Assembly: GCA_002361935.1 (NCBI GenBank)
Contig: DESD01000021.1
Span: 10,872 to 74,871 of the forward strand
Direction: 5' to 3'
Source: Ruminococcaceae bacterium UBA3323
GTDB lineage: Bacteria; Bacillota; Clostridia; Oscillospirales; Acutalibacteraceae
Length of the DNA: 64,000 nt
In this document: in pieces, positions 1 to 64,000 of the stretch
Position numbering within the stretch: the stretch's first letter is position 1
How the letters are laid out: each line of letters starts with the position of its first letter
The notes under the pieces: generated by a model
The model's database searches: none
Seen by the model: only the letters and a program-made list of their open reading frames with translations
What the model was told of the DNA's origin: nothing
Made by a program: the position numbers and the translations under genes

Positions 1-474
1 CAAGGGCTGATTTTTCTTTTGCACACATTTAAATCTGAAAGGAATTATATAATCACGGCTGCAATTAATATACAAATACTTATTGTAGCCCCTTATTCCG
101 CATCCTGTTTTAATTATTTTATCTGATGGATATTTCTTCAACACCTGTTCTTTAAGTCCTGATAATTTAATGAATCTTTTCAGTTGGCTTTTCTGAGACT
201 TTCGTGATAATTTCACTAAGCTCTTCTGATATGCGTCCTTTTTAACAGCACCATTCAGGGTTAAACAATATATAAAGCCATCCCTGCCGAAAACCGTGAA
301 ATCTTCATAATGTGCAGCATAGGATTGTAAATCAAGAATATCTGTAAAATCAGCATAGTTACTGTCATCAAAACAGATTTTCACATAACCGCCGTTTTTA
401 TAGGATTTTGCTATATATTTATCAAAATTCCGAATTTCAAGCCATGCTTTTGCAGCATAAAAGAAATATTCCAT
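1..474 (-). CDS. Hypothetical protein, partial (3' end runs off the left edge)
   Basis: Manually translated: ATG at 474 after AAGGA; 158 stop-free codons (MEYFFYAAKAWLEIRNFDKY...) to position 1. Not in the supplied track; no family recognised. Confidence 0.65.
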   Translation of the reverse strand, partial: MEYFFYAAKAWLEIRNFDKYIAKSYKNGGYVKICFDDSNYADFTDILDLQSYAAHYEDFTVFGRDGFIYCLTLNGAVKKDAYQKSLVKLSRKSQKSQLKRFIKLSGLKEQVLKKYPSDKIIKTGCGIRGYNKYLYINCSRDYIIPFRFKCVQKKNQPL

Positions 475-499
475 AAACTATCCTTTTAACATTCTTTTT

Positions 500-1615
500 C
501 TATTTAAAATACATATAATACTGGCACTTAATCATTCCGTTATAAAGTTTGCGGCGTTTATCTGCCTTTCTGCCGAAGCATTTTTCAAACTCCTCATCCG
601 GAGAAATAATACCATAGCTCCAGCCATGTTTTGCAGCAAATTTATCGCCCATAATATGATAAAGCCTTTCAGCCTCTTTGATATCAAGCATACGCTCACC
701 ATAAGGCGGATTGGTAACAAGCGTACCTCTTTCACTTGTTGGGTTAAAATTCTTAATATCCGCCGTATCCAGCCTTAAAAACTTATCAACCTTAATACGC
801 TTTGCGTTTGCAAGGGTAAGCTCTATTGCATGATAATCAATATCCGTTCCGAAAGCTGCAAAATCCGTATCGGTTTTAATAATATCGCGGCATCTGCTTC
901 TTTCCTGCTTCCATACTGCTTCGGGAATAAAGCCCCATCTGTCCACCTCAAAATTACGGTTTATACCGGGTGCGATATTATGGGCAAGAAGCGCTCCCTC
1001 AATTAAAATTGTTCCGCTGCCGCAGAAAGGATCATACATTGTATGATAATGCCTTAGCTTTGAAAGCGAACAAAGCGCAGCGGCAAGCGTTTCTCTTATC
1101 GGCGCTTCATTTGACTCGGGACGATAGCCTCTTTTATGCAAGCCAGTACCCGATGTATCAAGCATAATGGTAACATCATCCTTGATAATAGAAAACTGAA
1201 TCTGATGAACAGGACCCGTTTCCTCAAACCAGGAAATATTATAATCTTCCTTAAGGCTTTCAACCACGGCTTTTTTTATAATTTTCTGACAATCGGGAAC
1301 AGAGTGAAGCTCTGAATTCAGGCTGTAGCCCTTAACGGGAAAAGTATCCTGCGAGCCGATAAAATCGCTCCAGTTTATCATTTTAACAGCATCAAAAAGC
1401 TCCGTAAAAGTAACTGCCTTAAATCTGTCAAGCACAATTAAAATTCTTTCGGCAAAGCGGCAGTTTATATTTGCACGGGCAAGTATGCTTTCGTCTCCCT
1501 CAAAAAACACCCTGCCGTTTTCAGATGTAACATTTTCAGCACCCATAAGCTTCAGTTCATCGGCAACAAGACTTTCAACACCGAACAGGCAAGGTGCAAC
1601 CATATATAAATACAT
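500..1615 (-). CDS. THUMP-domain class I SAM-dependent RNA methyltransferase (RlmL/YpsC-like, 23S m2G2445 type)
   Basis: N-terminal THUMP region, DTSG..LHKRGYR, APIRETLAAA, DPFCGSGT SAM-binding motif, NPPYGER motif. Confidence 0.9.
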   Translation of the reverse strand: MYLYMVAPCLFGVESLVADELKLMGAENVTSENGRVFFEGDESILARANINCRFAERILIVLDRFKAVTFTELFDAVKMINWSDFIGSQDTFPVKGYSLNSELHSVPDCQKIIKKAVVESLKEDYNISWFEETGPVHQIQFSIIKDDVTIMLDTSGTGLHKRGYRPESNEAPIRETLAAALCSLSKLRHYHTMYDPFCGSGTILIEGALLAHNIAPGINRNFEVDRWGFIPEAVWKQERSRCRDIIKTDTDFAAFGTDIDYHAIELTLANAKRIKVDKFLRLDTADIKNFNPTSERGTLVTNPPYGERMLDIKEAERLYHIMGDKFAAKHGWSYGIISPDEEFEKCFGRKADKRRKLYNGMIKCQYYMYFK

Positions 1616-1618
1616 TTG

Positions 1619-2464
1619 TTATATCTCCTTTGAAGCGTGACGTGTTACATGACAGCCGATATTCACTGCGACAGGAAGCCCGGCAATATGCGTTGGATAG
1701 GTTTCTATATTCACTGCAAGGGCTGTTGTTCTGCCGCCGAAGCCCTGCGGACCGATATCAAGAGCATTGATTTTATCAAGAAGCTCTTTTTCCATATCCC
1801 TGTAGAATTCAACGCTGTTTCTTTCTGAAACAGGACGGCAGAGTGCCCTTTTGGCAAGAACAGCACTATATTCAAAATCTCCGCCGATACCAACACCGAT
1901 TACAACAGGCGGACAGGGATTGGAACCTGCCGTTTTAACGGCATCAACAATAAAATCAACAATATCTTCCCTTTTGGCGCTTGGGGTAAACATACGAAGT
2001 CTGCTCATATTCTCACTGCCAAAGCCCTTCGGCGCCACTGTTATTTTAATTTTATCGCCTGCAACAATTTTGGTATGAATAATGGCAGGAGTATTATCAT
2101 TTGTATTGACTCTATCATAAAACGGATCTCTTACAACAGATTTACGCAGCAAGCCTTCGGTATATCCAAGGCTTACGCCCTTGTTGACAGCAGCTTCAAA
2201 ATCTTCACCTGCAATATGAACATCCTGCCCTATTTCGGCAAAAATAACCGCCATACCCGTATCCTGACAAACAGGAATATCAAGTTCCTTTGCGGCTGCA
2301 ATATTTGCTTCCAAATCGGAAAGAATCGATTTTGCAGTTTCATTTTTTTCATCTGCCTTGGAGCAGCCTATACACCCCACCAAATCATCAGGCAGAATTT
2401 TATTTGCTTTTATAACAAGCTCTTTAACAGTTTCCGTTATCAAGGATGCGTTAATTTCTCTCAT
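1619..2464 (-). CDS. Fe-S hydro-lyase, fumarate/tartrate family, alpha subunit
   Basis: CQDTG, KGFGSEN, NPCPP, GPQGFGG and terminal CHVTRH motifs; 281 aa fits an alpha-only chain. Confidence 0.9.
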   Translation of the reverse strand: MREINASLITETVKELVIKANKILPDDLVGCIGCSKADEKNETAKSILSDLEANIAAAKELDIPVCQDTGMAVIFAEIGQDVHIAGEDFEAAVNKGVSLGYTEGLLRKSVVRDPFYDRVNTNDNTPAIIHTKIVAGDKIKITVAPKGFGSENMSRLRMFTPSAKREDIVDFIVDAVKTAGSNPCPPVVIGVGIGGDFEYSAVLAKRALCRPVSERNSVEFYRDMEKELLDKINALDIGPQGFGGRTTALAVNIETYPTHIAGLPVAVNIGCHVTRHASKEI

Positions 2465-2492
2465 TGTTTTCTCCTTATATTTAAAATCACAT

Positions 2493-2526
2493 AAAAAATT
2501 AAGCCGAGAACAAGCTCCCGGCTTAA
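2493..2526 (-). terminator. Rho-independent terminator after divIC
   Basis: TTAAGCCG..CGGCTTAA stem followed by a U6 tract on the minus strand. Confidence 0.75.
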
Positions 2527-2529
2527 GAA

Positions 2530-2838
2530 TTAATTACTACCCGAAATATCATAAAATACAACTTCATCAGATTTTACATATCCCTTTTCACGAGCCTTTT
2601 GCTCCATATATTCATCTTTATCCTCAGATTCAAGAATTGCATCAAGCTCTTCATTTTCTTTTTTCTGCTCCTCAAGCTCCTGTGCATAAGCAGCCTTTTG
2701 TGCATTCAGCCTGCTTATATCGGCAATCTGACCGATAATAACACTGCAGCAATAGAAAAACAGGCCAAGAATAATTCCGGCAACTAAAATAATCTTAGCT
2801 TTTTTATTATGTATTAAATTCTGAAAAATCTTCTTCAT
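2530..2838 (-). CDS. divIC: Septum formation initiator, FtsL/DivIC family
   Basis: Basic N-terminus, one TM helix, coiled coil, EQKAREKGYVKSDEVVFYD ending; position after yabP-yabQ. Confidence 0.8.
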   Translation of the reverse strand: MKKIFQNLIHNKKAKIILVAGIILGLFFYCCSVIIGQIADISRLNAQKAAYAQELEEQKKENEELDAILESEDKDEYMEQKAREKGYVKSDEVVFYDISGSN

Positions 2839-3271
2839 TTAAACCACCTGAATTTTTCTTCTTTCTAAGCTTTTTACCATGCTTAAATCGTAAAGTGCTA
2901 TGCCTTAACATATTATAATACACTTTCCTGATACTTTGCAATACTTTTTTTAAACTTTTTAAGCTCTTTTTTTCAATAAACCTTAAAGCATTAGCAACCG
3001 GGCGAAAAATGTATACTGTAATACGGTATAAAGTCAGTATATAGACAAGAAATCCGAGTAAAAGCGCTGTAAAGTAAAATACCCTTACCTGTCCATTGTT
3101 ATAACTTAGCAAAAAAAGGAAAACAATAGGGGAAATTGTAAAGAAAAAGAGAAAATCTATCAAAAATTCTGCCCATTTCTTTTTAAAAACAAGGCGAAAA
3201 AAGCGAAAAGCATCATAAACTGCACCGATTCCGAAGCCAAGAAAAAGAAAAGCTACAACTGCCTCGTTCAA
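2807..3271 (-). CDS. yabQ: Spore cortex biosynthesis protein YabQ
   Basis: G..IGAVYDAFRFFR, DFLFF, NNGQVRVFYF..LLGFLVY motifs; synteny with yabP. Confidence 0.8.
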   Translation of the reverse strand: MNEAVVAFLFLGFGIGAVYDAFRFFRLVFKKKWAEFLIDFLFFFTISPIVFLFLLSYNNGQVRVFYFTALLLGFLVYILTLYRITVYIFRPVANALRFIEKKSLKSLKKVLQSIRKVYYNMLRHSTLRFKHGKKLRKKKNSGGLNEEDFSEFNT

Positions 3272-3540
3272 GAAAACATCCTTTTTAAAAAGCTTTGATT
3301 TTTTTCTGTTTTGCTGCTGTAAACAAGTGCAGCAACCTCCCCCGTTACCTCAAGAAGTCCTGTATCCAAATTCAATTCTTCAACATGAAGTTTATTTCCG
3401 CTTACCGTTAAACATCCGTAATCCGTGTAAGCTGTAACCGTATCCTCATCAAAGGAATCCACATCCGTTACACCTGTTAATTTTAAGCCGCATCTGTTTT
3501 CAAGACAAAGGTTATGCGCCTTTTTAAGTTTTGTTTCCAT
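3268..3540 (-). CDS. yabP: Sporulation protein YabP
   Basis: LENR..L.LTGVTDVDSFDE...T..G.L.V.G..LHV..LNLD.G pattern; 90 aa. Confidence 0.9.
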   Translation of the reverse strand: METKLKKAHNLCLENRCGLKLTGVTDVDSFDEDTVTAYTDYGCLTVSGNKLHVEELNLDTGLLEVTGEVAALVYSSKTEKNQSFLKRMFS

Positions 3541-3558
3541 AAAAAAATCACCTGTTAA

Positions 3559-3585
3559 AATATATGTAACAGATGATTTTTTATG
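3559..3585 (-). promoter_or_regulatory. Putative sigmaE-type promoter for yabP-yabQ-divIC
   Basis: Minus strand CATA-N15-CATATATT resembles the sigmaE consensus; yabPQ is sigmaE-controlled in Bacillus subtilis. Confidence 0.55.
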
Positions 3586-3590
3586 TTAAG

Positions 3591-3830
3591 CTATATCATT
3601 TTATACATTTTTGCGGCATCCTCTTTCAAAGCGTGTTCACTTACCTCAACAACCTGGTATGAACGGGGAACTGTGCCCATATTAACGGTTATTCTGTCGC
3701 CAACCTTAACATCATAGGAAGCACGCTGCACTTTGCCGTTTACCTCTATCTTTCCTGCATCACAGGCTTCGTTCGCAATAGTTCGCCTTTTTATAATTCT
3801 GGATACCTTTAAATATTTATCAAGTCGCAT
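3591..3830 (-). CDS. yabO: S4-domain RNA-binding protein YabO/RqcP (Hsp15-like)
   Basis: MRLDKYLKVSRIIKRRTIANEACDAG..VNG...S..VKVGD. Start moved to ATG 3830 (AGGTGA SD). Confidence 0.9.
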   Translation of the reverse strand: MRLDKYLKVSRIIKRRTIANEACDAGKIEVNGKVQRASYDVKVGDRITVNMGTVPRSYQVVEVSEHALKEDAAKMYKMI

Positions 3831-3840
3831 AAATTCACCT

Positions 3841-3877
3841 AAAAATTCAGCCGCCACACTTGTGACGGCCTGATTTT
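3841..3877 (-). terminator. Probable terminator between hup and yabO
   Basis: GCCGTCAC-AAGT-GTGGCGGC stem followed by TGAATTTTT on the minus strand. Confidence 0.6.
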
Positions 3878-3883
3878 ATTTCA

Positions 3884-4156
3884 TTATTTTACAGCATCCT
3901 TAAGAGCTGAACCAGCCTTAAATGACGGAACCTTTGCTTCAGGAATGTTGATAACTTCGCCTGTGCGTGGATTCTTACCTGTACGAGCTGCACGAGTTTT
4001 AACCTCAAATGTACCAAAGCCAACAAGAGCAACCTTTTCGCCATCCTTAAGAGCTTCAGTTACAGCGTCGATAACAGCCTTTACTGCTGCATCTGCATCT
4101 TTCTTTGAAAGTTCTGCTTTAGTAGCAACTGCTGCTACAAGTTCAGTTTTATTCAT
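3884..4156 (-). CDS. hup: DNA-binding protein HU
   Basis: [11 protein letters not shown]...[20 protein letters not shown]...VPSFKAG signature. Confidence 0.97.
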
Positions 4157-4984
4157 TTAATTTTCCTCCGTTTTAGCCTTTTCGGCAATTATTATTTTTG
4201 CTTTATTCCAAAGAACATCAAGCTGTTCTATTGTAGCCGTTTTCATATCAATATTCTTCTCTTCTGCAAGCTTTTCAACTATTAAATAACGATTTACAAA
4301 TTTATCGGTTGCACCCGTAAGCGCCTCTTCCGAATCAACACCTATAAACCTTGAAACATTTACACAGGAAAAAAGAATATCGCCGAATTCATCTTCTATA
4401 TTTTCACTGTTATTCTCAGCCAAAGCACACTTTAACTCATTAATCTCTTCGTATAATTTTTCAACAGCACCGGAAATATCATTCCAATCAAAACCGGCCT
4501 TTGCAGCCTTTTGCTGAATTTTCTGTGCTCTCATTAAAGCAGGAAATTCACGCGGCACCTTAAGCATTGCCTCGCTCTGCATTTTCATACCCTTTGTTTT
4601 AAGCTTAACGGCATCCCATCTGCTGAGGGCTTCCTTTTCATCCGTTGCAGACACATCGCCGAAAACATGAGGATGGCGAATAATCAGCTTCTGGCAGATA
4701 TCATTTGCTACATCGTTGAAATTAAAGGTGCCTTTTTCGCTTTCCATCTGAGAATGGAGCGCTACCTGAAGAAGAATATCCCCAAGCTCTTCACGAAGCC
4801 CGGCAGTATCATTTTTATTGATAGCCTCTATAACCTCATAGGTTTCTTCAATAAAATTCTTCCTAATAGATTCATGGGTTTGTTTTATATCCCACGGGCA
4901 ACCTCCGGGTGCTCTTAACACTGCAACCAACTTAATTAAATCATCCATGTTATAAACATCTTTAAATTCAAATTCAGCCGCCAC
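4157..4984 (-). CDS. mazG: Nucleoside triphosphate pyrophosphohydrolase MazG (tandem MazG domains, no methylase domain)
   Basis: LRAPGGCPWDIKQTH, EETYEV, EELGD, RHPHVF, EDEFGD; GTG start with GAGGTG SD. Confidence 0.92.
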   Translation of the reverse strand: MAAEFEFKDVYNMDDLIKLVAVLRAPGGCPWDIKQTHESIRKNFIEETYEVIEAINKNDTAGLREELGDILLQVALHSQMESEKGTFNFNDVANDICQKLIIRHPHVFGDVSATDEKEALSRWDAVKLKTKGMKMQSEAMLKVPREFPALMRAQKIQQKAAKAGFDWNDISGAVEKLYEEINELKCALAENNSENIEDEFGDILFSCVNVSRFIGVDSEEALTGATDKFVNRYLIVEKLAEEKNIDMKTATIEQLDVLWNKAKIIIAEKAKTEEN

Positions 4985-5019
4985 AGGAACACCTCGTTTC
5001 GATTAACTTGTTCCTATAA

Positions 5020-5048
5020 ATAATACTATATAAGGGATATTTTTTCAA
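5020..5048 (-). promoter_or_regulatory. sigmaA-type promoter for mazG-hup-yabO
   Basis: TTGAAA-17 nt-TATTAT on the minus strand. Confidence 0.6.
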
Positions 5049-5052
5049 GTAT

Positions 5053-6741
5053 TTAAGCCATTTTTTTACCGGATTGCATAAATTTGATTTCAGAAAAAGT
5101 CACAAGTTTTGACAAAACACAACATAATGTAAAGAAAATCAAATAAACTGTGCTTAAAACAACAAAATTAAGCAATGCCCCATTATCGCCGAATACGCTT
5201 CCGAGCACGGCATTTGCGGCAAAAAATGAAATCGCAGAGCAAATTAACGGCTTAATAAAAATATCCGTGAATTTAAACTTAACCTCAGAATACTTTTTAA
5301 ATATCCGATAGTTTGCAAGAAGAATAACAAGATAGCCTGCGGCACCCGAAACAACCGTTCCGTAAATATTATATCTGTAATCGGAAACAACAAGATAATT
5401 AATTCCAACCCTTACAATTGCGGAAAGGATAAAAGACGGAATACTTTTTTTGGCGCATCCTATTGCCTGCACGGCAAAAACTGAAATGCCGGAAAGACAA
5501 TAAAAAATCATCGTAAAACCAAAGAAATAAACAAGTCTGCTGCAGCCGATAACAATATCGGGATTATTGGCGCCGTAAAGCACATTCAGCATAAACGGGG
5601 AAATAAGAGAAAGATAAAATCCTCCGCCGAAGGCAAGAATGGACGTATATTTAAAAATACTGTTTGAAAGCAGCGACAGCCTCTCTCTGTTATGAGATTC
5701 AAAGGCAGCAGATATCGCAGGAACAGCCGCAACACCAAGCGCCATTGTCAGGCCCGGAAGAAGATTTTTAAAATCCTGAGCAGAAGAGAAAAGCCCGTAT
5801 ATATATGTAACTATGTCCTCATCAGGTGTTGATGTTATCTGAAGGCAGCTTTGATACGCTTCTTTCAGCCTATCCAAATTACACCGGGAAAGGCAATACT
5901 GAACAGACGAATTATCAAGAAATGTAGAAACGCTTTGAATAATCGTTGAAATAATTATGGGAGCGGAAAAGGAAAGGATTTCTTTGAAACTTTCCGAGGT
6001 TTTATATTTTTTATTCGGAATACGTGAATTATATTTAACGGAATTATAAACAGAAACATATATCAGACTGAAAAAAGAGCCAAAGGTTGCCCCACCCATC
6101 GCCGCAGCAGCCGTAAACGGATAAATAGCCGACAATGCTGCTTCCTCATTTTCACAAATCACTCCGAAAACTGCACCGCTGTCCACATACATCTGATAAA
6201 GATAAGACATGGAATACCTTGCAAACAGCAATCCGAAAACCAACTTGAATACAGCTTCAATTATCTGGCTTACAGAGGTTGGAACCATATTCATAAAGCC
6301 TTCTGCAAAGGATCGCTTTGAAGCTTCCATAGAACAGAATAGCACAGAGGGCGCAAGCATATAAATCGTATAAATACTTTTCGGAGAGGATGAAATCAAT
6401 TCTGCATACGGCTTTGCAAAAAGACCAAGAAAAGCAAATCCAATCAGGCCAGCAATAAAAAACAGAATACCGGAGGCTTTTTTCAAAGAATATATTTTTG
6501 CATGATCACGTTTTTCGTTATACTTACTCACAAGATGTGCCACAGCAATGGGAAAAGCCCCCATAATCAGCGCATGAACGGGCATATAAAGATTATATGC
6601 GATATTGAAATATCCCCTGCCTGTTGCTCCGATATAAGCAGTTAAAGGAATTTTATAAACTGCACTGATTGCTTTAACAAGAATGGAAGAAAAGAGCAGC
6701 AGCATTGCAGAATTGATATATTTTTGCTTTGTATTATTCAA
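5053..6741 (-). CDS. MOP-family polysaccharide/lipid II flippase, SpoVB/YabM-like
   Basis: About 14 TM segments; VK.ISAVYKIPL...IG..G.GYF..AY.LY; SQIIEAVFKL; synteny with mazG. Probable TTG start at 6741 after GGTGA. Confidence 0.8.
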   Translation of the reverse strand: MNNTKQKYINSAMLLLFSSILVKAISAVYKIPLTAYIGATGRGYFNIAYNLYMPVHALIMGAFPIAVAHLVSKYNEKRDHAKIYSLKKASGILFFIAGLIGFAFLGLFAKPYAELISSSPKSIYTIYMLAPSVLFCSMEASKRSFAEGFMNMVPTSVSQIIEAVFKLVFGLLFARYSMSYLYQMYVDSGAVFGVICENEEAALSAIYPFTAAAAMGGATFGSFFSLIYVSVYNSVKYNSRIPNKKYKTSESFKEILSFSAPIIISTIIQSVSTFLDNSSVQYCLSRCNLDRLKEAYQSCLQITSTPDEDIVTYIYGLFSSAQDFKNLLPGLTMALGVAAVPAISAAFESHNRERLSLLSNSIFKYTSILAFGGGFYLSLISPFMLNVLYGANNPDIVIGCSRLVYFFGFTMIFYCLSGISVFAVQAIGCAKKSIPSFILSAIVRVGINYLVVSDYRYNIYGTVVSGAAGYLVILLANYRIFKKYSEVKFKFTDIFIKPLICSAISFFAANAVLGSVFGDNGALLNFVVLSTVYLIFFTLCCVLSKLVTFSEIKFMQSGKKMA

Positions 6742-6752
6742 AAAATCACCAC

Positions 6753-6786
6753 AAAAAAGGCAGTGCAAATAAATTTTGCACTGCCT
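6753..6786 (-). terminator. Strong terminator between the hypothetical gene and the yabM-like gene
   Basis: Perfect 12-bp stem AGGCAGTGCAAA/TTTGCACTGCCT plus a U6 tract. Confidence 0.8.
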
Positions 6787-6821
6787 GAAATCTTCTTTAA
6801 AATCCTTATTATATATTGCAA

Positions 6822-7331
6822 TTATTCTTCGTCGGAAACAACATCCTCTGCTTCAACCTCAACAGCGTTAAAAGCATCGGCAGATGATGGCCTTGAGGAT
6901 TGGGAAACTTTATTATTTATAGCGTTTCTTGCATTTTCAACCTGCTTTTTAATCACCTCTTTAGCTTCCTGAGAGGCAATAATAACCTCCCTTTTCAGAT
7001 CCTCTGCCTCACGCTTTAAATCTGTATTATCATTAACCTCTTCAAGCTGAGCCTTAAGTTCGGCAAGCTTTTCACGGTAAGTAATAATCTGTGCCGTAAG
7101 CATATCCAGCTCATTTTCATCAATCTCATTGCCTGCAAAAGCTTCAAACTGAATTTTGCCGTATTTTTCATAAAGCTTTGACAACTTAGCCTTCGCATCC
7201 AGATAATCTAATCTTTTGCGCGACATATCAAATGCCTGAACGCCTTTTTTGTTAAGGCTTTCAGCAACTGTTTTTGTTTTTGAAAACAATTCGTCAAAAT
7301 TAGAAATTTTAATATTATCAAATTTTCCCAT
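6822..7331 (-). CDS. Hypothetical coiled-coil protein
   Basis: 169 aa from ATG 7331 (GAAAGGG SD), helical heptad-like pattern, acidic tail; has its own consensus promoter. Confidence 0.75.
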   Translation of the reverse strand: MGKFDNIKISNFDELFSKTKTVAESLNKKGVQAFDMSRKRLDYLDAKAKLSKLYEKYGKIQFEAFAGNEIDENELDMLTAQIITYREKLAELKAQLEEVNDNTDLKREAEDLKREVIIASQEAKEVIKKQVENARNAINNKVSQSSRPSSADAFNAVEVEAEDVVSDEE

Positions 7332-7384
7332 AACTAAAACCCTTTCAAAATAAATCAAAAATAAAATCCCTATCAACAAGATTG

Positions 7385-7413
7385 ATTATATTACCAATTG
7401 AACATCATTTCAA
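7385..7413 (-). promoter_or_regulatory. Near-consensus sigmaA promoter
   Basis: TTGAAA-17 nt-TATAAT. Confidence 0.75.
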
Positions 7414-7459
7414 TACAAATTGTATTATTTTATATTATATTAATAATTAAAAGCTCCGC

Positions 7460-8911
7460 TTATAAATTATATTCAGCATAAAAACGGGTTATACTTTGCT
7501 TACGTTTTAGAATTTCATCAAAACGGTCTATATATTCATAAGGATATTTATAGTTATATACCCGTTCTATTTTTCCGGATTTCGGATCCTTAAGCTTAAT
7601 AACCGCACCTGCCCCTACGGCAAGAACCGTATGTGTTTCATCCATCATAAAAACATTATAAAGGCAATCATATCCGTTTTTGCACCAGCCGACATTTTCA
7701 AGATTGCCAAGTGATTTACCCTGACGATACATATAATACGGATGATAATTATGCTTTGTTAATTGTTTACTGCTGAAATCAACCATGGAAGCAACTATTT
7801 TTTTTGGAGAGCTGTCAAACGCAGACTCTCTTGTTGCCATATACGCACCGCTTTTAAGAGAAAGCGTATGAACTGTTATGGATTCTGCGTTAAGTGAAAT
7901 ACCTTTACACAAACTTTTTTCAAAGGATTCCAGCGTATCGCCCGGAAGACCTGCAATAAAATCCATATTTATATTGTCAAATCCGCAATTTCTGGCAAGC
8001 TCAAAGGCTGAAACCGTCTGAGAAGAAGTATGCTGCCTGCCGATTGTTTTTAAAACCGCATCATTAAAGCTTTGCGGATTAATACTAATTCTTGATACAC
8101 CTGCAGATTTTAAAGTCAGCAGTTTATCCTTGGTTACCGTATCGGGTCTGCCTGCCTCAACCGTATATTCACGCACTGTGCTTAAATCAAAATTCTTTTC
8201 GATTGCTTCAAAAAGCCTTGCAAGATTTTTTGCCGAAAGCGTTGTGGGTGTACCTCCGCCGAAATAAACGGTTTCAAGCCTCAAACCCAACAACCTTGCA
8301 TAAACGGCTGTTTCCTCTATCTCCCGAATAAGCAGATCAACATAGGGATCAATAAGCTTAACCGTATTTTCAATCGCATGGGAAACAAAAGAGCAATATG
8401 AGCATCTGGTAGGACAAAAGGGAATTGATATGTAAAGGGAAAAGCTTTTACAGTCTGACAATGCGATAATTTTGTTTTCACTGTGCATAACAGACACGGC
8501 AAGTTCTGTTTTCTCATGGTTTACAAGATATTTTTCTCTGAAAACACGCTTTGCTTCCTCTTCCGACAAACTGTCCGTCAATGCATGCATTCTTCTTGCG
8601 GGTCTGACGCCATACAGCAAACCCCATGGATACCTGATTTCAAGAATTTCGGAAAGAACATGATATAAAAGTACGGAAAGTGCATTTTGCATATCCGTTT
8701 CACAATCAGCAGAAACACTTTCTTTTTTGTGCTTATCATAAACAGTTGCATCAACAGATAAAACATAATCCCGAATTTCCGTTATTACTGTAACAGGGTC
8801 TGTTTCATCACAGGAATTTTCAAATATTCTGATTTTTTCATAAGGGAAAAATATTGTGCTTATATTTTCCATATCATAGCGATACGGGTGATTTTTAACA
8901 AGTATTATCAT
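7460..8911 (-). CDS. hemZ: HemZ-like radical SAM protein (coproporphyrinogen dehydrogenase family)
   Basis: PWG.LYGVRP, YISIPFCPTRCSYCSF (CxxxCxxC), GGGTPT, EAGRPD, PYYMYRQ, NLENVG; follows relA-dtd-MBL as is usual in Clostridia. Confidence 0.9.
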   Translation of the reverse strand: MIILVKNHPYRYDMENISTIFFPYEKIRIFENSCDETDPVTVITEIRDYVLSVDATVYDKHKKESVSADCETDMQNALSVLLYHVLSEILEIRYPWGLLYGVRPARRMHALTDSLSEEEAKRVFREKYLVNHEKTELAVSVMHSENKIIALSDCKSFSLYISIPFCPTRCSYCSFVSHAIENTVKLIDPYVDLLIREIEETAVYARLLGLRLETVYFGGGTPTTLSAKNLARLFEAIEKNFDLSTVREYTVEAGRPDTVTKDKLLTLKSAGVSRISINPQSFNDAVLKTIGRQHTSSQTVSAFELARNCGFDNINMDFIAGLPGDTLESFEKSLCKGISLNAESITVHTLSLKSGAYMATRESAFDSSPKKIVASMVDFSSKQLTKHNYHPYYMYRQGKSLGNLENVGWCKNGYDCLYNVFMMDETHTVLAVGAGAVIKLKDPKSGKIERVYNYKYPYEYIDRFDEILKRKQSITRFYAEYNL

Positions 8912-8914
8912 AAT

Positions 8915-9529
8915 TCAATTCATATAAGGATTGTTTTTCTTTTCAAAATCGAGCGTTGAAAATGCTTCGTGACCCGGATAAAGTGTATAGTTTTTATCAA
9001 GAGCCGCAAGACGGTGAAGACTGTCCTTTATCTCTATGAACGAGCCTCCCGGAAAATCCGTTCTTCCGCAGGAACAGCAGAACAGCGTATCTCCGGTAAA
9101 AATAACATCATCGGCAATATAGCAAATGCCGCCTTTTGTATGCCCGGGCGTTGCCATAACCCGAATCTTGGTATTTCCAAGCGTAAGCATATCACCATCC
9201 GAAACAAGAATATCTGCACTTGCATCATGATGAATACCGCTGCAGAACGCAGCAAGACTAAGCTTTGAAGAAGTCAGCATGCCGGCATCCGCCTGACTGA
9301 TAACAACTTTTGCACGAAATCTTTCCTTAATTTCCTGAACACCGCCGATATGATCATAATGTCCATGCGTTAAAAGTATATATTCCAAATCTGCACTTTC
9401 TAAAAAAGAAAGCATTTTTTCCGAAGCATCCGTACAGTCAACAAGAGCGGATTTGCCGCTTTCTTTATCCGTTAAAAGATAACAATTATTTTCAAGTTCG
9501 CCAAGGCAAACAGACTTTACATCAATCAT
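8915..9529 (-). CDS. MBL-fold metallo-hydrolase (glyoxalase II-like)
   Basis: [33 protein letters not shown]. Confidence 0.9.
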
Positions 9530-9978
9530 TTCAATTCCTCACTGTCAAGAATAATGGTTACAGGACCGTCATTGATCAGTTCAACCTTCATATCCGCACC
9601 GAAGCAGCCTGTTTCAACCTTGGATACACCTGCTTTTACAAGCTCCTGAACAAAGTATTCATAAAGCATATTGGCCTCATCAGGCGCAGCAGAACGAATA
9701 AAGCTTGGCCGCCTTCCGTGCGAGCAATCTGCACAAAGCGTAAACTGAGAAACAACAAGCATTTCTCCGTTCACATCAAGGCAGGAAAGATTCATTTTTC
9801 CGTTTTCATCCTCAAAAATACGCAGATACGGGATTTTTTTAATCAGCTTATCGGCATCTGCCTTTGTATCTCCCTGCATAACACCAAGAAGAATCATAAA
9901 ACCTTTTCCGATTTCGCCGATAACTTTTCCGTCTGTTTTAACATTTGAATGAATAACCCGCTGAATTACCGCTTTCAT
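9526..9978 (-). CDS. dtd: D-aminoacyl-tRNA deacylase
   Basis: [32 protein letters not shown]. Confidence 0.97.
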
Positions 9979-12168
9979 TTATAAACCACTTCTTTCAATA
10001 TGATAAACACCATCAATCTTTTTAATAATTCTGACAATATTCTCAAGATGCTCCTTGCTGTTTACTGCAACGGTTAAGGTTGTTAAGCAATTTCCGTCAT
10101 TTATGGGACGGGCATTGATGGAATGAATTTTAACATGCATATTCATCAATGTGCTTGTAATATCAAGAACAACACCGTCTCTGTCTATTGCATAAACATC
10201 AAGGGTAGACTTTGTTTCTATTCTGACATTCTCATCCCAGTGGGCTTTTATCCAGCGCTCGGGCTCAGGACAGTTTTCTATATCCTGCGGAACATTAACA
10301 CAGTTTCGTTTATGAATGGAAAGTCCGTGTCCTCTGGTAATAAATCCGATAATTTCCTCACCGGGAAGCGGGGAACAGCAGTTTGCCATTTTTATAAGGC
10401 AATTATCAATTCCTTCTACAATAATACCGCTTGAGGAAGATGTTTTTCTGGGCTTATCCACAACATTTGAAAAGGAGGGCTTTTCCGGCTCCTTTTCTTC
10501 TTTCCAGTTTCTGTTGTATTCATCTTTGATGCCCGGCATAAGACGGCTTATTTGAATACCGCCATAGCCAACAGCAGCATAGAATTCATCCGTATCGCCG
10601 AAATGCTGTCGCTCGGCAATTCTTACAATGAAGTCATCATATTTATCTCCGGAAAGGCGGATAAAGTTGCGGCGCAGTTCTTTTTCAACAATTACCTTGC
10701 CCTCTTCAATATTCTCATCACGTCTTTCCTTTTTAAACCATGTACGGATTTTATTTCTTGCTTCACCGGTACGTACAATGGAAAGCCAGTCCTTACTTGG
10801 TCCCTTATTCTGCTGATTAGAAGTCAGAACCTCAATTCTTTCTCCGGTTTTAATCTTATAATCAAGAGGAACAATTCTTCCGTCCACTTTGGCACCAACC
10901 ATTTTATTACCGACCGCAGAATGAATAGCATAAGCAAAATCAATAACGGTTGAACCTGTGGGCAGACTTTTAATATCTCCCTTAGGCGTGAAAACATACA
11001 CCTCTTCAACAGATAAATCACCCTTGATATTTGCAACCAAATCTTCCGGAGTATCGGATTCCTCACCTGTTTCAAGCATACGATGAATCCATGAAAGACC
11101 GGCATCAAGGCTGTCTTTTCCGCCTTTTCCAAGCTTATATTTCCAATGGGCTGCTATACCGAACTCAGCAGTTCTGTGCATATCCCATGTTCTTATCTGA
11201 ATTTCAAAGGGAACACCATTCGGTGAAAGCACGGTTGTATGGAGAGACTGATACATATTGGGTTTAGGAGTTGAAATATAATCCTTGAATCTGCCGGGAA
11301 TCGGCTTAAACATATCATGAACAATACCAAGTGCATTATAGCAGTCTATCATAGAGTTCACGATGATTCTTACAGCATAGATATCATAAATTTCTTCAAA
11401 GGATTTTCCCTTTATATAAACCTTTCTGAATATGCCATGAACGGATTTTACTCTTGATGTTATACTTGCATTTTCAATAACGGGCGTAATTCTGTCACTG
11501 ATTTGTGTCTTAATATCGTTTAAAAATTTCTCGCCCTCCTCCTGCTTCATAGAAAGAGAATTTTCGATTTCCCTGTACGCAATAGGATCAAGATATCTGA
11601 CTGCTGCATCCTCCAGTTCCTCTTTAATTGCACGGATACCGAGCCTATGTGCAATCGGCGCATAAATTTCCAGCGTTTCAAGACTTTTTTCACGCTGCTT
11701 ATATTCAGGCATATGCTGAAGCGTTCGCATATTATGAAGCCGGTCTGCAAGCTTAATGATAATAACACGGACATCCTTGTTCATTGCCATAAACATTTTA
11801 CGGATATTTTCAGCCTGCACCTCTTCCCTTGTTGAAAGCGGAATCTGACCAAGCTTTGTAACGCCGTCCACAAGCAGCTCAACATCAGCACCGAAGCGGC
11901 TGCCGATATAGGAAAGCGTATATTCGGTATCCTCAACAACATCATGAAGCAGTGCACCAATAATGCATTCGTTATCCATTCCAAGCCGGAAAAGAATTTC
12001 GGCAACAGCAACGGGATGCATAATATACGGCTCGCCCGAACGCCTTTTCTGTCCCGAATGTGCATGATTTGCCAGCTCATAGGCCTCTTTTATTTTTTCA
12101 ATATTATATTGAGGATGCTTTTTTATTTCTTCAAAAAAGGCATCAAAGCCGTCGTTATACTCACACAA
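9979..12168 (-). CDS. relA: Bifunctional (p)ppGpp synthetase/hydrolase (long RSH)
   Basis: HD motif HDVVED, KLADRLHNMRT, RFKDYI (RxKD), YQSLHT, EIQIRT, TGS (DFAYAIH), ZFD (CCSPLPG..I.GFITRG), ACT. Confidence 0.97.
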   Translation of the reverse strand: MCEYNDGFDAFFEEIKKHPQYNIEKIKEAYELANHAHSGQKRRSGEPYIMHPVAVAEILFRLGMDNECIIGALLHDVVEDTEYTLSYIGSRFGADVELLVDGVTKLGQIPLSTREEVQAENIRKMFMAMNKDVRVIIIKLADRLHNMRTLQHMPEYKQREKSLETLEIYAPIAHRLGIRAIKEELEDAAVRYLDPIAYREIENSLSMKQEEGEKFLNDIKTQISDRITPVIENASITSRVKSVHGIFRKVYIKGKSFEEIYDIYAVRIIVNSMIDCYNALGIVHDMFKPIPGRFKDYISTPKPNMYQSLHTTVLSPNGVPFEIQIRTWDMHRTAEFGIAAHWKYKLGKGGKDSLDAGLSWIHRMLETGEESDTPEDLVANIKGDLSVEEVYVFTPKGDIKSLPTGSTVIDFAYAIHSAVGNKMVGAKVDGRIVPLDYKIKTGERIEVLTSNQQNKGPSKDWLSIVRTGEARNKIRTWFKKERRDENIEEGKVIVEKELRRNFIRLSGDKYDDFIVRIAERQHFGDTDEFYAAVGYGGIQISRLMPGIKDEYNRNWKEEKEPEKPSFSNVVDKPRKTSSSSGIIVEGIDNCLIKMANCCSPLPGEEIIGFITRGHGLSIHKRNCVNVPQDIENCPEPERWIKAHWDENVRIETKSTLDVYAIDRDGVVLDITSTLMNMHVKIHSINARPINDGNCLTTLTVAVNSKEHLENIVRIIKKIDGVYHIERSGL

Positions 12169-14185
12169 GGTTCAATCTTCCTTTCAGTTTTTTTATAACA
12201 GGTGTATTCATCAGATCCACCTTTGCGGCAACTTCGCAAACACGGATATCCTTTTCATCATATTCAATAAGTCCGCACTCCGAAAATGCCTTAAGCGCAA
12301 ATTTTAATTTGCCGTATGTAACAGAATTCAAAGCAAAATAAAGCTCATCAAAACCAAAGCACCAATGCTTTTTCTGTCTTAAAAACTTATAAATAACCGA
12401 GCAATCTGCTCTGTCCGGAAAAACAGATTCGGAATTATTTTTATGAAGCGAAAAAAGCTCGTATTCTTCCTTTTCGGCAAAATATTTATCATCATCATTT
12501 CCGTGCCTTTTAATATCGGCAGCCTGCAACGAAAGATATTCCCTGCCGTTATAAAGATTTTTTGAAGCCCTGACAACAGCATCTATATATTCTCCTGCCG
12601 CAAATGGAAATTCATCCGCAGTACATCTGAATTTAGAAATTTTAAAGATTTTGCCTTTCTTTTCACATTCAAGCCTGATATGTTTTCCGTTTCCCATAGG
12701 CGTTACGGAAAGCAGCCTTAAATTCATAAGAGCAAAAGCAGCATTTCGGTTTGCTTCGCCGAACGGCTCCAAAACAGAAAGTGAATCAACCAATTCTATA
12801 TTAAGAAAAGCAGGAGAAATTTTGCAGTCAATATTTATGGACGGAACCGGCATAACCGGATAAGCTGAAACTGCATATTCATTTATACGGTTTCGGAATA
12901 CATCAACATCCGCCGGGTTAAGCCCTAAACCTGCCGCCTTTGGATGACCGCCGAAATGGCTTAACATATCCGCACAGGCTGAAATCGCCTCGTAAATATT
13001 AAAGCCCTCTATACTCCTTGCCGATCCGACTGCCATCCCGTTTTCTTCAGTCAGAACAATAACGGGCTTGCCATATTCCTCAAGCACCTTTGCGGCAACA
13101 ATTCCGACAACGCCCAAATGATAATTTTTTCCGCACACCACGATAACCCGGTTTTTGGCGATATCGGGATTTTCTGCTATTTTAAGCATAACATCTTCAA
13201 AAATATTCTGTTCAAGCTCCTGCCTGTGTGCATTATCAATATTTATCTGTTCTGCCTTAAAAGCTGCATCATCTTTATTTTCACAAAGCAGAAGCTCTGC
13301 GGCTCTTGCTGCATCATCCACTCTTCCCGTTGCATTAATTCTTGGGCAAAGTGTAAAGGCAACATCGGTTGCAGTCAGCTTTTTATCTGCCGCTCCTGCC
13401 GCTTTTTTCAGGGCTTCAATACCGATTCGTGAGCCGCTGTTGATAAGCCTGATTCCCGCTTTTACAAACGCCCTGTTTTCACCGATAAGCGGCATAACAT
13501 CGGAAATTGTGCCAAGAGCAACCAAATCGGCAAACTGATAAAGCATATCCTCCGTATCCCCGTAAACAGCACAGGCAAGCTTAAAAGCTACGCCAACACC
13601 TGCAAAATCACGAAAAGCAATTTCATTTTCAGCTCTGTGGGGATTTACAACAGCTTCAGCCCTTGGAAGCGTATCTCCGATTTGATGATGGTCAGTTACA
13701 ACAAGACGCATACCAAGAGAATAAATATATTCAGCCTCTTCAATGGCGGAAATACCGTTATCAACCGTAACGATAAGCTTTGTGCCTCTTTCTCTGATTT
13801 TATCAATTGAGGCCCTGTTCATACCATAGCCCTCATTCAGACGTGAGGGAATATAATAATCAACATCAGCACCCATATCCTTCAGGAAGGTATAAAGAAG
13901 AACGGTTGAGGTTACACCATCACAGTCGTAATCGCCGAATATGGTTATTTTTTCTCCGTAATCCACAGCCTCTTCAATAGCAGAAACAGCCCTTTCCATA
14001 TCGCAAAGCTGAAAAGGGTCTGAAAAATCGTAAGAGGAGGCTAAAAAGTCTGCCACATCGGCACTGCTCTCTATCCCCCTTGAAACAAGCATAAATGCTA
14101 TAAACGGATCAATATTAAATTGTTCGCTTAAATCGGATGCCTTTTCTTTATCTGCATCTGCTATTATCCACTTTTTATATGCCAT
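12161..14185 (-). CDS. recJ: Single-stranded DNA-specific exonuclease RecJ
   Basis: GDYDCDG, P.R..EGYG, TVDNG, TDHH, RINA.GR, GSARS, FGGH..AAG, LEPFG..N. Confidence 0.96.
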   Translation of the reverse strand: MAYKKWIIADADKEKASDLSEQFNIDPFIAFMLVSRGIESSADVADFLASSYDFSDPFQLCDMERAVSAIEEAVDYGEKITIFGDYDCDGVTSTVLLYTFLKDMGADVDYYIPSRLNEGYGMNRASIDKIRERGTKLIVTVDNGISAIEEAEYIYSLGMRLVVTDHHQIGDTLPRAEAVVNPHRAENEIAFRDFAGVGVAFKLACAVYGDTEDMLYQFADLVALGTISDVMPLIGENRAFVKAGIRLINSGSRIGIEALKKAAGAADKKLTATDVAFTLCPRINATGRVDDAARAAELLLCENKDDAAFKAEQINIDNAHRQELEQNIFEDVMLKIAENPDIAKNRVIVVCGKNYHLGVVGIVAAKVLEEYGKPVIVLTEENGMAVGSARSIEGFNIYEAISACADMLSHFGGHPKAAGLGLNPADVDVFRNRINEYAVSAYPVMPVPSINIDCKISPAFLNIELVDSLSVLEPFGEANRNAAFALMNLRLLSVTPMGNGKHIRLECEKKGKIFKISKFRCTADEFPFAAGEYIDAVVRASKNLYNGREYLSLQAADIKRHGNDDDKYFAEKEEYELFSLHKNNSESVFPDRADCSVIYKFLRQKKHWCFGFDELYFALNSVTYGKLKFALKAFSECGLIEYDEKDIRVCEVAAKVDLMNTPVIKKLKGRLNLV

Positions 14186-14508
14186 TATGAATTTTTATCC
14201 ACCTGATGAAATTTTTTGAGGTTGCCTCGCTTTGCAGCTCTTTTTTCAAGCTCGGCTTCAATATCCTCAGGGGTAATACCCTGATTTGCCATCATGACAA
14301 GTGTATGATAAATCAAATCCGTTATTTCATAAACCGTTTCTTCCTTATCATTATTTTTAGCGGCAATCACCATTTCCGTGCATTCCTCGCCAACCTTTTT
14401 CAGTATTTTATCAATTCCCTGTTCAAAAAGATAGGCGGTGTATGAGCCTTCCGCCTTTTCATTTTTTCTTTCTATAATAACCTGATACTCGTTTTTAATT
14501 AAATCCAT
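14185..14508 (-). CDS. hisE: Phosphoribosyl-ATP diphosphatase
   Basis: GSYT.YLF..G.DKILKKVGEE..E, E..DL.YH..V. Confidence 0.95.
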   Translation of the reverse strand: MDLIKNEYQVIIERKNEKAEGSYTAYLFEQGIDKILKKVGEECTEMVIAAKNNDKEETVYEITDLIYHTLVMMANQGITPEDIEAELEKRAAKRGNLKKFHQVDKNS

Positions 14509-14837
14509 CAGAATTTTTCTCCTTTAATTTCATTGAAAAAACAGCTATGGCTTCCTGTATGGCAGGCCGCCCCTGTCTGAATAACCTTAACAAGCAGGGT
14601 ATCATCATCACAATCGCCGTGGATGGAAACGACTTTTTGAAGATGGCCGCTTGTTGCACCCTTGTTCCAAAGTTCCTGCCTGCTTCTGGACCAGAACCAT
14701 GTATAGCCGGTTTCAAGCGTTTTCTGCATAGACTCTTTGTTCATATATGCAAGCATAAGCACCTCGTTTGTGCCGCTTTCCTGAATAATGGCCGGAATTA
14801 AATCAGCCTTCTGAAAATATTTTTCTATATTCATCAT
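14508..14837 (-). CDS. hisI: Phosphoribosyl-AMP cyclohydrolase
   Basis: [39 protein letters not shown]. Start probably 14837 (ATGA overlap with hisA). Confidence 0.95.
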
Positions 14838-15547
14838 TTGCACACCTCTATGGCTTCCTCAAGAATAAGGGTTTTATTATAAAGGCTTTTTCCGCAGATT
14901 GCACCATACAGCCCCTCTTTTTTCAGAGCAAGAATATCATCAATATTTGTTACTCCGCCCGAAGCGGTTATATCACAGGAAACTGCATTGTTGATTTCGG
15001 CAAGCTGGCTGATATTCGGACCGCTCAATGTACCGTCCTTTGAAATATCGGTATAAATAATTGTTTTTACACCGGCTGCCTCCATCTGCTTTGCAAGCTT
15101 CGTAAAATAAACATCGGAGCCCTCTGTCCATCCCTCGGCTGCAGCATAACCGTTTTTCGCATCAATACCAACAGCAATGATATCGCCGAATTCTTTAACA
15201 GCCTCCCTAACCAAATTCGGATTCTTAAGAGCAACAGAGCCGAGAATAATACGACTTATATTATGATTTACATAAAAATCTATATCCTGCATCGTTCGGA
15301 TACCGCCGCCGATTTCAACCTTAAGCCCTGTTTGATTTGCAACATCTGTAAAGGTTTTAGCATTTACAGGCTTTTTCTGCAAAGAGCCATCCAAATCAAC
15401 CATATGTATCCATGAAGCGCCTGCCTTTTCAAACTGAAAAGCGGTTTCAAGTGCGTTATCGGCAACCTGATGCGCTGTTGAAAAATCGCCCTTGTAAAGG
15501 CGAACGGGTTTACCGTCTATAATATCTATTGCAGGAAAAATAATCAT
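14834..15547 (-). CDS. hisA: ProFAR isomerase
   Basis: IFPAIDI.DG..VRL.KG, H.VDLDG, GGGIR, TDI.KDGTL.GPN, ASGG. Confidence 0.95.
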
Positions 15548-16122
15548 TACAGAACTCCTTTTGTGGAAAGTACTCCGCCGTTATTTTTGGTTACGGCAAT
15601 TTTTAATGCATGTGCAAGCGCTTTAAATAAAGCCTCTATCTCGTGATGGGAATTAGAGCCATACAGAACATTCAGATGAAGCGTGATACCCGAATTCATT
15701 GCAAAGGCACGGAAGAATTCCTCCGTACAGCAGGTTTCATAATCTCCGCAGCGCTCCTCATTAAAATCTGCATGAAACACAAGAAACGGTCTGTTGGAAA
15801 TATCAAGAGAGCACATTGCAAGGCTTTCATCCATAGGAATACTGAAGGAACCGTACCTATTAATTCCGCACATATCGCCAAGTGCTTTTTTGAACGCCAT
15901 ACCAAGCGCAATTCCCGTATCTTCAACGGTATGATGCGTATCTACCTCAAGATCGCCTGCTGTCTTAACATTAAGGCCAAAGCCGCCGTGAACACCCAAG
16001 GCATTCAGCATATGATCAAAAAAACCGATACCTGTTGATACTTCAACCTCGCCGCCATCAAGATTTAATTCAATTCTAATCTGTGTTTCTTTCGTGTTTC
16101 TTTCAATAGAAGAAGTTCTCAT
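15547..16122 (-). CDS. hisB: Imidazoleglycerol-phosphate dehydratase (monofunctional)
   Basis: R.TKETQI, TGIGFFDHML, HHTVED, PMDE, NSHHEIEA.FKA, STKG. Confidence 0.96.
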   Translation of the reverse strand: MRTSSIERNTKETQIRIELNLDGGEVEVSTGIGFFDHMLNALGVHGGFGLNVKTAGDLEVDTHHTVEDTGIALGMAFKKALGDMCGINRYGSFSIPMDESLAMCSLDISNRPFLVFHADFNEERCGDYETCCTEEFFRAFAMNSGITLHLNVLYGSNSHHEIEALFKALAHALKIAVTKNNGGVLSTKGVL

Positions 16123-16136
16123 ATTTACACCTCTTT

Positions 16137-16340
16137 TCAGTCCTGAAAAAGACTGTTCATAAGCTTGTTTATATTGTTTTTTCTTTTATCTGTTTCCTCA
16201 GCTTCAACAGAAATTTTTATAACATCGCCCTCTTTAATACCATCCGGCAATGCCCTGAGCGGAAGATCCGCAAAGCTTCCCTCTTCAATTTCACAAACTG
16301 CAAAACCGGCTTCAATTCTGTCTACTACTAACCTTTTCAT
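16137..16340 (-). CDS. DUF3006-like small protein
   Basis: VDRIE..FAVCE......LP..LP.G.KEGDV; its usual partner, a ComEC-like MBL, is adjacent. Confidence 0.75.
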   Translation of the reverse strand: MKRLVVDRIEAGFAVCEIEEGSFADLPLRALPDGIKEGDVIKISVEAEETDKRKNNINKLMNSLFQD

Positions 16341-16343
16341 ATA

Positions 16344-17237
16344 TTATTCCTTTTCACAGTAAAGCGTAATATTCGTTTTATCGGAAACAACGGCTACATT
16401 TCCGTTTATATCCGTTCTTAAAATCTTTGCGCCGATTTCGCTTAAATTATTTATCGCTTCAAAATGAGGATGATTATAGGAATTATCCTTTCCAACCTCA
16501 ATAACAGCAATACCGGGCGAAACAGCACTTACAAATTCAAAGGAGGAAGCAGTTTTACTGCCATGATGACCTACCTTTAAAACATCAGCATTCAGTTTAT
16601 CCTTTGTTGAAGCTTTTAATATTTCTGTTTCAGAAGCAGCCTCGGCATCACCCATAAACAGAAACACATTACTGCCGTATTGAAGCCTTAAAACTGCCGA
16701 ATACGCATTAAGATTATCATAATTGGCTTTCACAGGGGCAAGAAATTCGGCAGACAAATCATCTTCATCAAGAACCGCTGCACCCGCCTTTGCCGTATGG
16801 ATACTCCTGCCCTTATCGGAAATTGCAAGAAGCAGGTTTTCATATGTTTGGGTATTTGCCGAAACCTTTGGCATATAGATGTCACCGATATCAAAATGCT
16901 CAACAACCGCTTTCATTCCGCCGATATGGTCGGCATGCGGATGTGTTGCAACAAGATAATCAATTTTACTGTATCCAAGCCTAGAAATAAAATCAATTAT
17001 TGTATCTGATGCATCAGATGTTGAAGCATCAATCAGCATACATTTTCCGTCGGGAAGCTGAACAAACTCGCTGTCCCCCTGCCCTACGTCTAAATAATTT
17101 ACAACGATTGTACCGTCCGTCTGCAGGTTTTTACCTGCTTCAAGCTCTTTGGTTTCCGTAAGATAATACCCGGTAACGCTGAGCAAAGCAACAACAATAG
17201 CAGCAATAATCGTTTTTATAAGCTTTTTATTTCTCAT
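16344..17237 (-). CDS. Membrane-anchored or secreted ComEC/Rec2-type MBL-fold hydrolase
   Basis: N-terminal hydrophobic anchor, YLDVGQGD, THPHADHIGG, FMGDAE, KVGHHGS, HPH, RTD.NG. Confidence 0.85.
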   Translation of the reverse strand: MRNKKLIKTIIAAIVVALLSVTGYYLTETKELEAGKNLQTDGTIVVNYLDVGQGDSEFVQLPDGKCMLIDASTSDASDTIIDFISRLGYSKIDYLVATHPHADHIGGMKAVVEHFDIGDIYMPKVSANTQTYENLLLAISDKGRSIHTAKAGAAVLDEDDLSAEFLAPVKANYDNLNAYSAVLRLQYGSNVFLFMGDAEAASETEILKASTKDKLNADVLKVGHHGSKTASSFEFVSAVSPGIAVIEVGKDNSYNHPHFEAINNLSEIGAKILRTDINGNVAVVSDKTNITLYCEKE

Positions 17238-18520
17238 TTATCAAATCTTACCTTGATGGAGTTGGCATGCGCAGTTAAGCCCTCACTGTCTGCAAGCGTA
17301 ACAATTTCATCCTTAGCCTGTGCAAGCGCATCCTCTGTATAATAAATAAATGAAGATTTTTTTACAAAGCTGTCAACAGAGAGCGGACTGAAAAATCTTG
17401 CTGTTCCGCTTGTAGGAAGGACATGGTTCGGGCCTGCAAAATAATCACCGAGAGGTTCAGGCGACCAGTTACCAAGAAAAACAGAACCGGCATTATCAAG
17501 CATGCCTATATATTTAAGAGGCTCCTCAACACAAAGCTCAAGATGCTCGGGAGCAAGCTCATTTGCAAATTCAATAGCCTGAGCAAGATTTTCACAAACG
17601 ATTATCTCTCCATAGCTTTCAAGGGACTGCTCTATAATTTCCTGCCTTTCCAGGAACTTAATCTGCTTTTCAATTTCCTTTGCAGTAGCTTTTGCAACAG
17701 CCTCTGAGGTTGTTAAAAGAATAGAAGACGCCATTACATCATGCTCTGCCTGACTCATTAAATCAGCTGCAAGAAAGGACGGCTTTGCCGTTTTATCCGC
17801 AACAATAAGAATCTCGGACGGACCGGCAACCATATCAATATCCACAACGCCGTAAAGAAGCTTTTTGGCAGTTGCAACAAAAATATTTCCGGGACCGACA
17901 ATTTTATCAACCTTTGGTATTTTTTCCGTTCCGTAAGCAAGTGCGGCAACAGCCTGTGCACCGCCGCAAAGGAAAACCTTATCAACACCGGCAACTGCAG
18001 CAGCAGCCATAATGTTCGGGTTGGGAGAGCCATCCTTTGACGGGGGAGTTACCATTATAATCTCCTTAACCCCTGCAATCTTGGCCGGAACAGCATTCAT
18101 CAAAACAGAGCTTGGATAAGCTGCTGTGCCGCCGGGAACATAGATTCCGACTCTTTTAAGACCGCGAACACGCTGCCCCATAATCACGCCGTTTTCCTTT
18201 GTTGTAAGCCAGCTTTGCTGCGCTTGACGCTGATGGAAATCATAAATATTATTTTTAGCATCAACCACAGCCTGCTTGAAATCATCATCAACCAGATCAA
18301 GATACGCCGAAAGCTCGTCCTTTTCAATAACTGTTTTTTTAGGCACGGCACCGTCAAATCTTACGGTATATTCACGAACGGCATCATCACCGCCCTCTTT
18401 TACACCCTGAATAATGGATGAAACAATATCAACAATTTTCTGATCTGTTTCGCCGCTTCTTTTCTTCAGATTCTCAATAAGCGCATATTCGCTTTTTCCG
18501 TTTGCTTTTGTAATTTTCAT
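17234..18520 (-). CDS. hisD: Histidinol dehydrogenase
   Basis: YVPGGTAAYPSSV, KIVGPGN, DM.AGPSE, QAEHD, APEHLE, GDY.AGPNHVLPT. Confidence 0.97.
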   Translation of the reverse strand: MKITKANGKSEYALIENLKKRSGETDQKIVDIVSSIIQGVKEGGDDAVREYTVRFDGAVPKKTVIEKDELSAYLDLVDDDFKQAVVDAKNNIYDFHQRQAQQSWLTTKENGVIMGQRVRGLKRVGIYVPGGTAAYPSSVLMNAVPAKIAGVKEIIMVTPPSKDGSPNPNIMAAAAVAGVDKVFLCGGAQAVAALAYGTEKIPKVDKIVGPGNIFVATAKKLLYGVVDIDMVAGPSEILIVADKTAKPSFLAADLMSQAEHDVMASSILLTTSEAVAKATAKEIEKQIKFLERQEIIEQSLESYGEIIVCENLAQAIEFANELAPEHLELCVEEPLKYIGMLDNAGSVFLGNWSPEPLGDYFAGPNHVLPTSGTARFFSPLSVDSFVKKSSFIYYTEDALAQAKDEIVTLADSEGLTAHANSIKVRFDK

Positions 18521-18529
18521 ATTTTACCC

Positions 18530-20143
18530 TCACGCCTTACTTGCTTTTTCCATATCAGCAAGAAATGCTTCAATTTCATCCTTGCGAAGCTTCATGGAAG
18601 CCATATTAACAATAACCCTTGCAGAAATAGGGAAAATTTCCTCTACAACCTCAAGCCCGTTTTCTTTTAAAGTTGAACCTGTTTCCACAATATCAACAAT
18701 GCCGTCTGCCAAACCGAGAAGAGGCGCAAGCTCAACACTGCCTTCAATTTTAATAATATCCACATCCATACCCTTTGATTTAAAGAAATCTCTTGCAACC
18801 TTCGGATATTTTGATGCAACTGTTTTTCTTTTATAACCACTGAAAAAATCCGTATTTTTAGGACAGGCCAGCGCAAATCGGCACTTGCCGAGGTTTAAAT
18901 CCATAACCTCATAAAAGGAGCTGCCATGCTCAACAATTGTATCCTTTCCCACAACACCGATATCGCAGACACCGTGTTCAACATAGGTGATGACATCCGG
19001 TGCTTTTGAAAGAACAGCCTCATACTTATCAACGGGAAGAATTAATCTTCTGCCTTTGTTTTCAAGTTCACTTGTATCAAGCCCCATTTTCTGAAAAAGA
19101 CTGACCGATGATTTTTCAAGCCTGCCCTTTGTTAATGCAATTCGGATAGGACGCTCCACATTAATAACTTCATTCTTGGCATCACAGAGTGCATTAACAT
19201 CAACGCCAAAACCGATAGCCGGAACATCCAGACCGAATTCAGCAATAAGATTATCATATCTTCCGCCTGAAAGTATTGTTGCACCCGAGCCTTCTGCATA
19301 TCCCCTGAAAATAACGCCTGTATAATAATTTGAACGGTTAACAAGCCCCAAATCTATCATCACGGCATCAGAAATTTTCATTTCTTCAAGTTTGCCCAAA
19401 AGCGTTTTCAGATAATCAAGTGCTTTATCCGAATTTTCACTCTGATAAAGCTTTTTCGCTTCATCCAGCACCTCTGTACCGCCGAAAAGACGGGGAAGCT
19501 TATGGAGTACCTGTGTTTCCGGAGTATTTCCGATTTCATCAAGCAAATCACCGAGGGCTGCGTAATTCTTACCCTCGATAAGCTTGCATATCTCTGACTT
19601 TTCGGTTGAAGATAAATCCATTTTATCAAGCACAGCATTGAAAAAACCTGCATGGCCGATTTCAATCTTAAATGAATTAACACTTGACCTTTTCAGTGCC
19701 TCAACCGCCATAGAGATAACCTCTATATCAGCCTCAAGTGAAGCATCACCGATAAATTCAATTCCGCTCTGAGGAATTTCATCCGTAGTTCCTGCAAGCA
19801 CCTTGTTCTTAACAAAAACATTCTGGTTGTAATAAAGCCTTACAGGAAAATCTGCCTCTTTGAGCCTTGTTGCAACAAGACGGGCAATCGGCATTGTATT
19901 ATCCGGACGAAGCACTGTTGTTCTGCCGTGATTATCGGTTAATTTATACATATCATCGGCCTCAATGCCTGCATTCCCGTTTGTAAATACATCAAAAAAT
20001 TCAATCGCCGGGGTTACAACCTTACGATATGAATTTTCCTTGTATAGCGTCGAAAGTGCAGTTTCCACATTCTTTCTGTCGTCACATTCGTCAAAAAGAA
20101 AATCACGGCTGCCCTCGGGTGTTATATTTGAATATCTTTTCAT
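18530..20143 (-). CDS. hisZ-hisG: Fused ATP phosphoribosyltransferase: HisZ regulatory domain (N-terminal ~325 aa) plus short-form HisG (C-terminal ~210 aa)
   Basis: N: TPEG.RD.L, LRPDNT.PIAR, QSGIE, YYTG..F, GGRYD.L. C: IALTKGRL, YVE.G..D.G.VGKD, ASKYP, GSVELAP..GLAD.IVDIVETG.TL.ENGL. One uninterrupted 537-aa frame. Confidence 0.92.
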   Translation of the reverse strand: MKRYSNITPEGSRDFLFDECDDRKNVETALSTLYKENSYRKVVTPAIEFFDVFTNGNAGIEADDMYKLTDNHGRTTVLRPDNTMPIARLVATRLKEADFPVRLYYNQNVFVKNKVLAGTTDEIPQSGIEFIGDASLEADIEVISMAVEALKRSSVNSFKIEIGHAGFFNAVLDKMDLSSTEKSEICKLIEGKNYAALGDLLDEIGNTPETQVLHKLPRLFGGTEVLDEAKKLYQSENSDKALDYLKTLLGKLEEMKISDAVMIDLGLVNRSNYYTGVIFRGYAEGSGATILSGGRYDNLIAEFGLDVPAIGFGVDVNALCDAKNEVINVERPIRIALTKGRLEKSSVSLFQKMGLDTSELENKGRRLILPVDKYEAVLSKAPDVITYVEHGVCDIGVVGKDTIVEHGSSFYEVMDLNLGKCRFALACPKNTDFFSGYKRKTVASKYPKVARDFFKSKGMDVDIIKIEGSVELAPLLGLADGIVDIVETGSTLKENGLEVVEEIFPISARVIVNMASMKLRKDEIEAFLADMEKASKA

Positions 20144-20161
20144 AGTTTATCTCCTTGATTA

Positions 20162-20196
20162 CACTTTAGCGTGCTAACGTGCTACTATGCTAACAC
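20162..20196. promoter_or_regulatory. Putative HisR-type operator (20-bp pseudo-palindrome plus an overlapping second site)
   Basis: CACTTTAGCGTGCTAACGTG (20162-20181) and GTGCTACTATGCTAACAC (20179-20196), lying over the +1/-10 region of the his promoter. Confidence 0.65.
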
Positions 20197-20215
20197 ATTG
20201 AAACTGTAATGTCAA
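20187..20215 (-). promoter_or_regulatory. sigmaA promoter of the his operon
   Basis: TTGACA-17 nt-TAGCAT, with TG upstream of the -10. Confidence 0.8.
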
Positions 20216-20218
20216 CCA

Positions 20219-23200
20219 TTAAAATAAAGAAATCTGATTACTGTCCGGCAAATCGCCCAGAGCGCCGCATTCACGAAGTGATTCAACAACACTGGAACCG
20301 ATATGCGCTCTTGCCATTAAATCATCACAGGAAATAAAATCACCATTGCCGTCGTGAACAGCATCATAAATGGATTTGGCAGCATTTTCTCCAACGCCTG
20401 AAATAGCGGAAAACGGAAGCCTGATTTTACCGTCTTCAATCTTATAGACACGCCAATCCGATTTATACAAATCAACAGACAGAAATTCTATTCCCCTTGC
20501 AAGCATTTCTATAACAATCTGATTAACAACATAGGTTGATTCTTCTTTAGCAGTAATCGGATCATTGTTTTTCTTTTTAGCATTATATTCATTCATTTTT
20601 GCCTTAACCGCCGCTTTGCCCGCAACTGCCGAAACGGCATCCAAATCGCCGCCACGAACGGTAAAATAAGCAGAATAAAAATGAATGGGATAATAAATTT
20701 TATACCACGCAAGGCGAAGCGCCGCAATAACATAAGCGGCGGCATGCGCCTTCGGGAACATGTATTTGATTTTATAACAGGAATCAATATACCACTGCTC
20801 AACACCGATTGTTTTCATTGCTTCCTCATACGGCGGAAGCTCTTTCGGAGCCTTACCCTTACGGGTATATTCCATAATCTTGAAGCAATCCTTCTTTGAT
20901 AGAGGAGATTCCTTTCCGGTTTCCTTTTCATATTTTTCTGCAACATGAATAAGATGCGTCATAATATCATCACGGCATCCGATAACCTCGGAAATCGTAC
21001 AGGTACCATTCTGAATAAGCTCCTGCGCATTACCGAGCCAAACATCCGTGCCATGTGAAAGCCCTGAAATCTGAAGCAAATCGGCAAAGGTTTTTGGCTG
21101 AGCCTCTTCAAGCATTCCGATAACAAACGGCGTTCCCATTTCGGGAATAGCAAGCGTGCCGGTATTACAGCCGATATCCTCAGGTGCCACGCCGATCGGC
21201 TCTGTTGATGTAATCAGCTGATAAAGCTTCGGATCGGCAAGATCAACATCCATAACGGGAATTCCGGTTGAATCCTCAAGATATTTATAAAGCGTGGGAT
21301 TATCGTGACCAAGTTCATCAAGCTTAAGCAATGTATCGTGAAGTGAATTTTTAAAGTCAAAATGCGTTGTATAGGTTCCCTTTGATGCATCGTTTGACGG
21401 ATACTGAATCGGTGTAAAATCTTCAACAGTATATTTATCCGGAACTACAACCATTCCGCCCGGGTGCTGACCTGTTGTGCGCTTAATACCTGTGCAGCCC
21501 TTGGTTAATCGGTCTATTTCCGCTCTTGGAGTACCGACAATATTGCGCTCATCAAGATATTTCATAACATAGCCGTATGCCGTTTTATCGGCAACAGTTG
21601 CCATTGTTCCTGCCTTAAACACATAATCCTTACCGAAAAGCTCTTCGGTATATCTATGGGAGCGTGACTGATATTCCCCGCTGAAATTAAGGTCGATATC
21701 CGGCTCCTTATCACCGTCAAACCCAAGGAAGGTTTCAAACGGAATTTCGTGGCCGTCACGTTTCATGGGTGTTCCGCATTCCGGGCAATTTTTCGGCGGC
21801 AGATCAAAGCCCGAGCCATATTCACCGTGAAGGAAAAATTCACTGTGCTTACAATTCTTACAATAATAATGCGGAGCAAGAGGATTAACCTCTGATATAC
21901 CGCCGAAATGGGCAGCAAGAGAAGAGCCTACTGAGCCTCTTGATCCAACAAGATATCCGTTTCGCTCACTCTCCTCAACAAGACGCTTTGCAATAACATA
22001 CAGCACACCGAAGCCATGGCCGATAATAGAATCCAGCTCACGCTGAAGACGGCCTGCAACATATTCGGGAACAGGATCGCCGTAAAGTTCCTTTGCCATA
22101 GACCAGCATTTTTCTGTTAACTCCTCGTTGGCACCGTCAATATGCGGCTGGAATGTTCCGGGAGGAATAGGCGGAATATTATCCATAACCATATCCGCAA
22201 TTTTATTTGGATTATCAATAACAAATTCCTTTGCCCTGTCCCCTGCCCATGCAAAATCAGCAAGCATTTCATCCGTTGTTTTAAAATAGAGAGGTGCCTG
22301 ATTATCGGCATCATCAAAACCCTTTGACGCCATAATGATAGCACGGAACTTTGCATCCTTTTCATCAAGGAAATGAACATCTCCCGTAGCAACAACAGGC
22401 TTGCCAAGCTTATCTGCAAGCGCAATGATTTTCTTGTTAATATTGATTAAATCTTCCTCGGTATTTACCTTCCAATGAAGATTTTTCTTTTCTTCGCCTT
22501 TTTTATTTGTTATATATTCCTGATCGCTTGTGCGAAGCATAAAAGCATTATTTCCGTTTGGCTGAATTTCAAGATAATCATAAAAGGAAGCAATTCTTTC
22601 AAGTTCTTCCTCAGACTCCTCACACAGAATCGCCTGATAAAGCTCACCCTGTTCACAGGCAGAGCCTAAAATCAATCCGTCACGCTTGGCTGCAAGCATG
22701 GATTTCGGAATAAGCGGACGGGTTTTATAGGTTTTTACATTTGAATGAGAAATAAGCTCATAAAGATTCTTTCTTCCGTATTTTCTTTCCTCTTTCGGAA
22801 TGCTTTCATCAAGAGAGGTATCCTCTTTTACAAGCAGAATAATGTGATGCCGTTTAAACTGATTATTTTTCAGCTTCATAAAATTGGGATATTTTTCATC
22901 ATCTACCAAATATCCTTCCATGCCAAGAATGAGTTTTATCTTTCCCTTGGCAGCATTATATGCTTCCGGAAGAGCCTGTACAACGCCATGATCTGTAACC
23001 GCTATTGCCTTATGTCCCCATTTAATTGCTCTGTTTATAAGCGCTTTCGGAGCAGTTATGCCATCCATTTCGGAAAGTGAGGTATGAAGATGAAGCTCAA
23101 CTCTTTTTTCCTCTGCGTGATCCTCTTTTTCGGCTTTAAGAACGGTTTGAATACTGTCCGGAGTAATCATATATTTTCCGGAAAAGCTATCCTCCTTATA

Positions 23201-24061
23201 TCCGCCTCTGACAATAAGGGTCTGCGCGTCTGCTATTTTGGAAGCAACGGCTTCAACAACATCCTTCGTATCAAAAACCTTTACGGATACAGACGAGGTG
23301 TAATCCGTTATATCAAAGGTTAAAATTTTATAATAGCCTCTTTTTGTATCCTTCAGCTCATAATTCAGTATATCGCCCCAGACAGTTGCAATACCTGTAT
23401 CAAAAGCAAGATCGCTGATCGGCATAGGCTTTTCCTTTATACCTTTTCCGAAAATTGTTTTTGCAGTATCTATGTAAATCGGCAAATCCCCGAGAAGAGT
23501 ATGCTTTATATTTTTAATCTCTTCCTTTTTCATTTCCTCTTCTTTAGCTTTCTTCTCGGCAGCCGCCGCCTTAGCAGCCTTTTCAACATCATAGCTTTCG
23601 GTTTCTATCATTTCGGTTTTTACGGATATGCCGAACATTTCAAGAAGGGCATTTTCAATATCCTTGTCCACACCCTGTGCCAGAAGCAAATCAAGACCGC
23701 CCTTTTTAAGCGAAATTTTAAGCACGTCCGTTTCAAGCAAAACATCGGCATCATCAAAAAAGCCGTTTGCCGCGGGATTTCTTCTTTTCACATAATCAAT
23801 AACGGATGAAAAATACCCGAGTTCAAACAAATCACTCAAATATCTTGGCTTAATGATAACCTTTTTAAGCTGCATTGCACCTTTTATATCTTTTTCTGCC
23901 GTTGCTATTTCTGAATACGGTACAAGCTCGGGAAGCGTAAGAGTAATATAAACCTCCCTGGCTTCTTTTTTTATGGTAAGACGGTCTATAACACCATCGC
24001 CAAGGCTTGACAATTGATAAGCATTAACATAACCGCCGAAATAATCTTTAAACAAACGCAT
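20219..24061 (-). CDS. polC: DNA polymerase III PolC-type alpha subunit lacking the exonuclease insert
   Basis: OB fold, PHP (ELHLHT..S.MDG, TDHG, GME, GSACE, GDVH), GSRGSVGSS, C4 Zn finger, KEPDIDLNFS, KLD.LGH, YMFPKAHAAAY; no DxETTG DEDDh block. Confidence 0.95.
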   Translation of the reverse strand: MRLFKDYFGGYVNAYQLSSLGDGVIDRLTIKKEAREVYITLTLPELVPYSEIATAEKDIKGAMQLKKVIIKPRYLSDLFELGYFSSVIDYVKRRNPAANGFFDDADVLLETDVLKISLKKGGLDLLLAQGVDKDIENALLEMFGISVKTEMIETESYDVEKAAKAAAAEKKAKEEEMKKEEIKNIKHTLLGDLPIYIDTAKTIFGKGIKEKPMPISDLAFDTGIATVWGDILNYELKDTKRGYYKILTFDITDYTSSVSVKVFDTKDVVEAVASKIADAQTLIVRGGYKEDSFSGKYMITPDSIQTVLKAEKEDHAEEKRVELHLHTSLSEMDGITAPKALINRAIKWGHKAIAVTDHGVVQALPEAYNAAKGKIKLILGMEGYLVDDEKYPNFMKLKNNQFKRHHIILLVKEDTSLDESIPKEERKYGRKNLYELISHSNVKTYKTRPLIPKSMLAAKRDGLILGSACEQGELYQAILCEESEEELERIASFYDYLEIQPNGNNAFMLRTSDQEYITNKKGEEKKNLHWKVNTEEDLININKKIIALADKLGKPVVATGDVHFLDEKDAKFRAIIMASKGFDDADNQAPLYFKTTDEMLADFAWAGDRAKEFVIDNPNKIADMVMDNIPPIPPGTFQPHIDGANEELTEKCWSMAKELYGDPVPEYVAGRLQRELDSIIGHGFGVLYVIAKRLVEESERNGYLVGSRGSVGSSLAAHFGGISEVNPLAPHYYCKNCKHSEFFLHGEYGSGFDLPPKNCPECGTPMKRDGHEIPFETFLGFDGDKEPDIDLNFSGEYQSRSHRYTEELFGKDYVFKAGTMATVADKTAYGYVMKYLDERNIVGTPRAEIDRLTKGCTGIKRTTGQHPGGMVVVPDKYTVEDFTPIQYPSNDASKGTYTTHFDFKNSLHDTLLKLDELGHDNPTLYKYLEDSTGIPVMDVDLADPKLYQLITSTEPIGVAPEDIGCNTGTLAIPEMGTPFVIGMLEEAQPKTFADLLQISGLSHGTDVWLGNAQELIQNGTCTISEVIGCRDDIMTHLIHVAEKYEKETGKESPLSKKDCFKIMEYTRKGKAPKELPPYEEAMKTIGVEQWYIDSCYKIKYMFPKAHAAAYVIAALRLAWYKIYYPIHFYSAYFTVRGGDLDAVSAVAGKAAVKAKMNEYNAKKKNNDPITAKEESTYVVNQIVIEMLARGIEFLSVDLYKSDWRVYKIEDGKIRLPFSAISGVGENAAKSIYDAVHDGNGDFISCDDLMARAHIGSSVVESLRECGALGDLPDSNQISLF

Positions 24062-25113
24062 TATAATTTATCTATCTCTTTCATTAATTCTTCAAGTAAT
24101 TTATCCTCGGGAACTTTTCGAAGTATTTCTCCCTTTTTAAAAATAAGTCCGTTGCCGTCTCCTCCTGCAATGCCGATATCGGCTTCCTTTGCTTCTCCGG
24201 GACCGTTTACGATACAGCCCATAACGGCAACCTTAATTGGTTTTTTGCAATCCTTTAATCTTTCTTCAACCTGTTTTGCAAGACCGATTAAATCAATTTT
24301 TGTTCTGCCGCAGGTTGGGCAGGAAATAAGATAAGGGCAATCCTTTTTCAGCCCTACTGCTTTTAAAATATCAAATGCCGCAAATACCTCTTTCACAGGT
24401 TTATCGGAAAGACTTACACGAATCGTATCGCCTATTCCCCTTGTTAAAAGAGAGCCTATTCCAACGGATGATTTGATTATGCCCATCCTTTCCGTTCCTG
24501 CTTCTGTTACACCAAGATGAAGAGGATATCTGCATTTTTCAGAGGCAAGCTCATAAGCGGAAATCATTGTATTCACATCCGATGATTTGATTGAAATAAC
24601 AATATCATCAAAATCAAACTTCTCAAGAAGTGATGCATGATACAGTGCGGATTCAACCATGGCTTCCGGTGTCGGAGAGCCGTACTTTGCAAGAATTTCT
24701 TTTTCAAGGCTGCCGCTGTTTACACCTATTCTGATAGGAAGCCCCTTTAATCTGCATATATCGGCAACCGCCTTAACTCTTGATTCATCGCCGATATTAC
24801 CCGGATTAATTCTGATTTTATCTATTCCTCTTTCAGCTGCACCAAGTGCAAGCTTATAATCAAAATGAATATCTGCAACAAGAGGAACATCAACAGCCTT
24901 TTTTATAGGCTCTATAAGCGCAAGCGCCTTATCATCGGGAATTGCAAAACGAATTACCTGACAGCCTGCTGCGGCAAGCTCCTTTGCCTGTTCAACCGAG
25001 CCCTTGATATCAGAAGCAGGCATGTTAAGCATAGACTGAACAAGAACAGGCGCATCTCCGCCGATAAAAGTATTTTTCAGCTTTATTTTTTTTGTTTCTC
25101 TTCTTTTAATCAT
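24061..25113 (-). CDS. ispG: HMBPP synthase
   Basis: VQSM, PLVADIHFDY, RINPGNIG, IRIGVNSGSL, HLGVTEAG, GIGDTIRVSL, SCPTCGRT, VMGC.VNGPGEA. Confidence 0.97.
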   Translation of the reverse strand: MIKRRETKKIKLKNTFIGGDAPVLVQSMLNMPASDIKGSVEQAKELAAAGCQVIRFAIPDDKALALIEPIKKAVDVPLVADIHFDYKLALGAAERGIDKIRINPGNIGDESRVKAVADICRLKGLPIRIGVNSGSLEKEILAKYGSPTPEAMVESALYHASLLEKFDFDDIVISIKSSDVNTMISAYELASEKCRYPLHLGVTEAGTERMGIIKSSVGIGSLLTRGIGDTIRVSLSDKPVKEVFAAFDILKAVGLKKDCPYLISCPTCGRTKIDLIGLAKQVEERLKDCKKPIKVAVMGCIVNGPGEAKEADIGIAGGDGNGLIFKKGEILRKVPEDKLLEELMKEIDKL

Positions 25114-25148
25114 AATTTTTACCTCTATCTAATTTTGCATTCATCAAA

Positions 25149-26189
25149 TTAAAACAGCCTTTTTATATCCGAAAATGTTACAAAGAACATAAGAAGCAGC
25201 AATAAAGCAAGACCGACTGCATTGATAATATATTCCCATTTTGCAGGAAGCTTTCTCTTCGTTATGCCCTCTGCAAGAAGCACGAAGAAACGCCAGCCAT
25301 CAAGAGCAGGAATCGGGAAAAGATTGAACAGACCGACATTTATTGTTAGCAATGCCATGATTCTGAGCATGGAGCTGAAGCTTGTTTTAACAGCATCCGA
25401 AACAACGGAAACAGCGCCTACCGGACCGCTTAAATCCGATAATCCATACTTGCCTACAAGAATATCATGGATAGAAAGAAACACCATTCGTGCATACGAA
25501 ACAAAATTGCCCGCTGTGCTGGATAAAACTCCTGTAAAGGTCTTTTCCTTGCCAAGCAGCCAAAAGTCCATTTTGATATACTGATGCCCCTCATACTCAT
25601 CCATATCAAAGGAAATATTAAGGGTAACGTCCTTTCCGTTCCTGTTTACAATCATTTCAACCTTTCCGTCTGATGAACGGGAAAAGCCCGTATTCACATC
25701 GGTTGGTGTATAAACCCTCATACCGTCTATCGCCTTGATTTCATCGCCTGCCTGAAGCCCGTATGACGGGCTGACAGCATCATCGGCAAATTTTGCAACG
25801 GTTGTTGTGCCGACTAAATTCTGATTGCATACAAGACAAAGAACAATGACAAAGCCGAGCAGCAGATTCATAATTGCGCCTGCAACTACAACAAAAATTC
25901 TTGCGCCAACCTTTTTCTTGGAAAAGGAGCCGTCGCCGTCTGACTCCTCATCCTCACCCTCCATGGCACAAAAGCCGCCTATCGGGAACAGCCGAACGGA
26001 ATACCTTGTTTCTTTCCTTTGAAAAGAAATGATTTTTGGACCCATACCGATTGCAAATTCATTTACCTTTATTTTCATAAGCTTTGCAGCAACAAAATGA
26101 CCGCCCTCATGAATAATAACAATAAATTCAAAAAATAAAATTGCAATTATGATTGGATAAGCTGCATTCCATATTGATGATAAATTCAC
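25149..26189 (-). CDS. rseP: Site-2 intramembrane zinc metalloprotease RseP/RasP
   Basis: HEGGH (HExxH), GGFCAMEGE, PDZ-like region, NLFPIPALDG. Confidence 0.93.
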   Translation of the reverse strand: MNLSSIWNAAYPIIIAILFFEFIVIIHEGGHFVAAKLMKIKVNEFAIGMGPKIISFQRKETRYSVRLFPIGGFCAMEGEDEESDGDGSFSKKKVGARIFVVVAGAIMNLLLGFVIVLCLVCNQNLVGTTTVAKFADDAVSPSYGLQAGDEIKAIDGMRVYTPTDVNTGFSRSSDGKVEMIVNRNGKDVTLNISFDMDEYEGHQYIKMDFWLLGKEKTFTGVLSSTAGNFVSYARMVFLSIHDILVGKYGLSDLSGPVGAVSVVSDAVKTSFSSMLRIMALLTINVGLFNLFPIPALDGWRFFVLLAEGITKRKLPAKWEYIINAVGLALLLLLMFFVTFSDIKRLF

Positions 26190-26222
26190 TAAATCGCCTC
26201 TTTTTAGCTTTCGCCAAATTTG

Positions 26223-27389
26223 TTAAATACTGTTTCTGACAAACTCTCTTGCTGCCTTATCTGTTTCAAGAACATCATCAAGAGTAAAATTCTTCTTTTC
26301 GGGTGCATTACACATTGCCTTATCATTAAGATATGCAATATCGGTAAATTTAATTTTACCATCCAGAAAAAGTTTTACACTTTCTTCATTTGCACCGTTT
26401 GCGGCAGCAGGATGAAGGCCGCCCAACTCTATTGCATTTTTGCAAACATCCATACACTTAAAGGTTTTATAATCAGGTTCAAAAAACGTAAGCTTGCCAT
26501 AATCTGCAAGAGAAAGCGGAGCAACAGGACTCGGCTTACGTTCGGGATAAGTTAAAGCATACTGAATCGGGATTCTCATATCGGGAACACCAAGCTGCGC
26601 AATCATGGAATTATCCTGATAAACAATTGCCGAATGCACAACCGATTCACGGTGAACAACAATCTCAATATCTTCGCCCGGCATATCAAAAAGCCACTTG
26701 GCCTCTATAAACTCCAGACCCTTGTTCATCATTGTAGCAGAATCTATGGTGATTTTTTGCCCCATATCCCAGTTGGGATGCTTTAACGCATCAGCCGCAG
26801 TTACAGTTTCAAGCTCTTCAGCCGTTTTTCCGAAGAAAGGACCGCCCGATGCAGTTAATATGATTTTCTTTATTGCTGATTTTGACGGGCTTCCCTGCAT
26901 TGCCTGAAAAATAGCGGAATGCTCACTGTCTACAGGAAGAATGGAAACGCCGTATTCCTTTGCAAGATTTGTAACAAGATGCCCTCCGGCAACAAGTGTT
27001 TCCTTGTTTGCAAGCGCAATGGTTTTCTTTGCCCTGATAGCCTCAAGCGTGGGCTGAAGTCCTATCATTCCCACAACGGAATTCAGCACTGTATCTGCAC
27101 CTGAATAAGTTGCACATTCAATAATTCCGTCCAATCCTGCAACAACTTTTGTATCTGTATCCAAAATTTTAACTTTTAAATCGCTTGCCGCTTTTTCCTG
27201 CATCATACAAACCATTTCCGGCTTGAATTCACGAATCTGTGCTTCCATTAAATTAACATTGGAATGTGCAGTTAAGCATTTTACATTGCAGCCATGCATA
27301 CGGCAAACATCAAGTGACTGCGTACCGATAGAACCTGTTGAACCCAGAATTGAAATATTTTTCATTTTATTCACCTCAGAAAAAAGCAA
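26223..27389 (-). CDS. dxr: 1-deoxy-D-xylulose-5-phosphate reductoisomerase
   Basis: LGSTGSIGTQ, LANKE.LV, LPVDSEHSA, LTASGGPF, HPNW.MG.KITIDSAT, NKGLE. True start may be about 8 codons downstream. Confidence 0.97.
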   Translation of the reverse strand: MLFSEVNKMKNISILGSTGSIGTQSLDVCRMHGCNVKCLTAHSNVNLMEAQIREFKPEMVCMMQEKAASDLKVKILDTDTKVVAGLDGIIECATYSGADTVLNSVVGMIGLQPTLEAIRAKKTIALANKETLVAGGHLVTNLAKEYGVSILPVDSEHSAIFQAMQGSPSKSAIKKIILTASGGPFFGKTAEELETVTAADALKHPNWDMGQKITIDSATMMNKGLEFIEAKWLFDMPGEDIEIVVHRESVVHSAIVYQDNSMIAQLGVPDMRIPIQYALTYPERKPSPVAPLSLADYGKLTFFEPDYKTFKCMDVCKNAIELGGLHPAAANGANEESVKLFLDGKIKFTDIAYLNDKAMCNAPEKKNFTLDDVLETDKAAREFVRNSI

Positions 27390-28242
27390 TTAAAGCTACA
27401 ACATAGGTAAGCGGAATTGTAAAAAGCGATGAATCAAATCTATCCATCACCCCGCCGTGCCCCGGGAAGATTTTTCCAAAATCCTTAACGCCAAAGTTTC
27501 TTTTTAAAACCGAAGCGCTTAAATCGCCCATCATACCCATAAAGGAAATCGGAAGACTGCAGAGCAGAAGAATAATGATTGCGCTTGTTTCAAGCTTCGC
27601 TTCTGCAAATACATTATAAAGCACAACTGCCACAGCATTCAGAATCAAAGAGAAAATCACACCGCATACTGCGCCCTCAACTGTCTTTTTGGGGCTGATG
27701 TTCGGGCTCATTTTATGCTTTCCGAAAGCCATTCCGCCAAGCTGCGCTCCGCTGTCTGTTCCAAGAGCACAGATAAGCCCAAAGAAAATAAGATAAATAC
27801 CGAACTGCTCATTTTCAAACATATCACGAAGCCTTACAAAAACCGAAAAGCCATACGGAACAAGCACACTTGCAAAAACTGCAATGGCAACATCCTCAAA
27901 CTTGGTATATGCATAGCCCTTCAGCATAGCAAGAAGAAAAACAAGAACAAGCAGAATTACAAAAGCAACATTCGGAACTGCATGTATAACATTACCCCAA
28001 TACTCTGCTTCAACAAAAGGCAAAAGCACCTTTTCGCTACCGAAAAACGGAACTGCAGCGGCAAAGGCTGTGCCTGCAATCACAATAAATTTATTTTTAA
28101 CATTTGCACATTTCATAATTTCATTTGCTGCAACAGCGGATAAAAATGCAATCACGGCAACGAAAAGCGGCGTGTTTATCTGCCAAACTACAATTGCAAG
28201 CACCGCAAGCAAAACAACTGCTGTAATAATTCTTTTTTTCAT
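27376..28242 (-). CDS. cdsA: Phosphatidate cytidylyltransferase
   Basis: Polytopic; SPKKT.EG, GDL..S..KR..GVKDFG...PGHGG..DRFDS. Confidence 0.93.
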   Translation of the reverse strand: MKKRIITAVVLLAVLAIVVWQINTPLFVAVIAFLSAVAANEIMKCANVKNKFIVIAGTAFAAAVPFFGSEKVLLPFVEAEYWGNVIHAVPNVAFVILLVLVFLLAMLKGYAYTKFEDVAIAVFASVLVPYGFSVFVRLRDMFENEQFGIYLIFFGLICALGTDSGAQLGGMAFGKHKMSPNISPKKTVEGAVCGVIFSLILNAVAVVLYNVFAEAKLETSAIIILLLCSLPISFMGMMGDLSASVLKRNFGVKDFGKIFPGHGGVMDRFDSSLFTIPLTYVVALIAFF

Positions 28243-28264
28243 ATTGAATTCCCCTTATCATTCA

Positions 28265-28981
28265 TTACCCGCCGAAACGGCGATTTCTTTTTTCAAACTC
28301 ATGAAGCGCCATATGAAGGTCCTCTTCATCAAAATCAGGCCACAGCACATCACTGTACCAGAATTCGCTGTAAGCTGCCTGCCACAAAAGGAAATTGGAA
28401 AGTCTTTCCTCGCCGCTCGGCCTTATTATCAGATCGCATTCCGGCATCGTATAAACATTATCACTGATATCCTGCTCGGTTATCTCGGTTTTACCGCCGG
28501 CAATAAGCTTATTTACGGCAGATACAATTTCCTGCCTGCCGCCGTAGTTGATGGCAAGATTCACTACAGTTCCCGTTCTGTCGGCAGTTGTAGCCTCCGC
28601 TTCATCCATAAGCTTCAGCAGTTCGGGATGAATGCCCTCTCTTTCACCTGCAAATCTGATACGGATATTCCCTGTTTCTGCAATTCTGTCTCTTGCTTCA
28701 ATAAGAAAATCATAAAAAAGACGCATAAGCGTGTTTACTTCTTCTTTGGGCCTTTTCCAGTTTTCGGTTGAAAAGGCATAAAAGGTTACCTCTTCAATAC
28801 CGAGTCTGCCGCATTCCTTACAGATTTTTTCAAACACATCTGCACCTGCTCTATGCCCTGCAGTTCTGGGCAAGCCCCTTTTTTTAGCCCATCTGCCGTT
28901 ACCGTCCATAATAATACCGATATGCTTCGGAAGAACGGTGAATTCGTCCGTTTTCTTTTCTTTTTTTCTGAATAAAGCCAT
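28265..28981 (-). CDS. uppS: Undecaprenyl diphosphate synthase
   Basis: HIGIIMDGNGRWA, FSTENWKRP, NYGGR, IRPSGE.RLSNFLLWQ, RRFGG. Confidence 0.97.
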   Translation of the reverse strand: MALFRKKEKKTDEFTVLPKHIGIIMDGNGRWAKKRGLPRTAGHRAGADVFEKICKECGRLGIEEVTFYAFSTENWKRPKEEVNTLMRLFYDFLIEARDRIAETGNIRIRFAGEREGIHPELLKLMDEAEATTADRTGTVVNLAINYGGRQEIVSAVNKLIAGGKTEITEQDISDNVYTMPECDLIIRPSGEERLSNFLLWQAAYSEFWYSDVLWPDFDEEDLHMALHEFEKRNRRFGG

Positions 28982-29008
28982 AATGTACTCCTTAATAAAC
29001 GAGAGAAC

Positions 29009-29039
29009 GGCGAAGGAAAATCATCAGAATTCCTTCGCC
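29009..29039 (-). terminator. Hairpin after frr (terminator or stabiliser)
   Basis: 10-bp stem GGCGAAGGAA/TTCCTTCGCC; weak U tract. Confidence 0.5.
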
Positions 29040-29056
29040 ATATAACACTTAATACT

Positions 29057-29611
29057 TTAGATGGAAAGGATTTCCTGTTCCTTTTTCTTTTCCATCTCTT
29101 CAGACTGCTTTACATAGCTGTCTGTAATATCCTGAAGCTTTTTTTCTCCGTCTTTCTGATCATCCTCGGTAATTTCATTGTTCTTTTTAAGCTTCTTTAA
29201 ATCATCCATAGCATCACGGCGAACATTTCTTATAGCAACCTTTGCTTCCTCACCGCGCTTGGAAATATCCTTAACAAGCTCTTTACGGCGATCCTCTGTA
29301 AGAGGAGGGAAGGAAAGGCGGATAACCTTACCGTCATTGCTTGGATTAATTCCGATATCAGAAGTATTGATTGCCTTTTCAATTTCTTTCAGCGTGCTTG
29401 CATCCCAAGGCTGAATCATAAGCATTCTTGGTTCGGGAACGCTGATAGCTGCCATCTGGTTAATCGGAGTTGCACAGCCATAATAATCAACCATAACCTT
29501 ATCAAGAACAGCCGGATTGGCTCTGCCTGCACGAATTGTTTTATAATCTCTTTCCAATGCATCAAGGCATTTTTCCATTTTTTCTTTTGTTTTCGCAAAT
29601 AAAGCTTCCAT
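29057..29611 (-). CDS. frr: Ribosome recycling factor
   Basis: IRAGRANP, PWD, NPSNDG..IRL.FP.LTE.RRKELVK, AIRNVRRDA. Confidence 0.97.
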   Translation of the reverse strand: MEALFAKTKEKMEKCLDALERDYKTIRAGRANPAVLDKVMVDYYGCATPINQMAAISVPEPRMLMIQPWDASTLKEIEKAINTSDIGINPSNDGKVIRLSFPPLTEDRRKELVKDISKRGEEAKVAIRNVRRDAMDDLKKLKKNNEITEDDQKDGEKKLQDITDSYVKQSEEMEKKKEQEILSI

Positions 29612-29625
29612 AAAATTTACCTCAC

Positions 29626-30336
29626 TTAATTATTCTGCACAAGTGTGCCTATCGTTTCGCCGCAAACGGCTTTGCAAATATTTTCCGGATCATCAAGGTT
29701 GAATACAAGGATTGACATATCATTATCCTTACAAAGTGAAAATGCAGTTGAATCCATAACCTTTAAATCACGGTTAATAACCTCACGGAATGACACGGTA
29801 TCATATTTAACAGCATCACTGAATTTATTAGGATCCTTATCATAAACGCCATCTACATTCGTAGCCTTAAACAGAACATCGGCGTTAATTTCAACACTGC
29901 GAAGTGCAGCAGCAGTATCTGTTGAGAAAAACGGAGAGCCGGTTCCGCATCCGAAAATAACAATTCTGCCCTTTTCAAAATGACGTATAGCCTTATTTCT
30001 GATATACGGCTCTGCAATCTGGCGCATTTCAATAGCGGTCTGCACTCTTACATCAGCGCCAAGCTGTTCAAGAGCATCCGAAAGCGCAAGAGCATTCATA
30101 GAGGTTGCAAGCATACCGATATGGTCTGCTCTTGTTCTATCCATACCCTCACTTGTTCTGCCTCTCCAAAAGTTGCCTCCGCCGACTACAATACCGACCT
30201 CAACGCCCATATCGGCAACCTTTTTAACCGACCTGCATATTTTTACAACAGTGTCATTATCAATACCTGTTCCTTTTTCGCCTGCAAGAACCTCGCCTGA
30301 AAGCTTCAGCAAAATTCTTTTATAAGCAATACCCAT
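29626..30336 (-). CDS. pyrH: UMP kinase
   Basis: [42 protein letters not shown]. Start moved to 30336 (GGAGG SD). Confidence 0.97.
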
Positions 30337-30422
30337 TTTTATACCTCCGTGCAAATGGAAAGTTCCTTTTGTATTATCTATATATTAATATATTTTATAA
30401 ATAAAGTAAATAGTAATATAAG

Positions 30423-30449
30423 AAAAAGGCAGTAAATTTACCGCCTTTT
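30423..30449 (-). terminator. Terminator at the pyrH-side end of the accessory block
   Basis: AAAAGGCGGTAAATTTACTGCCTTTTT stem-loop with U tract. Confidence 0.7.
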
Positions 30450-30458
30450 AACATTTCT

Positions 30459-31094
30459 TTAATAACTGTCGAGCCTTTTCAACACTTCCTCTGCAATGAA
30501 TTTATGCCCTAAACTTGTTGGATGAATGCCGTCAACAGCTAATTCAGCAGGGGAAATCTTTTTTTGCACTTCATTAAACATTTGCTGCAAATCAATAATC
30601 TCTGCGCTGTTTGCGGCAGCCATATCTGCAAGCTTTCGGCGGTATTCATCAAGCACCTTATGAAACGGTTCTTTTTCTTTTACCGAATCAATCATAAACG
30701 GCAAAAGAACAAGCAGCTTTGTGTTTTTTAGCTCTGCATTCAGCCTTCTGTATAGTTCTTTCATATGCGGCTCCATAGGCCGTAAAAGAGGGGGATACTG
30801 TTCGGGCACATAATTTTCCCACGCATCATTTACCCCAATGAGCATAACAATAATATCGGGCTTAAGATTTATGCAATCCTTTGTAAGCCTGTCGTAAATA
30901 TGATACGTTCTGTTGGATGCTATGCCTTTATAAAAGAATTTCAGATTTTTATATGTCTTTTTCAGCTCTTTGGAAACCTGTAAAGCATAAACCCTTGACC
31001 CATGAATTTTATATGCAAACCGCCGGTTAAATTTTATATCGGTAATACTGTCTCCCAGAAATAAAATTCTGCAGCCGTCCTTAATTTCAATCAT
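30459..31094 (-). CDS. SGNH/GDSL hydrolase
   Basis: FLGDSIT (block I), G..SNRT, IGVND (block III), DGIHP (block V). Confidence 0.9.
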   Translation of the reverse strand: MIEIKDGCRILFLGDSITDIKFNRRFAYKIHGSRVYALQVSKELKKTYKNLKFFYKGIASNRTYHIYDRLTKDCINLKPDIIVMLIGVNDAWENYVPEQYPPLLRPMEPHMKELYRRLNAELKNTKLLVLLPFMIDSVKEKEPFHKVLDEYRRKLADMAAANSAEIIDLQQMFNEVQKKISPAELAVDGIHPTSLGHKFIAEEVLKRLDSY

Positions 31095-31114
31095 ATCATC
31101 TGCTCCTCAAATAC

Positions 31115-31576
31115 TCAATATAACTTATTGACCCAATCACCGTTTTCTTTAACCGATATAAATTCGCTTAAATGATCATCATCAAAAACCCTGAACATCA
31201 TATCAAAGCCTTCTGCCAATTTATAATTCTTCAAAGCCTCTTTCTTTATCCAGAAAACCTCTCCCTCATTTGATGAACGAAGATTTCCGCTGAATTCATT
31301 TGTTTTATAAAGCAAAACGATGTATCTTGATTTTTTGGACCATTTCCAATGCTTTATCCCGCACAGCCTTGGATTTTTAATATCAAGCCCGGTTTCTTCC
31401 TTAATCTCTCTGATAACGGAATCATTAAAGCTCTCGTCATGCTCTATATGACCGCCGGGAAAGGTAACGCCGCCCCAGCTTCTTCCGATTTTATCCTGAA
31501 CAAGAATATTGCCGTTATTGTCATAAATCATACACATATTTGTGAGCACTGTTTTTTCTTTCGCTTCCAATTCCAT
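31115..31576 (-). CDS. NUDIX hydrolase, MutT/8-oxo-dGTPase-like
   Basis: PGGHIE..ESF..SVIREIKEETG Nudix box; LTNMCM start motif. Start at ATG 31576 or TTG 31570. Confidence 0.88.
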   Translation of the reverse strand: MELEAKEKTVLTNMCMIYDNNGNILVQDKIGRSWGGVTFPGGHIEHDESFNDSVIREIKEETGLDIKNPRLCGIKHWKWSKKSRYIVLLYKTNEFSGNLRSSNEGEVFWIKKEALKNYKLAEGFDMMFRVFDDDHLSEFISVKENGDWVNKLY

Positions 31577-31646
31577 CACCAAATTAATGTTAACATAAAA
31601 TTCCCTTATTTGCAAACAAAAAAGCAGGTCATCAACCTGCCTTTTT
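31574..31646 (-). promoter_or_regulatory. Terminator-promoter-RBS module, copy A
   Basis: GCAGG..CCTGC hairpin + T tract, TTGCAA-17-TAACAT, then AATTTGGTGATG. Confidence 0.7.
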
Positions 31647-31666
31647 GTTATTTAATTTACTGCTTA

Positions 31667-31909
31667 TCACAATGTGACATACATTTCAAAACCATAAACT
31701 GTATTCATACTGAAAACAGTTAATCTTTTATTTCGTTTTATCTCTCTTTTCAATTTTTTGCAAAAAGAATAAACACTTTTTGCAGTAATATATATTTTTG
31801 CTTTTTTTAATTTTAAAGAAATTACAAGTGCAGTAAAAGAATTCAGTACAATACAATATGGCAGCCTGATTTTTATTTTAAATCTGCCGTTGGTGATTAA
31901 AATTTTCAT
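31667..31909 (-). CDS. Small basic hypothetical protein
   Basis: 80 aa, ATGA overlap with the XRE gene, Lys/Ile-rich, AT-rich DNA. Confidence 0.55.
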   Translation of the reverse strand: MKILITNGRFKIKIRLPYCIVLNSFTALVISLKLKKAKIYITAKSVYSFCKKLKREIKRNKRLTVFSMNTVYGFEMYVTL

Positions 31910-32469
31910 ATATCCTCGCGTTCTGCATAAACCTTAATCACATCGCCGTTTTGAGAAACAACATTTACAATTTCGCCCATAACACCGCTGTCAACAAGTT
32001 TAAAAATCATATCAAAATCTATTTTACTTAAATCAATACCGCCCACTGCAGCATTATTGATTTTTACATTTTCAAAAAGGCCCTTAATCGGTTCAAGCAA
32101 AGTAACGGGCAGTTTTACATTGATATTATCGCCACTCTGAGACAGAACATTTACCTTAATAAACATATTGCCGCTACCTGAATCTTTTCTTGAAAGATTT
32201 TCGTTAGCCTCTGTATTTTGTTCAGACTTTTCAGTATCGGGATTATTTGCTTTTTCATGAACCGCATTAAAGTCATCTGTACATAAAAGCTCATCAACTG
32301 TTTTACCGTACAATTTTGCAATTTCAGGCAAAAGCATAATATCAGGGCAGGACAAATCATTTTCCCACTTTGATACAGCCTGAGGTGAAACGCCAAGACG
32401 AACAGCTATTTCCTCCTGTGTAAAGCCGGACTTTTTTCTCATATAATTTAATTTTTCTCCAAGTGTCAT
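31906..32469 (-). CDS. XRE-family HTH regulator with a C-terminal DUF2089/SHOCT-like domain
   Basis: R...GFTQEE.A.RLGVSPQAVSKWE....PDI.LLP.IA; C-terminal VNIKLP..L and G.IV.V.S..GD.I.V. Start at ATG 32469. Confidence 0.8.
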   Translation of the reverse strand: MTLGEKLNYMRKKSGFTQEEIAVRLGVSPQAVSKWENDLSCPDIMLLPEIAKLYGKTVDELLCTDDFNAVHEKANNPDTEKSEQNTEANENLSRKDSGSGNMFIKVNVLSQSGDNINVKLPVTLLEPIKGLFENVKINNAAVGGIDLSKIDFDMIFKLVDSGVMGEIVNVVSQNGDVIKVYAEREDI

Positions 32470-32530
32470 TTTGTGATTTCCTTTCATCCATAAAATAATT
32501 GATGCACCAATTTCAATAACAATCTAACAC

Positions 32531-32608
32531 ACAAAATCGGTTGATGAAAGCAACTTAAGGTTGAAATTTGTTCTTACAACTATTGGTTGTTTTATCAACC
32601 ATTAGTTT
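32531..32608. promoter_or_regulatory. Operator-like array, CAAC-N5-GTTG, upstream of the XRE gene
   Basis: Full sites at 32551-32563 and 32577-32589; partial sites at 32531-32543 and 32596-32608. Confidence 0.55.
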
Positions 32609-32623
32609 AGCGCACTTTTTCAG

Positions 32624-32935
32624 CTAATCTTCAACATATTCCAAAAATATTTTCTTTTCAAAAGCACCATTTTTGATTTCTTTTTGTTCCTTTAATTTTA
32701 ATATTTCATCAAAACTGCTGCCCTTTGCTTTTGCAAGATATTCAACCACTTCAAGAATATCTGCAAGTTCCATAAGTTCCTCACTATCAATGAATTCATT
32801 TGTTTCTTCGATAAGCTTTGTTTTCAGTTCCCACAAATATTTCTCATCATCAAGGATGGATGTATGCGGTATTTCACCGTTTTTTCTTATGATATCAGGT
32901 ATATTATCCCTTACTAATTTATTGTAAACTCTCAT
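32624..32935 (-). CDS. All-alpha NTP pyrophosphohydrolase (COG4997/MazG-like)
   Basis: YNKLVRD.IP.II, KL.EE..E, ELADI.EV, K....G.FE..IFL. Confidence 0.85.
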   Translation of the reverse strand: MRVYNKLVRDNIPDIIRKNGEIPHTSILDDEKYLWELKTKLIEETNEFIDSEELMELADILEVVEYLAKAKGSSFDEILKLKEQKEIKNGAFEKKIFLEYVED

Positions 32936-32958
32936 ATTTTACCCTTCCTTGACAAACA

Positions 32959-33396
32959 TTATTTAAGCCTTTGAATATAGCCTGTTTTTTCAAATCTGTT
33001 ATAGCCGTTTTTCTGATAAAACTTATGTGTACTTCGCTTTTTCGAGCCTGTTAACAGCATCATTTTATAACAATGATTATCAACGGCTATCTGTTTTGCA
33101 AAAGAAAGGCAGGCAGATGCCAGACCGAGCTTTCTGCATGCTTTATCCGTAACAACATTTTCAATTAAAGCATACGGCTGCTGGTTATGCGTTAAGTTAG
33201 GTATAATAACGCAAACACAAGAGGACACAATTTTTCCCCTTTCCTCTGCTACAATGATATGATGATTTTCATCTGCCAGTATTTTATTGAATACCGCAAT
33301 ATTTTTATCATTATTTTCAATCGGTTTGTTGTTGTGTAAATGCGTATACAATTCACTTAAACCATCAAAATCATTCTCATTAATTTCTCTTATCAT
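32959..33396 (-). CDS. GNAT family N-acetyltransferase
   Basis: IIPNLT....PYA.IENVVT....RK.GLA, CYK.MLLTGSK, FY...GY. Confidence 0.88.
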   Translation of the reverse strand: MIREINENDFDGLSELYTHLHNNKPIENNDKNIAVFNKILADENHHIIVAEERGKIVSSCVCVIIPNLTHNQQPYALIENVVTDKACRKLGLASACLSFAKQIAVDNHCYKMMLLTGSKKRSTHKFYQKNGYNRFEKTGYIQRLK

Positions 33397-33761
33397 AATT
33401 CCTCAAGCTCTTTCTGAATATATTTGGGAAGCTTTGAAATAACATGGCTATAGCTATGGTCTATCATTTCTTTTACTGCATCATCAGCCAAAATGTTATC
33501 CAGCGGAAGCGTATTAAAATACGGCTGCTGAACAGGCGGACAATGCCAACCCCTTACAACAATATCGGGATAAAGCTTTCTGTAGAATTCACCGGTTAAT
33601 CGGTCACAATTAAAGGTTGCCGTATTCCTTCCTTTCAGCTTGAAAAACTGAGCAAATATTTTACCCTTTACTTTAATTACGGTAACCTCATCACCAAAGG
33701 GATAATCCTCATACGCACCACTTTTGCTTAAACAGTATGCAATAAAATCCTGCGGTTCCAT
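33393..33761 (-). CDS. MmcQ/YjbR family protein
   Basis: YCLSK.GA.EDYPFG.....KV.GK.FA; variant C-terminal segment (GWHCPPVQQPYFNT). Confidence 0.8.
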   Translation of the reverse strand: MEPQDFIAYCLSKSGAYEDYPFGDEVTVIKVKGKIFAQFFKLKGRNTATFNCDRLTGEFYRKLYPDIVVRGWHCPPVQQPYFNTLPLDNILADDAVKEMIDHSYSHVISKLPKYIQKELEEL

Positions 33762-33776
33762 ATAGCTTTCCTCAAT

Positions 33777-34493
33777 TCATCCATGATAAATAACATTATC
33801 ATTCAGTTTATAATTTTCATGAAACAAGCCTGTTGTATCTACATAGTAATTGTTCATATTGTTTGGCTCATAATATACCTTAACGGTTTGTCCGATACAG
33901 TCTGCACTTACATTTTCCCACACATTATCACTTTTGAACCTATGTATCTTTACACCGTCATCATAGTCAGCCTCAATGATAAACGGATATCTGCGGTTAA
34001 CAGATATTCCGGTATTTTCATAAAATCTTATCACTTCAGCATTTATCACAAGACCATTTTGAAGCAGATGCCTGCGTTTTGCATTTTTATTTTTTTGCTT
34101 GATAATCAGTACAATTGATGCTATCAGAAAGGCTACACCTAACAAGCCAAAAACCAAGCACAAAACAACAGGCATTTCGTTCTTGATTTCCTTCGGATTA
34201 TCAGGATTATAATAAACATCTACACTGTCGCCGATATCCCATGAGGAATTGTAAGAATTCATTTTATCGGTATATTCTTTACCATCAGCAACATATTTAA
34301 CCACCGTTTTTGTATGCTTATCATTATCGGAACCACGATAAACTTCAAAATCAATGATTTCCGCTTTAACGGAAATGCAGGTGTTTCTTATATTGATATT
34401 TATTGCTGTAAATACGGCGGACAGAGATGTATATATAATTCCGATAATCAGAAATACAAGGATACACAGCTTCATCGGTTTTATTTTTTTCAT
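33777..34493 (-). CDS. DUF3592-type membrane protein with two OB-like extramembrane segments
   Basis: TM - (A.I.DF...V.Y..DG..Y...G..V.V.Y.P.NP) - TM - second similar segment ending V.VYY.P.N...YYVD. Confidence 0.7.
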   Translation of the reverse strand: MKKIKPMKLCILVFLIIGIIYTSLSAVFTAININIRNTCISVKAEIIDFEVYRGSDNDKHTKTVVKYVADGKEYTDKMNSYNSSWDIGDSVDVYYNPDNPKEIKNEMPVVLCLVFGLLGVAFLIASIVLIIKQKNKNAKRRHLLQNGLVINAEVIRFYENTGISVNRRYPFIIEADYDDGVKIHRFKSDNVWENVSADCIGQTVKVYYEPNNMNNYYVDTTGLFHENYKLNDNVIYHG

Positions 34494-34496
34494 AAT

Positions 34497-34571
34497 CATC
34501 ACCAAATTTATAGTAACACACTGCCTGTTTTATTGCAACAAAAAGAGCAGGCAAAAGCCTGCTTGCTCTTT
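34497..34571 (-). promoter_or_regulatory. Terminator-promoter-RBS module, copy B
   Basis: GCAGG..CCTGC hairpin + T tract, TTGCAA-17-TACTAT, then AATTTGGTGATG. Confidence 0.7.
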
Positions 34572-34574
34572 GCA

Positions 34575-35363
34575 CTATTTAACTAAATCATTCCATTTCC
34601 TTTGAAAAAACATAAATTCCCTTACGAATTTTGGAAAAACAACATTTCCCTTTTCATCCCAATAAACATCCCAAATATAATCATAATATAAATTGCCATT
34701 ATCATCATAGATTAAAAAGATATCGCTATAATGTATGCTTTCGGAATCATAATCGAAAATGCATAAATCACCATCCTGATTTATACAGTATAAATAATCT
34801 TCCATTTTGTATTCTTTTCCACTTTCTATTGAAACAAGCGTATCAAACCGATCATCAACCCATTTATAGCTGTTTCCATTTTCATCATAGTACAAAAAGT
34901 TCATATCTTTATATAGATATTTATTTCCCTTTTTATCATATATTACTTTATTATTCAGATCATCAACAGTTGTTTGAGGATTAAGCGTATGTTCAAATTC
35001 ACCTGTATTAGATAAATTATAACAAATTGCACCACTATAAGATAAAGCAATCAGAATTATAGAAAACACTAAAAAAATATTTTTAGATTTGTATCGTTTA
35101 ACTGTTTTATTTTTACGATTAACAACAGCATAAATGATAGGGATAATAACACCAAAAAGAAAAGTTAATAAAGACCAAAGAAATCTGTATTTTACCTCTC
35201 TTTCCTTTGCACTTGAATGAATAGTAAGACAAAGAAAAATTCTGTATAAAGCAAAAGAAACAAACCATAAGCCAAGATAAAACATCTGAAAACTGCTGGC
35301 AGTTACCAAGTCATAAAAATTAAAAGTCCAAAAATAATCTGAAAACAAAGAAAACATAATCAT
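34575..35363 (-). CDS. Hypothetical membrane protein with YDxxGN repeats
   Basis: About 3-4 N-terminal TM helices, then a Tyr/Asp-rich domain with YDKKGN, YDENGN, YDDNGN, WDEKGN; very AT-rich. Confidence 0.7.
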   Translation of the reverse strand: MIMFSLFSDYFWTFNFYDLVTASSFQMFYLGLWFVSFALYRIFLCLTIHSSAKEREVKYRFLWSLLTFLFGVIIPIIYAVVNRKNKTVKRYKSKNIFLVFSIILIALSYSGAICYNLSNTGEFEHTLNPQTTVDDLNNKVIYDKKGNKYLYKDMNFLYYDENGNSYKWVDDRFDTLVSIESGKEYKMEDYLYCINQDGDLCIFDYDSESIHYSDIFLIYDDNGNLYYDYIWDVYWDEKGNVVFPKFVREFMFFQRKWNDLVK

Positions 35364-35468
35364 TTTCACCCCCACCTTTCAATCTCATATTCTCACATAA
35401 TCTAAAAAATGTAAATAATTTTCAGATTATTTTATAATTCGTTTTAGTTTAATTTAGAAACAATTAAG

Positions 35469-35495
35469 AAAAAGAGCAGGCAATGCCTGCTCTTT
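35469..35495 (-). terminator. Terminator hairpin sharing a 15-nt direct repeat with 34540-34554
   Basis: AAAAAGAGCAGGCAATGCCTGCTCTTT. Confidence 0.75.
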
Positions 35496-35500
35496 AAATT

Positions 35501-36151
35501 TTACAAAAGTATATTTTTCAAATCAGCAACTGTTTTTGCAATATATGATGCACCGGCGTTATTCAGTTCTTCATAGTCGCCGTATCCATATTCAACACCT
35601 ACCGAATCCATACCAACCGCCTTCGCACCGATTATATCGTGCATTCTGTCTCCAACCATAACAGCCTTTGATTTATCCGCAATGCTGCATTGCCGTAAAG
35701 CATATTCAATAACGTCTGCCTTTTTCGAGCGCGTTCCATCCATATTTGAACCTGCTGTAAATTCAAAATATTTTGCAAGATCAAAGTGTTCCATAATCCT
35801 ATCGGTAAATTGCTGAGGCTTGGAGGTTGCAAGAATGAGCCTTTTACCGTTATCAACAAGCTCCTGCAGAAGCTGCGGTATGCCATCATAAACCTTATTT
35901 TCCAAAAGCCCTTTGGTACTGAAATATTCACGATAAAAGGATACTGCTTCCATTGCCTTATCCTCTTCAAACCCATAAAAGTCCCTGAATGATTCGTGCA
36001 GAGGAGGCCCTAAAAATTTTCCGAGTGTTTCTGTATTCTCAACTGCGATATCATACTTTTTCAAAGCATAAATGATTGAGTTGATAATACCCGGCGAAGA
36101 ATCTGTTAAGGTACCGTCAAGGTCAAATAAGATTACATCGTAACTTTTCAT
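35501..36151 (-). CDS. HAD-IA hydrolase (phosphoglycolate phosphatase/5'-nucleotidase-like)
   Basis: FDLDGTLTDS, FLGPPL, ATSKP, K..VI, MVGDR.HD..GA. Start moved to 36151 (AAGGAG SD). Confidence 0.9.
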   Translation of the reverse strand: MKSYDVILFDLDGTLTDSSPGIINSIIYALKKYDIAVENTETLGKFLGPPLHESFRDFYGFEEDKAMEAVSFYREYFSTKGLLENKVYDGIPQLLQELVDNGKRLILATSKPQQFTDRIMEHFDLAKYFEFTAGSNMDGTRSKKADVIEYALRQCSIADKSKAVMVGDRMHDIIGAKAVGMDSVGVEYGYGDYEELNNAGASYIAKTVADLKNILL

Positions 36152-36200
36152 AGCATACTCCTTTACATTAAAATTTTTCATATATATACTTATAGTTCAT

Positions 36201-36227
36201 AAAAGCCTCGGTCAACCGACCGCTTTT
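36201..36227. terminator. Hairpin upstream of the HAD gene
   Basis: AAAAGC-CTCGG..CCGA-CC-GCTTTT imperfect stem. Confidence 0.5.
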
Positions 36228-36297
36228 ATTATAAACCAATAATCTGAATTGCGAAAAAAACATCTTAAATCCGGCAATCCATTTATAGAGAAACACA

Positions 36298-37137
36298 TCA
36301 ATTTTTCCATTCAACGCTTTCATTAACAACATTATTTCCGTTGTTGTCTGCACAAATAATCTCTATATCCTTTGGAGAAAGCTTGATTAACGACGCAACA
36401 TAACTGCCGTTTTCACTTGCATCTATTCCGCCGTCAACAAGTGTAGGAATCATTCCCGAATCATCAAACTCGCATATATGTTCATGACCACTGATTAATA
36501 TAGATGCATTCAGAGAATTTATTTTCTTCAAAGCAGAATCAGCCAGATCTTCTTCAATACAAATTTCCCTTGAATGTGAAAAAACAATGGTTTTATCATT
36601 ATCATCATTTTGCAAATTATTCAGCCAATTAACCATTTCGGTGCGATACTGTTTATAATCCACCATACCGCCATACTCAGGATGTGAATCCTCTTTATCC
36701 TCACAGCTATCTAAAACAATAATATCATAATCGCCAATAGAAGTTGTAAAATAAAAGCTGTCCAATCCCAAATAGGTTGAAAGATTAACGGCCTCTCTTC
36801 CGCGGGTTTTGTGATTTCCACGGGTGTATATAACAGGAATCGTACCGCCTGTAAGATTATAGCCAAACTTAAGAATGTAATCCACAATATCCTGTTCACT
36901 CATTAATCCCGGAGCACAATCACCAAGAAGCACTACAGCCTGATAGTTTTCTCCTATCTCTTTTACAGCAGTTTCAGCCTTTTTATTAAATGTGTGCCAA
37001 TCGGAAACAGACAAAACATTTATGTTTTCACCGAACGAATCATTTAAAGTATAGGAATCACTTTCTATGGTTTTTCCAAGTCTTGTATAACCGTAAAAAT
37101 GCTGATTCCGCCCCAGTACAACAATACCTGTTTTCAT
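36298..37137 (-). pseudogene. Metallophosphoesterase, probably 5'-truncated or degenerate
   Basis: SDWH, LLGD, RGNH(K), LDS.EDK.D.H.EYGG, SH, SGHEH. No SD of its own; GNHE appears as GNHK; N-terminus short for this family. Confidence 0.5.
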
Positions 37138-37202
37138 TTCTTTAACAAAATATGGATTTTCCCAAGTAAAGATTCTTTAATTGTTTTACAAATATCGCAC
37201 AT
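37134..37202 (-). CDS. 22-aa micro-ORF MCDICKTIKESLLGKIHILLKK
   Basis: Strong AGGAGG SD; its TGA overlaps the downstream ATG (ATGA). Confidence 0.4.
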   Translation of the reverse strand: MCDICKTIKESLLGKIHILLKK

Positions 37203-37214
37203 AAACCCTCCTGA

Positions 37215-38039
37215 TTAATCATCAAACGACAGAGACATGTTATCAGCAAGCCATTTTGCAACACCATCATTATCATTACTGTCAATAATCCCTGTGGCAA
37301 TTGCTTTCAGTTCATCAACTGCATTGGAAACAGCATAACATTCATCAGCAATTTTAAACATATCCATATCATTCAGACCATCGCCGAACGCAACTATTCT
37401 GTCACAGGAGAGCAATTTCTTCAAAGTCAGAATACCATTCGCTTTTGTAGCTTTAAGAGGCATAATTTCAAGCCATTGCGTATCGTTATAAATATCCTTT
37501 TGATAAAGGCAGTTAAACCGTTTTTTATATTTATCATAAAAAGGCAGCAGATGTTTTTCATCATAAATACAAGAAATATAAAAAATATCTCCCTTTAATA
37601 AATCAGCTTCATTTTCAACAGGATTATCACGACCGTCACCTTTACGTGATTCAATAAAAAGCCTTTGCCCTGCGTTGCATTTATTTTCTATATAAGAAAA
37701 TTTCTCTTTACCATCTATAATACTATAAATTATTGGATATATACAGCCATCAAGCAACTCTTTCACTATCTGTTTAATATCATTCTGAAAGAAATTTGAC
37801 ACCAATCTTTCGCCTGTTGAATTATCTATAACGAATGTTCCGTTATAAACAACAAGAGGTATTTTGGCTGATATTCCATTGGCTGCCAAGCGTGCCGTAG
37901 AATAACTTCGTGCCGTTGCATAAGAAAACAGAACGCCTTTTTCAGCAAGAGCGTTGATTACATTGTTTGTGTATTCTGATGTTGTCTGACTGCTGTTTAA
38001 AAGCGTGCCGTCCAAATCCGATACATAAAGCGTTTTCAT
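37215..38039 (-). CDS. Cof-type HAD-IIB hydrolase
   Basis: SDLDGTLL, ATARS, NG..V, WLEI....ATKANG, FGDG.ND..MF..AD..YAV.NA. Start moved to 38039. Confidence 0.9.
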   Translation of the reverse strand: MKTLYVSDLDGTLLNSSQTTSEYTNNVINALAEKGVLFSYATARSYSTARLAANGISAKIPLVVYNGTFVIDNSTGERLVSNFFQNDIKQIVKELLDGCIYPIIYSIIDGKEKFSYIENKCNAGQRLFIESRKGDGRDNPVENEADLLKGDIFYISCIYDEKHLLPFYDKYKKRFNCLYQKDIYNDTQWLEIMPLKATKANGILTLKKLLSCDRIVAFGDGLNDMDMFKIADECYAVSNAVDELKAIATGIIDSNDNDGVAKWLADNMSLSFDD

Positions 38040-38074
38040 AATACTTTCTCCGAAATTTACATATTGGCAGATAC

Positions 38075-38102
38075 AAAAAACGGCTGTCTTTCGACAGCCG
38101 TT
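38075..38102 (-). terminator. tsf terminator
   Basis: AACGGCTGTC-GAAA-GACAGCCGTT followed by TTTT. Confidence 0.85.
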
Positions 38103-38107
38103 CATTA

Positions 38108-39046
38108 TTAACCGTTAATCTGCTTTGCAATTTCTTCAGCAAAGTTTTCCTGGCGCTTTTCGATGCCTTCGCCTCTTGTCATACGAATAAAGCCATTAGC
38201 CTTAATCTCTGTGCCAAGCTTCTTGGCAACATCATCAATATAGCCCTTAACTGCACCCTGGAAAAGATCCGAACGAACAAATTCCTGTTCAACAAGGCAG
38301 TTTTCTTTGTAATACTTGCCCATTTTACCTGCGGCAATCTTTGCAAGAACTGCTTCAGGCTTGGAAGCCATTTTTGGATCTTCCTTCATCTGAGCAGCAA
38401 GGATGCCCTGTTCGTGCTCGATAACCTCGGCAGGAACGGAAGCTTCATCAAGATAAGCAGGATTCATAGCAGCAATCTGCATTGCAACATTCTTGCCCAT
38501 TTCATCAAATGCAGGATCAGCAGCCTTTGCTTCATCAGCAACATCAAAGCCGATCATAACGCCAACTGAGCCGCCGCCGTGAACATAAGTTGAAACTACA
38601 CCGTCCATAACCTCGAAACGGCGGATTTTCATATTCTCGCCGATAGCAAGAATTAAATCATTAAGGGTTTCTGTTACAGTTCTGCCTGTACCCATATATT
38701 CAGCTTCTGCAAGCTCTTCAACAGTTTTAACGCCTGTAGCGATAACTGTTTTAGCACAATCTGTTACAAAATTTACGAATTTTTCGTTTTTAGCAACAAA
38801 GTCTGTTTCCGAGTTAACCTCGATTACAACACCCTTCTTAGCATCTGCATCTGCATAAGAGAGAACAACACCCTCTGCAGCGATTCTTGCAGCCTTCTTC
38901 TGAGCTGCAGCAAGACCTCTTTCACGAAGGAAGTCGATAGCCTTGTCCATATCGCCGTTTGCTTCTGTAAGAGCTTTTTTACATTCCATCATACCAACGC
39001 CTGTTTTTTCGCGAAGTGACTTAACGTCCTGAGCTGTGAATGCCAT
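38108..39046 (-). CDS. tsf: Elongation factor Ts
   Basis: VK.LREKTG.GMM.CKKAL, R.AAEG, EVNSETDFVAKN, GEN..IRRF, GEGIEK. Confidence 0.97.
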   Translation of the reverse strand: MAFTAQDVKSLREKTGVGMMECKKALTEANGDMDKAIDFLRERGLAAAQKKAARIAAEGVVLSYADADAKKGVVIEVNSETDFVAKNEKFVNFVTDCAKTVIATGVKTVEELAEAEYMGTGRTVTETLNDLILAIGENMKIRRFEVMDGVVSTYVHGGGSVGVMIGFDVADEAKAADPAFDEMGKNVAMQIAAMNPAYLDEASVPAEVIEHEQGILAAQMKEDPKMASKPEAVLAKIAAGKMGKYYKENCLVEQEFVRSDLFQGAVKGYIDDVAKKLGTEIKANGFIRMTRGEGIEKRQENFAEEIAKQING

Positions 39047-39086
39047 ATTTATTCCTCCAATATATAAAATTTAGATTAATTTAAAA

Positions 39087-39836
39087 TTATTCAGCAGTTT
39101 CTTCTGCGGTTGTTTCTTCAGCAGCCTCTTCTGCTGCTTCTGCAACATCCTGACCGTCACGGCCTTCGATAACTGCATTTGCAATAGCACCTGCAATAAG
39201 CTTTACTGCACGGATTGCATCATCGTTACCAGGGATAACATAATCAATTTCATCAGGATCGCAGTTTGTATCAACGATAGCAACAATCGGAAGACCAAGT
39301 TTGATTGCTTCTGATACGGCAATTCTTTCCTTGCGTGGATCAACGATGAACATAGCTTCCGGAACCTTCTTCATTTCCGTAATACCGCCAAGGTATTTTT
39401 CAAGCTTTTCAATTTCAAGCTCAAGGCGTGCAACTTCCTTTTTAGGAAGAAGATCAAAAGTGCCGTCCTCCTGCATTTTCTTAAGCTGTGCAAGACGGGC
39501 AACACGGCCGCGGATTGTTTTGAAGTTTGTGAGCATACCGCCAAGCCAACGAGCATTTACATAAGGCATATCGCAGCGTTCTGCCTCTTCCTTAACGGAT
39601 TCCTGAGCCTGCTTCTTTGTACCAACGAAGATGATTGAGCCACCCTCTGCTGCAAGATCACGAACGAACATATAAGCCTCATCAAGCTTCTTTACTGTTT
39701 TCTGAAGGTCGATGATATAGATGCCGTTACGCTCTGTGAAGATGTAATCTGCCATTTTAGGGTTCCATCTTCTTGTCTGGTGTCCGAAATGAACACCTGC
39801 TTCTAAAAGCTGTTTCATAGAAACTACATTTGCCAT
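39087..39836 (-). CDS. rpsB: 30S ribosomal protein S2
   Basis: [48 protein letters not shown]. Start moved to 39836. Confidence 0.98.
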
Positions 39837-39844
39837 TTTTATTT

Positions 39845-39950
39845 CCTCCTTTAAGGTTATTCCTCCATTCCGTTTCATGGCATAACCCCATATTCATTCA
39901 CCTTGGGATTGAAAACGAAATGTGCGTATTCGCGTTCATTTTCACGAATG
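39845..39950 (-). ncRNA. Putative rpsB 5' leader (S2 autoregulatory structure)
   Basis: About 115-nt leader; CATTTCGTTT(TCA) can pair with (TGA)AACGGAATG, followed by GGAGG..AACC. Confidence 0.5.
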
Positions 39951-39957
39951 CTGAATC

Positions 39958-39986
39958 ATTTTAACACAAGAGAACGCATAAATCAA
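39958..39986 (-). promoter_or_regulatory. sigmaA promoter of rpsB-tsf
   Basis: TTGATT-17 nt-TAAAAT with TG extension. Confidence 0.75.
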
Positions 39987-40012
39987 GAAAAAATTGCCTT
40001 TTTCGTAAAAAA

Positions 40013-40732
40013 TTATATATAAAGGCTTTTTACCTGCTCGCGTGCAAATATTTCAAGTGTATTATCAAGGGGCAAAAGCTTAGCCTCTCCGTATTTATTA
40101 ATCAGAGCCTTTTCAATCATCATATCTGCAAATCCGGGATTTTTCGGCAGCATCGGGCCATGGCAGTAAGTGCCGAAGGTGTTTTTATACCGAACCCCCT
40201 CTGTTTTATCCTTTCCGTTATTTCCAAAGCCCTTGATAACCTTTCCAAGGGGCTTTAATCCCCGGCAGAGATAGGTTCTGCCGGAATGATTTTCAAAACC
40301 TATAATTTTCATTTTATCAGCAGTTTTATAAGCGTAATTCCCAATTAGACGTTTATCTCCGCCAACAGTATAAAAATCAAGAATTCCCGTAAATTTCATT
40401 CTTTCGCCTGTATGCGTTTCATAATAATTCCCAAGAAGCTGAAAGCCGCCGCAGATTGCAAGAAGCACGGTTCCCTTTTCTATTTCATTTCCCAAAGCCT
40501 CATCTGCACCGCTGCCCAGATCCTTAAGAATCAGAGATTGTTCAAAATCCTGTCCGCCGCCGATAAAAATGATATCATAATCATTGTCACGAAGCTTTTT
40601 TGCAGAATCAAGACGATAAATATTGCAATCTATTCCGCGCCATTTTGTTCTTTTTTCAAGGCAGAGAATATTGCCGCCGTCCCCATAAAGATTAAGCAAA
40701 TCGGGATAAAGATGTGCTATTTTCAGCTTCAT
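40013..40732 (-). CDS. gatD: Lipid II isoglutaminyl synthase, glutaminase subunit (CobQ-like)
   Basis: HLYPDLLNLYGD.GN, GGGQD.EQ, ICGG.QLLG, GFENHSG, TY.HGP.LPKNP. Confidence 0.9.
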   Translation of the reverse strand: MKLKIAHLYPDLLNLYGDGGNILCLEKRTKWRGIDCNIYRLDSAKKLRDNDYDIIFIGGGQDFEQSLILKDLGSGADEALGNEIEKGTVLLAICGGFQLLGNYYETHTGERMKFTGILDFYTVGGDKRLIGNYAYKTADKMKIIGFENHSGRTYLCRGLKPLGKVIKGFGNNGKDKTEGVRYKNTFGTYCHGPMLPKNPGFADMMIEKALINKYGEAKLLPLDNTLEIFAREQVKSLYI

Positions 40733-42033
40733 TTCCAGAATTCATCCTTTTTATATTTTTGTGCAAGATAAGGGCGCAGCGCCATCATTGCCGTATAGGT
40801 TGGAATAATAACCGTGTTATCCTCATCCGTTACAGCATAAAATTCCTTATAGCTTGTGATTATTTTCGGATCATATCCCTCGTATTTAAGACGCAGTGCC
40901 ATATCTCCCGAACGAACACCGAAGGCATAAATGTTTTTAACATTTTCCCCGATTTCAATATCTGCATCCCATATCCATGAAACATCACAGCCGTCTGCAG
41001 CATTATCATTTAATACAAAAACCAGATTGTTGATTGTCAAAGGCTTAATATAATTCATCGTTTGGGTAAAACCGGCAGGATTCTTAACAAGCAGCATTTT
41101 TGTTGAACCGAAATTTTCCATTCGCCCAAAAGCACCGTTAAAACTTTTCAGTGAATTCTCAAGCGTTTTTATATCAATTCCCAGCACGGAAAGAACGGCA
41201 GCAGATCCGATGGAGTTATAAATATTATAAACACCGCCTAAATTGATTTTGAATATGGAATTATGTCCGTTCAAATTTACAAAAACGGAAGAAAAATCGG
41301 CACCCGTTTCAAGAATTGCATCCACGGAAAAATCCGGATTTTCTCTTTTATATCCGCAGCTTTCACAGCAAAATCCGCCAAGCTGACTGTAGGTTCTATA
41401 ACTGTATTTATAGGGAGATTTACAAAAAATACAGTAATCCGTATCACTTCTTCCACCCATGTGCAAAGGAATATTCATTCCATAAGTAAAGCAGCGATTC
41501 GGCAGCACGGAAAGGCTGTAGGTTAAAGGATCATCCGCATTAAGAATCAGGATGCAATCCGGCATATTTTCAGCACCCGTTTTTATTGCCGAAAGGGTGG
41601 ATGAAACCTCTCCGTACCTGTCAAGCTGATCACGAAAAACATTGGTAACAAGCAAAATTTCAGCATCAATATAAAGGCTTACCTTTTTCAGTGCATTCTC
41701 ATCGCATTCAATAAGAGCATAATCCTTTCTGCATCTGCCGAAGATGCTTGAATTCATAATAAATGAAGTTGTAATTCCCGTAATAAGATTTGCTCCCGAG
41801 CGATTCATAAAATAGCTTTTTCCGCTTTCCTTCAGGCCCTCCTCTATCATTCTGGCAGAGGTTGTTTTCCCGTTTGTTCCCGTTATCATAATAACCTTCA
41901 CACCACGGGAAAGCCTGATAAGAATATTGCTTTTTAAAAAAAGTGCTATCCTTCCCGGAAGTGTTGTTGCACCTTTGTGCAGCAGTTTTAAAACTTTTTC
42001 AGCCAATCTGGCAATCATCAAAACAAATATCAT
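40729..42033 (-). CDS. murT: Lipid II isoglutaminyl synthase, MurT subunit
   Basis: G.TLPG, TGTNGKTT, GAN..TG, ECDE, TN.FRDQLDRYGE, C4 Zn ribbon, KNPAG, ND..ADG.DVSWIWD, PTYTAM. Confidence 0.92.
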   Translation of the reverse strand: MIFVLMIARLAEKVLKLLHKGATTLPGRIALFLKSNILIRLSRGVKVIMITGTNGKTTSARMIEEGLKESGKSYFMNRSGANLITGITTSFIMNSSIFGRCRKDYALIECDENALKKVSLYIDAEILLVTNVFRDQLDRYGEVSSTLSAIKTGAENMPDCILILNADDPLTYSLSVLPNRCFTYGMNIPLHMGGRSDTDYCIFCKSPYKYSYRTYSQLGGFCCESCGYKRENPDFSVDAILETGADFSSVFVNLNGHNSIFKINLGGVYNIYNSIGSAAVLSVLGIDIKTLENSLKSFNGAFGRMENFGSTKMLLVKNPAGFTQTMNYIKPLTINNLVFVLNDNAADGCDVSWIWDADIEIGENVKNIYAFGVRSGDMALRLKYEGYDPKIITSYKEFYAVTDEDNTVIIPTYTAMMALRPYLAQKYKKDEFWK

Positions 42034-42088
42034 ACTAAATTATATTGATTATAAAAAAATTTATGATAAAATAAGAACGGTGATTAAA

Positions 42089-42859
42089 ATGTTGAAAAGA
42101 ATAATTGAAACAGTAAAAAAAGCAGGCGAAATCTATAAAAGCGCCTCAGGAAATCTGGGAATTGAAAGCAAGGGATCTGCCGTTAATCTTGTTACCGAAT
42201 ATGACAAAAAAATTCAGGATTTTCTGTTTGAAGAGCTTTCCGAAATCATACCCGGCTGCTCCTTTTTAGGCGAAGAGGGTGAAGAAAACAAGGAGCTTTC
42301 GGACGGATATTGCTTTATAATTGACCCGATTGACGGAACAACTAATTTTATAAAAGGCTTTCAGCACAGTGCAATTTCCGTTGGACTTGCCAAGGACAGA
42401 AAGCTTATTTCAGGCGTTGTATATGACCCGGATCTGGATAATCTGTATTATGCTGAAAAGGGCAACGGCGCTTACCTTAACGGAAAACAAATCCACGTTT
42501 CGGATTGTAATTTACAAAACAGCCTTGTACTTTTCGGAACCTGCCCATATGAGCATGAGCTTGCAGAAAAAACCTTTGCACTTACAAAAGAAGTGTTTTA
42601 TAAAGCCATTGAGGTAAGACGAGGCGGCAGTGCTGCGCTGGACATCTGCTATGTTGCGGCAGGAAAGGCAGATTTATATTATGAGCTGATTGTAAGGCCA
42701 TGGGATTTTTCAGGTGCAACCATTATTTTAGAAGAGGCAGGCGGCATCTGCTGTACTCTTGAAAAAAAGGACATAGACTGCGGAAGCATAAGCTCATATC
42801 TCTGCGGAAATAAAAACAACATAAAAGAATTTTTCAAAATAGCTGATGAAATATTATAG
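42089..42859 (+). CDS. Inositol monophosphatase family protein
   Basis: LVTEYD, GEE, IIDPIDGTTNF, RR.GSAALD.CYVA.G, PWD..GA. Start moved to 42089. Confidence 0.9.
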   Translation: MLKRIIETVKKAGEIYKSASGNLGIESKGSAVNLVTEYDKKIQDFLFEELSEIIPGCSFLGEEGEENKELSDGYCFIIDPIDGTTNFIKGFQHSAISVGLAKDRKLISGVVYDPDLDNLYYAEKGNGAYLNGKQIHVSDCNLQNSLVLFGTCPYEHELAEKTFALTKEVFYKAIEVRRGGSAALDICYVAAGKADLYYELIVRPWDFSGATIILEEAGGICCTLEKKDIDCGSISSYLCGNKNNIKEFFKIADEIL

Positions 42860-43721
42860 TTTTAATCAATATTTAAAGGATACATTCGGCTGCAAGGTTT
42901 ACAAAATCAGCATAAATGCAGGCTTTACCTGCCCGAACAGAGACGGCAAAATTGACACAAGGGGCTGCATTTTCTGCTCCAAAGGCGGAAGCGGAGATTT
43001 TGCAGAGGATGCCGAATTATCAATAACCGAGCAGATTGAAAGCGGAAAGAAACGGGTTGAAAAGAAAATAAAAAGCGGAAAATATATTGCCTATTTTCAG
43101 GCTTTTACAAATACTTACGCTCCGATTGAAACACTGAAATCCAAATTTTATGAAGCAATGGAACATCCCGATATTGTTGCCCTTTCGATAGCTACCCGCC
43201 CCGATTGCCTGCCCGATGAGGTTACTGCCCTTTTAAAAGAATTAAACTGCATAAAACCAGTTTTCGTTGAGCTTGGATTGCAGACCATTCACGAAAAAAC
43301 GGCTGACTATATAAGACGCGGCTACACGCTTGATGTTTATGACACCGCTTTGCAAAAGCTTAAAGAGGCAGGAATCAATGTGGTTACACATATTATCCTT
43401 GGACTTCCGAACGAAACAAAAGAGGATATGCTGAACTCTGTTGATTATGTCTGCAAGGCAGGGACGGACGGAATTAAGCTGCAATTGCTGCATATTCTGA
43501 AAAAAACAGACCTTGCTGATGAATATTTCAATGGAAAGGTGAATACCCTTACACTTGATGAATATATTGACATCATAAAGGATTGTGTTAAAATAATACC
43601 GAACAATGTTGTGATTCACCGCTTAACGGGAGACGGAGCAAAAAAAGATTTGATTGCGCCGCTTTGGAGCGCAGACAAGAAAACTGTTTTGAATAAAATC
43701 AACAAAGCACTCAGCGAATAA
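42846..43721 (+). CDS. TIGR01212-type radical SAM protein (YhcC/YtqA family)
   Basis: AGFTCPNRDG......GCIFCS..GSG, YFQAFTNTY, IATRPDC, ELGLQT, H.ILGLP.E, HRLTGD. Confidence 0.9.
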   Translation: MKYYSFNQYLKDTFGCKVYKISINAGFTCPNRDGKIDTRGCIFCSKGGSGDFAEDAELSITEQIESGKKRVEKKIKSGKYIAYFQAFTNTYAPIETLKSKFYEAMEHPDIVALSIATRPDCLPDEVTALLKELNCIKPVFVELGLQTIHEKTADYIRRGYTLDVYDTALQKLKEAGINVVTHIILGLPNETKEDMLNSVDYVCKAGTDGIKLQLLHILKKTDLADEYFNGKVNTLTLDEYIDIIKDCVKIIPNNVVIHRLTGDGAKKDLIAPLWSADKKTVLNKINKALSE

Positions 43722-43750
43722 AAGCCGAGTGCTTGTTTTCTGCATACAAA

Positions 43751-43800
43751 AACAGATGCGTGATAAGTTTAATCTTACCACGCATTTTTTAGTATCTGTT
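43751..43800. terminator. Bidirectional terminator between convergent genes
   Basis: ATGCGTG..CACGCAT stem with flanking T/A tracts, nested inside AACAGAT..ATCTGTT. Confidence 0.6.
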
Positions 43801-45181
43801 ATTCATAAAAGCCGATTTCGGAAATCACGGGATTACCTCTGCTCTGACGCACAATAAGCCTTGCTCCGACACATTTTTTGCCCTTTAATGCAATGATTCT
43901 GCCGGAACCGATAATGGTTTCCGAAGCCTCCCTTTTCCATTTTCCGTTTTCTTTTTTAATATAAATGTCGAATTTCTCTACTCTTTGAGATTTTCTTATA
44001 TCCTCTTTTATAATTACATATTTCAGCCTTCTGGGAGAGTCAAAGGCAAAATCAATATATCCGTCACGTTCCGTAAATTCGCCCGGCTTATCAATAAGAA
44101 TAGGATTTGATGTTAAATGATGAATCCTTTTTCCAAGAGATTTAAGCGCACGAACATCTTTGTGATGAATAACGCCCCTGTCGGTCGGCGGAACATTAAG
44201 AAGAAAAGTACAGTTCTTTCCGACTGAAGAAAGATACAGTTTAAACAATTTTCTGCCGTTTTTAACGGTAATGTTTTCATTTTTACTGTAAAACCAGCCA
44301 CGACGGATAGAAACGTCTACCTCGGCAGGATACCAGCAAAGCTCACCGGCATCCGCAAGCACTCTGCGGCTTCCCAAATCCTCATCGGTTGATGTTAAGG
44401 TTTTTAGCTTTACAGCATCTTTTTCTGAATGCTGGCTGTTTTTGCTTACGGTTTCAGACATACAAAGTGCTTTAGGAACAACAGAGAATTCCGATTTTCT
44501 TGTTTTTCCGCCTTCATTTCCAACCCAGCGGATATCAGGCCCGCAGATTGCAATATTCGCAGAGGGCTGAAGAGTACGGATAAGCGCATAATATCTTCGC
44601 CAATCATATTCAAATGCCCTTGCATTTGCACCCTTTGCACCATCAAACCAAACCTCGTTTATTTCGCCGTAATTCGTTAAAAGCTCGGTTAACTGATTAC
44701 AGAAATAATCATTATACGCTTCGGTTCCATAGGTTTCTTCATGCATGTCCCAAGGAGAAAGATAAACTCCAAAGTAAAGGTTTTCAGCTTTACAAGCGTC
44801 TGCTACCATTTTAACAATATCACCGTCAAACCCGGAGTTTTTAACTGAAAATTCAGTATATTTCGACGGCCAAAGACAGAAGCCATCGTGGTGCTTGCAG
44901 GTTAATATAATTCCCGAAGCACCCGAAGCCTTTATGCTTTTTGCCCATTGCTGCGGTTTTATGCTTTTAATCGTAAAATCCGCCGGCGTTTCCTTTCCCG
45001 TTCCCCATTCCCTTGCCGTTGCGGTATTCATACCAAAATGAATAAAGCAATAATACGGGTTTTCGGAAAGCCTTATCTGATTTTCACTTGGAAAAACAGA
45101 TATATATCTTTTTACTTCTTCATCAAACAACGGATATCCGTTGTTATTTGTTGTCCAATTCTTTATAAATTGATTTTCCAT
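43799..45181 (-). CDS. alpha-L-fucosidase, GH29 (subfamily B-like)
   Basis: FIHFG.NT....EWG.G, KHHDGFCLWPS, YLSPWD, E.WFDGA, RWVGNE.G, W.PAE.DVSIR.GWF, LLNVPP..RG. Confidence 0.92.
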   Translation of the reverse strand: MENQFIKNWTTNNNGYPLFDEEVKRYISVFPSENQIRLSENPYYCFIHFGMNTATAREWGTGKETPADFTIKSIKPQQWAKSIKASGASGIILTCKHHDGFCLWPSKYTEFSVKNSGFDGDIVKMVADACKAENLYFGVYLSPWDMHEETYGTEAYNDYFCNQLTELLTNYGEINEVWFDGAKGANARAFEYDWRRYYALIRTLQPSANIAICGPDIRWVGNEGGKTRKSEFSVVPKALCMSETVSKNSQHSEKDAVKLKTLTSTDEDLGSRRVLADAGELCWYPAEVDVSIRRGWFYSKNENITVKNGRKLFKLYLSSVGKNCTFLLNVPPTDRGVIHHKDVRALKSLGKRIHHLTSNPILIDKPGEFTERDGYIDFAFDSPRRLKYVIIKEDIRKSQRVEKFDIYIKKENGKWKREASETIIGSGRIIALKGKKCVGARLIVRQSRGNPVISEIGFYE

Positions 45182-48100
45182 TAGTTTCTACCTTTATTTC
45201 TGTGTGTAATAAAATTATCCCTGTCACTCAGATTCCAGACGCATTTATATTTTTCATAGCGGATACGCTCAGATGCCGAAAGCTTAAAGGTTTGCTTTCT
45301 GTTTTCGGCAACCTCATCAAAAACAGGGGTAATCAGCTTAGCATCATTTCCGGTATATTCTGTTGCAGAAATAACAACAACGTCGTTTTCAAAAGGCAGC
45401 GTTACACATTTTTTACCTTTAACATCAAGTTCAACAATATAGAAATACATTCCCTTGGCAATTGCATCATTGCCGTTTACATGGCAATGGGTTGCTTCAA
45501 ACCCAAGCTTAGCATTTTTAACATAGGCAGTATCCCCAAGATCAACAAGATCCCATGCAGCAAACGCTTCAAACATACTGAAAACCTTTTTTGAAACCTT
45601 TTTACCGTCCACATCAAAGCTTACATTCTTATCCTCATGAACAGAGGAACAAAGAAGACAGAGCTTATCCGTAGTTTCGGAAATTTCAATTTTCTGTCCG
45701 TTCAGAACAAATGCGTTTTCGCTTGTTTTGGAAATTACGAAATCAATTCCGTTTGCCGACACGGCATCAGGGGTAATTTCACGCGGAATATTATATTCAA
45801 AATCAGATTTTTCATTTCTCTGATAGGTTATAATATTTTTATCAAACTTAACCTTAGCAGGAACGGATTTTGCCTTTTTGCCCTTTACATCACTTTCCTT
45901 TAACGTTAATGCAAAGGTTTTGATTTCATATGGCCTAAAGCTTGTTACAAGCTGTCCGTTTTCAACAGCAGCATCGCATTTGAATTCCTCGCTTGCAAAC
46001 ATTTCCCTTGCAGATGCTATGCCTGTTCCCAGCTCAATCAGAACATTTTCCGTGCTTTCATTTGCACCCTCATTCAGGCGGATGATGATTTCATCACTGT
46101 CCTCTGCTTTTTTGATTGCACGAACGATAATATTATCAGCCGAGATTCTGCCGAAGCTGTAATCAGAGCCAAGCTTTCCGCTGTGTTTTTCAGCAGAAAC
46201 GGCAATCATCGGCTGAACAAACTTTCTTGCTTCAAGCTGTGTTGCCCTGCCAACCTTTCCGCTATGGCTGAAGATGGCAAAGGAATATCGGTTCAAGCCG
46301 ATATCCAGCATAGACTGCATGGAGTCAATTCTGTAATTTTTAAGCGGTGTATGAAGCACGGTTAATCTGAGCGAATGATTATCAAATTTATCCCAGCCGT
46401 ACTTGCATTCACTGATTACGGAAACGCCGAAGCGACCGCTTTCATCCGTTAAATCAGCCCATTTCTGAGCAGGAACCTCAAAAAGCTTTTCGCTCATGTT
46501 TTCACGTTCAATTGCTCCAAGTCCCAAATCAAAGGTTGCCTTTTCATTTGAACAATTAAAAGAAAACTTATTTTTAGCAAGCGTACAAAGGCTCTGCCAT
46601 TCAATTTCAGAATAGACTTCTACACATTCGCCGCCGTCTGAAAGAGCGATAATATTCGTAAACTTAGAACGCTTTCTATCCTCCTGAACCACTTTAAAGG
46701 CAACTCTTGCAGGGCCGTTTTCCTCAATGCTGACGGAAACAAGGTTCGGAATTCTGTCTGCATTCTTGTTTGCTTCCTCATAATTCATTTCCCAAGCAGG
46801 CCAATCCTTTGAACCGGTATAATTATACAGACCGAGAACAACAGGCTCTTTAAGAAGCTCTTTATCATCAAGAGTCTTATCAATAATGGATTCAATATTG
46901 CCCTGCTTATTCAGCCTTACAATATATTTTTGATTTTCAGCAGTATTATCATTTATTGAAATTTCAGATTTAACCTTACAGGGTTCATCACTGGGACGAA
47001 CATCATAAACACGAAAGCCAAGACTTTTAACAGATGCAATGAATACAATTTCCATAACGCCGTTTTTATTGGAATTCACTTGGCTTTTAACCTCTTTGCC
47101 CTTATCATCAAAAATTCTTACATAAGGCTTATTTATGTTTTCAAGTCTGATTTTAACGGCAGAGGTAATATCTGCTTCAATCGGATTAGACACAACAACA
47201 GGAGTACCTGTACAGAAATCGGTTTTCATAAGCGTTGAAACAGCAGCAGTTGAAGCTTCAAGCTCGCTTTTGAACTGGTTTGCAGACATTGCATAATCAT
47301 TCCAGCTTCTGCGATAAGCACGCTGAACCGATGTGCCCGGCATATCATCGTGGAACTGATGTGCAATAAAGCGCTTCCATGAGCGGTTGATAACCCGGCT
47401 GTTATAATCATAGGCACCGAGATAGGAGGCAATAACGCTGTTTCTTTCGGCAATATCGGCAAGTTCTTCACAGCGTCTGTTCCAGCGTTTGCCTACTGCA
47501 CGCGAGGTATATCCGCCAACACCGTGATTCTGCATAACAAGCTCTTTTTTCCAAACAGGAAGCTTATCTCTCTGCTCCTCGGTTAATTTATTGTCTATAT
47601 CATGATAAATTTCATCGGCTGCTGCAACATAAACCTCAATATCATCCGAATCGTTTTTCTTTGTTTCTTTTTCAACAAAGGAAATGGATTTTTCCTTCGG
47701 AGCGCCGCCTCTGTCGCCGATACCATGGAACATATAGGTCCAATCCAGATCATACGCTTCATTCTTTTTGAATTTATCAAGCACAAAATCCCAGTCACGA
47801 AGCTTGGTAAAGGTATAATAATAATCATGAGGATTAACACAGGCATAAACATAGTTTCCGTCTACTCCATACCATTTTCCGATATCAAACGGCGTTCCGT
47901 AAGCAGAACCCCATGTAAGCTTCTGGGTTGTAAAGCCTTTAAGATTCGCATGCCTTTCTATTGACGGAAGCGCCCAGCCAAAGCCGAAGCAATCCGGAAG
48001 ATAGATATCAACGCTTCTTTTGCCAAAGGTTTTATCAAAATAGGAATTGCCGAAAAGGATATTTCTGAAAAGTGCTTCCGGAGACGGAATATTGGTATCT

Positions 48101-48372
48101 CCGTTTTCAAAAGCAGAACCGCAGACATTCCATCTGCCCTCCTTAACATATTCCTTAACCTTTTCAAAAAGCTCCGGATAATACTCCTCCATAAGTTCAT
48201 AGCGGTAGCTGCCCTCAAAGTTAAACTTATATGTAGGATATTTTTTAAACATTTTAAAATTATCTACAAGCGTATTATAAATATATGTTGAAACGGTTTT
48301 TTCAAAATCCCAGCTCCATATTGTATCAAGATGAGCCGTAGCAACAGTATAGATTTTCTTTTTCTGACCCAT
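45181..48372 (-). CDS. alpha-mannosidase, GH38, with C-terminal extension
   Basis: AHLDT.WSWD, F.FEGS.RY, LPDCFGF, G.GDRGG, H..G.YTS, HQFHD..PGTS, EVPAQKWAD, SE.KYGWDK. Start moved to 48372. Confidence 0.9.
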   Translation of the reverse strand: MGQKKKIYTVATAHLDTIWSWDFEKTVSTYIYNTLVDNFKMFKKYPTYKFNFEGSYRYELMEEYYPELFEKVKEYVKEGRWNVCGSAFENGDTNIPSPEALFRNILFGNSYFDKTFGKRSVDIYLPDCFGFGWALPSIERHANLKGFTTQKLTWGSAYGTPFDIGKWYGVDGNYVYACVNPHDYYYTFTKLRDWDFVLDKFKKNEAYDLDWTYMFHGIGDRGGAPKEKSISFVEKETKKNDSDDIEVYVAAADEIYHDIDNKLTEEQRDKLPVWKKELVMQNHGVGGYTSRAVGKRWNRRCEELADIAERNSVIASYLGAYDYNSRVINRSWKRFIAHQFHDDMPGTSVQRAYRRSWNDYAMSANQFKSELEASTAAVSTLMKTDFCTGTPVVVSNPIEADITSAVKIRLENINKPYVRIFDDKGKEVKSQVNSNKNGVMEIVFIASVKSLGFRVYDVRPSDEPCKVKSEISINDNTAENQKYIVRLNKQGNIESIIDKTLDDKELLKEPVVLGLYNYTGSKDWPAWEMNYEEANKNADRIPNLVSVSIEENGPARVAFKVVQEDRKRSKFTNIIALSDGGECVEVYSEIEWQSLCTLAKNKFSFNCSNEKATFDLGLGAIERENMSEKLFEVPAQKWADLTDESGRFGVSVISECKYGWDKFDNHSLRLTVLHTPLKNYRIDSMQSMLDIGLNRYSFAIFSHSGKVGRATQLEARKFVQPMIAVSAEKHSGKLGSDYSFGRISADNIIVRAIKKAEDSDEIIIRLNEGANESTENVLIELGTGIASAREMFASEEFKCDAAVENGQLVTSFRPYEIKTFALTLKESDVKGKKAKSVPAKVKFDKNIITYQRNEKSDFEYNIPREITPDAVSANGIDFVISKTSENAFVLNGQKIEISETTDKLCLLCSSVHEDKNVSFDVDGKKVSKKVFSMFEAFAAWDLVDLGDTAYVKNAKLGFEATHCHVNGNDAIAKGMYFYIVELDVKGKKCVTLPFENDVVVISATEYTGNDAKLITPVFDEVAENRKQTFKLSASERIRYEKYKCVWNLSDRDNFITHRNKGRN

Positions 48373-48385
48373 AGTTTTAATCTCC

Positions 48386-49750
48386 TTATTTCCAGCCGAA
48401 GCTGTAGTTTTTATTATGTTTAATATATTCATCAATAAGCTCTTTTGCAAGAGAATATGAATTTACAAGCGGATGCAGCGTAAGAGCCTGAATGGCTGAA
48501 GCTTTGTCCTTTTCTCTGATAGCCTTTGATGCAAGGCGCTCATAAATTTTAACCCGCCTGATGATTTCAAGATTCTGTTCATCCACATCTCCGATTTTAT
48601 GAGGAACACAGCCATCTGCATTAACATCACAGGTAATTTCAACCACATCATCATTTCGAAGCCCGTTTATGGAGCCGTTATTCGGTATACACATTATCAT
48701 TGTGCCTGTTGTTCCGCTTTGTGCGGTTTCAATAAATTTCAGTGCAACGCCTGCATAGCCGCCGTCATCCTCCTCATAAATATCAAAATGCCATGGAGTT
48801 GTTCGCTTAACGCCGGTTTCACTCGCCATATAGCTGCCCTCACGCATTCCATACCACTTTTCAAAAACCTTAAGGCAGCCCTCAAAATCATTTTCAATAT
48901 CCATTGCTGAGAGTTCGGCAGTCATATTCTTATTGATATCTCTGATTTGCTCGCCCCGTGTCTGCTTTGCTTTCAGGATATTCTCAACGGCCTGTTCTCT
49001 GTAATAAAAATAGTAGAGATATTCATTTAAAACAGCCTTTCGGTCTTTCAAAAGTTCCTTGCTGAAGTAACGCATATCGGTTTTTGTATATGCCTCATCA
49101 TTTTCTATAAGCTCATCCATAATTTCTTTGCCGCCCAGCGTAATGCTTTTGAAATAGGAAAGATGGTTCAGTCCGTAAACCTCACCGCTGATGTTATTCG
49201 GATTTTCATTATATAAAAGAGCAAAGGAACGAAGCATTCCGGACGGAGCATCACAGATACCATAAGTAAAATCATACCCCATATCACGCAGAGTCTGAGA
49301 AACAACACCTGCAGGATTGGTAAAGTTAAACACCTTTACATCAGGCTTGGAATACGTTTTGATAAGCTCACAGTATTCTGCAAGAGCAGGTACACTGCGC
49401 ATAGCAAAGGAAAAACCCGCCGCACCTGTGGTTTCCTGTCCGAGCACACCTTTGTTCAGTGCAATGCGTTCATCCTTGGCACGCATATCATCCTCGCCCA
49501 CACGGATTGTTGTTATAACGTAGTCCGCATTCCTGACAGCTTCAACAGCATCTGCTGTAATACTGAATTTCATGCCCGGGCACAGAAGCCTTGCTACATG
49601 GGCAGCCATTCCGCCGTAAATCCTTAATTTCTGTTCATTATTGTCCATAAAGCAAAGCTCATCTATATGCAGACGCTCTGCTTTCTGTGCAATGCTTTTG
49701 GCAAGAAACATGGAGCGTACTCCACCGCCTCCGATTACTGTTATTTTCAT
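48386..49750 (-). CDS. GH4 NAD+/Mn2+-dependent glycosidase (6-phospho-beta-glucosidase-like clade)
   Basis: IGGGGVRS Rossmann motif, R..DE.I....GV.GQETTG.AG, NFTNPAG, GICD, GLNHL, NEYLYYFY, HPLV.S. Confidence 0.88.
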   Translation of the reverse strand: MKITVIGGGGVRSMFLAKSIAQKAERLHIDELCFMDNNEQKLRIYGGMAAHVARLLCPGMKFSITADAVEAVRNADYVITTIRVGEDDMRAKDERIALNKGVLGQETTGAAGFSFAMRSVPALAEYCELIKTYSKPDVKVFNFTNPAGVVSQTLRDMGYDFTYGICDAPSGMLRSFALLYNENPNNISGEVYGLNHLSYFKSITLGGKEIMDELIENDEAYTKTDMRYFSKELLKDRKAVLNEYLYYFYYREQAVENILKAKQTRGEQIRDINKNMTAELSAMDIENDFEGCLKVFEKWYGMREGSYMASETGVKRTTPWHFDIYEEDDGGYAGVALKFIETAQSGTTGTMIMCIPNNGSINGLRNDDVVEITCDVNADGCVPHKIGDVDEQNLEIIRRVKIYERLASKAIREKDKASAIQALTLHPLVNSYSLAKELIDEYIKHNKNYSFGWK

Positions 49751-49774
49751 AAAAACACCTCTTTAAATATCAAT

Positions 49775-51178
49775 TTAATACCTTAAAACTGCGTCAGCAT
49801 CTCCGATACCATCATTATGAAGAAGCGGAAGAACGGCTGAGGATATATTTTCAAGCCCTATTGCTTTCAGCTTTTTTGAAAAAGGCTTTAACAACCTATC
49901 AAACTTTTTCAACACACTCTCGGCAATTTTATATTCAGGAGAGGATTTTTCAATATTTCCATCTCCCTTATATAAATTTGCAACTGCATCAATTATAAAG
50001 GGAACCACCTTTTTATTATAAACAGGTTTGATTTCATCTGATGAAACCTTTGAAGAAAAGCGTACAAATTTATAAACCTTACCAAAGGTTAAACGATTTA
50101 AACACTTTGATATTATTTGAAAAATAAATTTATACTTCGCCGTAACCTCTTTTGAAAGGCTCATACCAACTGCAAAATCCATGAAGGCTTCATAATTGTT
50201 TTCTGCATTTTCAATTGCATCGGCTATTGAACCTAAAAAAAGCTTTTTTGTATATTCCGTAAGCGTTAATCCATCTGTATCAATGCCTGCAACATGATCA
50301 GCAAAAAAGCTTTTCACATCTATTTTTCTTTCATCCGGAATTATTTCAATTTCTCTGTAAACAGGCGGAAAGCCTGTTAAGGCACCCGTTGAAATATCAT
50401 AAAGCGTATTGCCGCTCGCGGTTGTAACAGATGAGATATTATGAACATGGCTATGCCCCGTTAAAATAAGCGGCAGACCCATATCAGCGAACTGCTTTGC
50501 TCTCAGTTCATGTTTATCAAGCATATCATTGGCACCGATTAACCGATATAAAACAGATGGTGCAATTACAGGATGATGCGTCATTGCAACAAGAAACTGA
50601 CCTTCCCTTTCTGCCCTTTCAACCTGAGCTTTTATCCATTCAAAGCAATCTTCGCTGTAACCGCAATGAGGGTTTCCGTAATCATCATTAAGCGCAAGAA
50701 GCCTATAGCCCTCAGATAGCTGAGCAACATAAGACAACGACTCTTCATGAACTGAAATTGCATCATTATAACCAAATTCGCCGTAATAATCCATAAGCTT
50801 ATCACGCACAAGTCTTGGAACAGGAACAGGCTTATTATTCTGATCTCTGCCGTAAGCGGGCATAAAGCCATCATCATAATCATGCGTGGCGGTAATTACA
50901 TAAATCATTTTGCCCCTGTTTTTTAGTTCCTTAAGCACATCCCGCATTTCTTCATGAGAAGGAATTTCACCGTTATTTGTTAAATCACCGCTGATGAGAA
51001 TGATATCAATTTCATCATTTCGGGAAAGCTTATTAAAAGTATCCCTAATGATTTCTTCACTGTATTTCACCAGCAGCTGTCCGCTTTCAGGAGGAAAATC
51101 ATCAGAATTTCCGGCTATCCAGTTTCTTTTTGAATAGTAATGCGTATCGGTAATTACAGTAAATTTAAGTGGTTTCAT
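49775..51178 (-). CDS. Calcineurin-like metallophosphoesterase (cytoplasmic)
   Basis: TDTH, SGDLT, ATHD, THHP, GHSH; no signal peptide. Start moved to 51178. Confidence 0.85.
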   Translation of the reverse strand: MKPLKFTVITDTHYYSKRNWIAGNSDDFPPESGQLLVKYSEEIIRDTFNKLSRNDEIDIILISGDLTNNGEIPSHEEMRDVLKELKNRGKMIYVITATHDYDDGFMPAYGRDQNNKPVPVPRLVRDKLMDYYGEFGYNDAISVHEESLSYVAQLSEGYRLLALNDDYGNPHCGYSEDCFEWIKAQVERAEREGQFLVAMTHHPVIAPSVLYRLIGANDMLDKHELRAKQFADMGLPLILTGHSHVHNISSVTTASGNTLYDISTGALTGFPPVYREIEIIPDERKIDVKSFFADHVAGIDTDGLTLTEYTKKLFLGSIADAIENAENNYEAFMDFAVGMSLSKEVTAKYKFIFQIISKCLNRLTFGKVYKFVRFSSKVSSDEIKPVYNKKVVPFIIDAVANLYKGDGNIEKSSPEYKIAESVLKKFDRLLKPFSKKLKAIGLENISSAVLPLLHNDGIGDADAVLRY

Positions 51179-51268
51179 ATATTGCACCTCTTTAACCTTC
51201 TTACCCTTATACAAACATTGTTTACAAAGAATAGTATAGCCGTTTTAAATTAAATTGAAAAGACATAT

Positions 51269-51299
51269 AAACGACAAAAAATACAAATTTATGTCGTTT
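51269..51299. promoter_or_regulatory. Inverted repeat (candidate regulator site) between divergent promoters
   Basis: AAACGACA-N15-TGTCGTTT, upstream of the weak TTTTCA-17-TATACT minus-strand promoter. Confidence 0.45.
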
Positions 51300-51313
51300 T
51301 AAATAAATTATTC

Positions 51314-51342
51314 TTGATTAAGCATGCCCCTAATGTTACAAT
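51314..51342 (+). promoter_or_regulatory. sigmaA promoter of the AraC gene
   Basis: TTGATT-17 nt-TACAAT with TG extension. Confidence 0.65.
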
Positions 51343-51364
51343 AGACAGCAAAGGGGATTTGTCT

Positions 51365-52207
51365 ATGGATATGACTTTAAATTACAATGAAAACAGAATA
51401 AAAATATTCAAGATATTCTCGGGCACTCTGGACGAAATCGTTATGATGCACGCACATACAAAAAACGGCTATGAACTTCATTTTATTGACTACGGAAAAG
51501 GCATTCTTGAAACAGAGCACGGGCAATATGAATTAGCAAAAAATTCACTTTATATAACGGGGCCAAATGTGCTTCACAAGCAGATTCCCGACAAAAAAGA
51601 GCCTATGCATGAGCTATGCGTTTATTTTAAAATATCAAAATCTAAAAATGAAAGCGGCGCCGTCGGTGACTTTACCTCAAAAAAATTTTGGATAGGAAAA
51701 AGCAATAATGAAGTAAGAAAGCTATTTAAGCAAATGGTTACAGAAAGCGAAAAAAACTCCGTCCACAAAAAGGACATCCTTTCCTCGCTTGCAATCAGAT
51801 TGATTACAGAAATCGCAAGGCTCTATTATCCAAACAGCGAAGCTGATTCCGCTCAAACCAACAGTACGGATCTTAACGAAAACCGATCGTGGATACTGGA
51901 TCAATTATTGCTGGAAGACTGCAGCAAGGTAAAGCTTGCTGATTTTGCAAAAAACATGGGTGTTTCACCACGGCAGGCGGAAAGAATTATTAAGGATTAC
52001 TACGGCTCATCCTTTAAAAAACTCCGCTATGAAGCAAAAATGGCAATGGCGGCAACTCTTCTTGAAGAGAAAAATATTACGATTGAAGAATGTGCCGTAA
52101 AATGCGGCTATACCTGCTCTGCAGCATTCATAACGGCATTTAAGCAAAAATATAATGTAACGCCAAAGAGTTATTGGGAAACCCTGAATGAAAGAAGGAA
52201 GACCTAG
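51365..52207 (+). CDS. AraC family transcriptional regulator
   Basis: Cupin N-terminus (HAH...YELHFI..G.G...GP...H.Q); C-terminal double HTH (A..MGVS.RQ..R.IK..YG..F, A..CGY....F..AFK..Y..TP). Confidence 0.92.
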   Translation: MDMTLNYNENRIKIFKIFSGTLDEIVMMHAHTKNGYELHFIDYGKGILETEHGQYELAKNSLYITGPNVLHKQIPDKKEPMHELCVYFKISKSKNESGAVGDFTSKKFWIGKSNNEVRKLFKQMVTESEKNSVHKKDILSSLAIRLITEIARLYYPNSEADSAQTNSTDLNENRSWILDQLLLEDCSKVKLADFAKNMGVSPRQAERIIKDYYGSSFKKLRYEAKMAMAATLLEEKNITIEECAVKCGYTCSAAFITAFKQKYNVTPKSYWETLNERRKT

Positions 52208-52249
52208 GGTCCCTGCATAAAGAATACTTCTTTACGTAGGGTGTCCCTA
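52205..52249. terminator. Hairpin between convergent AraC and GH28 genes
   Basis: CCCTGC-ATAAAGAA..TTCTTTA-CGTAGGG stem. Confidence 0.5.
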
Positions 52250-52261
52250 AGTCTTCCTTCT

Positions 52262-53821
52262 TTATTTATCTGTATTCAAATCTTCAACATAATCAAATGC
52301 AAGTTCGCTGCACGAGCGAGGAGTGCAGGTGTAACCCTTATAATCAACATTCTTTGCATGCCTTACGAAGATACCATAGCACGGCAAATCCCAATATCCG
52401 CTGTATTTATGGTCTATAAAATAATGATGTGATACTCTTGTAATTTCAGGATAATCACTCATGGATTTTTCGCTAACGGATTTTTTAACAGAAAGATGTT
52501 CCTTTGTATCACGATAAGCAACACTGAAGTTTTCAAGCGTTACATTCTGAACATAATATGTTTTTCCGTCAGCCTCACAACCTGTTATGGCAGACGGCAT
52601 TTCGGCATTTTTTGCCTTCACATTTTTAATTGAAATATCCGATATACCGCCCACATTCTTTTCAACATACCTCAGTCTGTTTCCAAGCCATATAAGAAGC
52701 GGCGAGCTGATTCCATCCATTTCTATATCAGATATTTTTACATTTTCAATAAAGCTTCCGTCCGCCGATTCAATCGCAATTCCGCTGTAGCCATAGGTCA
52801 TACCGTCAGGCATAAAGAAATAACAATTGTCAACCTGAACATTATCAACGCTTTTTGCTGTTTCGGTACCGATTTTAAAACAGTTTGCAAGGCTTGAAAC
52901 GGTACAGTCTGAAACCGTAACACCATGAATGCCCATATCAATGGGTTTCAGAACAATTGCATCATCGCCCGTTGCAATAAAGCAATGATGAATGCTGATA
53001 TCATTTCCGCCTAAAATATCAATACCGTCTGTATTGGCAACATGCATATTATTATCTATAACAACATTACCGATATCAACCTGATCGCAGTTATTTATAA
53101 CAAGCGTCCAAGTTGCACTTTCATTTAATATAATATTATTAATATGCACATCCGTGCAGTTATTCAGCTTGATGATATGATTTCTTTCTGTATCCTTTGC
53201 AAAACGGATTCTTTTTCTTGCTTCAATAACCCGGGTATACAGATTGAATTCTTCAAGAGCATAAAGCGGTTCTTCCGTTTCCGCATCTTTCGTATAGGAT
53301 TCGCCGCTGCCGCAGATGATTCCACCGCCGGTTACGCAAATATTTTTTGCATCATTGGCAGTTACAACCGCTTCGTCAAGCGGATTTGCCGATATTTCAT
53401 TTTCATCGCAGGCAAGGGAAACAAGCTTTGCCCCCTTAGACACAAACAATGTAACATCGCTTTTAAGTTCAATTGTTGAAACCTTATACTCACCGGCAGG
53501 AATCACAACCGTTCCGCCGCCGTTTTGGAACAGCTGATCAATTGCTTCATTAATCAGCCTGCTGTTGTCCTCACCCTTTGCTTCCTTATCAACAGCAGGT
53601 GTAACAGCTTTTTCTGTAAAGCTACATTCCTTTACATATTTTTCATAAGGAATATTGGCTATTTTACTGGCGGTTTCATCCGTGGTGTAAAGTGTTTTAA
53701 CTTTACCTAAATTAGCATTGCTCCTATGTGTTTTTATCTCATAATTAACAAAAAATCCTAAAGGAAAAGCAAGAATAACAAGAAGAATTACTAAAATAAT
53801 AACCATCATTTTCTTTTTCAT
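52262..53821 (-). CDS. Membrane-anchored GH28-family (pectate-lyase-fold) glycosidase
   Basis: N-terminal TM, INEAID....GGGTV.IPAG.Y, NTDGID, TGDDAI.LK, KIGTE, LP.YG.F.RH. Confidence 0.85.
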   Translation of the reverse strand: MKKKMMVIILVILLVILAFPLGFFVNYEIKTHRSNANLGKVKTLYTTDETASKIANIPYEKYVKECSFTEKAVTPAVDKEAKGEDNSRLINEAIDQLFQNGGGTVVIPAGEYKVSTIELKSDVTLFVSKGAKLVSLACDENEISANPLDEAVVTANDAKNICVTGGGIICGSGESYTKDAETEEPLYALEEFNLYTRVIEARKRIRFAKDTERNHIIKLNNCTDVHINNIILNESATWTLVINNCDQVDIGNVVIDNNMHVANTDGIDILGGNDISIHHCFIATGDDAIVLKPIDMGIHGVTVSDCTVSSLANCFKIGTETAKSVDNVQVDNCYFFMPDGMTYGYSGIAIESADGSFIENVKISDIEMDGISSPLLIWLGNRLRYVEKNVGGISDISIKNVKAKNAEMPSAITGCEADGKTYYVQNVTLENFSVAYRDTKEHLSVKKSVSEKSMSDYPEITRVSHHYFIDHKYSGYWDLPCYGIFVRHAKNVDYKGYTCTPRSCSELAFDYVEDLNTDK

Positions 53822-53824
53822 TTT

Positions 53825-55576
53825 TTACCCCTTTTTTTCAATTTCGGCACACTTCGTATTGATTTCAATAATCTGTTTGTAGATATCATCAGCGAATTTC
53901 TTTTCTCTTTCATAAGTATAAAGCCCGTTCTGCTCCTGTTCAATATCATAAAGCTGGGTATAGCAGAAGCCAAACATCTTTTTATTTGAAATCAATGCAT
54001 CAGTAAGCCCGCAGTATCTGTCTGCAAATTCCTGAGGTGTTTTCACATTTTCGCCGTATCCCCATGATTTTATGCTATTGTCGCCTGCCCATTTTATTCC
54101 GCCGTATTCACTGACAAATACAGGAAGCTTACCATTATATTTTTGCCTGCCCGGATTATCAACAAGAACATGCTCATAAAGATAATCCTCATCAACGAGC
54201 CTGTCAAAATTCTTTTTGAACAAAACGGGGGCATAATTATAATCATGAACATCGTAAATATCCGTTTTCACGTGGAAATTTCCGCTTGTATCAATACAGG
54301 GCCTTGTATGATCCACAGCCTTAGTATAATCATAGATTGCAGCCAGAAGCTCGTTTTTCTGCTTTCTGCCCCTGTAATTCCATGTTTCATTAAAAGGGCA
54401 CCAGCCAATAATGGACGGATGATTGAAATCACGACTAACCGCTTCTGCCCATTCGGAAAGATACGCCGCAAGGGCATCGGACGAGGAATAATCCAGCCCC
54501 CAGCTTGCATATTCGCCCCAGACAAGATAGCCCATTTTATCACAATAATACAGATATCTTGGTTCAAAAACCTTTTGATGCGGCCTTGCCCCATTAAATC
54601 CAAGAGCCATTGACAGCTCAATATCCTTAAGCAGCTCTGTTTCGTCCTTGGCGGTATAAATTCCATCCTTATAAAAGCCCTGATCCAATACCAATCTTTG
54701 GAAAACACTTTTTTCATTGATTAAAAACCTATATCCGTCCAGACGGACATCCCTTAATCCAAAGTAGCTTTTTACTTTATCCTCACCAAAGGTGAATTCC
54801 AAATCATACAGTCTGCCGTTTCCGACCTCCCACAAATGCTTTTCACTAAGCGGAATATGAAAGAAGCAATTTGAGTTTGCCTGTTCCTGTTTTATAGTTC
54901 CTACTACTTTTCCGTTATAAAGCACATCGCAGGAAAAATCAGCTGTACCGACAAAATCAGCAGAAATCGTAACACTGCAGCCTTTTGCATCGGGATAAAG
55001 CTTAAAATCCTTTATGTAATCCTGCGGTGTATATTCAAGGTACACCGTTTGCCATATGCCTGTTGTTCTTGTATAGTCACAGCCGTGGCTCTTTAATTTT
55101 TCACTTTGCTTACCGCGGGCAACAAGAGGATTTTTAACATTATCCTCACAGAAGATAAAGATTTCATTTTCTCCGTCTGCCGCCAAATCTGTTATCTCAA
55201 ACCTAAAAGGGGTATAACCGCCTTTGTGACGCCCCGCAGGCTTCCCGTTAACAAGAACGGTTGTTAAATAATCGGCCGCACCGATATGAAGAAAAACTCT
55301 TTTTCCGTTCTTTTTGATATCAACCGTTTTCCTGTACCAGACCAGATTCACAAAACCTGTATTCCCGATTCCCGAAAGCACGCTTTCCACGCAGAACGGT
55401 ACATTGATTTTATGTGTATAATCATTTTTATAATAATACTTTAAGGCTAAAGCCTCATCCTTTGAAAACCTGAAGCCCCTGATTTTCTTATATCCGAAAT
55501 CCCATTCACCGTTTAAATTCAGCCAATCCGTTCGTTCAAACTGAGGATTGGGATATTCATTTCTGTAAACCTTCAT
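53825..55576 (-). CDS. GH2 glycoside hydrolase (beta-galactosidase/glucuronidase-like)
   Basis: EYP.PQF.R..W.NLNG.WDF, H.GGYTPF, TGIWQTV.LE, LDQG.Y..G..TA, GFNGAR.HQK.F, HPSII.W..FNE, SEYGG, Q.YD.EQE.NG. Start moved to 55576. Confidence 0.9.
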   Translation of the reverse strand: MKVYRNEYPNPQFERTDWLNLNGEWDFGYKKIRGFRFSKDEALALKYYYKNDYTHKINVPFCVESVLSGIGNTGFVNLVWYRKTVDIKKNGKRVFLHIGAADYLTTVLVNGKPAGRHKGGYTPFRFEITDLAADGENEIFIFCEDNVKNPLVARGKQSEKLKSHGCDYTRTTGIWQTVYLEYTPQDYIKDFKLYPDAKGCSVTISADFVGTADFSCDVLYNGKVVGTIKQEQANSNCFFHIPLSEKHLWEVGNGRLYDLEFTFGEDKVKSYFGLRDVRLDGYRFLINEKSVFQRLVLDQGFYKDGIYTAKDETELLKDIELSMALGFNGARPHQKVFEPRYLYYCDKMGYLVWGEYASWGLDYSSSDALAAYLSEWAEAVSRDFNHPSIIGWCPFNETWNYRGRKQKNELLAAIYDYTKAVDHTRPCIDTSGNFHVKTDIYDVHDYNYAPVLFKKNFDRLVDEDYLYEHVLVDNPGRQKYNGKLPVFVSEYGGIKWAGDNSIKSWGYGENVKTPQEFADRYCGLTDALISNKKMFGFCYTQLYDIEQEQNGLYTYEREKKFADDIYKQIIEINTKCAEIEKKG

Positions 55577-55608
55577 ACAATACTTACCCCTATATCTGCA
55601 ATTGAGTA

Positions 55609-55632
55609 TAGGGAGAGCAAAAGCCCTCCCTA
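55609..55632. terminator. Hairpin after leuS lacking a U tract on the coding strand
   Basis: TAGGGAGAGC-AAAA-GCCCTCCCTA. Confidence 0.5.
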
Positions 55633-55637
55633 AATTC

Positions 55638-58046
55638 TTAAACAGCAACTATATTAACAAGCTTGCCCGGAACATAGATTTCCTTTTTGATTGTTTTACC
55701 CTCTATGGCAGCGGCAATCTTTTCATCTGCCTTTGCAAGCGTAAGAACCTCATCCTTCGGCATATCAACAGGTATTGTAATTCTTGAACGAACCTTGCCC
55801 ATAATCTGAAGAACAATCTCAACACTGTTTTCAACAGTTTTTGCTTCATCATATGCAGGCCATTTTGCTTCGTTAACCATTCCGCCGAAGCCCATAACAT
55901 CCCACATTTCCTCTGTTACATGAGGAGCAAAAGGATTCAGAAGAATTGTTAAGTCTTTCAGTTCAGCCTTATTTACACTGCCCTTTTCATAAATCTTATT
56001 TATAAGAGCCATCATAGCGGCAATTGCAGTATTGCATTTCAGATTATCAATATCTTCCGTAATCTTTTTGATGGTTTTATGCATAAGCGCTTCAAGCTCA
56101 CTGCTGTACACGTCCCCGTCAACAGCAATTTCCTGAAGATTCCAGAAACGCTCAATAAAACGCTTACAGCCCTTTATGGAATCCGAATTCCAAGGAGCGG
56201 CCTTTTCAAAATCGCCGATAAACATTTCATAAAGACGCATTGTGTCAGCACCATACTGATCAACAATTTCATCCGGATTTACAACATTTCCGCGCGATTT
56301 ACTCATTTTCTCGCCGTTTTCACCGAGAATCATACCGTGAGAGGTACGCTTCTGATAAGGCTCCTTAGTCGGAACAACACCGATATCATAAAGGAATTTA
56401 TGCCAGAAACGGCTGTAAAGCAGGTGAAGCGTTGTATGCTCCATACCGCCGTTATACCAATCAATCGGAGACCAGTATTCAAGAGCCTCTTTTGATGCAA
56501 GAGCATGATCATTATGCGGATCCATATATCTGAGGAAATACCAGGAAGATCCGGCCCACTGAGGCATTGTATCTGTTTCTCTTTTAGCATCTCCGCCGCA
56601 GCAGGGGCATTTTGTATTTACCCAATCCGTCATTTTGGCAAGCGGGGATTCGCCTGTATCGGTTGGCTCATAGGAATCAACATTCGGAAGCTCCAAAGGA
56701 AGCTGATCTTCGGGAACAGGAACATAACCGCATTTATCACAATGTATAATCGGAATAGGCTCGCCCCAATATCTCTGACGGCTGAATACCCAGTCACGAA
56801 GCTTGAAATTAACCTTTTCCTTACCTTTGCCTTCTTTTGTAAGCCATTCAATCATCGCCTTTTTAGCCTCTTCAACAGAAAGACCGTTCAGGAAACCGCT
56901 GTTTACAAGTGTACCTGTAGCACAGTCTGTAAAGGCTTCTGCCTGTACATCCTCGCCGCCTGCAACAACCTCAATGATAGGCAGATTGAACTTCTTTGCA
57001 AATTCCCAGTCACGGGTATCATGCGCAGGAACTGCCATGATAGCGCCGGTACCGTAAGAGGTTAAAACATAATCTGAAATGAAAATTGGAATTTCGGTAT
57101 CATTAACAGGATTTATACCCATAACACCATCCAGCTTAACGCCTGTTTTATCCTTATTAAGCTCAGTTCTTTCAAAATCACTTTTATGAGCAGCTTCATT
57201 CTGATAAGCACGAACCTCATCAAGATTTTTAATATCGTCTGCCCACTTTTCAATAAGAGGATGCTCGGGGGAAATAACCATATATGTAGCACCGAAAAGA
57301 GTGTCACATCTTGTTGTATAAACAGTTAAGGTATCGCCGAGGGTTGTTTTGAAATCAACCTCTGCACCCGTGCTTCTGCCAATCCAATTTCTCTGCTGAA
57401 CCTTAACTCTGTCTATAAAATCAACATCATCAAGATCCGCTGCAAGACGATCGGCATATTCCGTGATTTTAAGCATCCACTGGCTCTGGTTTTTACGGAT
57501 AACCTCTGAACCGCAACGTTCGCAGACACCGTTTACAACCTCTTCATTTGCAAGAACACATTTACAGGAGGTGCACCAGTTTACTGCCATTTCCTTTTTA
57601 TAAGCAAGTCCCTTTTTAAAAAGCTGAAGAAAAATCCACTGTGTCCATTTGTAGTAAGACGGATCGGTTGTGTTGATTTCCCTTGTCCAATCAAACGAAA
57701 AGCCCAAAGCCTGAAGCTGAGCCTTGAAGTGGGCAACATTATTCTTTGTTACCTCGGCAGGATGAATATGATTTTTTATGGCGAAGTTCTCAGTCGGAAG
57801 ACCGAAGGCATCCCAGCCCATGGGATAAAGAACATTATAGCCTTCCAGCCTCTTTTTTCTTGCAACAATATCAAGTGCCGTATACGAACGAGGATGGCCG
57901 ACATGGAGCCCCTGACCGCTTGGATAAGGAAACTCTACAAGACAATAAAATTTAGGAAGAGAATAATCATCTTTTGCGGCAAAGGTATTTTGGCTGTACC
58001 ATACATTCTGCCATTTTGTTTCAATCTTTTTAAAATTATAATCCAT
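55638..58046 (-). CDS. leuS: Leucine--tRNA ligase
   Basis: FPYPSG.GLHVGH (HIGH), GWDAFGLP, editing domain [27 protein letters not shown]. Confidence 0.98.
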
Positions 58047-58050
58047 TGTG

Positions 58051-58404
58051 TTAATCCTCCAAAAGTTTTTCTGTATCTAATAAATCCCCGTCTTCCCAAA
58101 GGTGCTCAAGGTTGAAATACTGCCTTTGCTCTTTATAGAAAACGTGAATAACAACTGACCCGAAATCAAGGCAGATCCAGCCTGACTGCCTGCCCTCTAT
58201 ATGATGCGGCTCTTCGCCTGCTTCGGAAAGCTTAAATTCAATTTCATCCGCAAGTGCTTTAACCTGTGTTGAGGAATCGCCCGTTACAAGAACAAAATAA
58301 TCAGCAAGAATGGAAATATCTCTTATTCCGATAACCTGAATATCCTGCCCCTTTTTACTGTCTGCCGCCTTAACGGCTGTTTTTGCAATATCAAGTGAAT
58401 TCAT
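58051..58404 (-). CDS. rsfS: Ribosome silencing factor
   Basis: A.DSKKG.DI, DYFV..TG.S..QV.A, EG....W...DFG.VV.H.F....R.Y..LE.LW. Confidence 0.95.
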
Positions 58405-58988
58405 ATATTCAAATCCTTTTCTTTAAAATTTTCAAGTATATCATTATAGCATTCAACCGTATCAATATGGATTGCCTTTTCCCGATTTGACAAATCAGAT
58501 ATTGTATATCTTAAAGAATAAAGCATTGCCTTTTCAAGGCTTTCTTCTGCCTTGTTGCGCATAATATCCACATCGGGATAGCATCGGTCTGCCGAAATAA
58601 AATCCGCAGTATAAACCACCTTTTCAAGAAGAGCCATTCCCCGGCGCCCCGTTGTATGATAACGGATTGCAGATAAAATATCTTCGTCATCAATACCAAG
58701 CACAAGCCTGCAATATGCAGCGCCTGAAACCTGATGATAAACAAGCGGATTGGGAAATTTGATTTCACGTATGCTTTCGCCGTTTTCTGCCATATATTTA
58801 CGCTGAATATCAATTGTTTCCTCTTTCATTATATCGTGAAGAATTCCTGCTGTATAGGCTTTTTCTTCATCAGCGCCATATTTTTTTGCAAGTGTCCTTG
58901 CGCAGTCAGCAACATTCAGTGAATGCCGAAAACGCTTTTCCGAAAGACGCTCTTTTATTATGCTTATAAATTCATCATTATTATTCAA
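58401..58988 (-). CDS. yqeK: HD-domain Ap4A hydrolase YqeK
   Basis: R..HS..VA, AG.LHD..K, H...GA, AI.YHTTG, AD.I...R; position between nadD and rsfS. Confidence 0.9.
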   Translation of the reverse strand: MNNNDEFISIIKERLSEKRFRHSLNVADCARTLAKKYGADEEKAYTAGILHDIMKEETIDIQRKYMAENGESIREIKFPNPLVYHQVSGAAYCRLVLGIDDEDILSAIRYHTTGRRGMALLEKVVYTADFISADRCYPDVDIMRNKAEESLEKAMLYSLRYTISDLSNREKAIHIDTVECYNDILENFKEKDLNI

Positions 58989-59580
58989 TATAAAGCCTCT
59001 TATCTTTTATATATTCCGAAACGGCGGCGGGAACAAGAAAAGATATATCCTCGTTCTTTCTTATTCTTTCTCTGACTTCGCTTGAAGATACAACAACAGG
59101 AGCAAAATCAGCAAGAAAATAATTTGAATTGCCCCCTAAAAGCTTAGAGGCAAAGGAAATAATCTCTTCGCGCTTATTGTCTGTTCTTGCCGCTGTACAA
59201 AGCACTGTCTCGGACAACAAATCATGATACCTGTACCATTTATCAAAGGACAGAAACTGATCCTCTCCTATAATCAGAAAAATTTCATCATCAGGATAGC
59301 TTTTTCTCAATTCTATAATTGTATCATAGGTATAGCTTTTTTCCGTCCGTTGAAATTCGATATCCGAAATTTCTGCTTTCTCAATGCCGGAAAATGCAAG
59401 TGAAAGCATATGAAGCCGATGTGCACCGTCTGCCAGCCCCAATGCCGTTTTATGGGGAGGGTTTGCCGTCGGCACAATAAGCAGCTTATCCAGCGAAAGG
59501 CTTTCCAAATAGCTTTTTGCAAGATTAATATGCCCGTTATGAACAGGATTGAATGCACCGCCGAAGACGCCTATCCTCAA
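58981..59580 (-). CDS. nadD: Nicotinate-nucleotide adenylyltransferase
   Basis: GVFGG.FNPVHNGH, PPHK, SYT.DT, I.G.D.F....W, VSSS.VR. Confidence 0.95.
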   Translation of the reverse strand: MRIGVFGGAFNPVHNGHINLAKSYLESLSLDKLLIVPTANPPHKTALGLADGAHRLHMLSLAFSGIEKAEISDIEFQRTEKSYTYDTIIELRKSYPDDEIFLIIGEDQFLSFDKWYRYHDLLSETVLCTAARTDNKREEIISFASKLLGGNSNYFLADFAPVVVSSSEVRERIRKNEDISFLVPAAVSEYIKDKRLYIE

Positions 59581-60005
59581 CGCCTGCCACCCCTGTCTGC
59601 TTTATTATATTTTGCCCACGGATGCTTTTCTTCAAATTCTCTGTTTCTCTGCCGCAGTCCTTTTATTTTAACCTTTTTCTTAACAACTTTTTTGCCGGAA
59701 GCCTTAAGGCGTTCCTCTTTCTTGGCATTTACCTTTTCTTTATCTGTCTTTCTGTAAAGAACGATAACACCGCCGATAACCTGAATAACCTCTGCTTCAA
59801 GCCTTTCTGCAAGCTTATTTGCAAATTCTCTTGGATTTTCAGGCGCTGTTTCAAGATGAACACGAACCTTTAGAAGCTCACGCACATCAAGTGCATCATC
59901 AATCTGAGAAATAAGGTTATCCGATATACCATCCTTGCCGATCTGAAAAATCGGCTCAAGCGGATTTGCTTTTGCACGGAGTGCTGCTCTTTCCTTTGAT
60001 GTCAT
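59577..60005 (-). CDS. yhbY: YhbY/CRM-domain RNA-binding protein with a basic C-terminal tail
   Basis: SK.RA.LR..A..L.P..QIGK.G, EL.KV, Q.IG...VLYR. Confidence 0.88.
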   Translation of the reverse strand: MTSKERAALRAKANPLEPIFQIGKDGISDNLISQIDDALDVRELLKVRVHLETAPENPREFANKLAERLEAEVIQVIGGVIVLYRKTDKEKVNAKKEERLKASGKKVVKKKVKIKGLRQRNREFEEKHPWAKYNKADRGGRR

Positions 60006-60589
60006 ATCATTTTCTCCAATTCCTTAGTTAAAAGCCTTAAGGCGTTTCCTCTGTGGCTTATTTTGTCCTTTTCCTCTGCCGAATATCTGCCGAAGGCTTT
60101 ACCGTTTATTATAAACAGCGGATCATAACCGAAGCCCTCACTGCCGTCTCTTTCAAAACCGATATGTCCGTGACATTCGCCCCTTACGGTGATTTCCCTT
60201 CCATCAGGAAAAACGCAGCAGATTGCACATACATAATACGCCGTTCTTTTTTCCATTGGAACACCGCTTAATTCTTCAAGCAGAAGATCATTATTTCTTT
60301 CATCATTGCCGTGACCGCCTGAAAATCTTGCAGAGTAAATCCCCGGCGCACCGTCTAAATAATCAACACAAAGTCCGCTGTCGTCGGCAATAGCAGGCAT
60401 ATTCATAACCTCACAGGCGGAAACAGCCTTTATTCTTGCATTTTCTTCAAATGTTGTTCCGTTTTCCTCTACATCCGGAATTTCCCTGCCAAGCATTTTT
60501 GCCGTTACAACATGAATACCGAGCGGAGAAAGAATGCGCTGCATTTCTGCAAGCTTTTTCATATTGTTTGTTGCTAAAACAAAGTCCAT
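60002..60589 (-). CDS. rdgB: Non-canonical purine NTP pyrophosphatase (RdgB/HAM1)
   Basis: ATNN..K..E, E.G.TFEENA..KA, ADDSGL.VD.L.GAPG.YSAR, GFGYDP.F, K..ISHRG.A. Confidence 0.95.
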   Translation of the reverse strand: MDFVLATNNMKKLAEMQRILSPLGIHVVTAKMLGREIPDVEENGTTFEENARIKAVSACEVMNMPAIADDSGLCVDYLDGAPGIYSARFSGGHGNDERNNDLLLEELSGVPMEKRTAYYVCAICCVFPDGREITVRGECHGHIGFERDGSEGFGYDPLFIINGKAFGRYSAEEKDKISHRGNALRLLTKELEKMI

Positions 60590-60620
60590 TTTTTACCTCA
60601 TAATTCACTTTAAACTATTT

Positions 60621-61538
60621 TTATTCTTCGCTGTCGAACATACCTGCTGCAAAAGCATCCGCATCAAACGGCTGCAAATCATCAATCTGTTCGCCCACTC
60701 CGACAAATTTAACAGGCACATCAAGCTCGTTATTTATCGCAAGCACAACACCGCCTCTTGCCGTTCCGTCAAGCTTGGTTAAAACAATTCCCGTTATACC
60801 TGCTGCTTCCTTGAAATCCTTTGCCTGATTAACGGCATTCTGACCCGTTGTTGCATCAAGCACAAGAAGGATCTCCTTCGATGCCTCGGGGAGCTCTCTT
60901 TCAATAACACGGCTGATTTTATTCAGCTCGTCCATAAGATTTTTCTTATTATGAAGCCTGCCTGCCGTATCTATAATAATCACATCCGATTTTCTTGCCT
61001 TGCCTGCCTGGATTGTATCAAACACAACAGATGCAGGATCCGAACCCTCGGCAGATTTAATAAGGTCTACTTCTGCTCTGTCTGCCCATACCTGAAGCTG
61101 CTCAATAGCCGCTGCACGAAAGGTGTCGGCGGCACCGAGAATAACGCTTCTGCCCTGTTCCTTAAGCCTTAAGGCAAGCTTGCCGATTGTTGTTGTTTTA
61201 CCAACACCGTTTACACCGATAACAAGAATAACAGATGGCTTGGTGCGAAGCTTTAAATAGCTGCCGCCCCAAACGATACCTGAAACAATATCCTTTAAGG
61301 TTTCGCGTACCTGCTTAACATCCCTGATTCTGTCATTTTCAATTTTTTCCTTCAGACTTTTTATTACCTTTTCGGCAGTCGGAAATCCGACATCTCCCAT
61401 AATAAGGATTTCCTCAAGCTCCTCATAAAGCTCATCTGTTATTTCCTCATAGGAATCAACCACATCCTCTATCTGAGCAGTGATGCCCTCTTCCCTTGTT
61501 TTTTTCAAGCCTTTTCTGAATTTGTCAAATAATCCCAT
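60621..61538 (-). CDS. ftsY: SRP receptor FtsY
   Basis: [46 protein letters not shown]...DL.PF. Confidence 0.97.
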
Positions 61539-61573
61539 AATTGCTCCTAAACTAAATTATGTATCTGTTCTGT

Positions 61574-64000
61574 TTATTCAAGCCCCATTTTTGCGGCAAG
61601 TTCGGCACTTTGAAGCTCAAGCAGCTTCGAAACACCCTTTTCCTGCATGGTAACACCATAAAGAACATCTGCCTCTTCCATTGTGCCGCGGCGGTGGGTA
61701 ATTGAGATAAACTGCGTATCACTGGTCATTTTACGCATATACTTTGCAAATCTTTCAACATTAACATCATCAAGCGCCGCTTCAACCTCGTCATAAATGC
61801 AGAACGGAGATGGAGTAACCTTAAGCACACTGAAAAGGAGCGCCATAGCGGCAAGCGATTTTTCTCCGCCCGAAAACAGATTAATATTCTGAACGGATTT
61901 TCCGGGTGGCTGAATTTTAATTTCTATCGGGCTTTCAAGGCAGTTGTCCGGCTGTTCAAGAATAATTTCTCCGTTACCGCCGCCAAAGAAATCGGCAAAG
62001 CAAACCTTGAATTCCTCATTTATCCTGTTGAACTGCGTCAGGAATTTTTCACTCATGGAAACCGTTAAATCATCAATAATTTTGCCAAGCTCCTGCTTGG
62101 ATTTTTCAATATCATCAATCTGTTCCTTAAGGAATTCATATCTTTCGGATACTTCCTTATATTCCTCAATTGCCCCAACATTGATTGAGCCAAGCTTTTT
62201 AATGGAAAGCTTAATTTCATTAAGACGCCTTTTTGCAGCAGCCATATCCTCAATAATAATATTAAGATTTTCAGCCTCACGCCTTGTTAATTCATACTGC
62301 TCAAAAAGCATATCATTAAGTTCATCATACTCCTTGCGCATTGCAATTTTACGCTCATCAAGGCGGACAAGCTCGCTTGAAATATCTCCTCTTTCCTGGG
62401 TTTTATTTCTTTCAAGAGCTCTTAATTCATTGGAGCGTTTTTCAAGTTCATTTCTTCTTTCAATCTGATTTGAAACATCGGCATTTGAATTAACTGCCCT
62501 TCTGCGGAATTCATCTGCCTCTGCCTTAATCTCATTGATGCCTGCAATCAGATTTTCATTTTTACGTTCAATCTCTGCAATTTCATCCTCAATGGATTTC
62601 ACACGGCTGCTTTGGGTTGTTTTGCGAAGCTTAAGCTCTTCAACAGCCTGCCTTGCAGCCTCTGCATCTCTGTCAAGGGAAACAATCTGAAGCTTAAGCT
62701 CTTCTGTTTTCTGACGAAGTGCTTCCCTTTTGAAGGCAACATCCTCTGCATTATCGGAAACGGCGGAAAGCTGTTTTTCGGCTTCATCAATTTCTGCCTG
62801 AACAGAATGAATTTCCCTGTCACCGTCGCTGAAATCTTTTTCAAGAAGCTTTATTCTTTCCTGTGAATTGTTTTTTTCAGAAACAAGAAGACCCAACTGA
62901 TTTTTAAGAGATGTAATTTTATCAGCAATCAGCTTGTCTTCCCCTTCGGCACGGATAACATCTTCCTTGGCAGTCTGCAATTCCGCCTCGGCAGCCTGAA
63001 GCCTTGCGGCGGCATGATTGGCATCCTCAAGTGCCGCCTTGAACTCTGCCGAAATCTGCTCTGCCTCTTTTGAAAGCTTCTTTGCTTCTTCGTTCAATTC
63101 TTCAATTGCATTGGCACGGGATAAAATACCTGCACCCTTTGCCGCACTTCCGCCCGACATGGAACCGCCCGGATTCATAACCTGACCGTCAAGCGTAACA
63201 ATTTTAAATCTGTTATTATACCTTTTTGCGATACCGATTGCACAATCCATATCATCAACTACAACAACACGGGAAAGCAGATTGCTTATAATCTCCTTAT
63301 ATTTACTGTCGCAGCTTACAAGATTTGAGGCTATATCAACAAAGCCAAGATTATCATCAAGGCCGTTTTCATCAAGATGCCTGCCCTTGATATTTGAAAC
63401 AGGCAGAAAGGTTGCTCTGCCCATACGATTATTTTTAAGATAATAAATTGCTCTTTTGGCATCTGCCTCGGTTGAGGTAACTATATTCTGCATTGCAGCA
63501 CCGAGAGCAACCTCAATAGCTGTAGAATATTCATTTTCAACCTGAATCAGCTGAGAAAGAGGACCGTGAATTCCGCCGAGTGCCTTTAATTCCGATTGAC
63601 GCATTACAGCCTTAACTGCACCGGAGTAGCCCTCCATATTCTTTTCTAAATCAGAAAGCATTCTTGCCTTGGACTGCTTTTCGGCAAGAGCTCTGTTTAC
63701 CTTTTCAAGCTTATCCCGCAGAGCATCAGCCTTTTCGGTTTTATTCTTAACCTTAAGCTGATAACCGCTCATTGCGTTATTATTTTCATTAATGCGTTCC
63801 TTTAAGAACTGTACATTTTCATCACTTTCCGCCTTATGAGCCTCTTCGATTTTAAGGTCATTTTCTATTGCAGAAATGCTTTCATCAACGGTTTCTCGGC
63901 GTGATTCAATTTCCTCTATACCGGATTTAGCCTTTGAGCATTTCACACGGCAGTCCGTAAGCTTAAACGATAACGCAGTAATTTTTTGATTGAGTTCAAC
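61574..64000 (-). CDS. smc: Chromosome segregation protein SMC, partial (5' end beyond the right edge)
   Basis: Coiled coil, hinge (G.HG.L..LI, A.E.ALG, GRATFLP, VTLDG....GG.M.GG), G.IN..AIEEY, LFSGGEKSL signature, DEVEAALD Walker B/D-loop. Frame stays open to 64000. Confidence 0.97.
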   Translation of the reverse strand, partial: VELNQKITALSFKLTDCRVKCSKAKSGIEEIESRRETVDESISAIENDLKIEEAHKAESDENVQFLKERINENNNAMSGYQLKVKNKTEKADALRDKLEKVNRALAEKQSKARMLSDLEKNMEGYSGAVKAVMRQSELKALGGIHGPLSQLIQVENEYSTAIEVALGAAMQNIVTSTEADAKRAIYYLKNNRMGRATFLPVSNIKGRHLDENGLDDNLGFVDIASNLVSCDSKYKEIISNLLSRVVVVDDMDCAIGIAKRYNNRFKIVTLDGQVMNPGGSMSGGSAAKGAGILSRANAIEELNEEAKKLSKEAEQISAEFKAALEDANHAAARLQAAEAELQTAKEDVIRAEGEDKLIADKITSLKNQLGLLVSEKNNSQERIKLLEKDFSDGDREIHSVQAEIDEAEKQLSAVSDNAEDVAFKREALRQKTEELKLQIVSLDRDAEAARQAVEELKLRKTTQSSRVKSIEDEIAEIERKNENLIAGINEIKAEADEFRRRAVNSNADVSNQIERRNELEKRSNELRALERNKTQERGDISSELVRLDERKIAMRKEYDELNDMLFEQYELTRREAENLNIIIEDMAAAKRRLNEIKLSIKKLGSINVGAIEEYKEVSERYEFLKEQIDDIEKSKQELGKIIDDLTVSMSEKFLTQFNRINEEFKVCFADFFGGGNGEIILEQPDNCLESPIEIKIQPPGKSVQNINLFSGGEKSLAAMALLFSVLKVTPSPFCIYDEVEAALDDVNVERFAKYMRKMTSDTQFISITHRRGTMEEADVLYGVTMQEKGVSKLLELQSAELAAKMGLE

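Follow-up and report, generated by a model that had tools for sequence, protein, structure and literature searches.

A conserved junction joins the histidine biosynthesis genes to recJ-rel-dtd behind a predicted HisR-controlled promoter in Ruminococcaceae bacterium UBA3323

Histidine biosynthesis in Firmicutes is controlled by HisR (YerC), a regulator of the TrpR family with a 20-bp consensus operator overlapping the his promoter (PMC9413887). The HisR regulons published by Ashniev et al. (2022) stop at the his genes; recJ, relA and dtd appear nowhere in the paper or its supplements (PMC9413887). Histidine-dependent binding to the site was shown in vitro for a single protein, the HisR of R. 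gnavus (PMC9413887). A nutrient-specific regulator wired to the transcription of a (p)ppGpp synthetase gene is known from E. coli, where experiments showed NtrC to act on relA as an activator at a dedicated sigma-54 promoter (Brown et al. 2014, PMC4066584). A third described unit is the Firmicutes cluster recJ-(apt)-relA-dtd-(MBL-hemZ/hisS), whose order recJ-rel-dtd-MBL-hemZ is found with tight spacing in the Clostridia loci L027, L033, L037 and L051. RSH enzymes such as Rel are controlled chiefly allosterically, at the level of activity, and to our knowledge the transcriptional control of long RSH genes has been little studied beyond E. coli. The locus of UBA3323 combines a HisR-type operator with this same gene order and spacing. 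Unlike the published HisR regulons, its predicted HisR unit runs on into five non-histidine genes, rel included.

The window, the 64-kb stretch of DNA analyzed here, is taken almost entirely by the minus strand and belongs to a densely packed 2.0-Mb draft genome of 71 contigs. The open reading frames, with identities from Pfam and NCBIfam, establish an array of 13 minus-strand genes from 20143 to 7460, the extent given in the earlier note, in the order hisZG-hisD-MBL-DUF3006-hisB-hisA-hisI-hisE-recJ-rel-dtd-MBL-hemZ. The first gene, hisZG (18530 to 20143), encodes the regulatory subunit HisZ fused to a short-form HisG. It is followed by hisD (17234 to 18520), a gene for an MBL-fold protein similar to the C-terminal domain of ComEC (16344 to 17237), which occupies the hisC slot of the outgroups, a small DUF3006 protein gene (16137 to 16340) and hisB, with the IGP dehydratase only (15547 to 16122). 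Next come hisA (14834 to 15547; TIGR00007, 249 bits, exceeding the cut-off), hisI (14508 to 14843) and hisE (14185 to 14508). The distal part contains recJ (12161 to 14185; TIGR00644, 528 bits), rel (9979 to 12168; TIGR00691, 760 bits), the D-aminoacyl-tRNA deacylase gene dtd (9526 to 9978; Pfam), a GloB-like MBL-fold hydrolase gene (8915 to 9529) and a hemZ-type radical SAM protein gene (7460 to 8911; TIGR03994, 523 bits). The hisZG, hisD, DUF3006, hisB, hisI, hisE and hydrolase assignments are likewise profile matches. Rel shows the domain order HD-Syn-TGS-AH/RIS-ACT, which makes it a long RelA/SpoT homologue of the bifunctional type by sequence, and no other gene with a RelA_SpoT domain was found in the genome. 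The ComEC-like protein was considered as the missing histidinol-phosphate phosphatase, an unlikely role, as two PHP-type HisJ candidates are encoded elsewhere and the MBL/DUF3006 pair is missing in several relatives.

The packing described earlier is borne out when the sequence is read directly: throughout the 13 genes, neighbors overlap at the stop and start codons or lie at most 14 nt apart. The hisE stop and the recJ start share 1 nt in the motif TAATG (14187 to 14183, minus strand). The genes recJ and rel overlap by 8 nt, provided that rel starts at the TTG at 12168, which follows a GGAAG Shine-Dalgarno sequence at a distance of 8 nt. The stop codon of rel abuts the dtd start (TAAATG), dtd overlaps the hydrolase gene by 4 nt (ATGA), and a gap of 3 nt separates the latter from hemZ. 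Within the array, the in silico search found no terminator, in agreement with the earlier reading, and only weak hairpins of 5 to 7 bp inside coding sequence. A hairpin in hisA (15503 to 15486) was rejected as an internal terminator; its 7-bp stem lies in conserved codons without raised synonymous conservation and is attributed to chance. The first strong intrinsic terminator 3' of the array, with a 12-bp stem and a T-run, is found at 6758 to 6786 (minus strand), past the next clear promoter, a TTGAAA-17-TATAAT match at 7385 to 7413 (minus strand) that follows hemZ and heads orf185.

Tight packing alone is not unusual in this genome. In a crude, open reading frame-based survey of the whole genome, 43% of same-strand neighbors are at most 15 nt apart and 12% overlap by 1 or 4 nt. 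A second run of 13 genes, with every gap at most 40 nt, begins at position 52262 of the window. Unrelated genes often stand in tight arrays here, as in the 1-nt overlap of ispG and polC, an observation that speaks against reading the array as an operon fusion. Two features go beyond chance: the junction is conserved, and recJ has lost its ancestral promoter.

A single strong promoter match precedes the array, upstream of hisZG at 20187 to 20215 (minus strand). It consists of the -35 element TTGACA (20215 to 20210), a 17-nt spacer and the TG-extended -10 element TAGCAT (20192 to 20187), reading TTGACA-17-TGtTAGCAT. In 17 of ∼22 related loci, a promoter scoring at least 10 precedes hisZG by ∼40 to 50 nt. 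The operator-like palindrome noticed earlier is the 20-bp sequence CACGTTAGCACGCTAAAGTG at 20181 to 20162 (minus strand), which spans ∼+1 to +20 of the predicted transcript. It agrees with the published consensus cacTTTAnnnnnnTAAAgtg at 13 of 14 specified positions (PMC9413887), is one base away from the his site published for E. siraeum, cacattagcacgctaaagtg, and is the top-scoring intergenic HisR match of the whole genome. The operator is kept in relatives, including genera g17 and g95. A HisR/YerC gene is present in the same genome (C5:1722-1976; PF01371, 100.5 bits; TIGR02531, 131.5 bits) and follows a HisR-like sequence that agrees less well with the consensus (11 of 14 positions). The HisR regulon of Firmicutes also finds a parallel in a second HisR-type site, located within the promoter spacer of a polar amino-acid ABC transporter. 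This sequence evidence identifies the palindrome as a HisR operator, so that the predicted his promoter is histidine-responsive in kind. Control by a T-box or attenuator was rejected: no T-box, riboswitch or attenuator was matched by Rfam anywhere in the window, upstream of his and recJ included, and the leader from the -10 element to the hisZG ATG measures only ∼43 nt.

The earlier note regarded this as the one clear promoter of the array, which holds for strong matches, but other inputs are possible. The upstream neighbor polC (20219 to 24061, minus strand; exonuclease-less PolC by Pfam) ends 3 nt from the -35 element with no terminator in between, and transcription is therefore expected to read through constitutively into the array. 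No strong terminator was found in the whole stretch between pyrH and orf185. The terminator-less co-directional array pyrH-frr-uppS-cdsA-dxr-rseP-ispG-polC in the same window resembles the joined his and rel genes as a compaction-derived fusion of housekeeping genes. Unlike such plain compaction fusions, the his-rel fusion has a predictable regulatory outcome, because its his partner carries a metabolite-responsive operator.

Two operons are fused without a spacer, an arrangement conserved in about four genera. Of 25 related loci, 24 have TAATG at the junction, and hisE and recJ are joined in every related locus that extends far enough upstream. Across the family, the two genes are adjacent in 6 of 201 sampled genomes, from four genera and including one single-contig genome. 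A search for contigs encoding this locus returned only DNA-type assemblies, and these show the same gene order. In relative L022, a 22-nt spacer with a TTGACA-18-TAATAT match separates hisE from recJ; this spacer and promoter-like match count against the fusion model. The polC-to-PST neighborhood is syntenic as a whole among the relatives, for which reason the conservation of the junction is perhaps mere inheritance.

In the rest of the family, recJ-rel-dtd-MBL-hemZ is a separate cluster with its own promoter, as the earlier note had stated for Clostridia. The outgroups show the order polC-hisZ-hisG-hisD-hisC-hisB-hisA-hisI-hisE, with recJ-rel located elsewhere or 2 kb away. A TTGAAT/TTGAAA-17-TGnTA(A/C/T)AAT promoter precedes recJ in 13 of 16 outgroup loci (23 to 57 nt 5' of the start in 12 of the 13 carriers), and a terminator hairpin lies upstream of recJ in all three outgroups inspected by eye. 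UBA3323 has neither the terminator nor the TG-extended promoter, and its recJ starts within the hisE stop codon. Of the 25 ingroup loci, just 1 has any site with a score of 10 or more at a distance of up to 200 nt from recJ (13/16 versus 1/25, Fisher p = 4e-7). By this sequence comparison, the dedicated recJ promoter of the ancestor is lost in the ingroup, which makes co-transcription of rel with the his genes likely.

We therefore favor, as the likely history, an operon fusion specific to a small clade of gut Clostridia that joined two known units, with recJ to hemZ predicted to be co-transcribed from upstream starts. In an ancestor of the four or so related genera, the DNA between hisE and recJ would have been deleted, and recJ-rel-dtd-MBL-hemZ would thereby have lost its terminator and its own promoter of the extended -10 type. 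The genes recJ, rel, dtd, the MBL gene and hemZ would since form the distal part of transcripts starting upstream, and a single RNA would cross the hisE/recJ junction. The first source would be the his promoter with its HisR operator at +1 to +20. Because HisR needs histidine to bind, scarcity of this amino acid should increase the input from the his promoter if HisR regulates the array in this organism. The second would be unterminated read-through from polC and the preceding genes, providing a constitutive floor. Translation of recJ is probably coupled to hisE termination through TAATG, as the overlap of stop and start would bring ribosomes to recJ from hisE. On this basis, rel is probably transcribed in part from a histidine-repressed promoter.

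A different arrangement, in which weak or non-sigma-70 promoters inside the his genes, or RNA processing, give recJ-rel-dtd a constitutive transcript of their own, appears rather unlikely. The his promoter would then contribute little, and the fusion would be mere compaction of non-coding DNA, in keeping with the small and densely packed genome. As rel (the only RSH gene), recJ and dtd are housekeeping genes needed when histidine is plentiful and have to be expressed with or without it, their role speaks for some HisR-independent input. The scans of 25 orthologous loci, by distance and by codon-aligned column, revealed no sigma-70-like site that is conserved within hisA, hisI or hisE, such consensus scans being blind to weak, extended -10-only and alternative-sigma promoters. 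In hisD, sequences resembling promoters turn up repeatedly at several positions. The sole recurrent promoter-like site upstream of recJ is TGATAAAAT, a candidate weak extended -10 element without a -35 inside hisE (14405 to 14413, minus strand). As a conserved promoter it was rejected: its recurrence is due to the conserved GIDKIL codons, and genera g17 and g95 lack it. It could fire in UBA3323 and close relatives. No promoter candidate is common to all four genera, and nothing comparable takes the place of the strong, well-conserved ancestral promoter. The search for embedded elements through synonymous-site conservation gave a flat profile with outliers at gene 5' ends only, and no raised constraint at the hisE/recJ junction, in hisI or in the 3' part of hisE. 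The stop/start overlap, which implies that ribosomes arrive from hisE, also argues against a separate transcript.

The earlier note proposed that histidine starvation could raise (p)ppGpp synthetase levels, an extra genetic layer that would be an adaptive circuit. HisR-sensed histidine limitation would raise the sole (p)ppGpp synthetase/hydrolase together with RecJ and Dtd, so that the stringent response would be primed in addition to the usual stimulation of Rel by uncharged tRNA. The operator on the only strong promoter, the lost recJ promoter, the coupling site TAATG conserved over four genera and the status of Rel as the only RSH are consistent with it, and NtrC-driven relA transcription in E. 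coli is a precedent (PMC4066584). An inherited deletion fits the data without indicating selection for the link, and synonymous constraint at the junction is not elevated. Transcripts reading through from polC would make the histidine signal less distinct. In addition, hisHF (C8) and hisC (C7), both required by the pathway, are located away from the array, and no HisR site was found before either, so that the locus falls short of a tidy histidine regulon. Rel is also chiefly regulated allosterically, and a circuit of this kind is doubtful. Co-transcription may shift the Rel protein level enough to matter.

A chimeric join produced by assembly or binning of this metagenome-assembled genome, as a 71-contig draft might suggest, is extremely improbable and is refuted by other assemblies: more than 25 independent ones, drawn from a range of studies and hosts, show the same junction, and one of them is a single-contig genome.

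The fused operons would resemble the NtrC-relA system in tying a (p)ppGpp synthetase gene to a nutrient-specific regulator. Unlike the activator and dedicated promoter of E. coli, the link in UBA3323 would be an operon fusion behind a repressor-controlled biosynthetic promoter, for which his-rel co-transcription is plausible from the sequence. In its strongest form, which we consider improbable but worth stating, the sole (p)ppGpp enzyme would have no promoter of its own and be subordinate to HisR, recJ would be translationally coupled to hisE, and histidine limitation would act as a feed-forward trigger. Stringent-response capacity and tRNA proofreading by Dtd would then rise before uncharged tRNA builds up, and the locus would be the repressor-and-operon-fusion counterpart of NtrC-driven relA. 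If the coupling is physiologically irrelevant, the locus is a warning against inferring function from tight spacing in small Clostridia genomes. By comparative genomics, a dedicated rel-operon promoter found family-wide appears to have been replaced by a metabolite-specific, repressor-controlled biosynthetic one, an example of how regulation can be rewired through genome compaction. These genera may offer a natural experiment on whether the abundance of Rel, beyond its activity, is tuned to one amino acid.

The genes of the array, identified by Pfam and NCBIfam profiles, all lie on the minus strand of the window. They encode a HisZ-HisG fusion (hisZG, 20143-18530), HisD (18520-17234), a ComEC-C-terminal-like MBL-fold protein (17237-16344), a DUF3006 protein (16340-16137), a HisB comprising the dehydratase only (16122-15547), HisA (15547-14834), HisI (14843-14508), HisE (14508-14185), RecJ (14185-12161), a long RelA/SpoT homologue, Rel, with HD, synthetase, TGS, AH/RIS and ACT domains (12168-9979), Dtd (9978-9526), a GloB-like MBL hydrolase (9529-8915) and HemZ (8911-7460). 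Every junction claimed by the earlier note was found in the sequence: hisE and recJ meet in TAATG, recJ and rel overlap by 8 nt, rel and dtd abut, and dtd and the MBL gene share ATGA. The predicted start of rel is a TTG codon 8 nt downstream of a GGAAG ribosome-binding site, and a 3-nt gap separates the MBL gene from hemZ. HisZ and a short-form HisG form a single protein of 537 aa (18530-20143, minus strand); in outgroups of the family, they are encoded by separate genes, and HisZ has a longer C-terminal part. A fused his(ZG) was previously recorded for Oscillibacter (PMC9413887). The MBL/DUF3006 pair between hisD and hisB (16137-17237, minus strand) occupies the position of hisC in the outgroups and is absent from the related loci L014 and L016-L018 and from the ingroup genera g17 and g95.

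The 75-nt spacer between polC and hisZG contains a promoter, a palindrome and a ribosome-binding site. The promoter, located by sequence scan on the minus strand, consists of TTGACA (20215-20210), a 17-nt spacer and a TG-extended TAGCAT (20192-20187) and is followed by the palindrome CACGTTAGCACGCTAAAGTG (20181-20162, minus strand). This block is kept in relatives, and the DNA upstream of the -35 element is not. The palindrome fits the HisR consensus cacTTTAnnnnnnTAAAgtg published for Firmicutes (PMC9413887) and differs by one base from cacattagcacgctaaagtg, listed as the HisR site for the his operon of Eubacterium siraeum (PMC9413887 supplement). HisR is a TrpR-family repressor (YerC in B. 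subtilis) whose DNA binding requires L-histidine (PMC9413887), and a YerC/HisR protein is encoded elsewhere in the genome at C5:1722-1976 (TIGR02531, 131 bits). The operator-like palindrome described in the earlier note is thus a predicted HisR operator, a known kind of histidine-responsive operator. An Rfam search of the window revealed neither a T-box nor any other Rfam family.

Further HisR-type sites are found on other contigs of the genome. A polar amino-acid ABC transporter (binding protein, permease and ATPase), likely a HisXYZ-type importer of histidine, has a promoter with TTGACT and TGaTAAAAT elements, and a second palindrome, CACATTAGCATACTAAAGTC (C61:34129-34148), lies exactly in the spacer between the two. 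A weaker site before hisR, TACTTTCAAGCTTTAATGTG (within C5:1722-2055, which includes the gene), abuts the TG-extended -10 element of hisR and suggests its autoregulation, which has been reported for about half of the genomes studied in PMC9413887. Two adjacent half-palindromic HisR-like sites, TACTTTAGCGCTTTAAAGTC and CACTTTAAAGCGGATTAGTG (C49:20086-20129), are located just upstream of a gene read by eye as an HMGL-like aldolase/carboxyltransferase. The histidine pathway is complete, with its genes scattered over the genome: hisH-hisF (C8:22592-23977) and hisC (C7:22572-23633) lie outside the operon, with no HisR-type site seen before either, and two PHP-type histidinol-phosphatase candidates are encoded elsewhere. 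Upstream of hisH lie two tRNA-like genes in the opposite orientation.

A RecJ-based search with one genome per species yielded 26 close relatives, and every relative locus reaching far enough upstream shows the order polC-hisZG-hisD-(MBL-DUF3006)-hisB-hisA-hisI-hisE-recJ-rel-dtd-MBL-hemZ-orf185-PST. The earlier note had proposed a survey of junction conservation as a check; the TAATG overlap of hisE and recJ is identical in 24 of 25 related loci, with a 22-nt spacer in the other, and of 201 evenly sampled genomes of the same family (185 genera), only 6, belonging to 4 genera, have hisE next to recJ. These six, one of them a single-contig genome, carry the most similar RecJ proteins in the sample (47-59% identity). 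Many independent assemblies of gut metagenomes contain exact copies of the HisE of the window with the same neighbours. The recurrence of the junction in relatives, in the single-contig genome and in these assemblies rules out an assembly artefact. The 22-nt spacer (L022:9385-9406) contains TTGACA-18-TAATAT, the -10 element ending 6 nt before the recJ ATG; this match may be a promoter of recent origin, or it may be fortuitous.

The outgroups show the order polC-hisZ-hisG-hisD-hisC-hisB-hisA-hisI-hisE, which indicates that polC and the his genes were already linked in the ancestor. The recJ-rel-(dtd)-MBL-hemZ cluster of the outgroups is found at another place in the genome, in agreement with its description in the earlier note as a normally separate cluster; in one outgroup genome, G181, hisE and recJ are separated by two unrelated genes and a 180-nt spacer. 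A terminator hairpin precedes recJ in the three outgroups examined by eye. The outgroup recJ promoter is strikingly conserved as TTGAAT/TTGAAA-17-TGnTA(A/C/T)AAT in 13 of the 16 outgroup genomes with a locatable recJ start, in 12 of these 13 at 23-57 nt before the start codon, whereas in the fused clade a comparably scoring site lies within 200 nt of recJ in only 1 of 25 loci (Fisher p = 4e-7). These differences indicate that the fusion arose through deletion of the terminator and dedicated promoter of the rel operon. In the more distant Clostridia L037 (7193-8107) and L028 (17452-18498), the gene after the recJ-rel cluster, which stands after hemZ in L037, matches the HisZ part of HisZG with 25-26% identity. 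It is probably hisS, encoding histidyl-tRNA synthetase, and would then correspond to the old linkage of relA-dtd ... hisS-aspS in Bacillus.

Promoter scans over all orthologous loci, tabulated by distance and by codon-aligned column, revealed no conserved promoter in either hisA or hisI. In hisE, a single recurrent site, TGATAAAAT (14413-14405, minus strand), is an extended -10 element without a -35 element; it coincides with the invariant GIDKIL peptide, outgroups carry similar versions of it, and it is missing from g17 and g95. Conservation at synonymous sites, computed for all twelve genes with normalisation per amino acid, shows outliers only at gene 5' ends (hisB, hisZG, rel, hemZ and hisE); neither hisI nor the 3' portion of hisE stands out. 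Hairpins within the array have stems of 5-7 bp and fall inside coding regions. The his genes may contain promoters of types that escape these tests: weak ones, those with an extended -10 element only, or those read by alternative sigma factors.

Read-through from polC is a likely histidine-independent source of rel transcripts. The window is almost wholly minus-strand, and upstream of polC, a short form of 1280 aa, the genes pyrH-frr-uppS-cdsA-dxr-rseP-ispG follow one another with equally small gaps, ispG and polC overlapping by 1 nt. This array (20219-30354, minus strand) runs into the his promoter without a terminator, as in most relatives, and the first strong downstream terminator lies at 6786-6758, after orf185. 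In a crude genome-wide survey, 43% of same-strand gaps are 15 nt or less and 12% are 1- or 4-nt overlaps, and another tight run of 13 genes starts at 52262 in the window; close packing by itself is thus a weak argument for a common function.

The fusion, its conservation, the HisR-type operator and the loss of the recJ promoter lend partial support to the proposal of a histidine-controlled stringent-response operon, which is tempered by the low value of spacing alone and the likely polC read-through. On these sequence features, the rel cluster appears reasonably likely to be co-transcribed with the his genes; a physiologically meaningful, selected link from histidine to the stringent response seems doubtful. 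The genes recJ-rel-dtd-MBL-hemZ would be the distal part of transcripts from the HisR-controlled his promoter and from promoters upstream of polC. Histidine limitation should release HisR and increase transcription from the his promoter, and recJ translation would probably be coupled to hisE termination. The nearest functional precedent comes from E. coli, where NtrC activates relA transcription under nitrogen starvation (PMC4066584). Neither the HisR paper (PMC9413887) nor its supplements mention recJ, relA or dtd, and no description of a his-rel operon came up in literature searches; the array is an operon fusion of known parts. The genome, which is 92% complete, has no RelA_SpoT-domain gene other than rel, and no small alarmone synthetase was found in it. 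All (p)ppGpp would be made and degraded by Rel, whose expression is needed under all conditions.

Follow-up and report, generated by a model that had tools for sequence, protein, structure and literature searches.

Allosteric activation and feedback inhibition are both studied in the short form of ATP phosphoribosyltransferase (ATP-PRT), a model system that has also been proposed as an antibiotic target in Acinetobacter and whose kinetics are complicated by the association equilibrium between HisZ and HisG. In the characterized enzymes of this form (L. lactis 1Z7M/1Z7N, T. maritima 1USY, P. arcticus 5M8H/6FU2 and A. baumannii 8OY0), HisZ and HisGS are two separate, associating polypeptides that make up a HisZ4:HisGS4 hetero-octamer, in which two G2 dimers flank a Z4 core. 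The gene hisZG, located in a 64,000-nucleotide stretch of contig DESD01000021.1 from Ruminococcaceae bacterium UBA3323 (the window), shares both domains and the family signatures of these enzymes, but it is one ORF and its product a single polypeptide in which the two parts are joined by 8 residues. The long-form enzyme, HisGL (E. coli; M. tuberculosis 1NH7), is a hexamer and, like the hisZG product, has catalytic and histidine-sensing modules in one chain; its regulatory module, however, is a small C-terminal ACT-like domain, whereas that of hisZG is an N-terminal HisRS paralogue.

RefSeq and UniRef already include the fusion from cultured bacteria, the Veillonella atypica protein WP_005375514.1 being fused and belonging to a cluster of 2011 sequences (UniRef100_E1L451, ‘Multifunctional fusion protein’), with further database members in Gallicola sp. 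(WP_441748636.1) and a Coriobacteriia MAG (MCL2403206.1). These single-chain proteins have the same domain order, a length of 527-593 aa and, in most, a short connector, but are just 34-37% identical to hisZG and lie on other branches of the HisZ tree, where the interleaving of database fused proteins with separate HisZ makes independent fusions the most likely explanation. They are currently named either as ‘regulatory subunit’ only or as ‘ATP phosphoribosyltransferase’ only, so that hisG or hisZ can look absent in pathway reconstructions. In the literature, hisZ-hisG is listed in passing among fused his genes (PMC9413887), and hisZ is not mentioned in the review cited there for his fusions (Fani et al. 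2007). Literature searches returned no biochemical, structural or evolutionary study of fused HisZ-HisG, nor protein-level, kinetic or oligomer data on any fused form; this widespread and repeatedly evolved architecture is contained in databases, but it seems that nobody has studied it.

Domain architecture and predicted structure

The hisZG gene (18530..20143, minus strand) opens with an ATG at 20143 and closes with a stop codon at 18530, and its 537 codons, with zero internal stops, encode a HisZ core, a connector and a short-form HisG. The HisZ domain comprises residues 1-324 (19172..20143, minus strand) and is a paralogue of the HisRS catalytic core without the C-terminal domain, as assigned by TIGR00443 and Foldseek, while the HisG domain comprises residues 333-537 and, with the stop codon, occupies 18530..19147 on the same strand, as assigned by TIGR00070, PDB comparison and Foldseek. 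In Pfam, the HisRS-like core PF13393 covers residues 11-319 (E 8e-76) and the HisG domain PF01634 covers residues 380-532 (E 1e-54), and there was no match to the HisG_C regulatory domain in the protein, which identifies the catalytic part as short-form HisG. In NCBIfam, the hisZ model TIGR00443 matched residues 13-324 across profile positions 1-313 of 314 with 319 bits against a cut-off of 271.65, and the hisG model TIGR00070 matched residues 333-512 across all positions (1-183 of 183) with 190.7 bits against a cut-off of 75.75; the true-synthetase model hisS (TIGR00442) reached 177.3, under its cut-off of 286.75. The first-pass annotation had described a single 537-aa frame without an internal stop, joining HisZ to a complete short-form HisG, and both descriptions hold, the first by the reading of the ORF together with Pfam and NCBIfam, the second by the end-to-end TIGR00070 match and the occurrence of PF01634 without HisG_C.

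By the equivalog cut-off and coverage of the whole profile, the N-terminal part is a member of the HisZ family, with a HisRS class-II core fold that lacks the anticodon-binding domain and is not HisRS itself (Foldseek match to 1z7m; hisS below its cut-off). The C-terminal part has the complete catalytic domains and PRPP loop of short-form HisG and no C-terminal regulatory domain. The single-chain architecture of PF13393 followed by PF01634, an N-terminal HisZ core and a C-terminal short HisG, is also kept in relatives.

An AlphaFold2 model of the monomer, built on 45 fused homologues of 30-88% identity, gave a mean pLDDT of 91.2 and a pTM of 0.87. The last HisZ helix spans residues 316-324 and the first HisG strand, β1, residues 333-338, leaving as coil the connector EVINVERP (residues 325-332; 19148..19171, minus strand), most of which falls in the 10-residue block 321-330 with a mean pLDDT of 74. 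A linker of 10-15 residues at ~19150-19200 had previously been suggested; the peptide quoted for it is present, but by the model boundaries its length is slightly shorter, at ~8 residues. In Foldseek comparisons the HisZ part superposed on L. lactis HisZ (1z7m/1z7n) with TM 0.84-0.89 and rmsd 2.5-2.9 Å, and the HisG part on P. arcticus HisGS (6fca) with TM 0.90 and rmsd 2.1 Å; by sequence, the HisG domain matched PDB chain 1z7m_E with E 2.5e-52. Across the PDB sequence and Foldseek comparisons, both parts were not found within any one PDB chain.

Invariant or nearly invariant residues across the 45 fused proteins include T83, E129, Y273-Y274 and G293-G294-R295-Y296 in the HisZ part, which are taken here to be HisRS-type histidine-pocket motifs, and K339-G340, R365, D484, G489 and T491 in the HisG part, which presumably are HisG substrate motifs. 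The invariant D484, G489, T491 and L492 are assumed to be residues of the HisG PRPP loop. Overall, hisZG is taken to be a real, selected single-chain short-form ATP-PRT.

Conservation and origin of the junction

When one genome per species was scanned, 79 loci were recovered; 48 of them encode HisZ and HisG in a single stop-free frame, and in all 48 of these species-level genomes besides the window the junction NE(V/I)INVERP-IRIALTKGRLEK is in frame, of constant length and near-constant in sequence. When the codons of these 48 genes and the window gene were compared, the connector residues N328, R331 and P332 proved invariant in 49/49 while being encoded by 2, 6 and 4 synonymous codons, respectively, which is indicative of selection on the translated frame. 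In a collection of 5.8 billion proteins, each of the best 120 clusters at 90% identity has the two domains, with lengths of 535-556 aa. These data show purifying selection on the junction, which has become fixed in a clade of ~50 species of gut Oscillospirales.

The same observations bear on whether the fusion could be an assembly or sequencing artefact, in which adjacent hisZ and hisG genes of a MAG were joined by a missed stop codon or an indel. The source genome is indeed a draft (2.0 Mb in 71 contigs, 92% complete), and one relative (L086) has an in-frame TAA within its connector. However, 48 independent species-level assemblies and the best 120 protein clusters share the identical in-frame junction at constant length, which makes an indel artefact untenable; the synonymous codon turnover at invariant connector residues marks a frame under selection, and a ~75-residue C-terminal domain of HisZ is missing at the DNA level rather than simply read through. 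The artefact reading is effectively refuted, and its residual probability is negligible.

In the relative with the TAA (L086:3001-4611, GCA_965308065.1; 65% identical), the stop stands at the codon matching E325 and hisD is split into two calls, which points either to a decaying his operon in that organism or to errors of assembly. The closest ‘separate’ HisZ on the tree, P0132 (323 aa), was considered as an unfused intermediate and set aside, as it is a fused gene with an in-frame TAA in the connector, from an assembly whose hisD is split as well.

To place the fusion, a genuine gene fusion by the evidence above, it was compared with the nearest separate-gene clade, which consists of ~27 genomes of ‘Candidatus Fimenecus’ and relatives that are 45-51% identical and have the same polC-hisZ-hisG-hisD locus. 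In the ‘Ca. Fimenecus’ clade, hisZ (398 aa) and hisG (~207 aa) occupy different, slightly overlapping stop-free frames, and the alignment shows that HisZ has an extra C-terminal α/β domain of ~75 residues that is absent from the window protein. The latter tracks separate HisZ through the end of the core and a short lead-in to the C-terminal domain and then passes into the N-terminus of HisG, so that strand β1 of HisG begins in hisZG where the C-terminal domain of separate HisZ began; the HisG N-terminus itself reads M-(K/R)-x-LRIALTKGRLEK in the separate genes versus RP-IRIALTKGRLEK in hisZG. The C-terminal trimming of HisZ that had been proposed from the window sequence is thereby confirmed. 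The aligned loci show that the fusion arose in place at the polC-hisZ-hisG-hisD locus: in one deletion-type event, HisZ lost its C-terminal domain and stop codon, and HisG its start and first residues.

The trimmed HisZ of hisZG spans the same stretch as the natural HisZ of L. lactis, which implies that the C-terminal domain is dispensable for a working enzyme; HisZ without this domain is functional in nature in both L. lactis and T. maritima (PMC10795190). A homology between the N-terminal half of HisG and the HisZ C-terminal domain was considered and is not drawn, as their positions in space differ; Foldseek matches to long HisZ and HisRS over ~400 columns had an rmsd of ~16 Å.

Translation of a single ORF could in principle give two products, with HisG made by internal initiation at the GTG of codon 329 (near 19160), besides or instead of the 59-kDa chain, so that the enzyme would still be partly two-chain. 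This GTG does lie 4 codons ahead of the first HisG strand, and in half of the related genes (25/49, the window included in the comparison) codon 323, ten codons ahead of the HisG domain, is ATG. Against this, the true start has a Shine-Dalgarno sequence, AAGGAG (20151..20156, minus strand), 7 nt before the hisZG ATG as read directly, whereas direct reading of the 24 nt before codon 329 found GGAG, GAGG and AGGA all absent, in agreement with the earlier remark that there is no strong internal Shine-Dalgarno sequence. Codon 329 is GTG in just 3 of the 49 genes, the others having GCx, ACx or GTT (GTT in 27), codon 323 is AAG in the window, and a free trimmed HisZ would require a stop codon, of which there is none. 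With neither a Shine-Dalgarno sequence nor conservation of the codon, the internal GTG was rejected as a start, and production of a separate HisG in this organism is considered improbable relative to synthesis of the single 59-kDa chain. The ATG at the codon equivalent to residue 323 was noted for related loci L014-L040, and in species that have it internal initiation may occur.

Distribution and evolutionary history of the fusion

In the family of the window, surveyed with one genome per genus, 92 of the 121 genomes have HisG, which lies in a 525-557-aa open frame in 7 and in an ambiguous 430-aa frame in one more. In a sample of 250 genomes from the class, 16 of the 149 other HisG matches listed (~11%) are in frames of 524-582 aa; the long-frame matches come from seven families or more, and one family is fused in all eight of its matches listed. 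The fusion had initially been described as not the usual arrangement, which is correct in that it is a minority form, yet it is a frequent one, found in ~8-11% of sampled relatives with hisG. In an exhaustive HMMER search of 1.84 billion representatives at 50% identity, both domains were present in 69 of the best 150 hits, at identities down to 31%.

A maximum-likelihood tree of the HisZ domain from 135 representatives interleaves fused and separate proteins, with at least 16 changes of state, 11 of which are forced by well-supported branches; this number of switches is approximate, since one ‘separate’ neighbour is a fused gene with a nonsense codon. Several independent origins of the fusion are hard to avoid on such a tree. 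The tail after the HisZ core has a median of 73 residues in the separate HisZ representatives, while in the fused representatives the median connector is 10.5 residues, with 25 or fewer in 54/58, and the full-length tail is kept in none.

It is possible, though the balance of judgement falls just short of favouring it, that single-chain HisZ-HisG is a recurrent, convergent third architecture of ATP-PRT in which becoming fused and losing the HisZ C-terminal domain are structurally coupled. If so, the N-terminus of HisG has to bind at the site from which the C-terminal domain of HisZ emerges, and the fused proteins, as obligate homotetramers with a 1:1 ratio, would offer ready material for the study of allostery free of a subunit-association equilibrium. 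Repeated independent fusions with the same domain lost each time are also a tidy case of convergent gene fusion.

Among the fused representatives there is a short set of 422-469 aa (P0142, P0144, P0148, P0157, P0215, P0224 and P0240), in which the HisZ match ends at approximately residue 165 and HisG begins 60-105 residues ‘too early’. They may have lost the helical insertion region of HisZ by deletion, or they may be fragments or misassemblies.

Operon setting and proposed mechanism

The hisZG gene is the sole HisG match in its genome, and a second HisRS-like frame on another contig is presumably the real synthetase. The operon continues 9 nt beyond hisZG with hisD (histidinol dehydrogenase; 17234..18520, minus strand), which is followed on the same strand by a metallo-beta-lactamase (MBL)-fold gene, hisB, a gene of the HisA/HisF family, hisI and hisE, and then by recJ and relA/spoT; another HisA/F-family gene is located elsewhere in the genome.

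Upstream, the stop codon of polC is separated from the hisZG start codon by 75 nt, in which there was no terminator-like site. A promoter-like site, TTGACA-17-TAGCAT with a TG extension (20187..20215, minus strand), follows immediately on the polC stop and was identified as a consensus match only. A candidate HisR operator, CACGTTAGCACGCTAAAGTG in minus-strand reading (20162..20181, without assigned strand), matches the Firmicutes HisR consensus cacTTTAnnnnnnTAAAgtg (PMC9413887) at 13 of its 14 specified positions, and 13 related loci have the pattern immediately ahead of their fused gene. As it lies 5 nt downstream of the TAGCAT -10 hexamer, it probably covers the transcription start. The genome carries a TrpR-family gene (contig C5). 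A T-box or attenuator leader was also considered for this position and rejected, as the gap after polC is too short and the HisR operator fits instead. Transcription would probably start from the promoter just after polC and be controlled by a HisR (TrpR-family) repressor at the candidate operator, a setting that fits an ordinary histidine-repressed his operon.

The steps by which the protein would act are drawn from the two-chain enzymes of L. lactis, T. maritima, P. arcticus and A. baumannii. By analogy with these, the HisG domain would convert ATP and PRPP to PR-ATP and PPi, the HisZ domain would activate the HisG domain allosterically, and binding of histidine in the vestigial HisRS pocket of HisZ would cause feedback inhibition. 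The 8-residue connector would fix the stoichiometry at 1:1 and remove the subunit-association step; the 1:1 ratio, as claimed at first reading, is a necessary outcome of the covalent link. Four chains would probably assemble into a homotetramer equivalent to the HisZ4:HisG4 hetero-octamer, which is plausible on the same analogy, although quaternary structure is the least certain part of the explanation.

An alternative view of function is that the HisZ part is a decayed scaffold, leaving either an enzyme that is active without histidine inhibition or a gene on the way to becoming a pseudogene. Such decay might be read into the loss of the HisZ C-terminal domain and into the one relative that combines a stop in the fused gene with a split hisD, but the HisZ domain scores over the curated hisZ cut-off, the HisRS-type histidine-pocket motifs (as they are assumed to be) are invariant in 45 fused proteins at identities down to 30%, and the gene sits within an intact his operon with a HisR-type candidate operator ahead of it. 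Decay of the HisZ part is therefore regarded as very unlikely, and the explanation as a whole, that of a single-chain HisZ-HisG enzyme that was fused in place and works like the two-chain enzyme, as highly probable. As a natural compact fusion (537 aa, with no HisZ C-terminal domain), the protein would provide an obligate 1:1 complex for enzymology and structural work; it is a useful natural example rather than a surprise, and leaves knowledge of the pathway unchanged.

Several minor features of the operon were also observed. The MBL-fold gene (297 aa; 16344..17237, minus strand) lies between hisD and hisB with a 4-nt overlap with hisD, and its product has an N-terminal hydrophobic segment; about half of the relatives in the fused clade have it (e.g. 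L001-L023), and it is missing in others (L025-L045), where hisB is directly after hisD. The genes hisI (PRA-CH, 111 aa) and hisE (PRA-PH, 107 aa) are separate and adjacent (together 14185..14843, minus strand), unlike the common hisIE fusion, in an operon whose hisZ and hisG are fused. The recJ and relA/spoT genes that follow hisE are on the same strand, with ends that overlap or abut.

Follow-up and report, generated by a model that had tools for sequence, protein, structure and literature searches.

Timinskas, Balvociute, Timinskas and Venclovas (NAR 2014) described PolC-type DNA polymerase III alpha subunits without the exonuclease (Exo) insert, which make up 6% of PolCs and all come from Clostridia or Negativicutes that also have DnaE1 (PMC3919608). 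Engineered ΔExo PolCs are capable of folding and of fast polymerisation (PMC3656037). As for the PHP domain, the Mycobacterium tuberculosis and Thermus enzymes with nine PHP ligands have PHP exonuclease activity, and the Geobacillus kaustophilus PolC shows none (PMC5636811). In Clostridium thermocellum PolC, the PHP-ligand change C669Y produces a mutator phenotype of about 30-fold. For the PHP domain of E. coli DnaE, a structural or pyrophosphatase role has been put forward. We found no exonuclease assay on any natural exo-less PolC in the literature.

The polC gene analyzed here lies in a stretch of 64,000 nucleotides (the window) from Ruminococcaceae bacterium UBA3323 and occupies the canonical slot in the order rseP-ispG-polC. 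Its product passes both NF001688 (1357.1 bits, cut-off 873) and TIGR01405 (1231.6 bits, cut-off 1043.45), in each case with a split match. The Pfam set comprises PHP, DNA_pol3_alpha, finger, HHH_6, PolC N-terminus I and a weak OB, and the domain order is of the PolC type, with the NTD, an OB before the PHP, the Pol3 core, HhH and a C-terminal clamp motif. The features, in window coordinates, are:

20219..24061, minus strand: polC, exo-less PolC-type DNA polymerase III alpha subunit, a single uninterrupted ORF of 1280 aa (ORF, split profile matches, dN/dS)
23861..24007, minus strand: PolC N-terminal domain I, residues 19-67 (PF14480, E 7e-5)
23147..23341, minus strand: OB fold, residues 241-305, N-terminal to PHP (weak PF01336 match, E 5e-4, below the gathering score; aligns to the 3f2b OB)
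22916..23098, minus strand: N-terminal part of PHP, residues 322-382, with H324, H326, D333, H358 and E382 (PF02811, E 1e-26)
22847..22915, minus strand: loop of 23 residues, GYLVDDEKYPNFMKLKNNQFKRH, residues 383-405 (translation, insert lengths)
22124..22846, minus strand: C-terminal part of PHP, residues 406-646, with H406, C469, D561 and H563 (ligand alignment)
20495..22123, minus strand: polymerase core (palm, thumb, fingers), residues 647-1189 (PF07733, E 8.5e-52; PF17657, E 6e-17)
21776..21862, minus strand: four-cysteine zinc finger, C734, C737, C759 and C762 (conserved columns)
20246..20494, minus strand: tandem helix-hairpin-helix domain, residues 1190-1272 (PF14579, E 6e-14)
20222..20236, minus strand: clamp motif QISLF, residues 1276-1280 (conserved terminus)
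24061..25113, minus strand: ispG, upstream neighbor of polC (NF001540, 485 bits, cut-off 345)
25149..26189, minus strand: rseP (TIGR00054, 219 bits, cut-off 147.6)

An earlier sequence-only reading of this DNA had claimed that the DEDDh exonuclease is cleanly absent, with about 23 residues between the PHP glutamate and the next PHP histidine. Exactly 23 residues separate E382 from H406, and the motif stretch it described is present, translating to GMEGYLVDDEKYPNFMKLKNNQFKRHHIILLVK, although its correct coordinates are 22826-22924 on the minus strand, a few bases from the 22835-22925 first given. NF001688 covers the protein in two pieces (profile positions ~24-436 and 624-1444), so that about 190 positions, corresponding to the Exo insert, are skipped. 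RNase_T (PF00929) has no Pfam match in the protein, and the regular expressions D.ET, HN..FD and H.A..D return zero matches over it. Against full-length Enterococcus faecium PolC (9qpc), the alignment falls into two parts and leaves out chain residues 431-649. The alignment to G. kaustophilus PolC, suggested as a check, was run with the engineered ΔExo construct 3f2b, which aligns as one stretch.

In the wider alignment, the segment between the glutamate and the histidine measures 23 aa in the window PolC and 13-39 in exo-less relatives, as against 209-220 in canonical relatives. The sequence of the loop, GYLVDDEKYPNFMKLKNNQFKRH, is conserved throughout the 25-member clade. An AlphaFold2 model of residues 226-1280 is mediocre as a whole (mean pLDDT 71.9, pTM 0.47), with good PHP and loop regions (pLDDT 84-90 for loop residues 383-405) and a poor palm. 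Since the DEDDh insert is missing, we class the gene as an exo-less variant rather than a canonical PolC.

The polymerase motifs and the zinc finger are intact, as the sequence-only reading had stated. The catalytic residues D788, D790 and D915 are kept, in columns that are 100% conserved, as are those of the zinc-finger cysteines C734, C737, C759 and C762 in exo-less and canonical PolCs alike. Both groups also keep a C-terminal Q-[ILM]-[ST]-[LFM]-F, here QISLF, which we take to be the beta-clamp-binding motif of PolC. Comparison with the nearest relative gives a dN/dS of 0.042 for the whole gene and 0.054 for the PHP (dS 0.71); strong purifying selection acts on the gene. Neither a second polC, which had been named as grounds for rejecting the exo-less reading, nor a separate NTD-OB-Exo "mini-PolC" was found in the host assembly. 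The named relatives belong to Clostridia, the insert is 23 aa long, and DnaE1, not DnaE3, co-occurs. The gene belongs to the known class of natural exo-less PolCs with NTD-OB-PHP-Pol3-HhH architecture and is probably the organism's single, functional polC.

The proposed mapping of exo-less PolC over the phylogeny was carried out, and the architecture extends through the whole genus and well beyond it. Across 24 congeneric species genomes, Exo is missing from every polC that is complete, and 80 public named records carry an exo-less PolC, including that of cultured Eubacterium coprostanoligenes ATCC 51222. PF00929 is also lacking in cluster representatives 1280 aa long, which number in the hundreds. 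Within the host family, exo-less PolC occurs in ~39 of ~123 genera, with 39 confirmed by sequence, including a closed 2.0-Mb genome. The ORFs of G296, G328 and G374 are truncated by contig ends and cannot count as exo-less in this tally; G374, whose Exo half lies on another contig, was re-classed as canonical.

The Exo domain has been deleted many times independently inside this family. The trees need 11 changes of Exo state, of which well-supported branches force at least 8-9, and linkers at the deletion site vary between clades in both length and sequence. In one genus a decayed insert of 185 aa is present, without DEDDh motifs. A single ancestral loss, with all exo-less enzymes in one clade, is rejected by the AU test (p 2e-59).

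All nine PHP ligands (H324, H326, D333, H358, E382, H406, C469, D561 and H563) are present in the window PolC, as the sequence-only reading had recognized. The pattern HHDHEHCDH recurs in 60/60 exo-less and 60/60 canonical PolCs of the host order, with the columns invariant across the 120 aligned sequences. Judged by its sequence, the intact PHP site is a second, candidate proofreading site kept by the exo-less enzyme. It is no special compensation for the loss of Exo, since each of the 60 canonical PolCs from this order also carries it. In our alignment G. kaustophilus PolC has one PHP ligand changed, N for D, and C469 of the window PolC corresponds to C669 of the C. thermocellum enzyme.

Among the three mechanisms offered by the sequence-only reading, PHP-based proofreading, in both PolC and the intact DnaE1, is the best supported, given the conserved ligands and the analogy with the C669Y genetics. 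The nine-ligand trinuclear PHP site of clostridial PolC would be an active 3'-5' exonuclease, as in the DnaE1 of Mycobacterium and Thermus, editing PolC errors in cis. DnaE1 would likewise proofread through a PHP site of its own, with MutS-dependent mismatch repair as a backup to editing by both polymerases; MutS1 is encoded in the host genome. If the PHP exonuclease is active, the DEDDh domain would be redundant and repeatedly expendable.

Some points speak against PHP proofreading. Canonical relatives have the site just as intact, which means that its conservation is no mark of the exo-less enzymes in particular. A structural or pyrophosphatase role is conceivable for it. The mutator effect of C669Y could reflect destabilization rather than lost PHP nuclease activity.

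An exo-less PolC with PHP-based editing is on balance our favored explanation overall. More tentatively, and with somewhat less than an even chance, we propose that in replisomes combining clostridial PolC with DnaE1 the actual proofreading of PolC is done by the PHP trinuclear site and not by the DEDDh domain. If true, this would explain why DEDDh was discarded at least 9 times in one family, why about a quarter of exo-less genera have no genomic DEDDh at all, and why one genus holds a decayed insert, as an intermediate. Natural exo-less PolCs, including that of E. coprostanoligenes ATCC 51222, would then be the first PolCs with a demonstrable PHP exonuclease.

The host DnaE (1153 aa) matches NF005298 at 1612 bits (cut-off 1260) and NF004226 at 1361 (cut-off 1002), and is a full-length DnaE1 with its C-terminal domain and an intact HHDHEHCDH site; the host genome thus encodes the clostridial PolC + DnaE1 system. 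DnaE1 might then be the main, self-proofreading replicase, with PolC subsidiary (e.g. in limited synthesis), its proofreading dispensable and its PHP kept for structure or another activity, a possibility raised by Timinskas et al. (PMC3919608). A PolC match is absent from one whole family of the host order (17/17 genomes) and from 8 host-family genera, which, like the equal conservation of the PHP site in canonical PolCs, would fit such an arrangement. We nevertheless consider it unlikely, because selection on PolC is very strongly purifying and the nine ligands are invariant in all 60 exo-less PolCs. In C. thermocellum, which also has PolC and DnaE1, a change in one PolC PHP ligand suffices for the ~30-fold mutator, implying that PolC must copy much of the genome there and that its PHP site matters for fidelity. 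Moreover, in G187, an exo-less genome, the PHP site of DnaE1 is disrupted, and no DnaE was found in two other exo-less genomes. These two, from the sister genera G321 and G388, may replicate by exo-less PolC alone, without a DnaE-type subunit, although this is less likely; if true, it would be at odds with the rule that DnaE is universal among bacteria.

PolC might also work without any proofreading, in which case gut anaerobes with small genomes would tolerate less accurate replication or rely on mismatch repair to buffer it. No PolC is known to have PHP exonuclease activity, and that of G. kaustophilus has none (PMC5636811), but the latter is one ligand short of the nine in the window PolC. 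MutS1 is available for buffering, and in a raw comparison the exo-less genomes come out smaller (median 1.7 vs 2.3 Mb, Mann-Whitney p 6e-5). The genome-size link vanishes, however, once phylogenetically independent pairs are compared (median p 0.69), and a tie between Exo loss and genome reduction was dropped for this reason. Invariance of the nine ligands across recurrent Exo losses is likewise hard to explain without a function, and we regard unproofread replication as quite improbable.

Another alternative is that the domain was not lost but moved to a gene of its own, whose product, a DnaQ/epsilon-like DEDDh exonuclease, proofreads PolC in trans. The suggested genome search for stand-alone DnaQ/DEDDh genes was run on the whole host genome, a 92%-complete MAG, which bounds any gene absence, and returned a single RNase_T ORF of 316 aa with the motifs DVETTG, HNLEFD and HRSLSD. 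It most resembles the Exo segment of PolC and phage proteins named "DNA polymerase exonuclease subunit", which would suit a partner of PolC, but the ORF matches phrog_192 and lies in a prophage-like element, as the first cargo gene next to a phage integrase and a tRNA-Ser, with a repressor-like gene beside it. Stand-alone PolC-Exo-like ORFs are sporadic, occurring in only ~7 of 25 congeners and ranging from 188 to 564 aa, and no conserved, chromosomal stand-alone DEDDh is shared by all members. In 11 exo-less genera (completeness 93-100%), PF00929/RNase_T has zero matches at E <= 1e-5. Given these DEDDh-free genera and the prophage-like setting of the only host DEDDh gene, a dedicated epsilon-like partner is very unlikely, and the trans-acting subunit put forward by the sequence-only reading is disfavored.

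A KapD/ERI-like RNase_T protein of ~300 aa is common in the host family and could be taken for such a partner. It was rejected as a specific substitute for Exo, being equally common in canonical genomes and giving no tblastn match in the host assembly.

Finally, an assembly collapse or decaying pseudogene, conceivable in a 71-contig MAG, is effectively refuted by an open frame with dN/dS 0.04 and all catalytic motifs, and by the finding that hundreds of independently assembled genomes share the architecture, as do a cultured isolate and closed genomes. That dN/dS fully supports the view of the missing domain as an evolved condition and not damage, as does an architecture found genus-wide, in a cultured type strain and in about a third of the family's genera.

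The exo-less PolC bears on a question posed explicitly in the literature: how labor is divided in the clostridial PolC + DnaE1 replisome, and which nuclease proofreads there. Natural exo-less PolCs are ready-made test cases, since any 3'-5' exonuclease activity they have must be PHP-derived, and the cultured type strain E. coprostanoligenes ATCC 51222 makes both biochemistry and mutation-rate measurement feasible. The variant is also relevant to PolC-targeted antibiotics and affects annotation pipelines that expect a PolC of ~1440 aa.

Compared with described systems, the locus is closest to the exo-less PolCs of Timinskas et al. (PMC3919608), sharing the NTD-OB-PHP-Pol3-HhH architecture without Exo, the occurrence in Clostridia, the pairing with DnaE1 and the conserved PHP site, and differing in nothing essential. 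The novelty implied by the sequence-only reading does not hold, as publications of 2013-14 had already described both the architecture and its restriction to certain taxa. The E. coprostanoligenes group and its relatives, mostly MAGs, were probably absent from the 2014 set. What is added here is the recurrence of Exo loss within one family, the existence of 11 exo-less genera entirely without DEDDh domains, and the location of the host's sole DEDDh gene in a prophage-like element.

Canonical PolCs (B. subtilis, G. kaustophilus 3F2B, E. faecium 9QPC) share the core, zinc finger, OB-before-PHP order, HhH and clamp motif with the window PolC, which differs in being without the ~200-aa DEDDh exonuclease. 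Bacilli PolCs, which are without PHP nuclease activity (PMC5636811), have N in place of the eighth PHP ligand, D, whereas the window PolC has all nine. The ΔExo constructs engineered for crystallography and kinetics are similar, but the window PolC is natural and keeps its N-terminal domain. With the PHP-proofreading DnaE1 of M. tuberculosis and Thermus, whose proofreading does not depend on a DEDDh domain, it shares a nine-ligand trinuclear site, known here from sequence; those enzymes belong to another branch of the C family, and the PHP exonuclease of the window PolC is putative. The loop between the glutamate and the histidine is of similar size throughout, with 23 residues in the window PolC and 20 in the host DnaE1, against the reported 29 in M. 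tuberculosis and 18 in Taq (PMC5636811).

The 1280-aa ORF is unambiguously PolC. In profile searches it scored 1357 bits against NF001688 (cut-off 873) and 1232 bits against TIGR01405 (cut-off 1043). Both profiles matched in two pieces, the second placing query residues 427-1280 on profile positions 624-1444, and the genome-wide profile search returned PolC pieces spanning profile positions 24-436 and 624-1444. Pfam recognized PolC N-terminus I, PHP, DNA_pol3_alpha, finger and HHH_6, with a weak OB match and no RNase_T domain in the protein.

Features discussed in the text
20219..24061, minus strand: polC, 1280 aa (NF001688 + TIGR01405)
18530-20143, minus strand: HisZ-HisG fusion, 537 aa (TIGR00443, TIGR00070)
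Source-genome contig C36, about 16441-18865 (10442-12866 in locus record L186): neighborhood of a 316-aa DEDDh exonuclease (RNase_T, phrog_192)

Full-length E. faecium PolC (9qpc) aligned to the window PolC in two stretches that skip 9qpc residues 431-649. The crystallized G. kaustophilus construct, from which the Exo domain had been taken out by engineering (PMC3656037, PMC3919608), aligned continuously. Translation of 22826-22924 on the minus strand gave GMEGYLVDDEKYPNFMKLKNNQFKRHHIILLVK, and a search of all 1280 residues found no DEDDh motifs. The nine PHP ligands are H324, H326, D333, H358, E382, H406, C469, D561 and H563; a stretch of 23 residues separates E382 from H406. The sequence-only reading had described just such an exo-less PolC with nine PHP ligands, and the translation and ligand alignment place it right to within a few bases. 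Residues 226-1280 were modelled with AlphaFold2; the model was mediocre overall (pLDDT 71.9), with the loop and flanking PHP strands predicted confidently (pLDDT 84-90). Immediately downstream of polC, HisZ (residues 13-324; TIGR00443, 319 bits) and short-form HisG (residues 333-512; TIGR00070, 191 bits) are joined in a single polypeptide.

The exo-less polC is a functional gene and not an artefact, the same architecture being found in many independent sources. It occupies the canonical rseP-ispG-polC slot, and no second polC was found in the source assembly (2.02 Mb, 71 contigs, 92% complete). Against its nearest relative (dS 0.71), dN/dS was 0.042 for the whole gene, 0.023 for the polymerase core and 0.054 for PHP. 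D788/D790/D915, the four zinc-finger Cys and the C-terminal QISLF clamp motif show equal column conservation in exo-less and canonical PolCs. Every complete polC gene in 24 congeneric species genomes is exo-less, as are the PolCs in 80 public records, among them that of the cultured strain Eubacterium coprostanoligenes ATCC 51222 (Clostridia); cluster representatives of ~1280 aa without PF00929, the RNase_T family, number in the hundreds.

To follow the trait across the Acutalibacteraceae, we surveyed one genome per genus (n=131). About 81 carry canonical PolC (~1360-1520 aa) and 39 a full-length, sequence-confirmed exo-less PolC with inserts of 13-39 aa; the state was undecidable at contig ends in 2, 1 has a 185-aa insert without DEDDh motifs, and 8, each from a different genus, gave no PolC match. 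That single insert lies at the Exo position of a 1441-aa PolC (L123, G292:C1:50016-57480); it appears to be a decayed exonuclease, and the protein is possibly an intermediate between the two states. In one of the eight genera that gave no PolC match (G324), an ORF of 469 aa carries a strong PolC-Exo-like RNase_T domain (G324:C20:16620-17081). PolC is mostly canonical in the remaining families of the order, and none was found in the 17 genomes of family f5. Six public bins carrying the family's exo-less PolC under the names 'Agathobacter rectalis' or 'Bacteroides sp.' (L074, L023, L029, L039, L046, L058) look mislabelled or contaminated; the L074 PolC is near-identical to that of G354, an Acutalibacteraceae genome.

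With insert columns stripped, both PolC trees (FastTree, 116 rows; IQ-TREE, 85 rows) require 11 changes of the exo-less state, of which at least 8 and at least 9, respectively, are forced by well-supported branches. A single exo-less clade was rejected by the AU test (delta lnL 831, p 2e-59). Outgroup PolCs are canonical, and exo-less linkers vary in length and sequence from clade to clade. The simplest reading is that the Exo domain was deleted independently and repeatedly within the family. The window PolC falls in a fully supported, all-exo-less clade of 25 members sharing the loop LVDD-x-x-YPDFM...RHH. At residues 483-485 (window about 22607-22615), canonical P-W has shifted convergently to S/D/E in independent exo-less clades, plausibly marking a freed, perhaps solvent-exposed former PHP-Exo interface. 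Smaller genomes were associated with the exo-less state in a raw comparison, an association that disappeared in a phylogenetically independent test.

The PHP domain is the best candidate proofreader of the window PolC. Its site would proofread in cis as a putative nuclease, and a DEDDh domain would be redundant in this system. The ligand set HHDHEHCDH is present in 60/60 exo-less and 60/60 canonical PolCs aligned, so ligand conservation is not specific to exo-less proteins; in Bacilli PolCs, position eight is N. In C. thermocellum (Clostridia, PolC + DnaE1), PolC C669Y alone gives a ~30-fold mutator, and C669, the PHP Cys ligand, corresponds to C469 here. Natural exo-less PolCs, one from a cultured strain, make PolC PHP proofreading directly testable.

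A trans-acting DEDDh partner, the other proofreader raised by the sequence-only reading, is unlikely; that account was upheld in its observation and only partly in its interpretation. The source genome has one RNase_T ORF (316 aa; DVETTG, HNLEFD, HRSLSD). Because it directly adjoins tRNA-Ser(GGA) and a tyrosine integrase of phage type, lies near a repressor-like HTH gene and is matched by phrog_192 ('DNA polymerase exonuclease subunit'), we read it as integrated-element cargo; the locus has the appearance of a prophage or integrative element. Only about 7 of 25 congeners carry comparable ORFs (188-564 aa). A KapD/ERI-like RNase_T protein of ~300 aa, common in the family and equally frequent in canonical genomes, was not found in the source assembly. 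Most telling, the 11 surveyed genera without any PF00929 match are all exo-less.

The source genome also encodes mismatch repair in the form of MutS1, and a full-length DnaE1 whose own PHP site is intact (HHDHEHCDH); among other exo-less genomes, 11 of 12 DnaE1s likewise keep the site intact. In G187, an exo-less genome with no RNase_T domain, the DnaE1 site is disrupted (HHNGEHGDR; L198, G187:C32), and a second, shorter PolC-like ORF is present (851 aa, profile positions 612-1360, G187:C20:9578-11758). In two 1.4-Mb MAGs from sister genera, G321 and G388 (L090, L085; 93% and 96% complete; gaps are possible), exo-less PolC was the sole alpha subunit found, with no DnaE-type subunit or RNase_T domain. 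DnaE1 is present in the closest relatives of both, and G321 is the only genome in its genus. If true, this absence would run counter to the rule that all bacteria possess a DnaE.

Compared with known systems, the finding is a correct rediscovery of a variant whose architecture was already known. Timinskas et al. found exo-less PolCs exclusively in Clostridia and Negativicutes, always accompanied by DnaE1 and making up 16% of PolC + DnaE1 systems, and raised DnaE1 as the possible main replicase (PMC3919608). The PHP domain of G. kaustophilus PolC shows no exonuclease activity, and Mtb and Thermus DnaE1, with nine ligands each, proofread through PHP; in PolC, the Exo domain sits as an insertion within the loop that flanks the PHP site (PMC5636811). 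In the window PolC, that loop is DnaE1-like in length.

What the first reader, a model, noticed from the sequence alone, without database searches (positions are those of the whole stretch)
31574..34571. Recurring ~75-bp terminator-promoter-RBS module heading unrelated genes
SEEN (minus strand): copy A (31646 to 31574) aaaaaGGCAGGttgatgaCCTGCttttttgtTTGCAA-N14-tgtTAACATtAATTTGGTGATG; copy B (34571 to 34497) agcaAGCAGGcttttgCCTGCTctttttgTTGCAA-N14-tgtTACTATaAATTTGGTGATG. Both have the same hairpin core, identical -35, 17-nt spacer, TG-extended -10 and an identical 12-mer, with GGTGA placed 5 nt before a start codon (TTG of NUDIX, ATG of DUF3592). The predicted TSS falls at the SD itself, or the mRNA is leaderless from GTG/ATG. 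INFERENCE: a portable stop-and-restart expression joint that insulates and expresses acquired genes and might also serve as their recombination point, i.e. a possible integrase-independent cassette system.
Basis: partly seen in the sequence, partly recalled or inferred. Interest (0 to 1): 0.62.

Follow-up and report, generated by a model that had tools for sequence, protein, structure and literature searches.

The report
Ordinary terminator-promoter joints, reused locally
The two look-alike 75-bp segments are real but ordinary "stop, then restart" expression signals from a small promoter family confined to one variable gene island, built to a promoter design also used by core genes, and nothing shows that they move genes.

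Summary
Observation confirmed. Both copies sit at the stated coordinates. Each has a stable hairpin plus T-run, -35 TTGCAA, a 17-nt spacer, a TG-extended -10, and AATTTGGTGATG, a 12-mer that occurs only twice in the 2.0-Mb assembly.

Each copy reads as an intrinsic terminator abutting a sigmaA-type promoter. The predicted +1 is the first G of GGTGAT, so the mRNA would begin with its Shine-Dalgarno sequence.

That design is not special to acquired genes. This genome has 23 such sites, including L31 and tRNA/rRNA methyltransferase genes. It is about 9-fold enriched across the genus and recurs in unrelated Firmicutes.

A and B do belong to a small promoter family. Its clear members lie in the accessory island that splits tsf from pyrH, in a few sister species, where related copies head six different genes. 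So "recurring module heading unrelated genes" holds.

The cassette idea is not supported:
- The genome has only two copies.
- The hairpin sequences differ.
- There is no recombinase or attC-like site.
- Gene-content breakpoints fall at gene boundaries with and without a module.
- Contigs from ten other samples that encode the identical GNAT protein show the same gene order wherever they cover the island, with module B invariant (10 of 10) and module A nearly so.

One gene is flanked by a duplicated terminator, which leaves a weak recombination reading open. Interest is low to moderate.

The parts
31617..31646 (-). Copy A terminator: AAAAA-GGCAGGT-tgatg-ACCTGCT-TTTTTG, ending the HTH-sORF80 unit
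   Evidence: Sequence. Folds at -20.0 kcal/mol including the A/U extension. The same hairpin is picked up by the terminator scan on the opposite strand.
31587..31615 (-). Copy A promoter: -35 TTGCAA (31615-31610), 17-nt spacer, TG-extended -10 TGTTAACAT (31595-31587)
   Evidence: TTGCAA is the 4th commonest -35 among 154 TTGnnn-17-RTGnTAnnAT sites in this genome.
31574..31585 (-). Copy A 12-mer AATTTGGTGATG: A/T-rich discriminator plus SD GGTGAT; predicted +1 at 31580
   Evidence: The purine peak at position 7 after the -10 in this genome's promoter-like sites falls on the first G of GGTGAT. The TSS is predicted, not measured.
31115..31570 (-). NUDIX hydrolase gene. TTG start at 31570-31568, with an in-frame ATG at 31576-31574 as alternative
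   Evidence: Pfam NUDIX 3.7e-16. The TTG aligns with the ATG start of the G007 orthologue. Gene callers on conspecific contigs chose the ATG, giving 153 aa.
34539..34571 (-). Copy B terminator: AAAGAGCAAGCAGGC-tttt-GCCTGCTCTTTTTG, after the 266-aa gene
   Evidence: Terminator scan; -20.0 kcal/mol. Near-duplicate of the HAD terminator.
34510..34538 (-). Copy B promoter: -35 TTGCAA (34538-34533), 17-nt spacer, TGTTACTAT (34518-34510)
   Evidence: About 85% identical over 47 bp to the promoter in front of a different gene in G010 and G006.
34497..34508 (-). Copy B 12-mer AATTTGGTGATG; predicted +1 at 34503
33777..34493 (-). DUF3592 membrane protein gene, first gene of DUF3592-YjbR-GNAT-orf103-HTH-sORF80
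   Evidence: Pfam DUF3592 3.1e-13. The ATG at 34493 matches the start in G100 and in locus L095. Called as 238 aa on most conspecific contigs.
35466..35495 (-). HAD-gene terminator AAAGAGCAGGC-att-GCCTGCTCTTTTTCTT. Together with copy B's hairpin it forms a ~30-bp imperfect direct repeat around the 266-aa gene
   Evidence: GCCTGCTCTTTTT occurs only at these two places in the genome. G100 has a single hairpin, then the promoter and DUF3592.
34575..35375 (-). 266-aa membrane protein gene of unknown family with its own upstream region; 27% GC
   Evidence: No Pfam or NCBIfam family. GC 0.272 against 0.387 for the genome. Absent from G100 and G007.
30423..38105 (-). Accessory island between tsf (38108-39046) and pyrH (29626-30354) that contains both modules
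   Evidence: Pfam: S2, EF-Ts on one side; AA_kinase (pyrH), RRF, UppS, CdsA, Dxr on the other. Its content differs in every sister species examined.

Best explanation
A and B are two ordinary stop-and-restart junctions between transcription units.

How each one works:
- A stable GC-rich hairpin with a T-run ends the upstream unit. For A this is HTH-sORF80; for B it is the 266-aa gene.
- The T-run runs straight into a housekeeping-sigma promoter: -35 TTGCAA, a 17-nt spacer, and a TRTG-type extended -10.
- The -10 lies six bases upstream of GGTGAT. Transcription should therefore begin at the first G of GGTGAT, giving an mRNA that starts with its Shine-Dalgarno sequence. The start codon follows four to five bases later (TTG for NUDIX, ATG for DUF3592).

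Why they look alike:
- This minimal-leader design is a general style in this genome and genus, and arises independently in other Firmicutes. Much of the A-B likeness, including GGTGAT and its position, is therefore functional constraint.
- Beyond that, A and B belong to a small family of related promoter segments. The family lives in the variable accessory island between tsf and pyrH in a subclade of this genus of gut Clostridia MAGs.
- These promoters sit after terminated units (after HAD, after HTH-sORF80). They have stayed in place or been duplicated locally while the neighbouring genes were gained, lost and reordered by ordinary indels at gene boundaries. That is why the same promoter type heads different genes in different species.

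Shown: the sequence elements, the family and its distribution, and the gene-order differences.
Inferred: that the elements terminate, initiate and bind ribosomes as predicted, and that the family members share descent.
For: Terminators: hairpins of -17 to -20 kcal/mol followed by T-runs.

Promoter and start site:
- The promoter elements are as stated.
- The purine peak at position 7 after the -10 across 154 promoter-like sites places +1 on the first G of GGTGAT.

SD reading:
- The spacing peaks for GGAGG, GAGGT, AGGTG and GGTGA step down 7, 6, 5, 4 nt. GGTGA is therefore read in register with the usual anti-SD.
- In G010 and G006 the same module reads GGTGATaaaATG. Its GTG is out of frame with the gene, so the motif acts as an SD and not as a leaderless start.

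General design:
- TGnTAnnnT followed by GGTGAT at gaps of 6, 7 and 8 occurs 10, 5 and 5 times, against about 1.7 at other gaps.
- This genome has 23 such sites with ORFs, including L31, a TrmB-type and an RlmD-type methyltransferase, UDG and an inositol monophosphatase.
- Across the genus there are 139 matches in 101 genomes against 16 for the reversed control.
- The exact 24-base pattern occurs in 7 loci among 185,579 species. Five of these are in other genera and have unrelated spacers. The control pattern gives 0.

Family:
- The model R1 scores above 35 bits only for A, B, four copies in G010, three in G006 and one in G116.
- Scores of 27-30 bits fall in the same island in G005, G007, G100 and G119; island copies in G101 and G001 score 23-24 bits.
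- G119 has A plus NUDIX. G100 has B's hairpin, promoter and DUF3592.

Stability: contigs from ten other samples show the same gene order over the parts they cover. Module B is identical in all ten. Module A is identical in six of seven, and the seventh differs only in the spacer.
Against: - No transcript data.
- The MAG has no 16S 3' end to confirm the anti-SD.
- Common descent of A and B rests on short sequences. Their spacers share only 6 of 17 positions, so convergence on the same design cannot be excluded for this particular pair.
- Three signs hint that recombination in or next to these joints has occurred: the terminator duplication around the 266-aa gene; the insertion of an unrelated gene exactly at hairpin A in G119; and two G006 copies that differ at 1 of 29 compared positions, fewer than the 2-3 differences separating each from its G010 counterpart.
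Confidence: 0.72

Rival explanations
1. The joints act as short homology patches. RecA-type recombination between module copies, or between their terminators, inserts, excises and reshuffles single-gene units in the island. The joint guarantees expression of whatever gene lands behind it.
For: - The 266-aa, 27%-GC gene is bracketed by a ~30-bp imperfect direct repeat of one terminator. G100 has the empty site with a single hairpin.
- In G119 an unrelated 269-aa gene, carrying a stray NUDIX 3' fragment, sits exactly where hairpin A lies here.
- HTH-sORF80 followed by a module is found before NUDIX here and before GNAT in G010 and G006.
- In G010 two modules share the hairpin GGGCGGATAGTATCCGC.
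- In G006 two paralogous copies differ at 1 of 29 compared positions. Each differs from its G010 orthologue at 2-3 positions.
Against: - This genome has only two copies, and the clear family members lie in one locus.
- The hairpins are not conserved between copies.
- Other indels in the same island have no module at their edges: the metallophosphoesterase, YjbR, orf103 and GDSL genes.
- DUF3592 and NUDIX also occur without any module.
- HTH orthologues in G131, G077, G057 and G053 have no module beside them.
- Contigs from ten other samples show no presence/absence variation.
- No recombinase gene lies in the island.
Confidence: 0.1
2. The likeness reflects co-regulation. The modules share an operator for one transcription factor, for instance the XRE-family HTH protein encoded in the island, so they form a small regulon.
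For: - Conservation extends into the spacer (TTGCAATAAAA...TGCTTATGTTA) in G010, G006, G119 and G136.
- A module follows the HTH-sORF80 unit in several species.
- This genome has at least one clear promoter family with a shared palindromic operator at four loci, so such regulons do exist here.
Against: - No dyad or direct repeat is conserved across the family. CAAT-N5-RTTG appears in only three copies, and not in A or B.
- The A and B spacers differ at 11 of 17 positions.
- The HTH gene's own leader carries a different motif, CAAC-N5-GTTG twice.
Confidence: 0.08
3. A and B are unrelated promoters that converged on the same optimal design, and their resemblance has no historical meaning.
For: - The same 24-base pattern arose in unrelated genera with unrelated spacers.
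- The A and B spacers are dissimilar.
- 108 other promoter-like pairs in this genome are at least as similar.
Against: - B is about 85% identical over 47 bp, spacer included, to the G010 and G006 copy in the same island.
- The G119 orthologue of A carries the family's TGCTTAT spacer.
- A and B lie 3 kb apart in one island.
- They alone share AATTT among the ten sites of equal spacing.
Confidence: 0.15

Closest known systems
Intrinsic terminator followed by a sigmaA (sigma70-type) promoter with the Gram-positive TRTG/-16 extended -10
   Same: Hairpin plus T-run; -35 TTGnnn; 17-nt spacer; TGn-TAnnAT; purine start about 7 nt downstream.
   Different: The promoter begins immediately after the T-run, and the leader is reduced to the SD itself. 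Function was not measured. The TRTG motif name comes from my own knowledge of Bacillus subtilis promoters.
Switched intergenic regions / horizontal regulatory transfer (described in PMC5890482, citing the E. coli study)
   Same: The same gene has non-homologous upstream regions in related genomes: NUDIX in G007 against this genome, DUF3592 in L095 against this genome, and orf103 in G010 against this genome.
   Different: Here the striking side is the converse: one promoter type sits in front of different genes, within a single island. Incongruence with gene trees was not tested.
Integron gene cassettes (attC sites, IntI integrase, common Pc promoter)
   Same: An array of small, same-strand, unrelated accessory genes separated by short structured joints.
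   Different: No integrase. The hairpins are terminators of varying sequence and not attC sites. Each unit has its own promoter, whereas integron cassettes are promoterless. No strain-level cassette turnover was seen.
Chromosomal hotspots of gene turnover flanked by core genes (my own knowledge of the hotspot literature; not checked in a paper here)
   Same: A variable accessory block between two conserved core genes, tsf and pyrH, with no mobility gene. Its content differs in every sister species.
   Different: Nothing unusual beyond the locally repeated promoter type.
Leaderless and short-leader mRNAs
   Same: The -10 lies within about 10 nt of an in-frame ATG or GTG in both copies.
   Different: The predicted +1 lies 4 nt before that ATG. 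In G010 and G006 the GTG is out of frame and no ATG lies in the motif. The motif matches the SD register of this genome. An SD-led minimal leader therefore fits better than a true leaderless start.

Membership tests
Intrinsic (Rho-independent) terminator | GC-rich stem-loop followed at once by a T-run, downstream of a stop codon on the same strand | tested here: met
   A: 6-7 bp GC-rich stem extended by A/U pairs, -20.0 kcal/mol, six Ts. B: 7 bp stem plus extension, -20.0 kcal/mol, CTCTTTTT. Both follow stop codons.
Intrinsic (Rho-independent) terminator | Transcripts end at the T-run in vivo | not testable with these tools
SigmaA-type promoter with extended -10 | -35 TTGnnn, 16-18 nt spacer, TGn plus TAnnnT | tested here: met
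   Both copies: TTGCAA, 17 nt, TGT-TAACAT or TGT-TACTAT. The same architecture occurs at 154 sites in the genome.
SigmaA-type promoter with extended -10 | Measured transcription start 6-8 nt after the -10 | not testable with these tools
   Only predicted, from the purine peak at position 7.
Shine-Dalgarno-led initiation | Motif complementary to the 16S 3' end at the spacing used by other genes of the genome | tested here: inconclusive
   Genome-wide, GGTGA peaks at 4 and 6 nt, in register with GGAGG at 7 nt. The modules have 4-5 nt. The assembly lacks the 16S 3' end, so complementarity rests on general knowledge.
Integron cassette array | IntI-type tyrosine recombinase next to the array | tested here: not met
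   Pfam on every gene from rpsB to dxr shows no recombinase.
Integron cassette array | attC-type imperfect inverted repeats of a common type at each cassette 3' end, with promoterless cassettes | tested here: not met
   The hairpins differ in sequence (GGCAGGT, AGCAGGC, GGGCGGATAG, GGAGGG). All carry T-runs, and each is followed by its own promoter.
Miniature mobile repeat (MITE/REP-like) | Many dispersed copies with terminal inverted repeats or target duplications | tested here: not met
   Two copies in 2.0 Mb, both in one island. No match in Rfam.
Switched intergenic region / horizontal regulatory transfer | Orthologous gene preceded by non-homologous upstream sequence in related genomes | tested here: met
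   NUDIX: module A here, 20-nt coupling to orf103 in G007. DUF3592: module B here, GDSL plus AAGGAGA in L095. orf103: 23-nt gap after GNAT here, a B-like module in G010 and G006.
Switched intergenic region / horizontal regulatory transfer | Distribution of the upstream region incongruent with the gene or species tree | not tested
   The sequences are too short and the MAG contigs too fragmented for a tree test.
Leaderless mRNA | Transcript starts at the first base of the start codon | tested here: not met
   The predicted +1 lies 4 nt before the ATG of GGTGATG. The family copy in G010 and G006 has no in-frame start in the motif. This is a prediction only.

The most novel reading that the evidence does not exclude
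The terminator-promoter joints of the tsf-pyrH island serve as short homology patches. Through them, host recombination inserts, deletes and reorders single-gene units without any dedicated recombinase. Each joint carries the signals that keep the next gene expressed. This would be an integrase-free, self-insulating cassette array. The duplicated terminator around the 266-aa gene, and the gene inserted at hairpin A in G119, would be footprints of such events.
Probability: 0.09. Interest if true: 0.65.

Novelty: new member of a known kind. Interest (0 to 1): 0.25.

Why it matters
It matters mainly as a caution. Two neighbouring joints with an identical 12-mer look like a mobile module, but most of the likeness comes from a compact promoter design that the organism uses widely.

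Two modest points may be useful:
- Gut Clostridia of this genus, and some other Firmicutes, repeatedly place a strong extended -10 six bases before GGTGAT. The mRNA would then begin with its ribosome-binding site. This is a testable and compact expression signal.
- The tsf-pyrH gap in this genus is a recombinase-free hotspot. A few related restart promoters persist there while the genes around them turn over, which illustrates how operon insertions avoid silencing downstream genes.

Tried and rejected
- Integron or attC reading: rejected. No integrase, dissimilar hairpins with T-runs, and promoters in every unit.
- Mobile miniature repeat: rejected. Only two copies, with no terminal repeats beyond the terminator stem.
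- Known RNA element in the joints: Rfam gave only sub-threshold terminator-like hits.
- Leaderless GTG or ATG start: rejected as the general reading, because the G010 and G006 copy has GTG out of frame.
- Common operator: no conserved dyad was found by eye across the family.
- Same gene inserted at two modules: the 266-aa gene here and the 269-aa gene at module A in G119 are unrelated.
- Donor of the 266-aa gene: the closest homologues in 121 genus genomes are at most 43% identical, so its original terminator could not be examined.
- Tandem duplication as the source of the G010 promoters: the two GNAT genes are only 29% identical, so any duplication is not recent.
- Anti-SD check: no 16S 3' end in the assembly.
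- BLAST of relatives in the Python box failed because loci from other genomes were not placed there. I used the alignment and search tools instead.
- One hit outside the island with a high model score (G116, 35 bits) looks like a generic promoter with a long leader, not a family member.

Full report
**What is there**

| Element | Copy A | Copy B |
|---|---|---|
| Hairpin and T-run | 31646-31617 (AAAAAGGCAGGTtgatgACCTGCTTTTTTG) | 34571-34539 (AAAGAGCAAGCAGGCttttGCCTGCTCTTTTTG) |
| -35 TTGCAA | 31615-31610 | 34538-34533 |
| Spacer | 17 nt | 17 nt |
| Extended -10 | TGTTAACAT, 31595-31587 | TGTTACTAT, 34518-34510 |
| AATTTGGTGATG | 31585-31574 | 34508-34497 |
| Start codon | TTG, 31570-31568 | ATG, 34493-34491 |

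The downstream genes are a NUDIX hydrolase and a DUF3592 membrane protein. The NUDIX TTG aligns with the ATG start of the orthologue in relative G007. The DUF3592 ATG matches the start in G100 and in locus L095.

**Is it more than chance?**

- The 12-mer occurs exactly twice in the 2.0-Mb assembly, both times here.
- A profile of four copies, which included A and B, finds only A and B in this genome.
- I anchored 337 promoter-like sites on their -10 and compared all pairs. A and B share 33 of 51 positions, which ranks 109th of 56,613 pairs. That is unusual but not singular. A reader scanning 64 kb would expect about one such pair.
- The shared hairpin core GCAGG...CCTGC is common among this genome's hairpins (102 hits on both strands), so it carries no weight.
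- The A and B spacers agree at only 6 of 17 positions. The likeness is concentrated in the functional elements and in the AATTT stretch, which no other site of the same spacing shares.

**What the elements are**

- Both hairpins fold at about -20 kcal/mol and are followed by T-runs. They follow the stop codons of sORF80 and of the 266-aa gene, so they are intrinsic terminators by sequence.
- The promoter elements fit the housekeeping-sigma pattern with the TG extension. This genome has 154 sites of the form TTGnnn-17-RTGnTAnnAT, and TTGCAA is the fourth commonest -35 among them.
- In those sites, purines peak at position 7 after the -10 (117 of 154, against 8 C). In both A and B that position is the first G of GGTGAT.
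- GGTGA is used as an SD here in register with the canonical motif. The spacing peaks step down from 7 nt for GGAGG to 4 nt for GGTGA.
- In G010 and G006 the same module reads GGTGATaaaATG, where the GTG is out of frame. The consistent reading is an SD-led mRNA with a minimal leader, not a leaderless one.
The MAG also lacks a 16S 3' end.

**The design is general**

- TGnTAnnnT followed by GGTGAT occurs 10, 5 and 5 times at gaps of 6, 7 and 8 nt, against about 1.7 at other gaps.
- With a start codon and an ORF of at least 60 codons required, there are 23 such sites in this genome.
- They head ribosomal protein L31, a TrmB-type methyltransferase, an RlmD-type methyltransferase, a uracil-DNA glycosylase, an inositol monophosphatase and a response regulator, among others.
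- Across 101 genomes of the genus, the pattern TGTTANNATNAATTTGGTGAT with up to two mismatches gives 139 matches against 16 for the reversed control. The -35 and spacer sequences of these matches are unrelated.
- The exact pattern including TTGCAA occurs in 7 loci among 185,579 species. Five are in other genera, including two Bacilli MAGs, each followed by 3-4 nt and ATG. A control with the 3' part reversed gives none.

**There is nevertheless a real family**

- *A B-like promoter heads a different gene.* In G010 and G006 a segment about 85% identical to B over 47 bp, spacer included (TTGCAATAAAACAG...TGTTAATATAAATTTGGTGAT), sits in front of a 103-aa ORF. That ORF has no Pfam or NCBIfam hit. 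In this genome it follows GNAT after only 23 nt.
- *Several copies lie close together in G010.* It has four related copies within 2.5 kb, heading an HTH gene, a GNAT gene, a second GNAT gene and the 103-aa ORF.
- *The sequence-only model R1 shows where family members lie.*
  - It scores above 35 bits only for A, B, the G010 and G006 copies and one G116 site.
  - Scores of 27-30 bits fall in G005, G007, G100 and G119, all in the same island. Island copies in G101 and G001 score 23-24 bits.
  - Most genomes otherwise give 17-25-bit generic hits.
- *Orthologues in sister species.*
  - G119 has the orthologue of A in front of NUDIX, and its spacer carries the family's TGCTTAT.
  - G100 has B's hairpin, promoter and DUF3592.
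  - The G116 site lies elsewhere and looks like a generic promoter with a long leader.

**Context**

The island lies between tsf and pyrH, inside the conserved run rpsB-tsf ... pyrH-frr-uppS-cdsA-dxr. Its order here is Cof-HAD, metallophosphoesterase, HAD, 266-aa gene, DUF3592, YjbR, GNAT, orf103, HTH, sORF80, NUDIX, GDSL.

Every sister species differs:

| Genome | Order |
|---|---|
| G100 | tsf-CofHAD-HAD-T-P-DUF3592-GNAT-HTH-sORF80 |
| G007 | HAD-T-P-GNAT-orf103-NUDIX |
| G119 | tsf-pseudogene-HTH-sORF80-X-P-NUDIX |
| L095 | GDSL-DUF3592-another gene-pyrH |
| G010 | GDSL ... HTH-sORF80-P-GNAT-P-GNAT2-T-P-orf103-pyrH |

. There is no recombinase gene. The MAG records of relatives are labelled Eubacterium sp., Clostridiales or Ruminococcaceae bacterium.

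**Do breakpoints map to the module?**

Some do:
- Against G007, the segment HTH-sORF80-hairpin-promoter A is present here and absent there. It starts three codons before the orf103 stop and ends at the NUDIX start codon.
- Against G100, the 266-aa gene is extra here. It is bracketed by near-duplicates of one terminator (35495-35466 and 34571-34539), and GCCTGCTCTTTTT occurs nowhere else in the genome.
- In G119 an unrelated 269-aa gene, with a stray NUDIX 3' fragment, replaces hairpin A just upstream of the T-run and -35.

Others do not:
- The indels of the metallophosphoesterase, YjbR, orf103 and GDSL genes have no module at their edges.
- NUDIX and DUF3592 both occur without a module.
- HTH orthologues in G131, G077, G057 and G053 have no module beside them.

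Viable indels must lie at gene boundaries, and modules lie at gene boundaries, so this pattern needs no special recombination role.

The family associates best with what lies upstream. It sits after the HAD terminator in G007, G100, G101 and this genome, and after HTH-sORF80 in this genome, G010 and G006. That is what restart promoters after terminated units would look like.

**Stability within the species**

- Contigs from ten other samples carry the identical GNAT protein. They show the same gene order as the window over whatever part of the island each covers; the longest (L137) spans rpsB to dxr.
- Module B is identical in all ten.
- Module A is identical in six of seven. The seventh differs only inside the spacer, which is the pattern expected under selection on the -35, the -10 and the SD.
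- There is no sign of cassette turnover on this time scale.

**Verdict**

- The reading as terminator-promoter-RBS joints heading unrelated genes is supported.
- The reading as a portable, recombination-active cassette joint is not supported.
- The most likely account (about 0.7) is a pair of ordinary stop-and-restart junctions. They are built to a compact design that the organism uses widely, and they belong to a small, locally retained or duplicated promoter family in a recombinase-free hotspot.
- The homology-patch cassette idea keeps about 0.1, because of the terminator duplication and the G119 insertion.
- A shared operator and pure convergence of A and B remain minor alternatives.

**Earlier notes of this scan**

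The notes on the island and on the hairpin-bracketed gene agree with what I had already found independently. They are first-reader notes, not evidence.

Noticed in passing
window 30423-38105: A ~7.7-kb block of twelve small accessory genes splits the normally adjacent tsf and pyrH, with no mobility gene. Its content and order differ in every sister species examined, but it is the same in contigs from ten other samples of this species.
   Followed up: partly
window 34539-35495: A 266-aa membrane protein gene of no known family, at 27% GC, is bracketed by an imperfect ~30-bp direct repeat of one terminator. Relative G100 has the single-hairpin empty site.
   Followed up: partly
window 32551-32589 (minus strand): The leader of the XRE-family HTH gene carries two CAAC-N5-GTTG palindromes 26 nt apart. 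They are conserved in G010, G006 and G119, and are probably the repressor's own operators.
   Followed up: no
genome contigs C30:~5788(+), C49:~27212(-), C45:~54246(+), C22:~27325(-) (minus-strand values are offsets on the reverse-complemented contig): Four promoters share a ~30-bp near-perfect palindrome, AAACCAAAGGACAATATTGTyCTTTGGTTT, overlapping the -35, and they head different genes. This looks like a small regulon with a common operator.
   Followed up: no
genome contigs C49:~48295(-), C54:~13694(-) and ~13898(-), C66:~7721(+); C7:~12652(-), C40:~25791(+), C24:~868(+) (minus-strand values are offsets on the reverse-complemented contig): Two families of terminator-promoter units are each followed by about 150 nt of structured non-coding sequence that ends in ...GTCGCAGCA... 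or ...TTTGGCGACAGTTG.... They may be repeated small-RNA or leader genes. They were not compared with Rfam.
   Followed up: no
L080 (G119:C89) 1474-1520: A 47-bp duplicate of the NUDIX 3' end lies upstream of an inserted 269-aa gene, about 1 kb before the intact NUDIX gene. It looks like a footprint of the rearrangement that brought the gene in.
   Followed up: partly
L011 (G010:C3) 8158-8180, 10285-10420; L012 (G006:C35) 11765-11905: The hairpin GGGCGGATAGTATCCGCCC and a CGTAGGGG motif recur several times in the island of G010, G006 and G005. They may be a local repeat family.
   Followed up: no
window 32624-32935: The 103-aa ORF between GNAT and HTH has no Pfam or NCBIfam match. It is interrupted (75 aa) in two conspecific contigs (L137, L140) and mostly deleted in G100, so it may be dispensable.
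   Followed up: no
genome contigs C1:~27233(+) and C64:~48(-) (the minus-strand value is an offset on the reverse-complemented contig): An identical 51-nt promoter segment lies at a contig end, upstream of what looks like the ligA start. It is probably an assembly overlap between two contigs.
   Followed up: no
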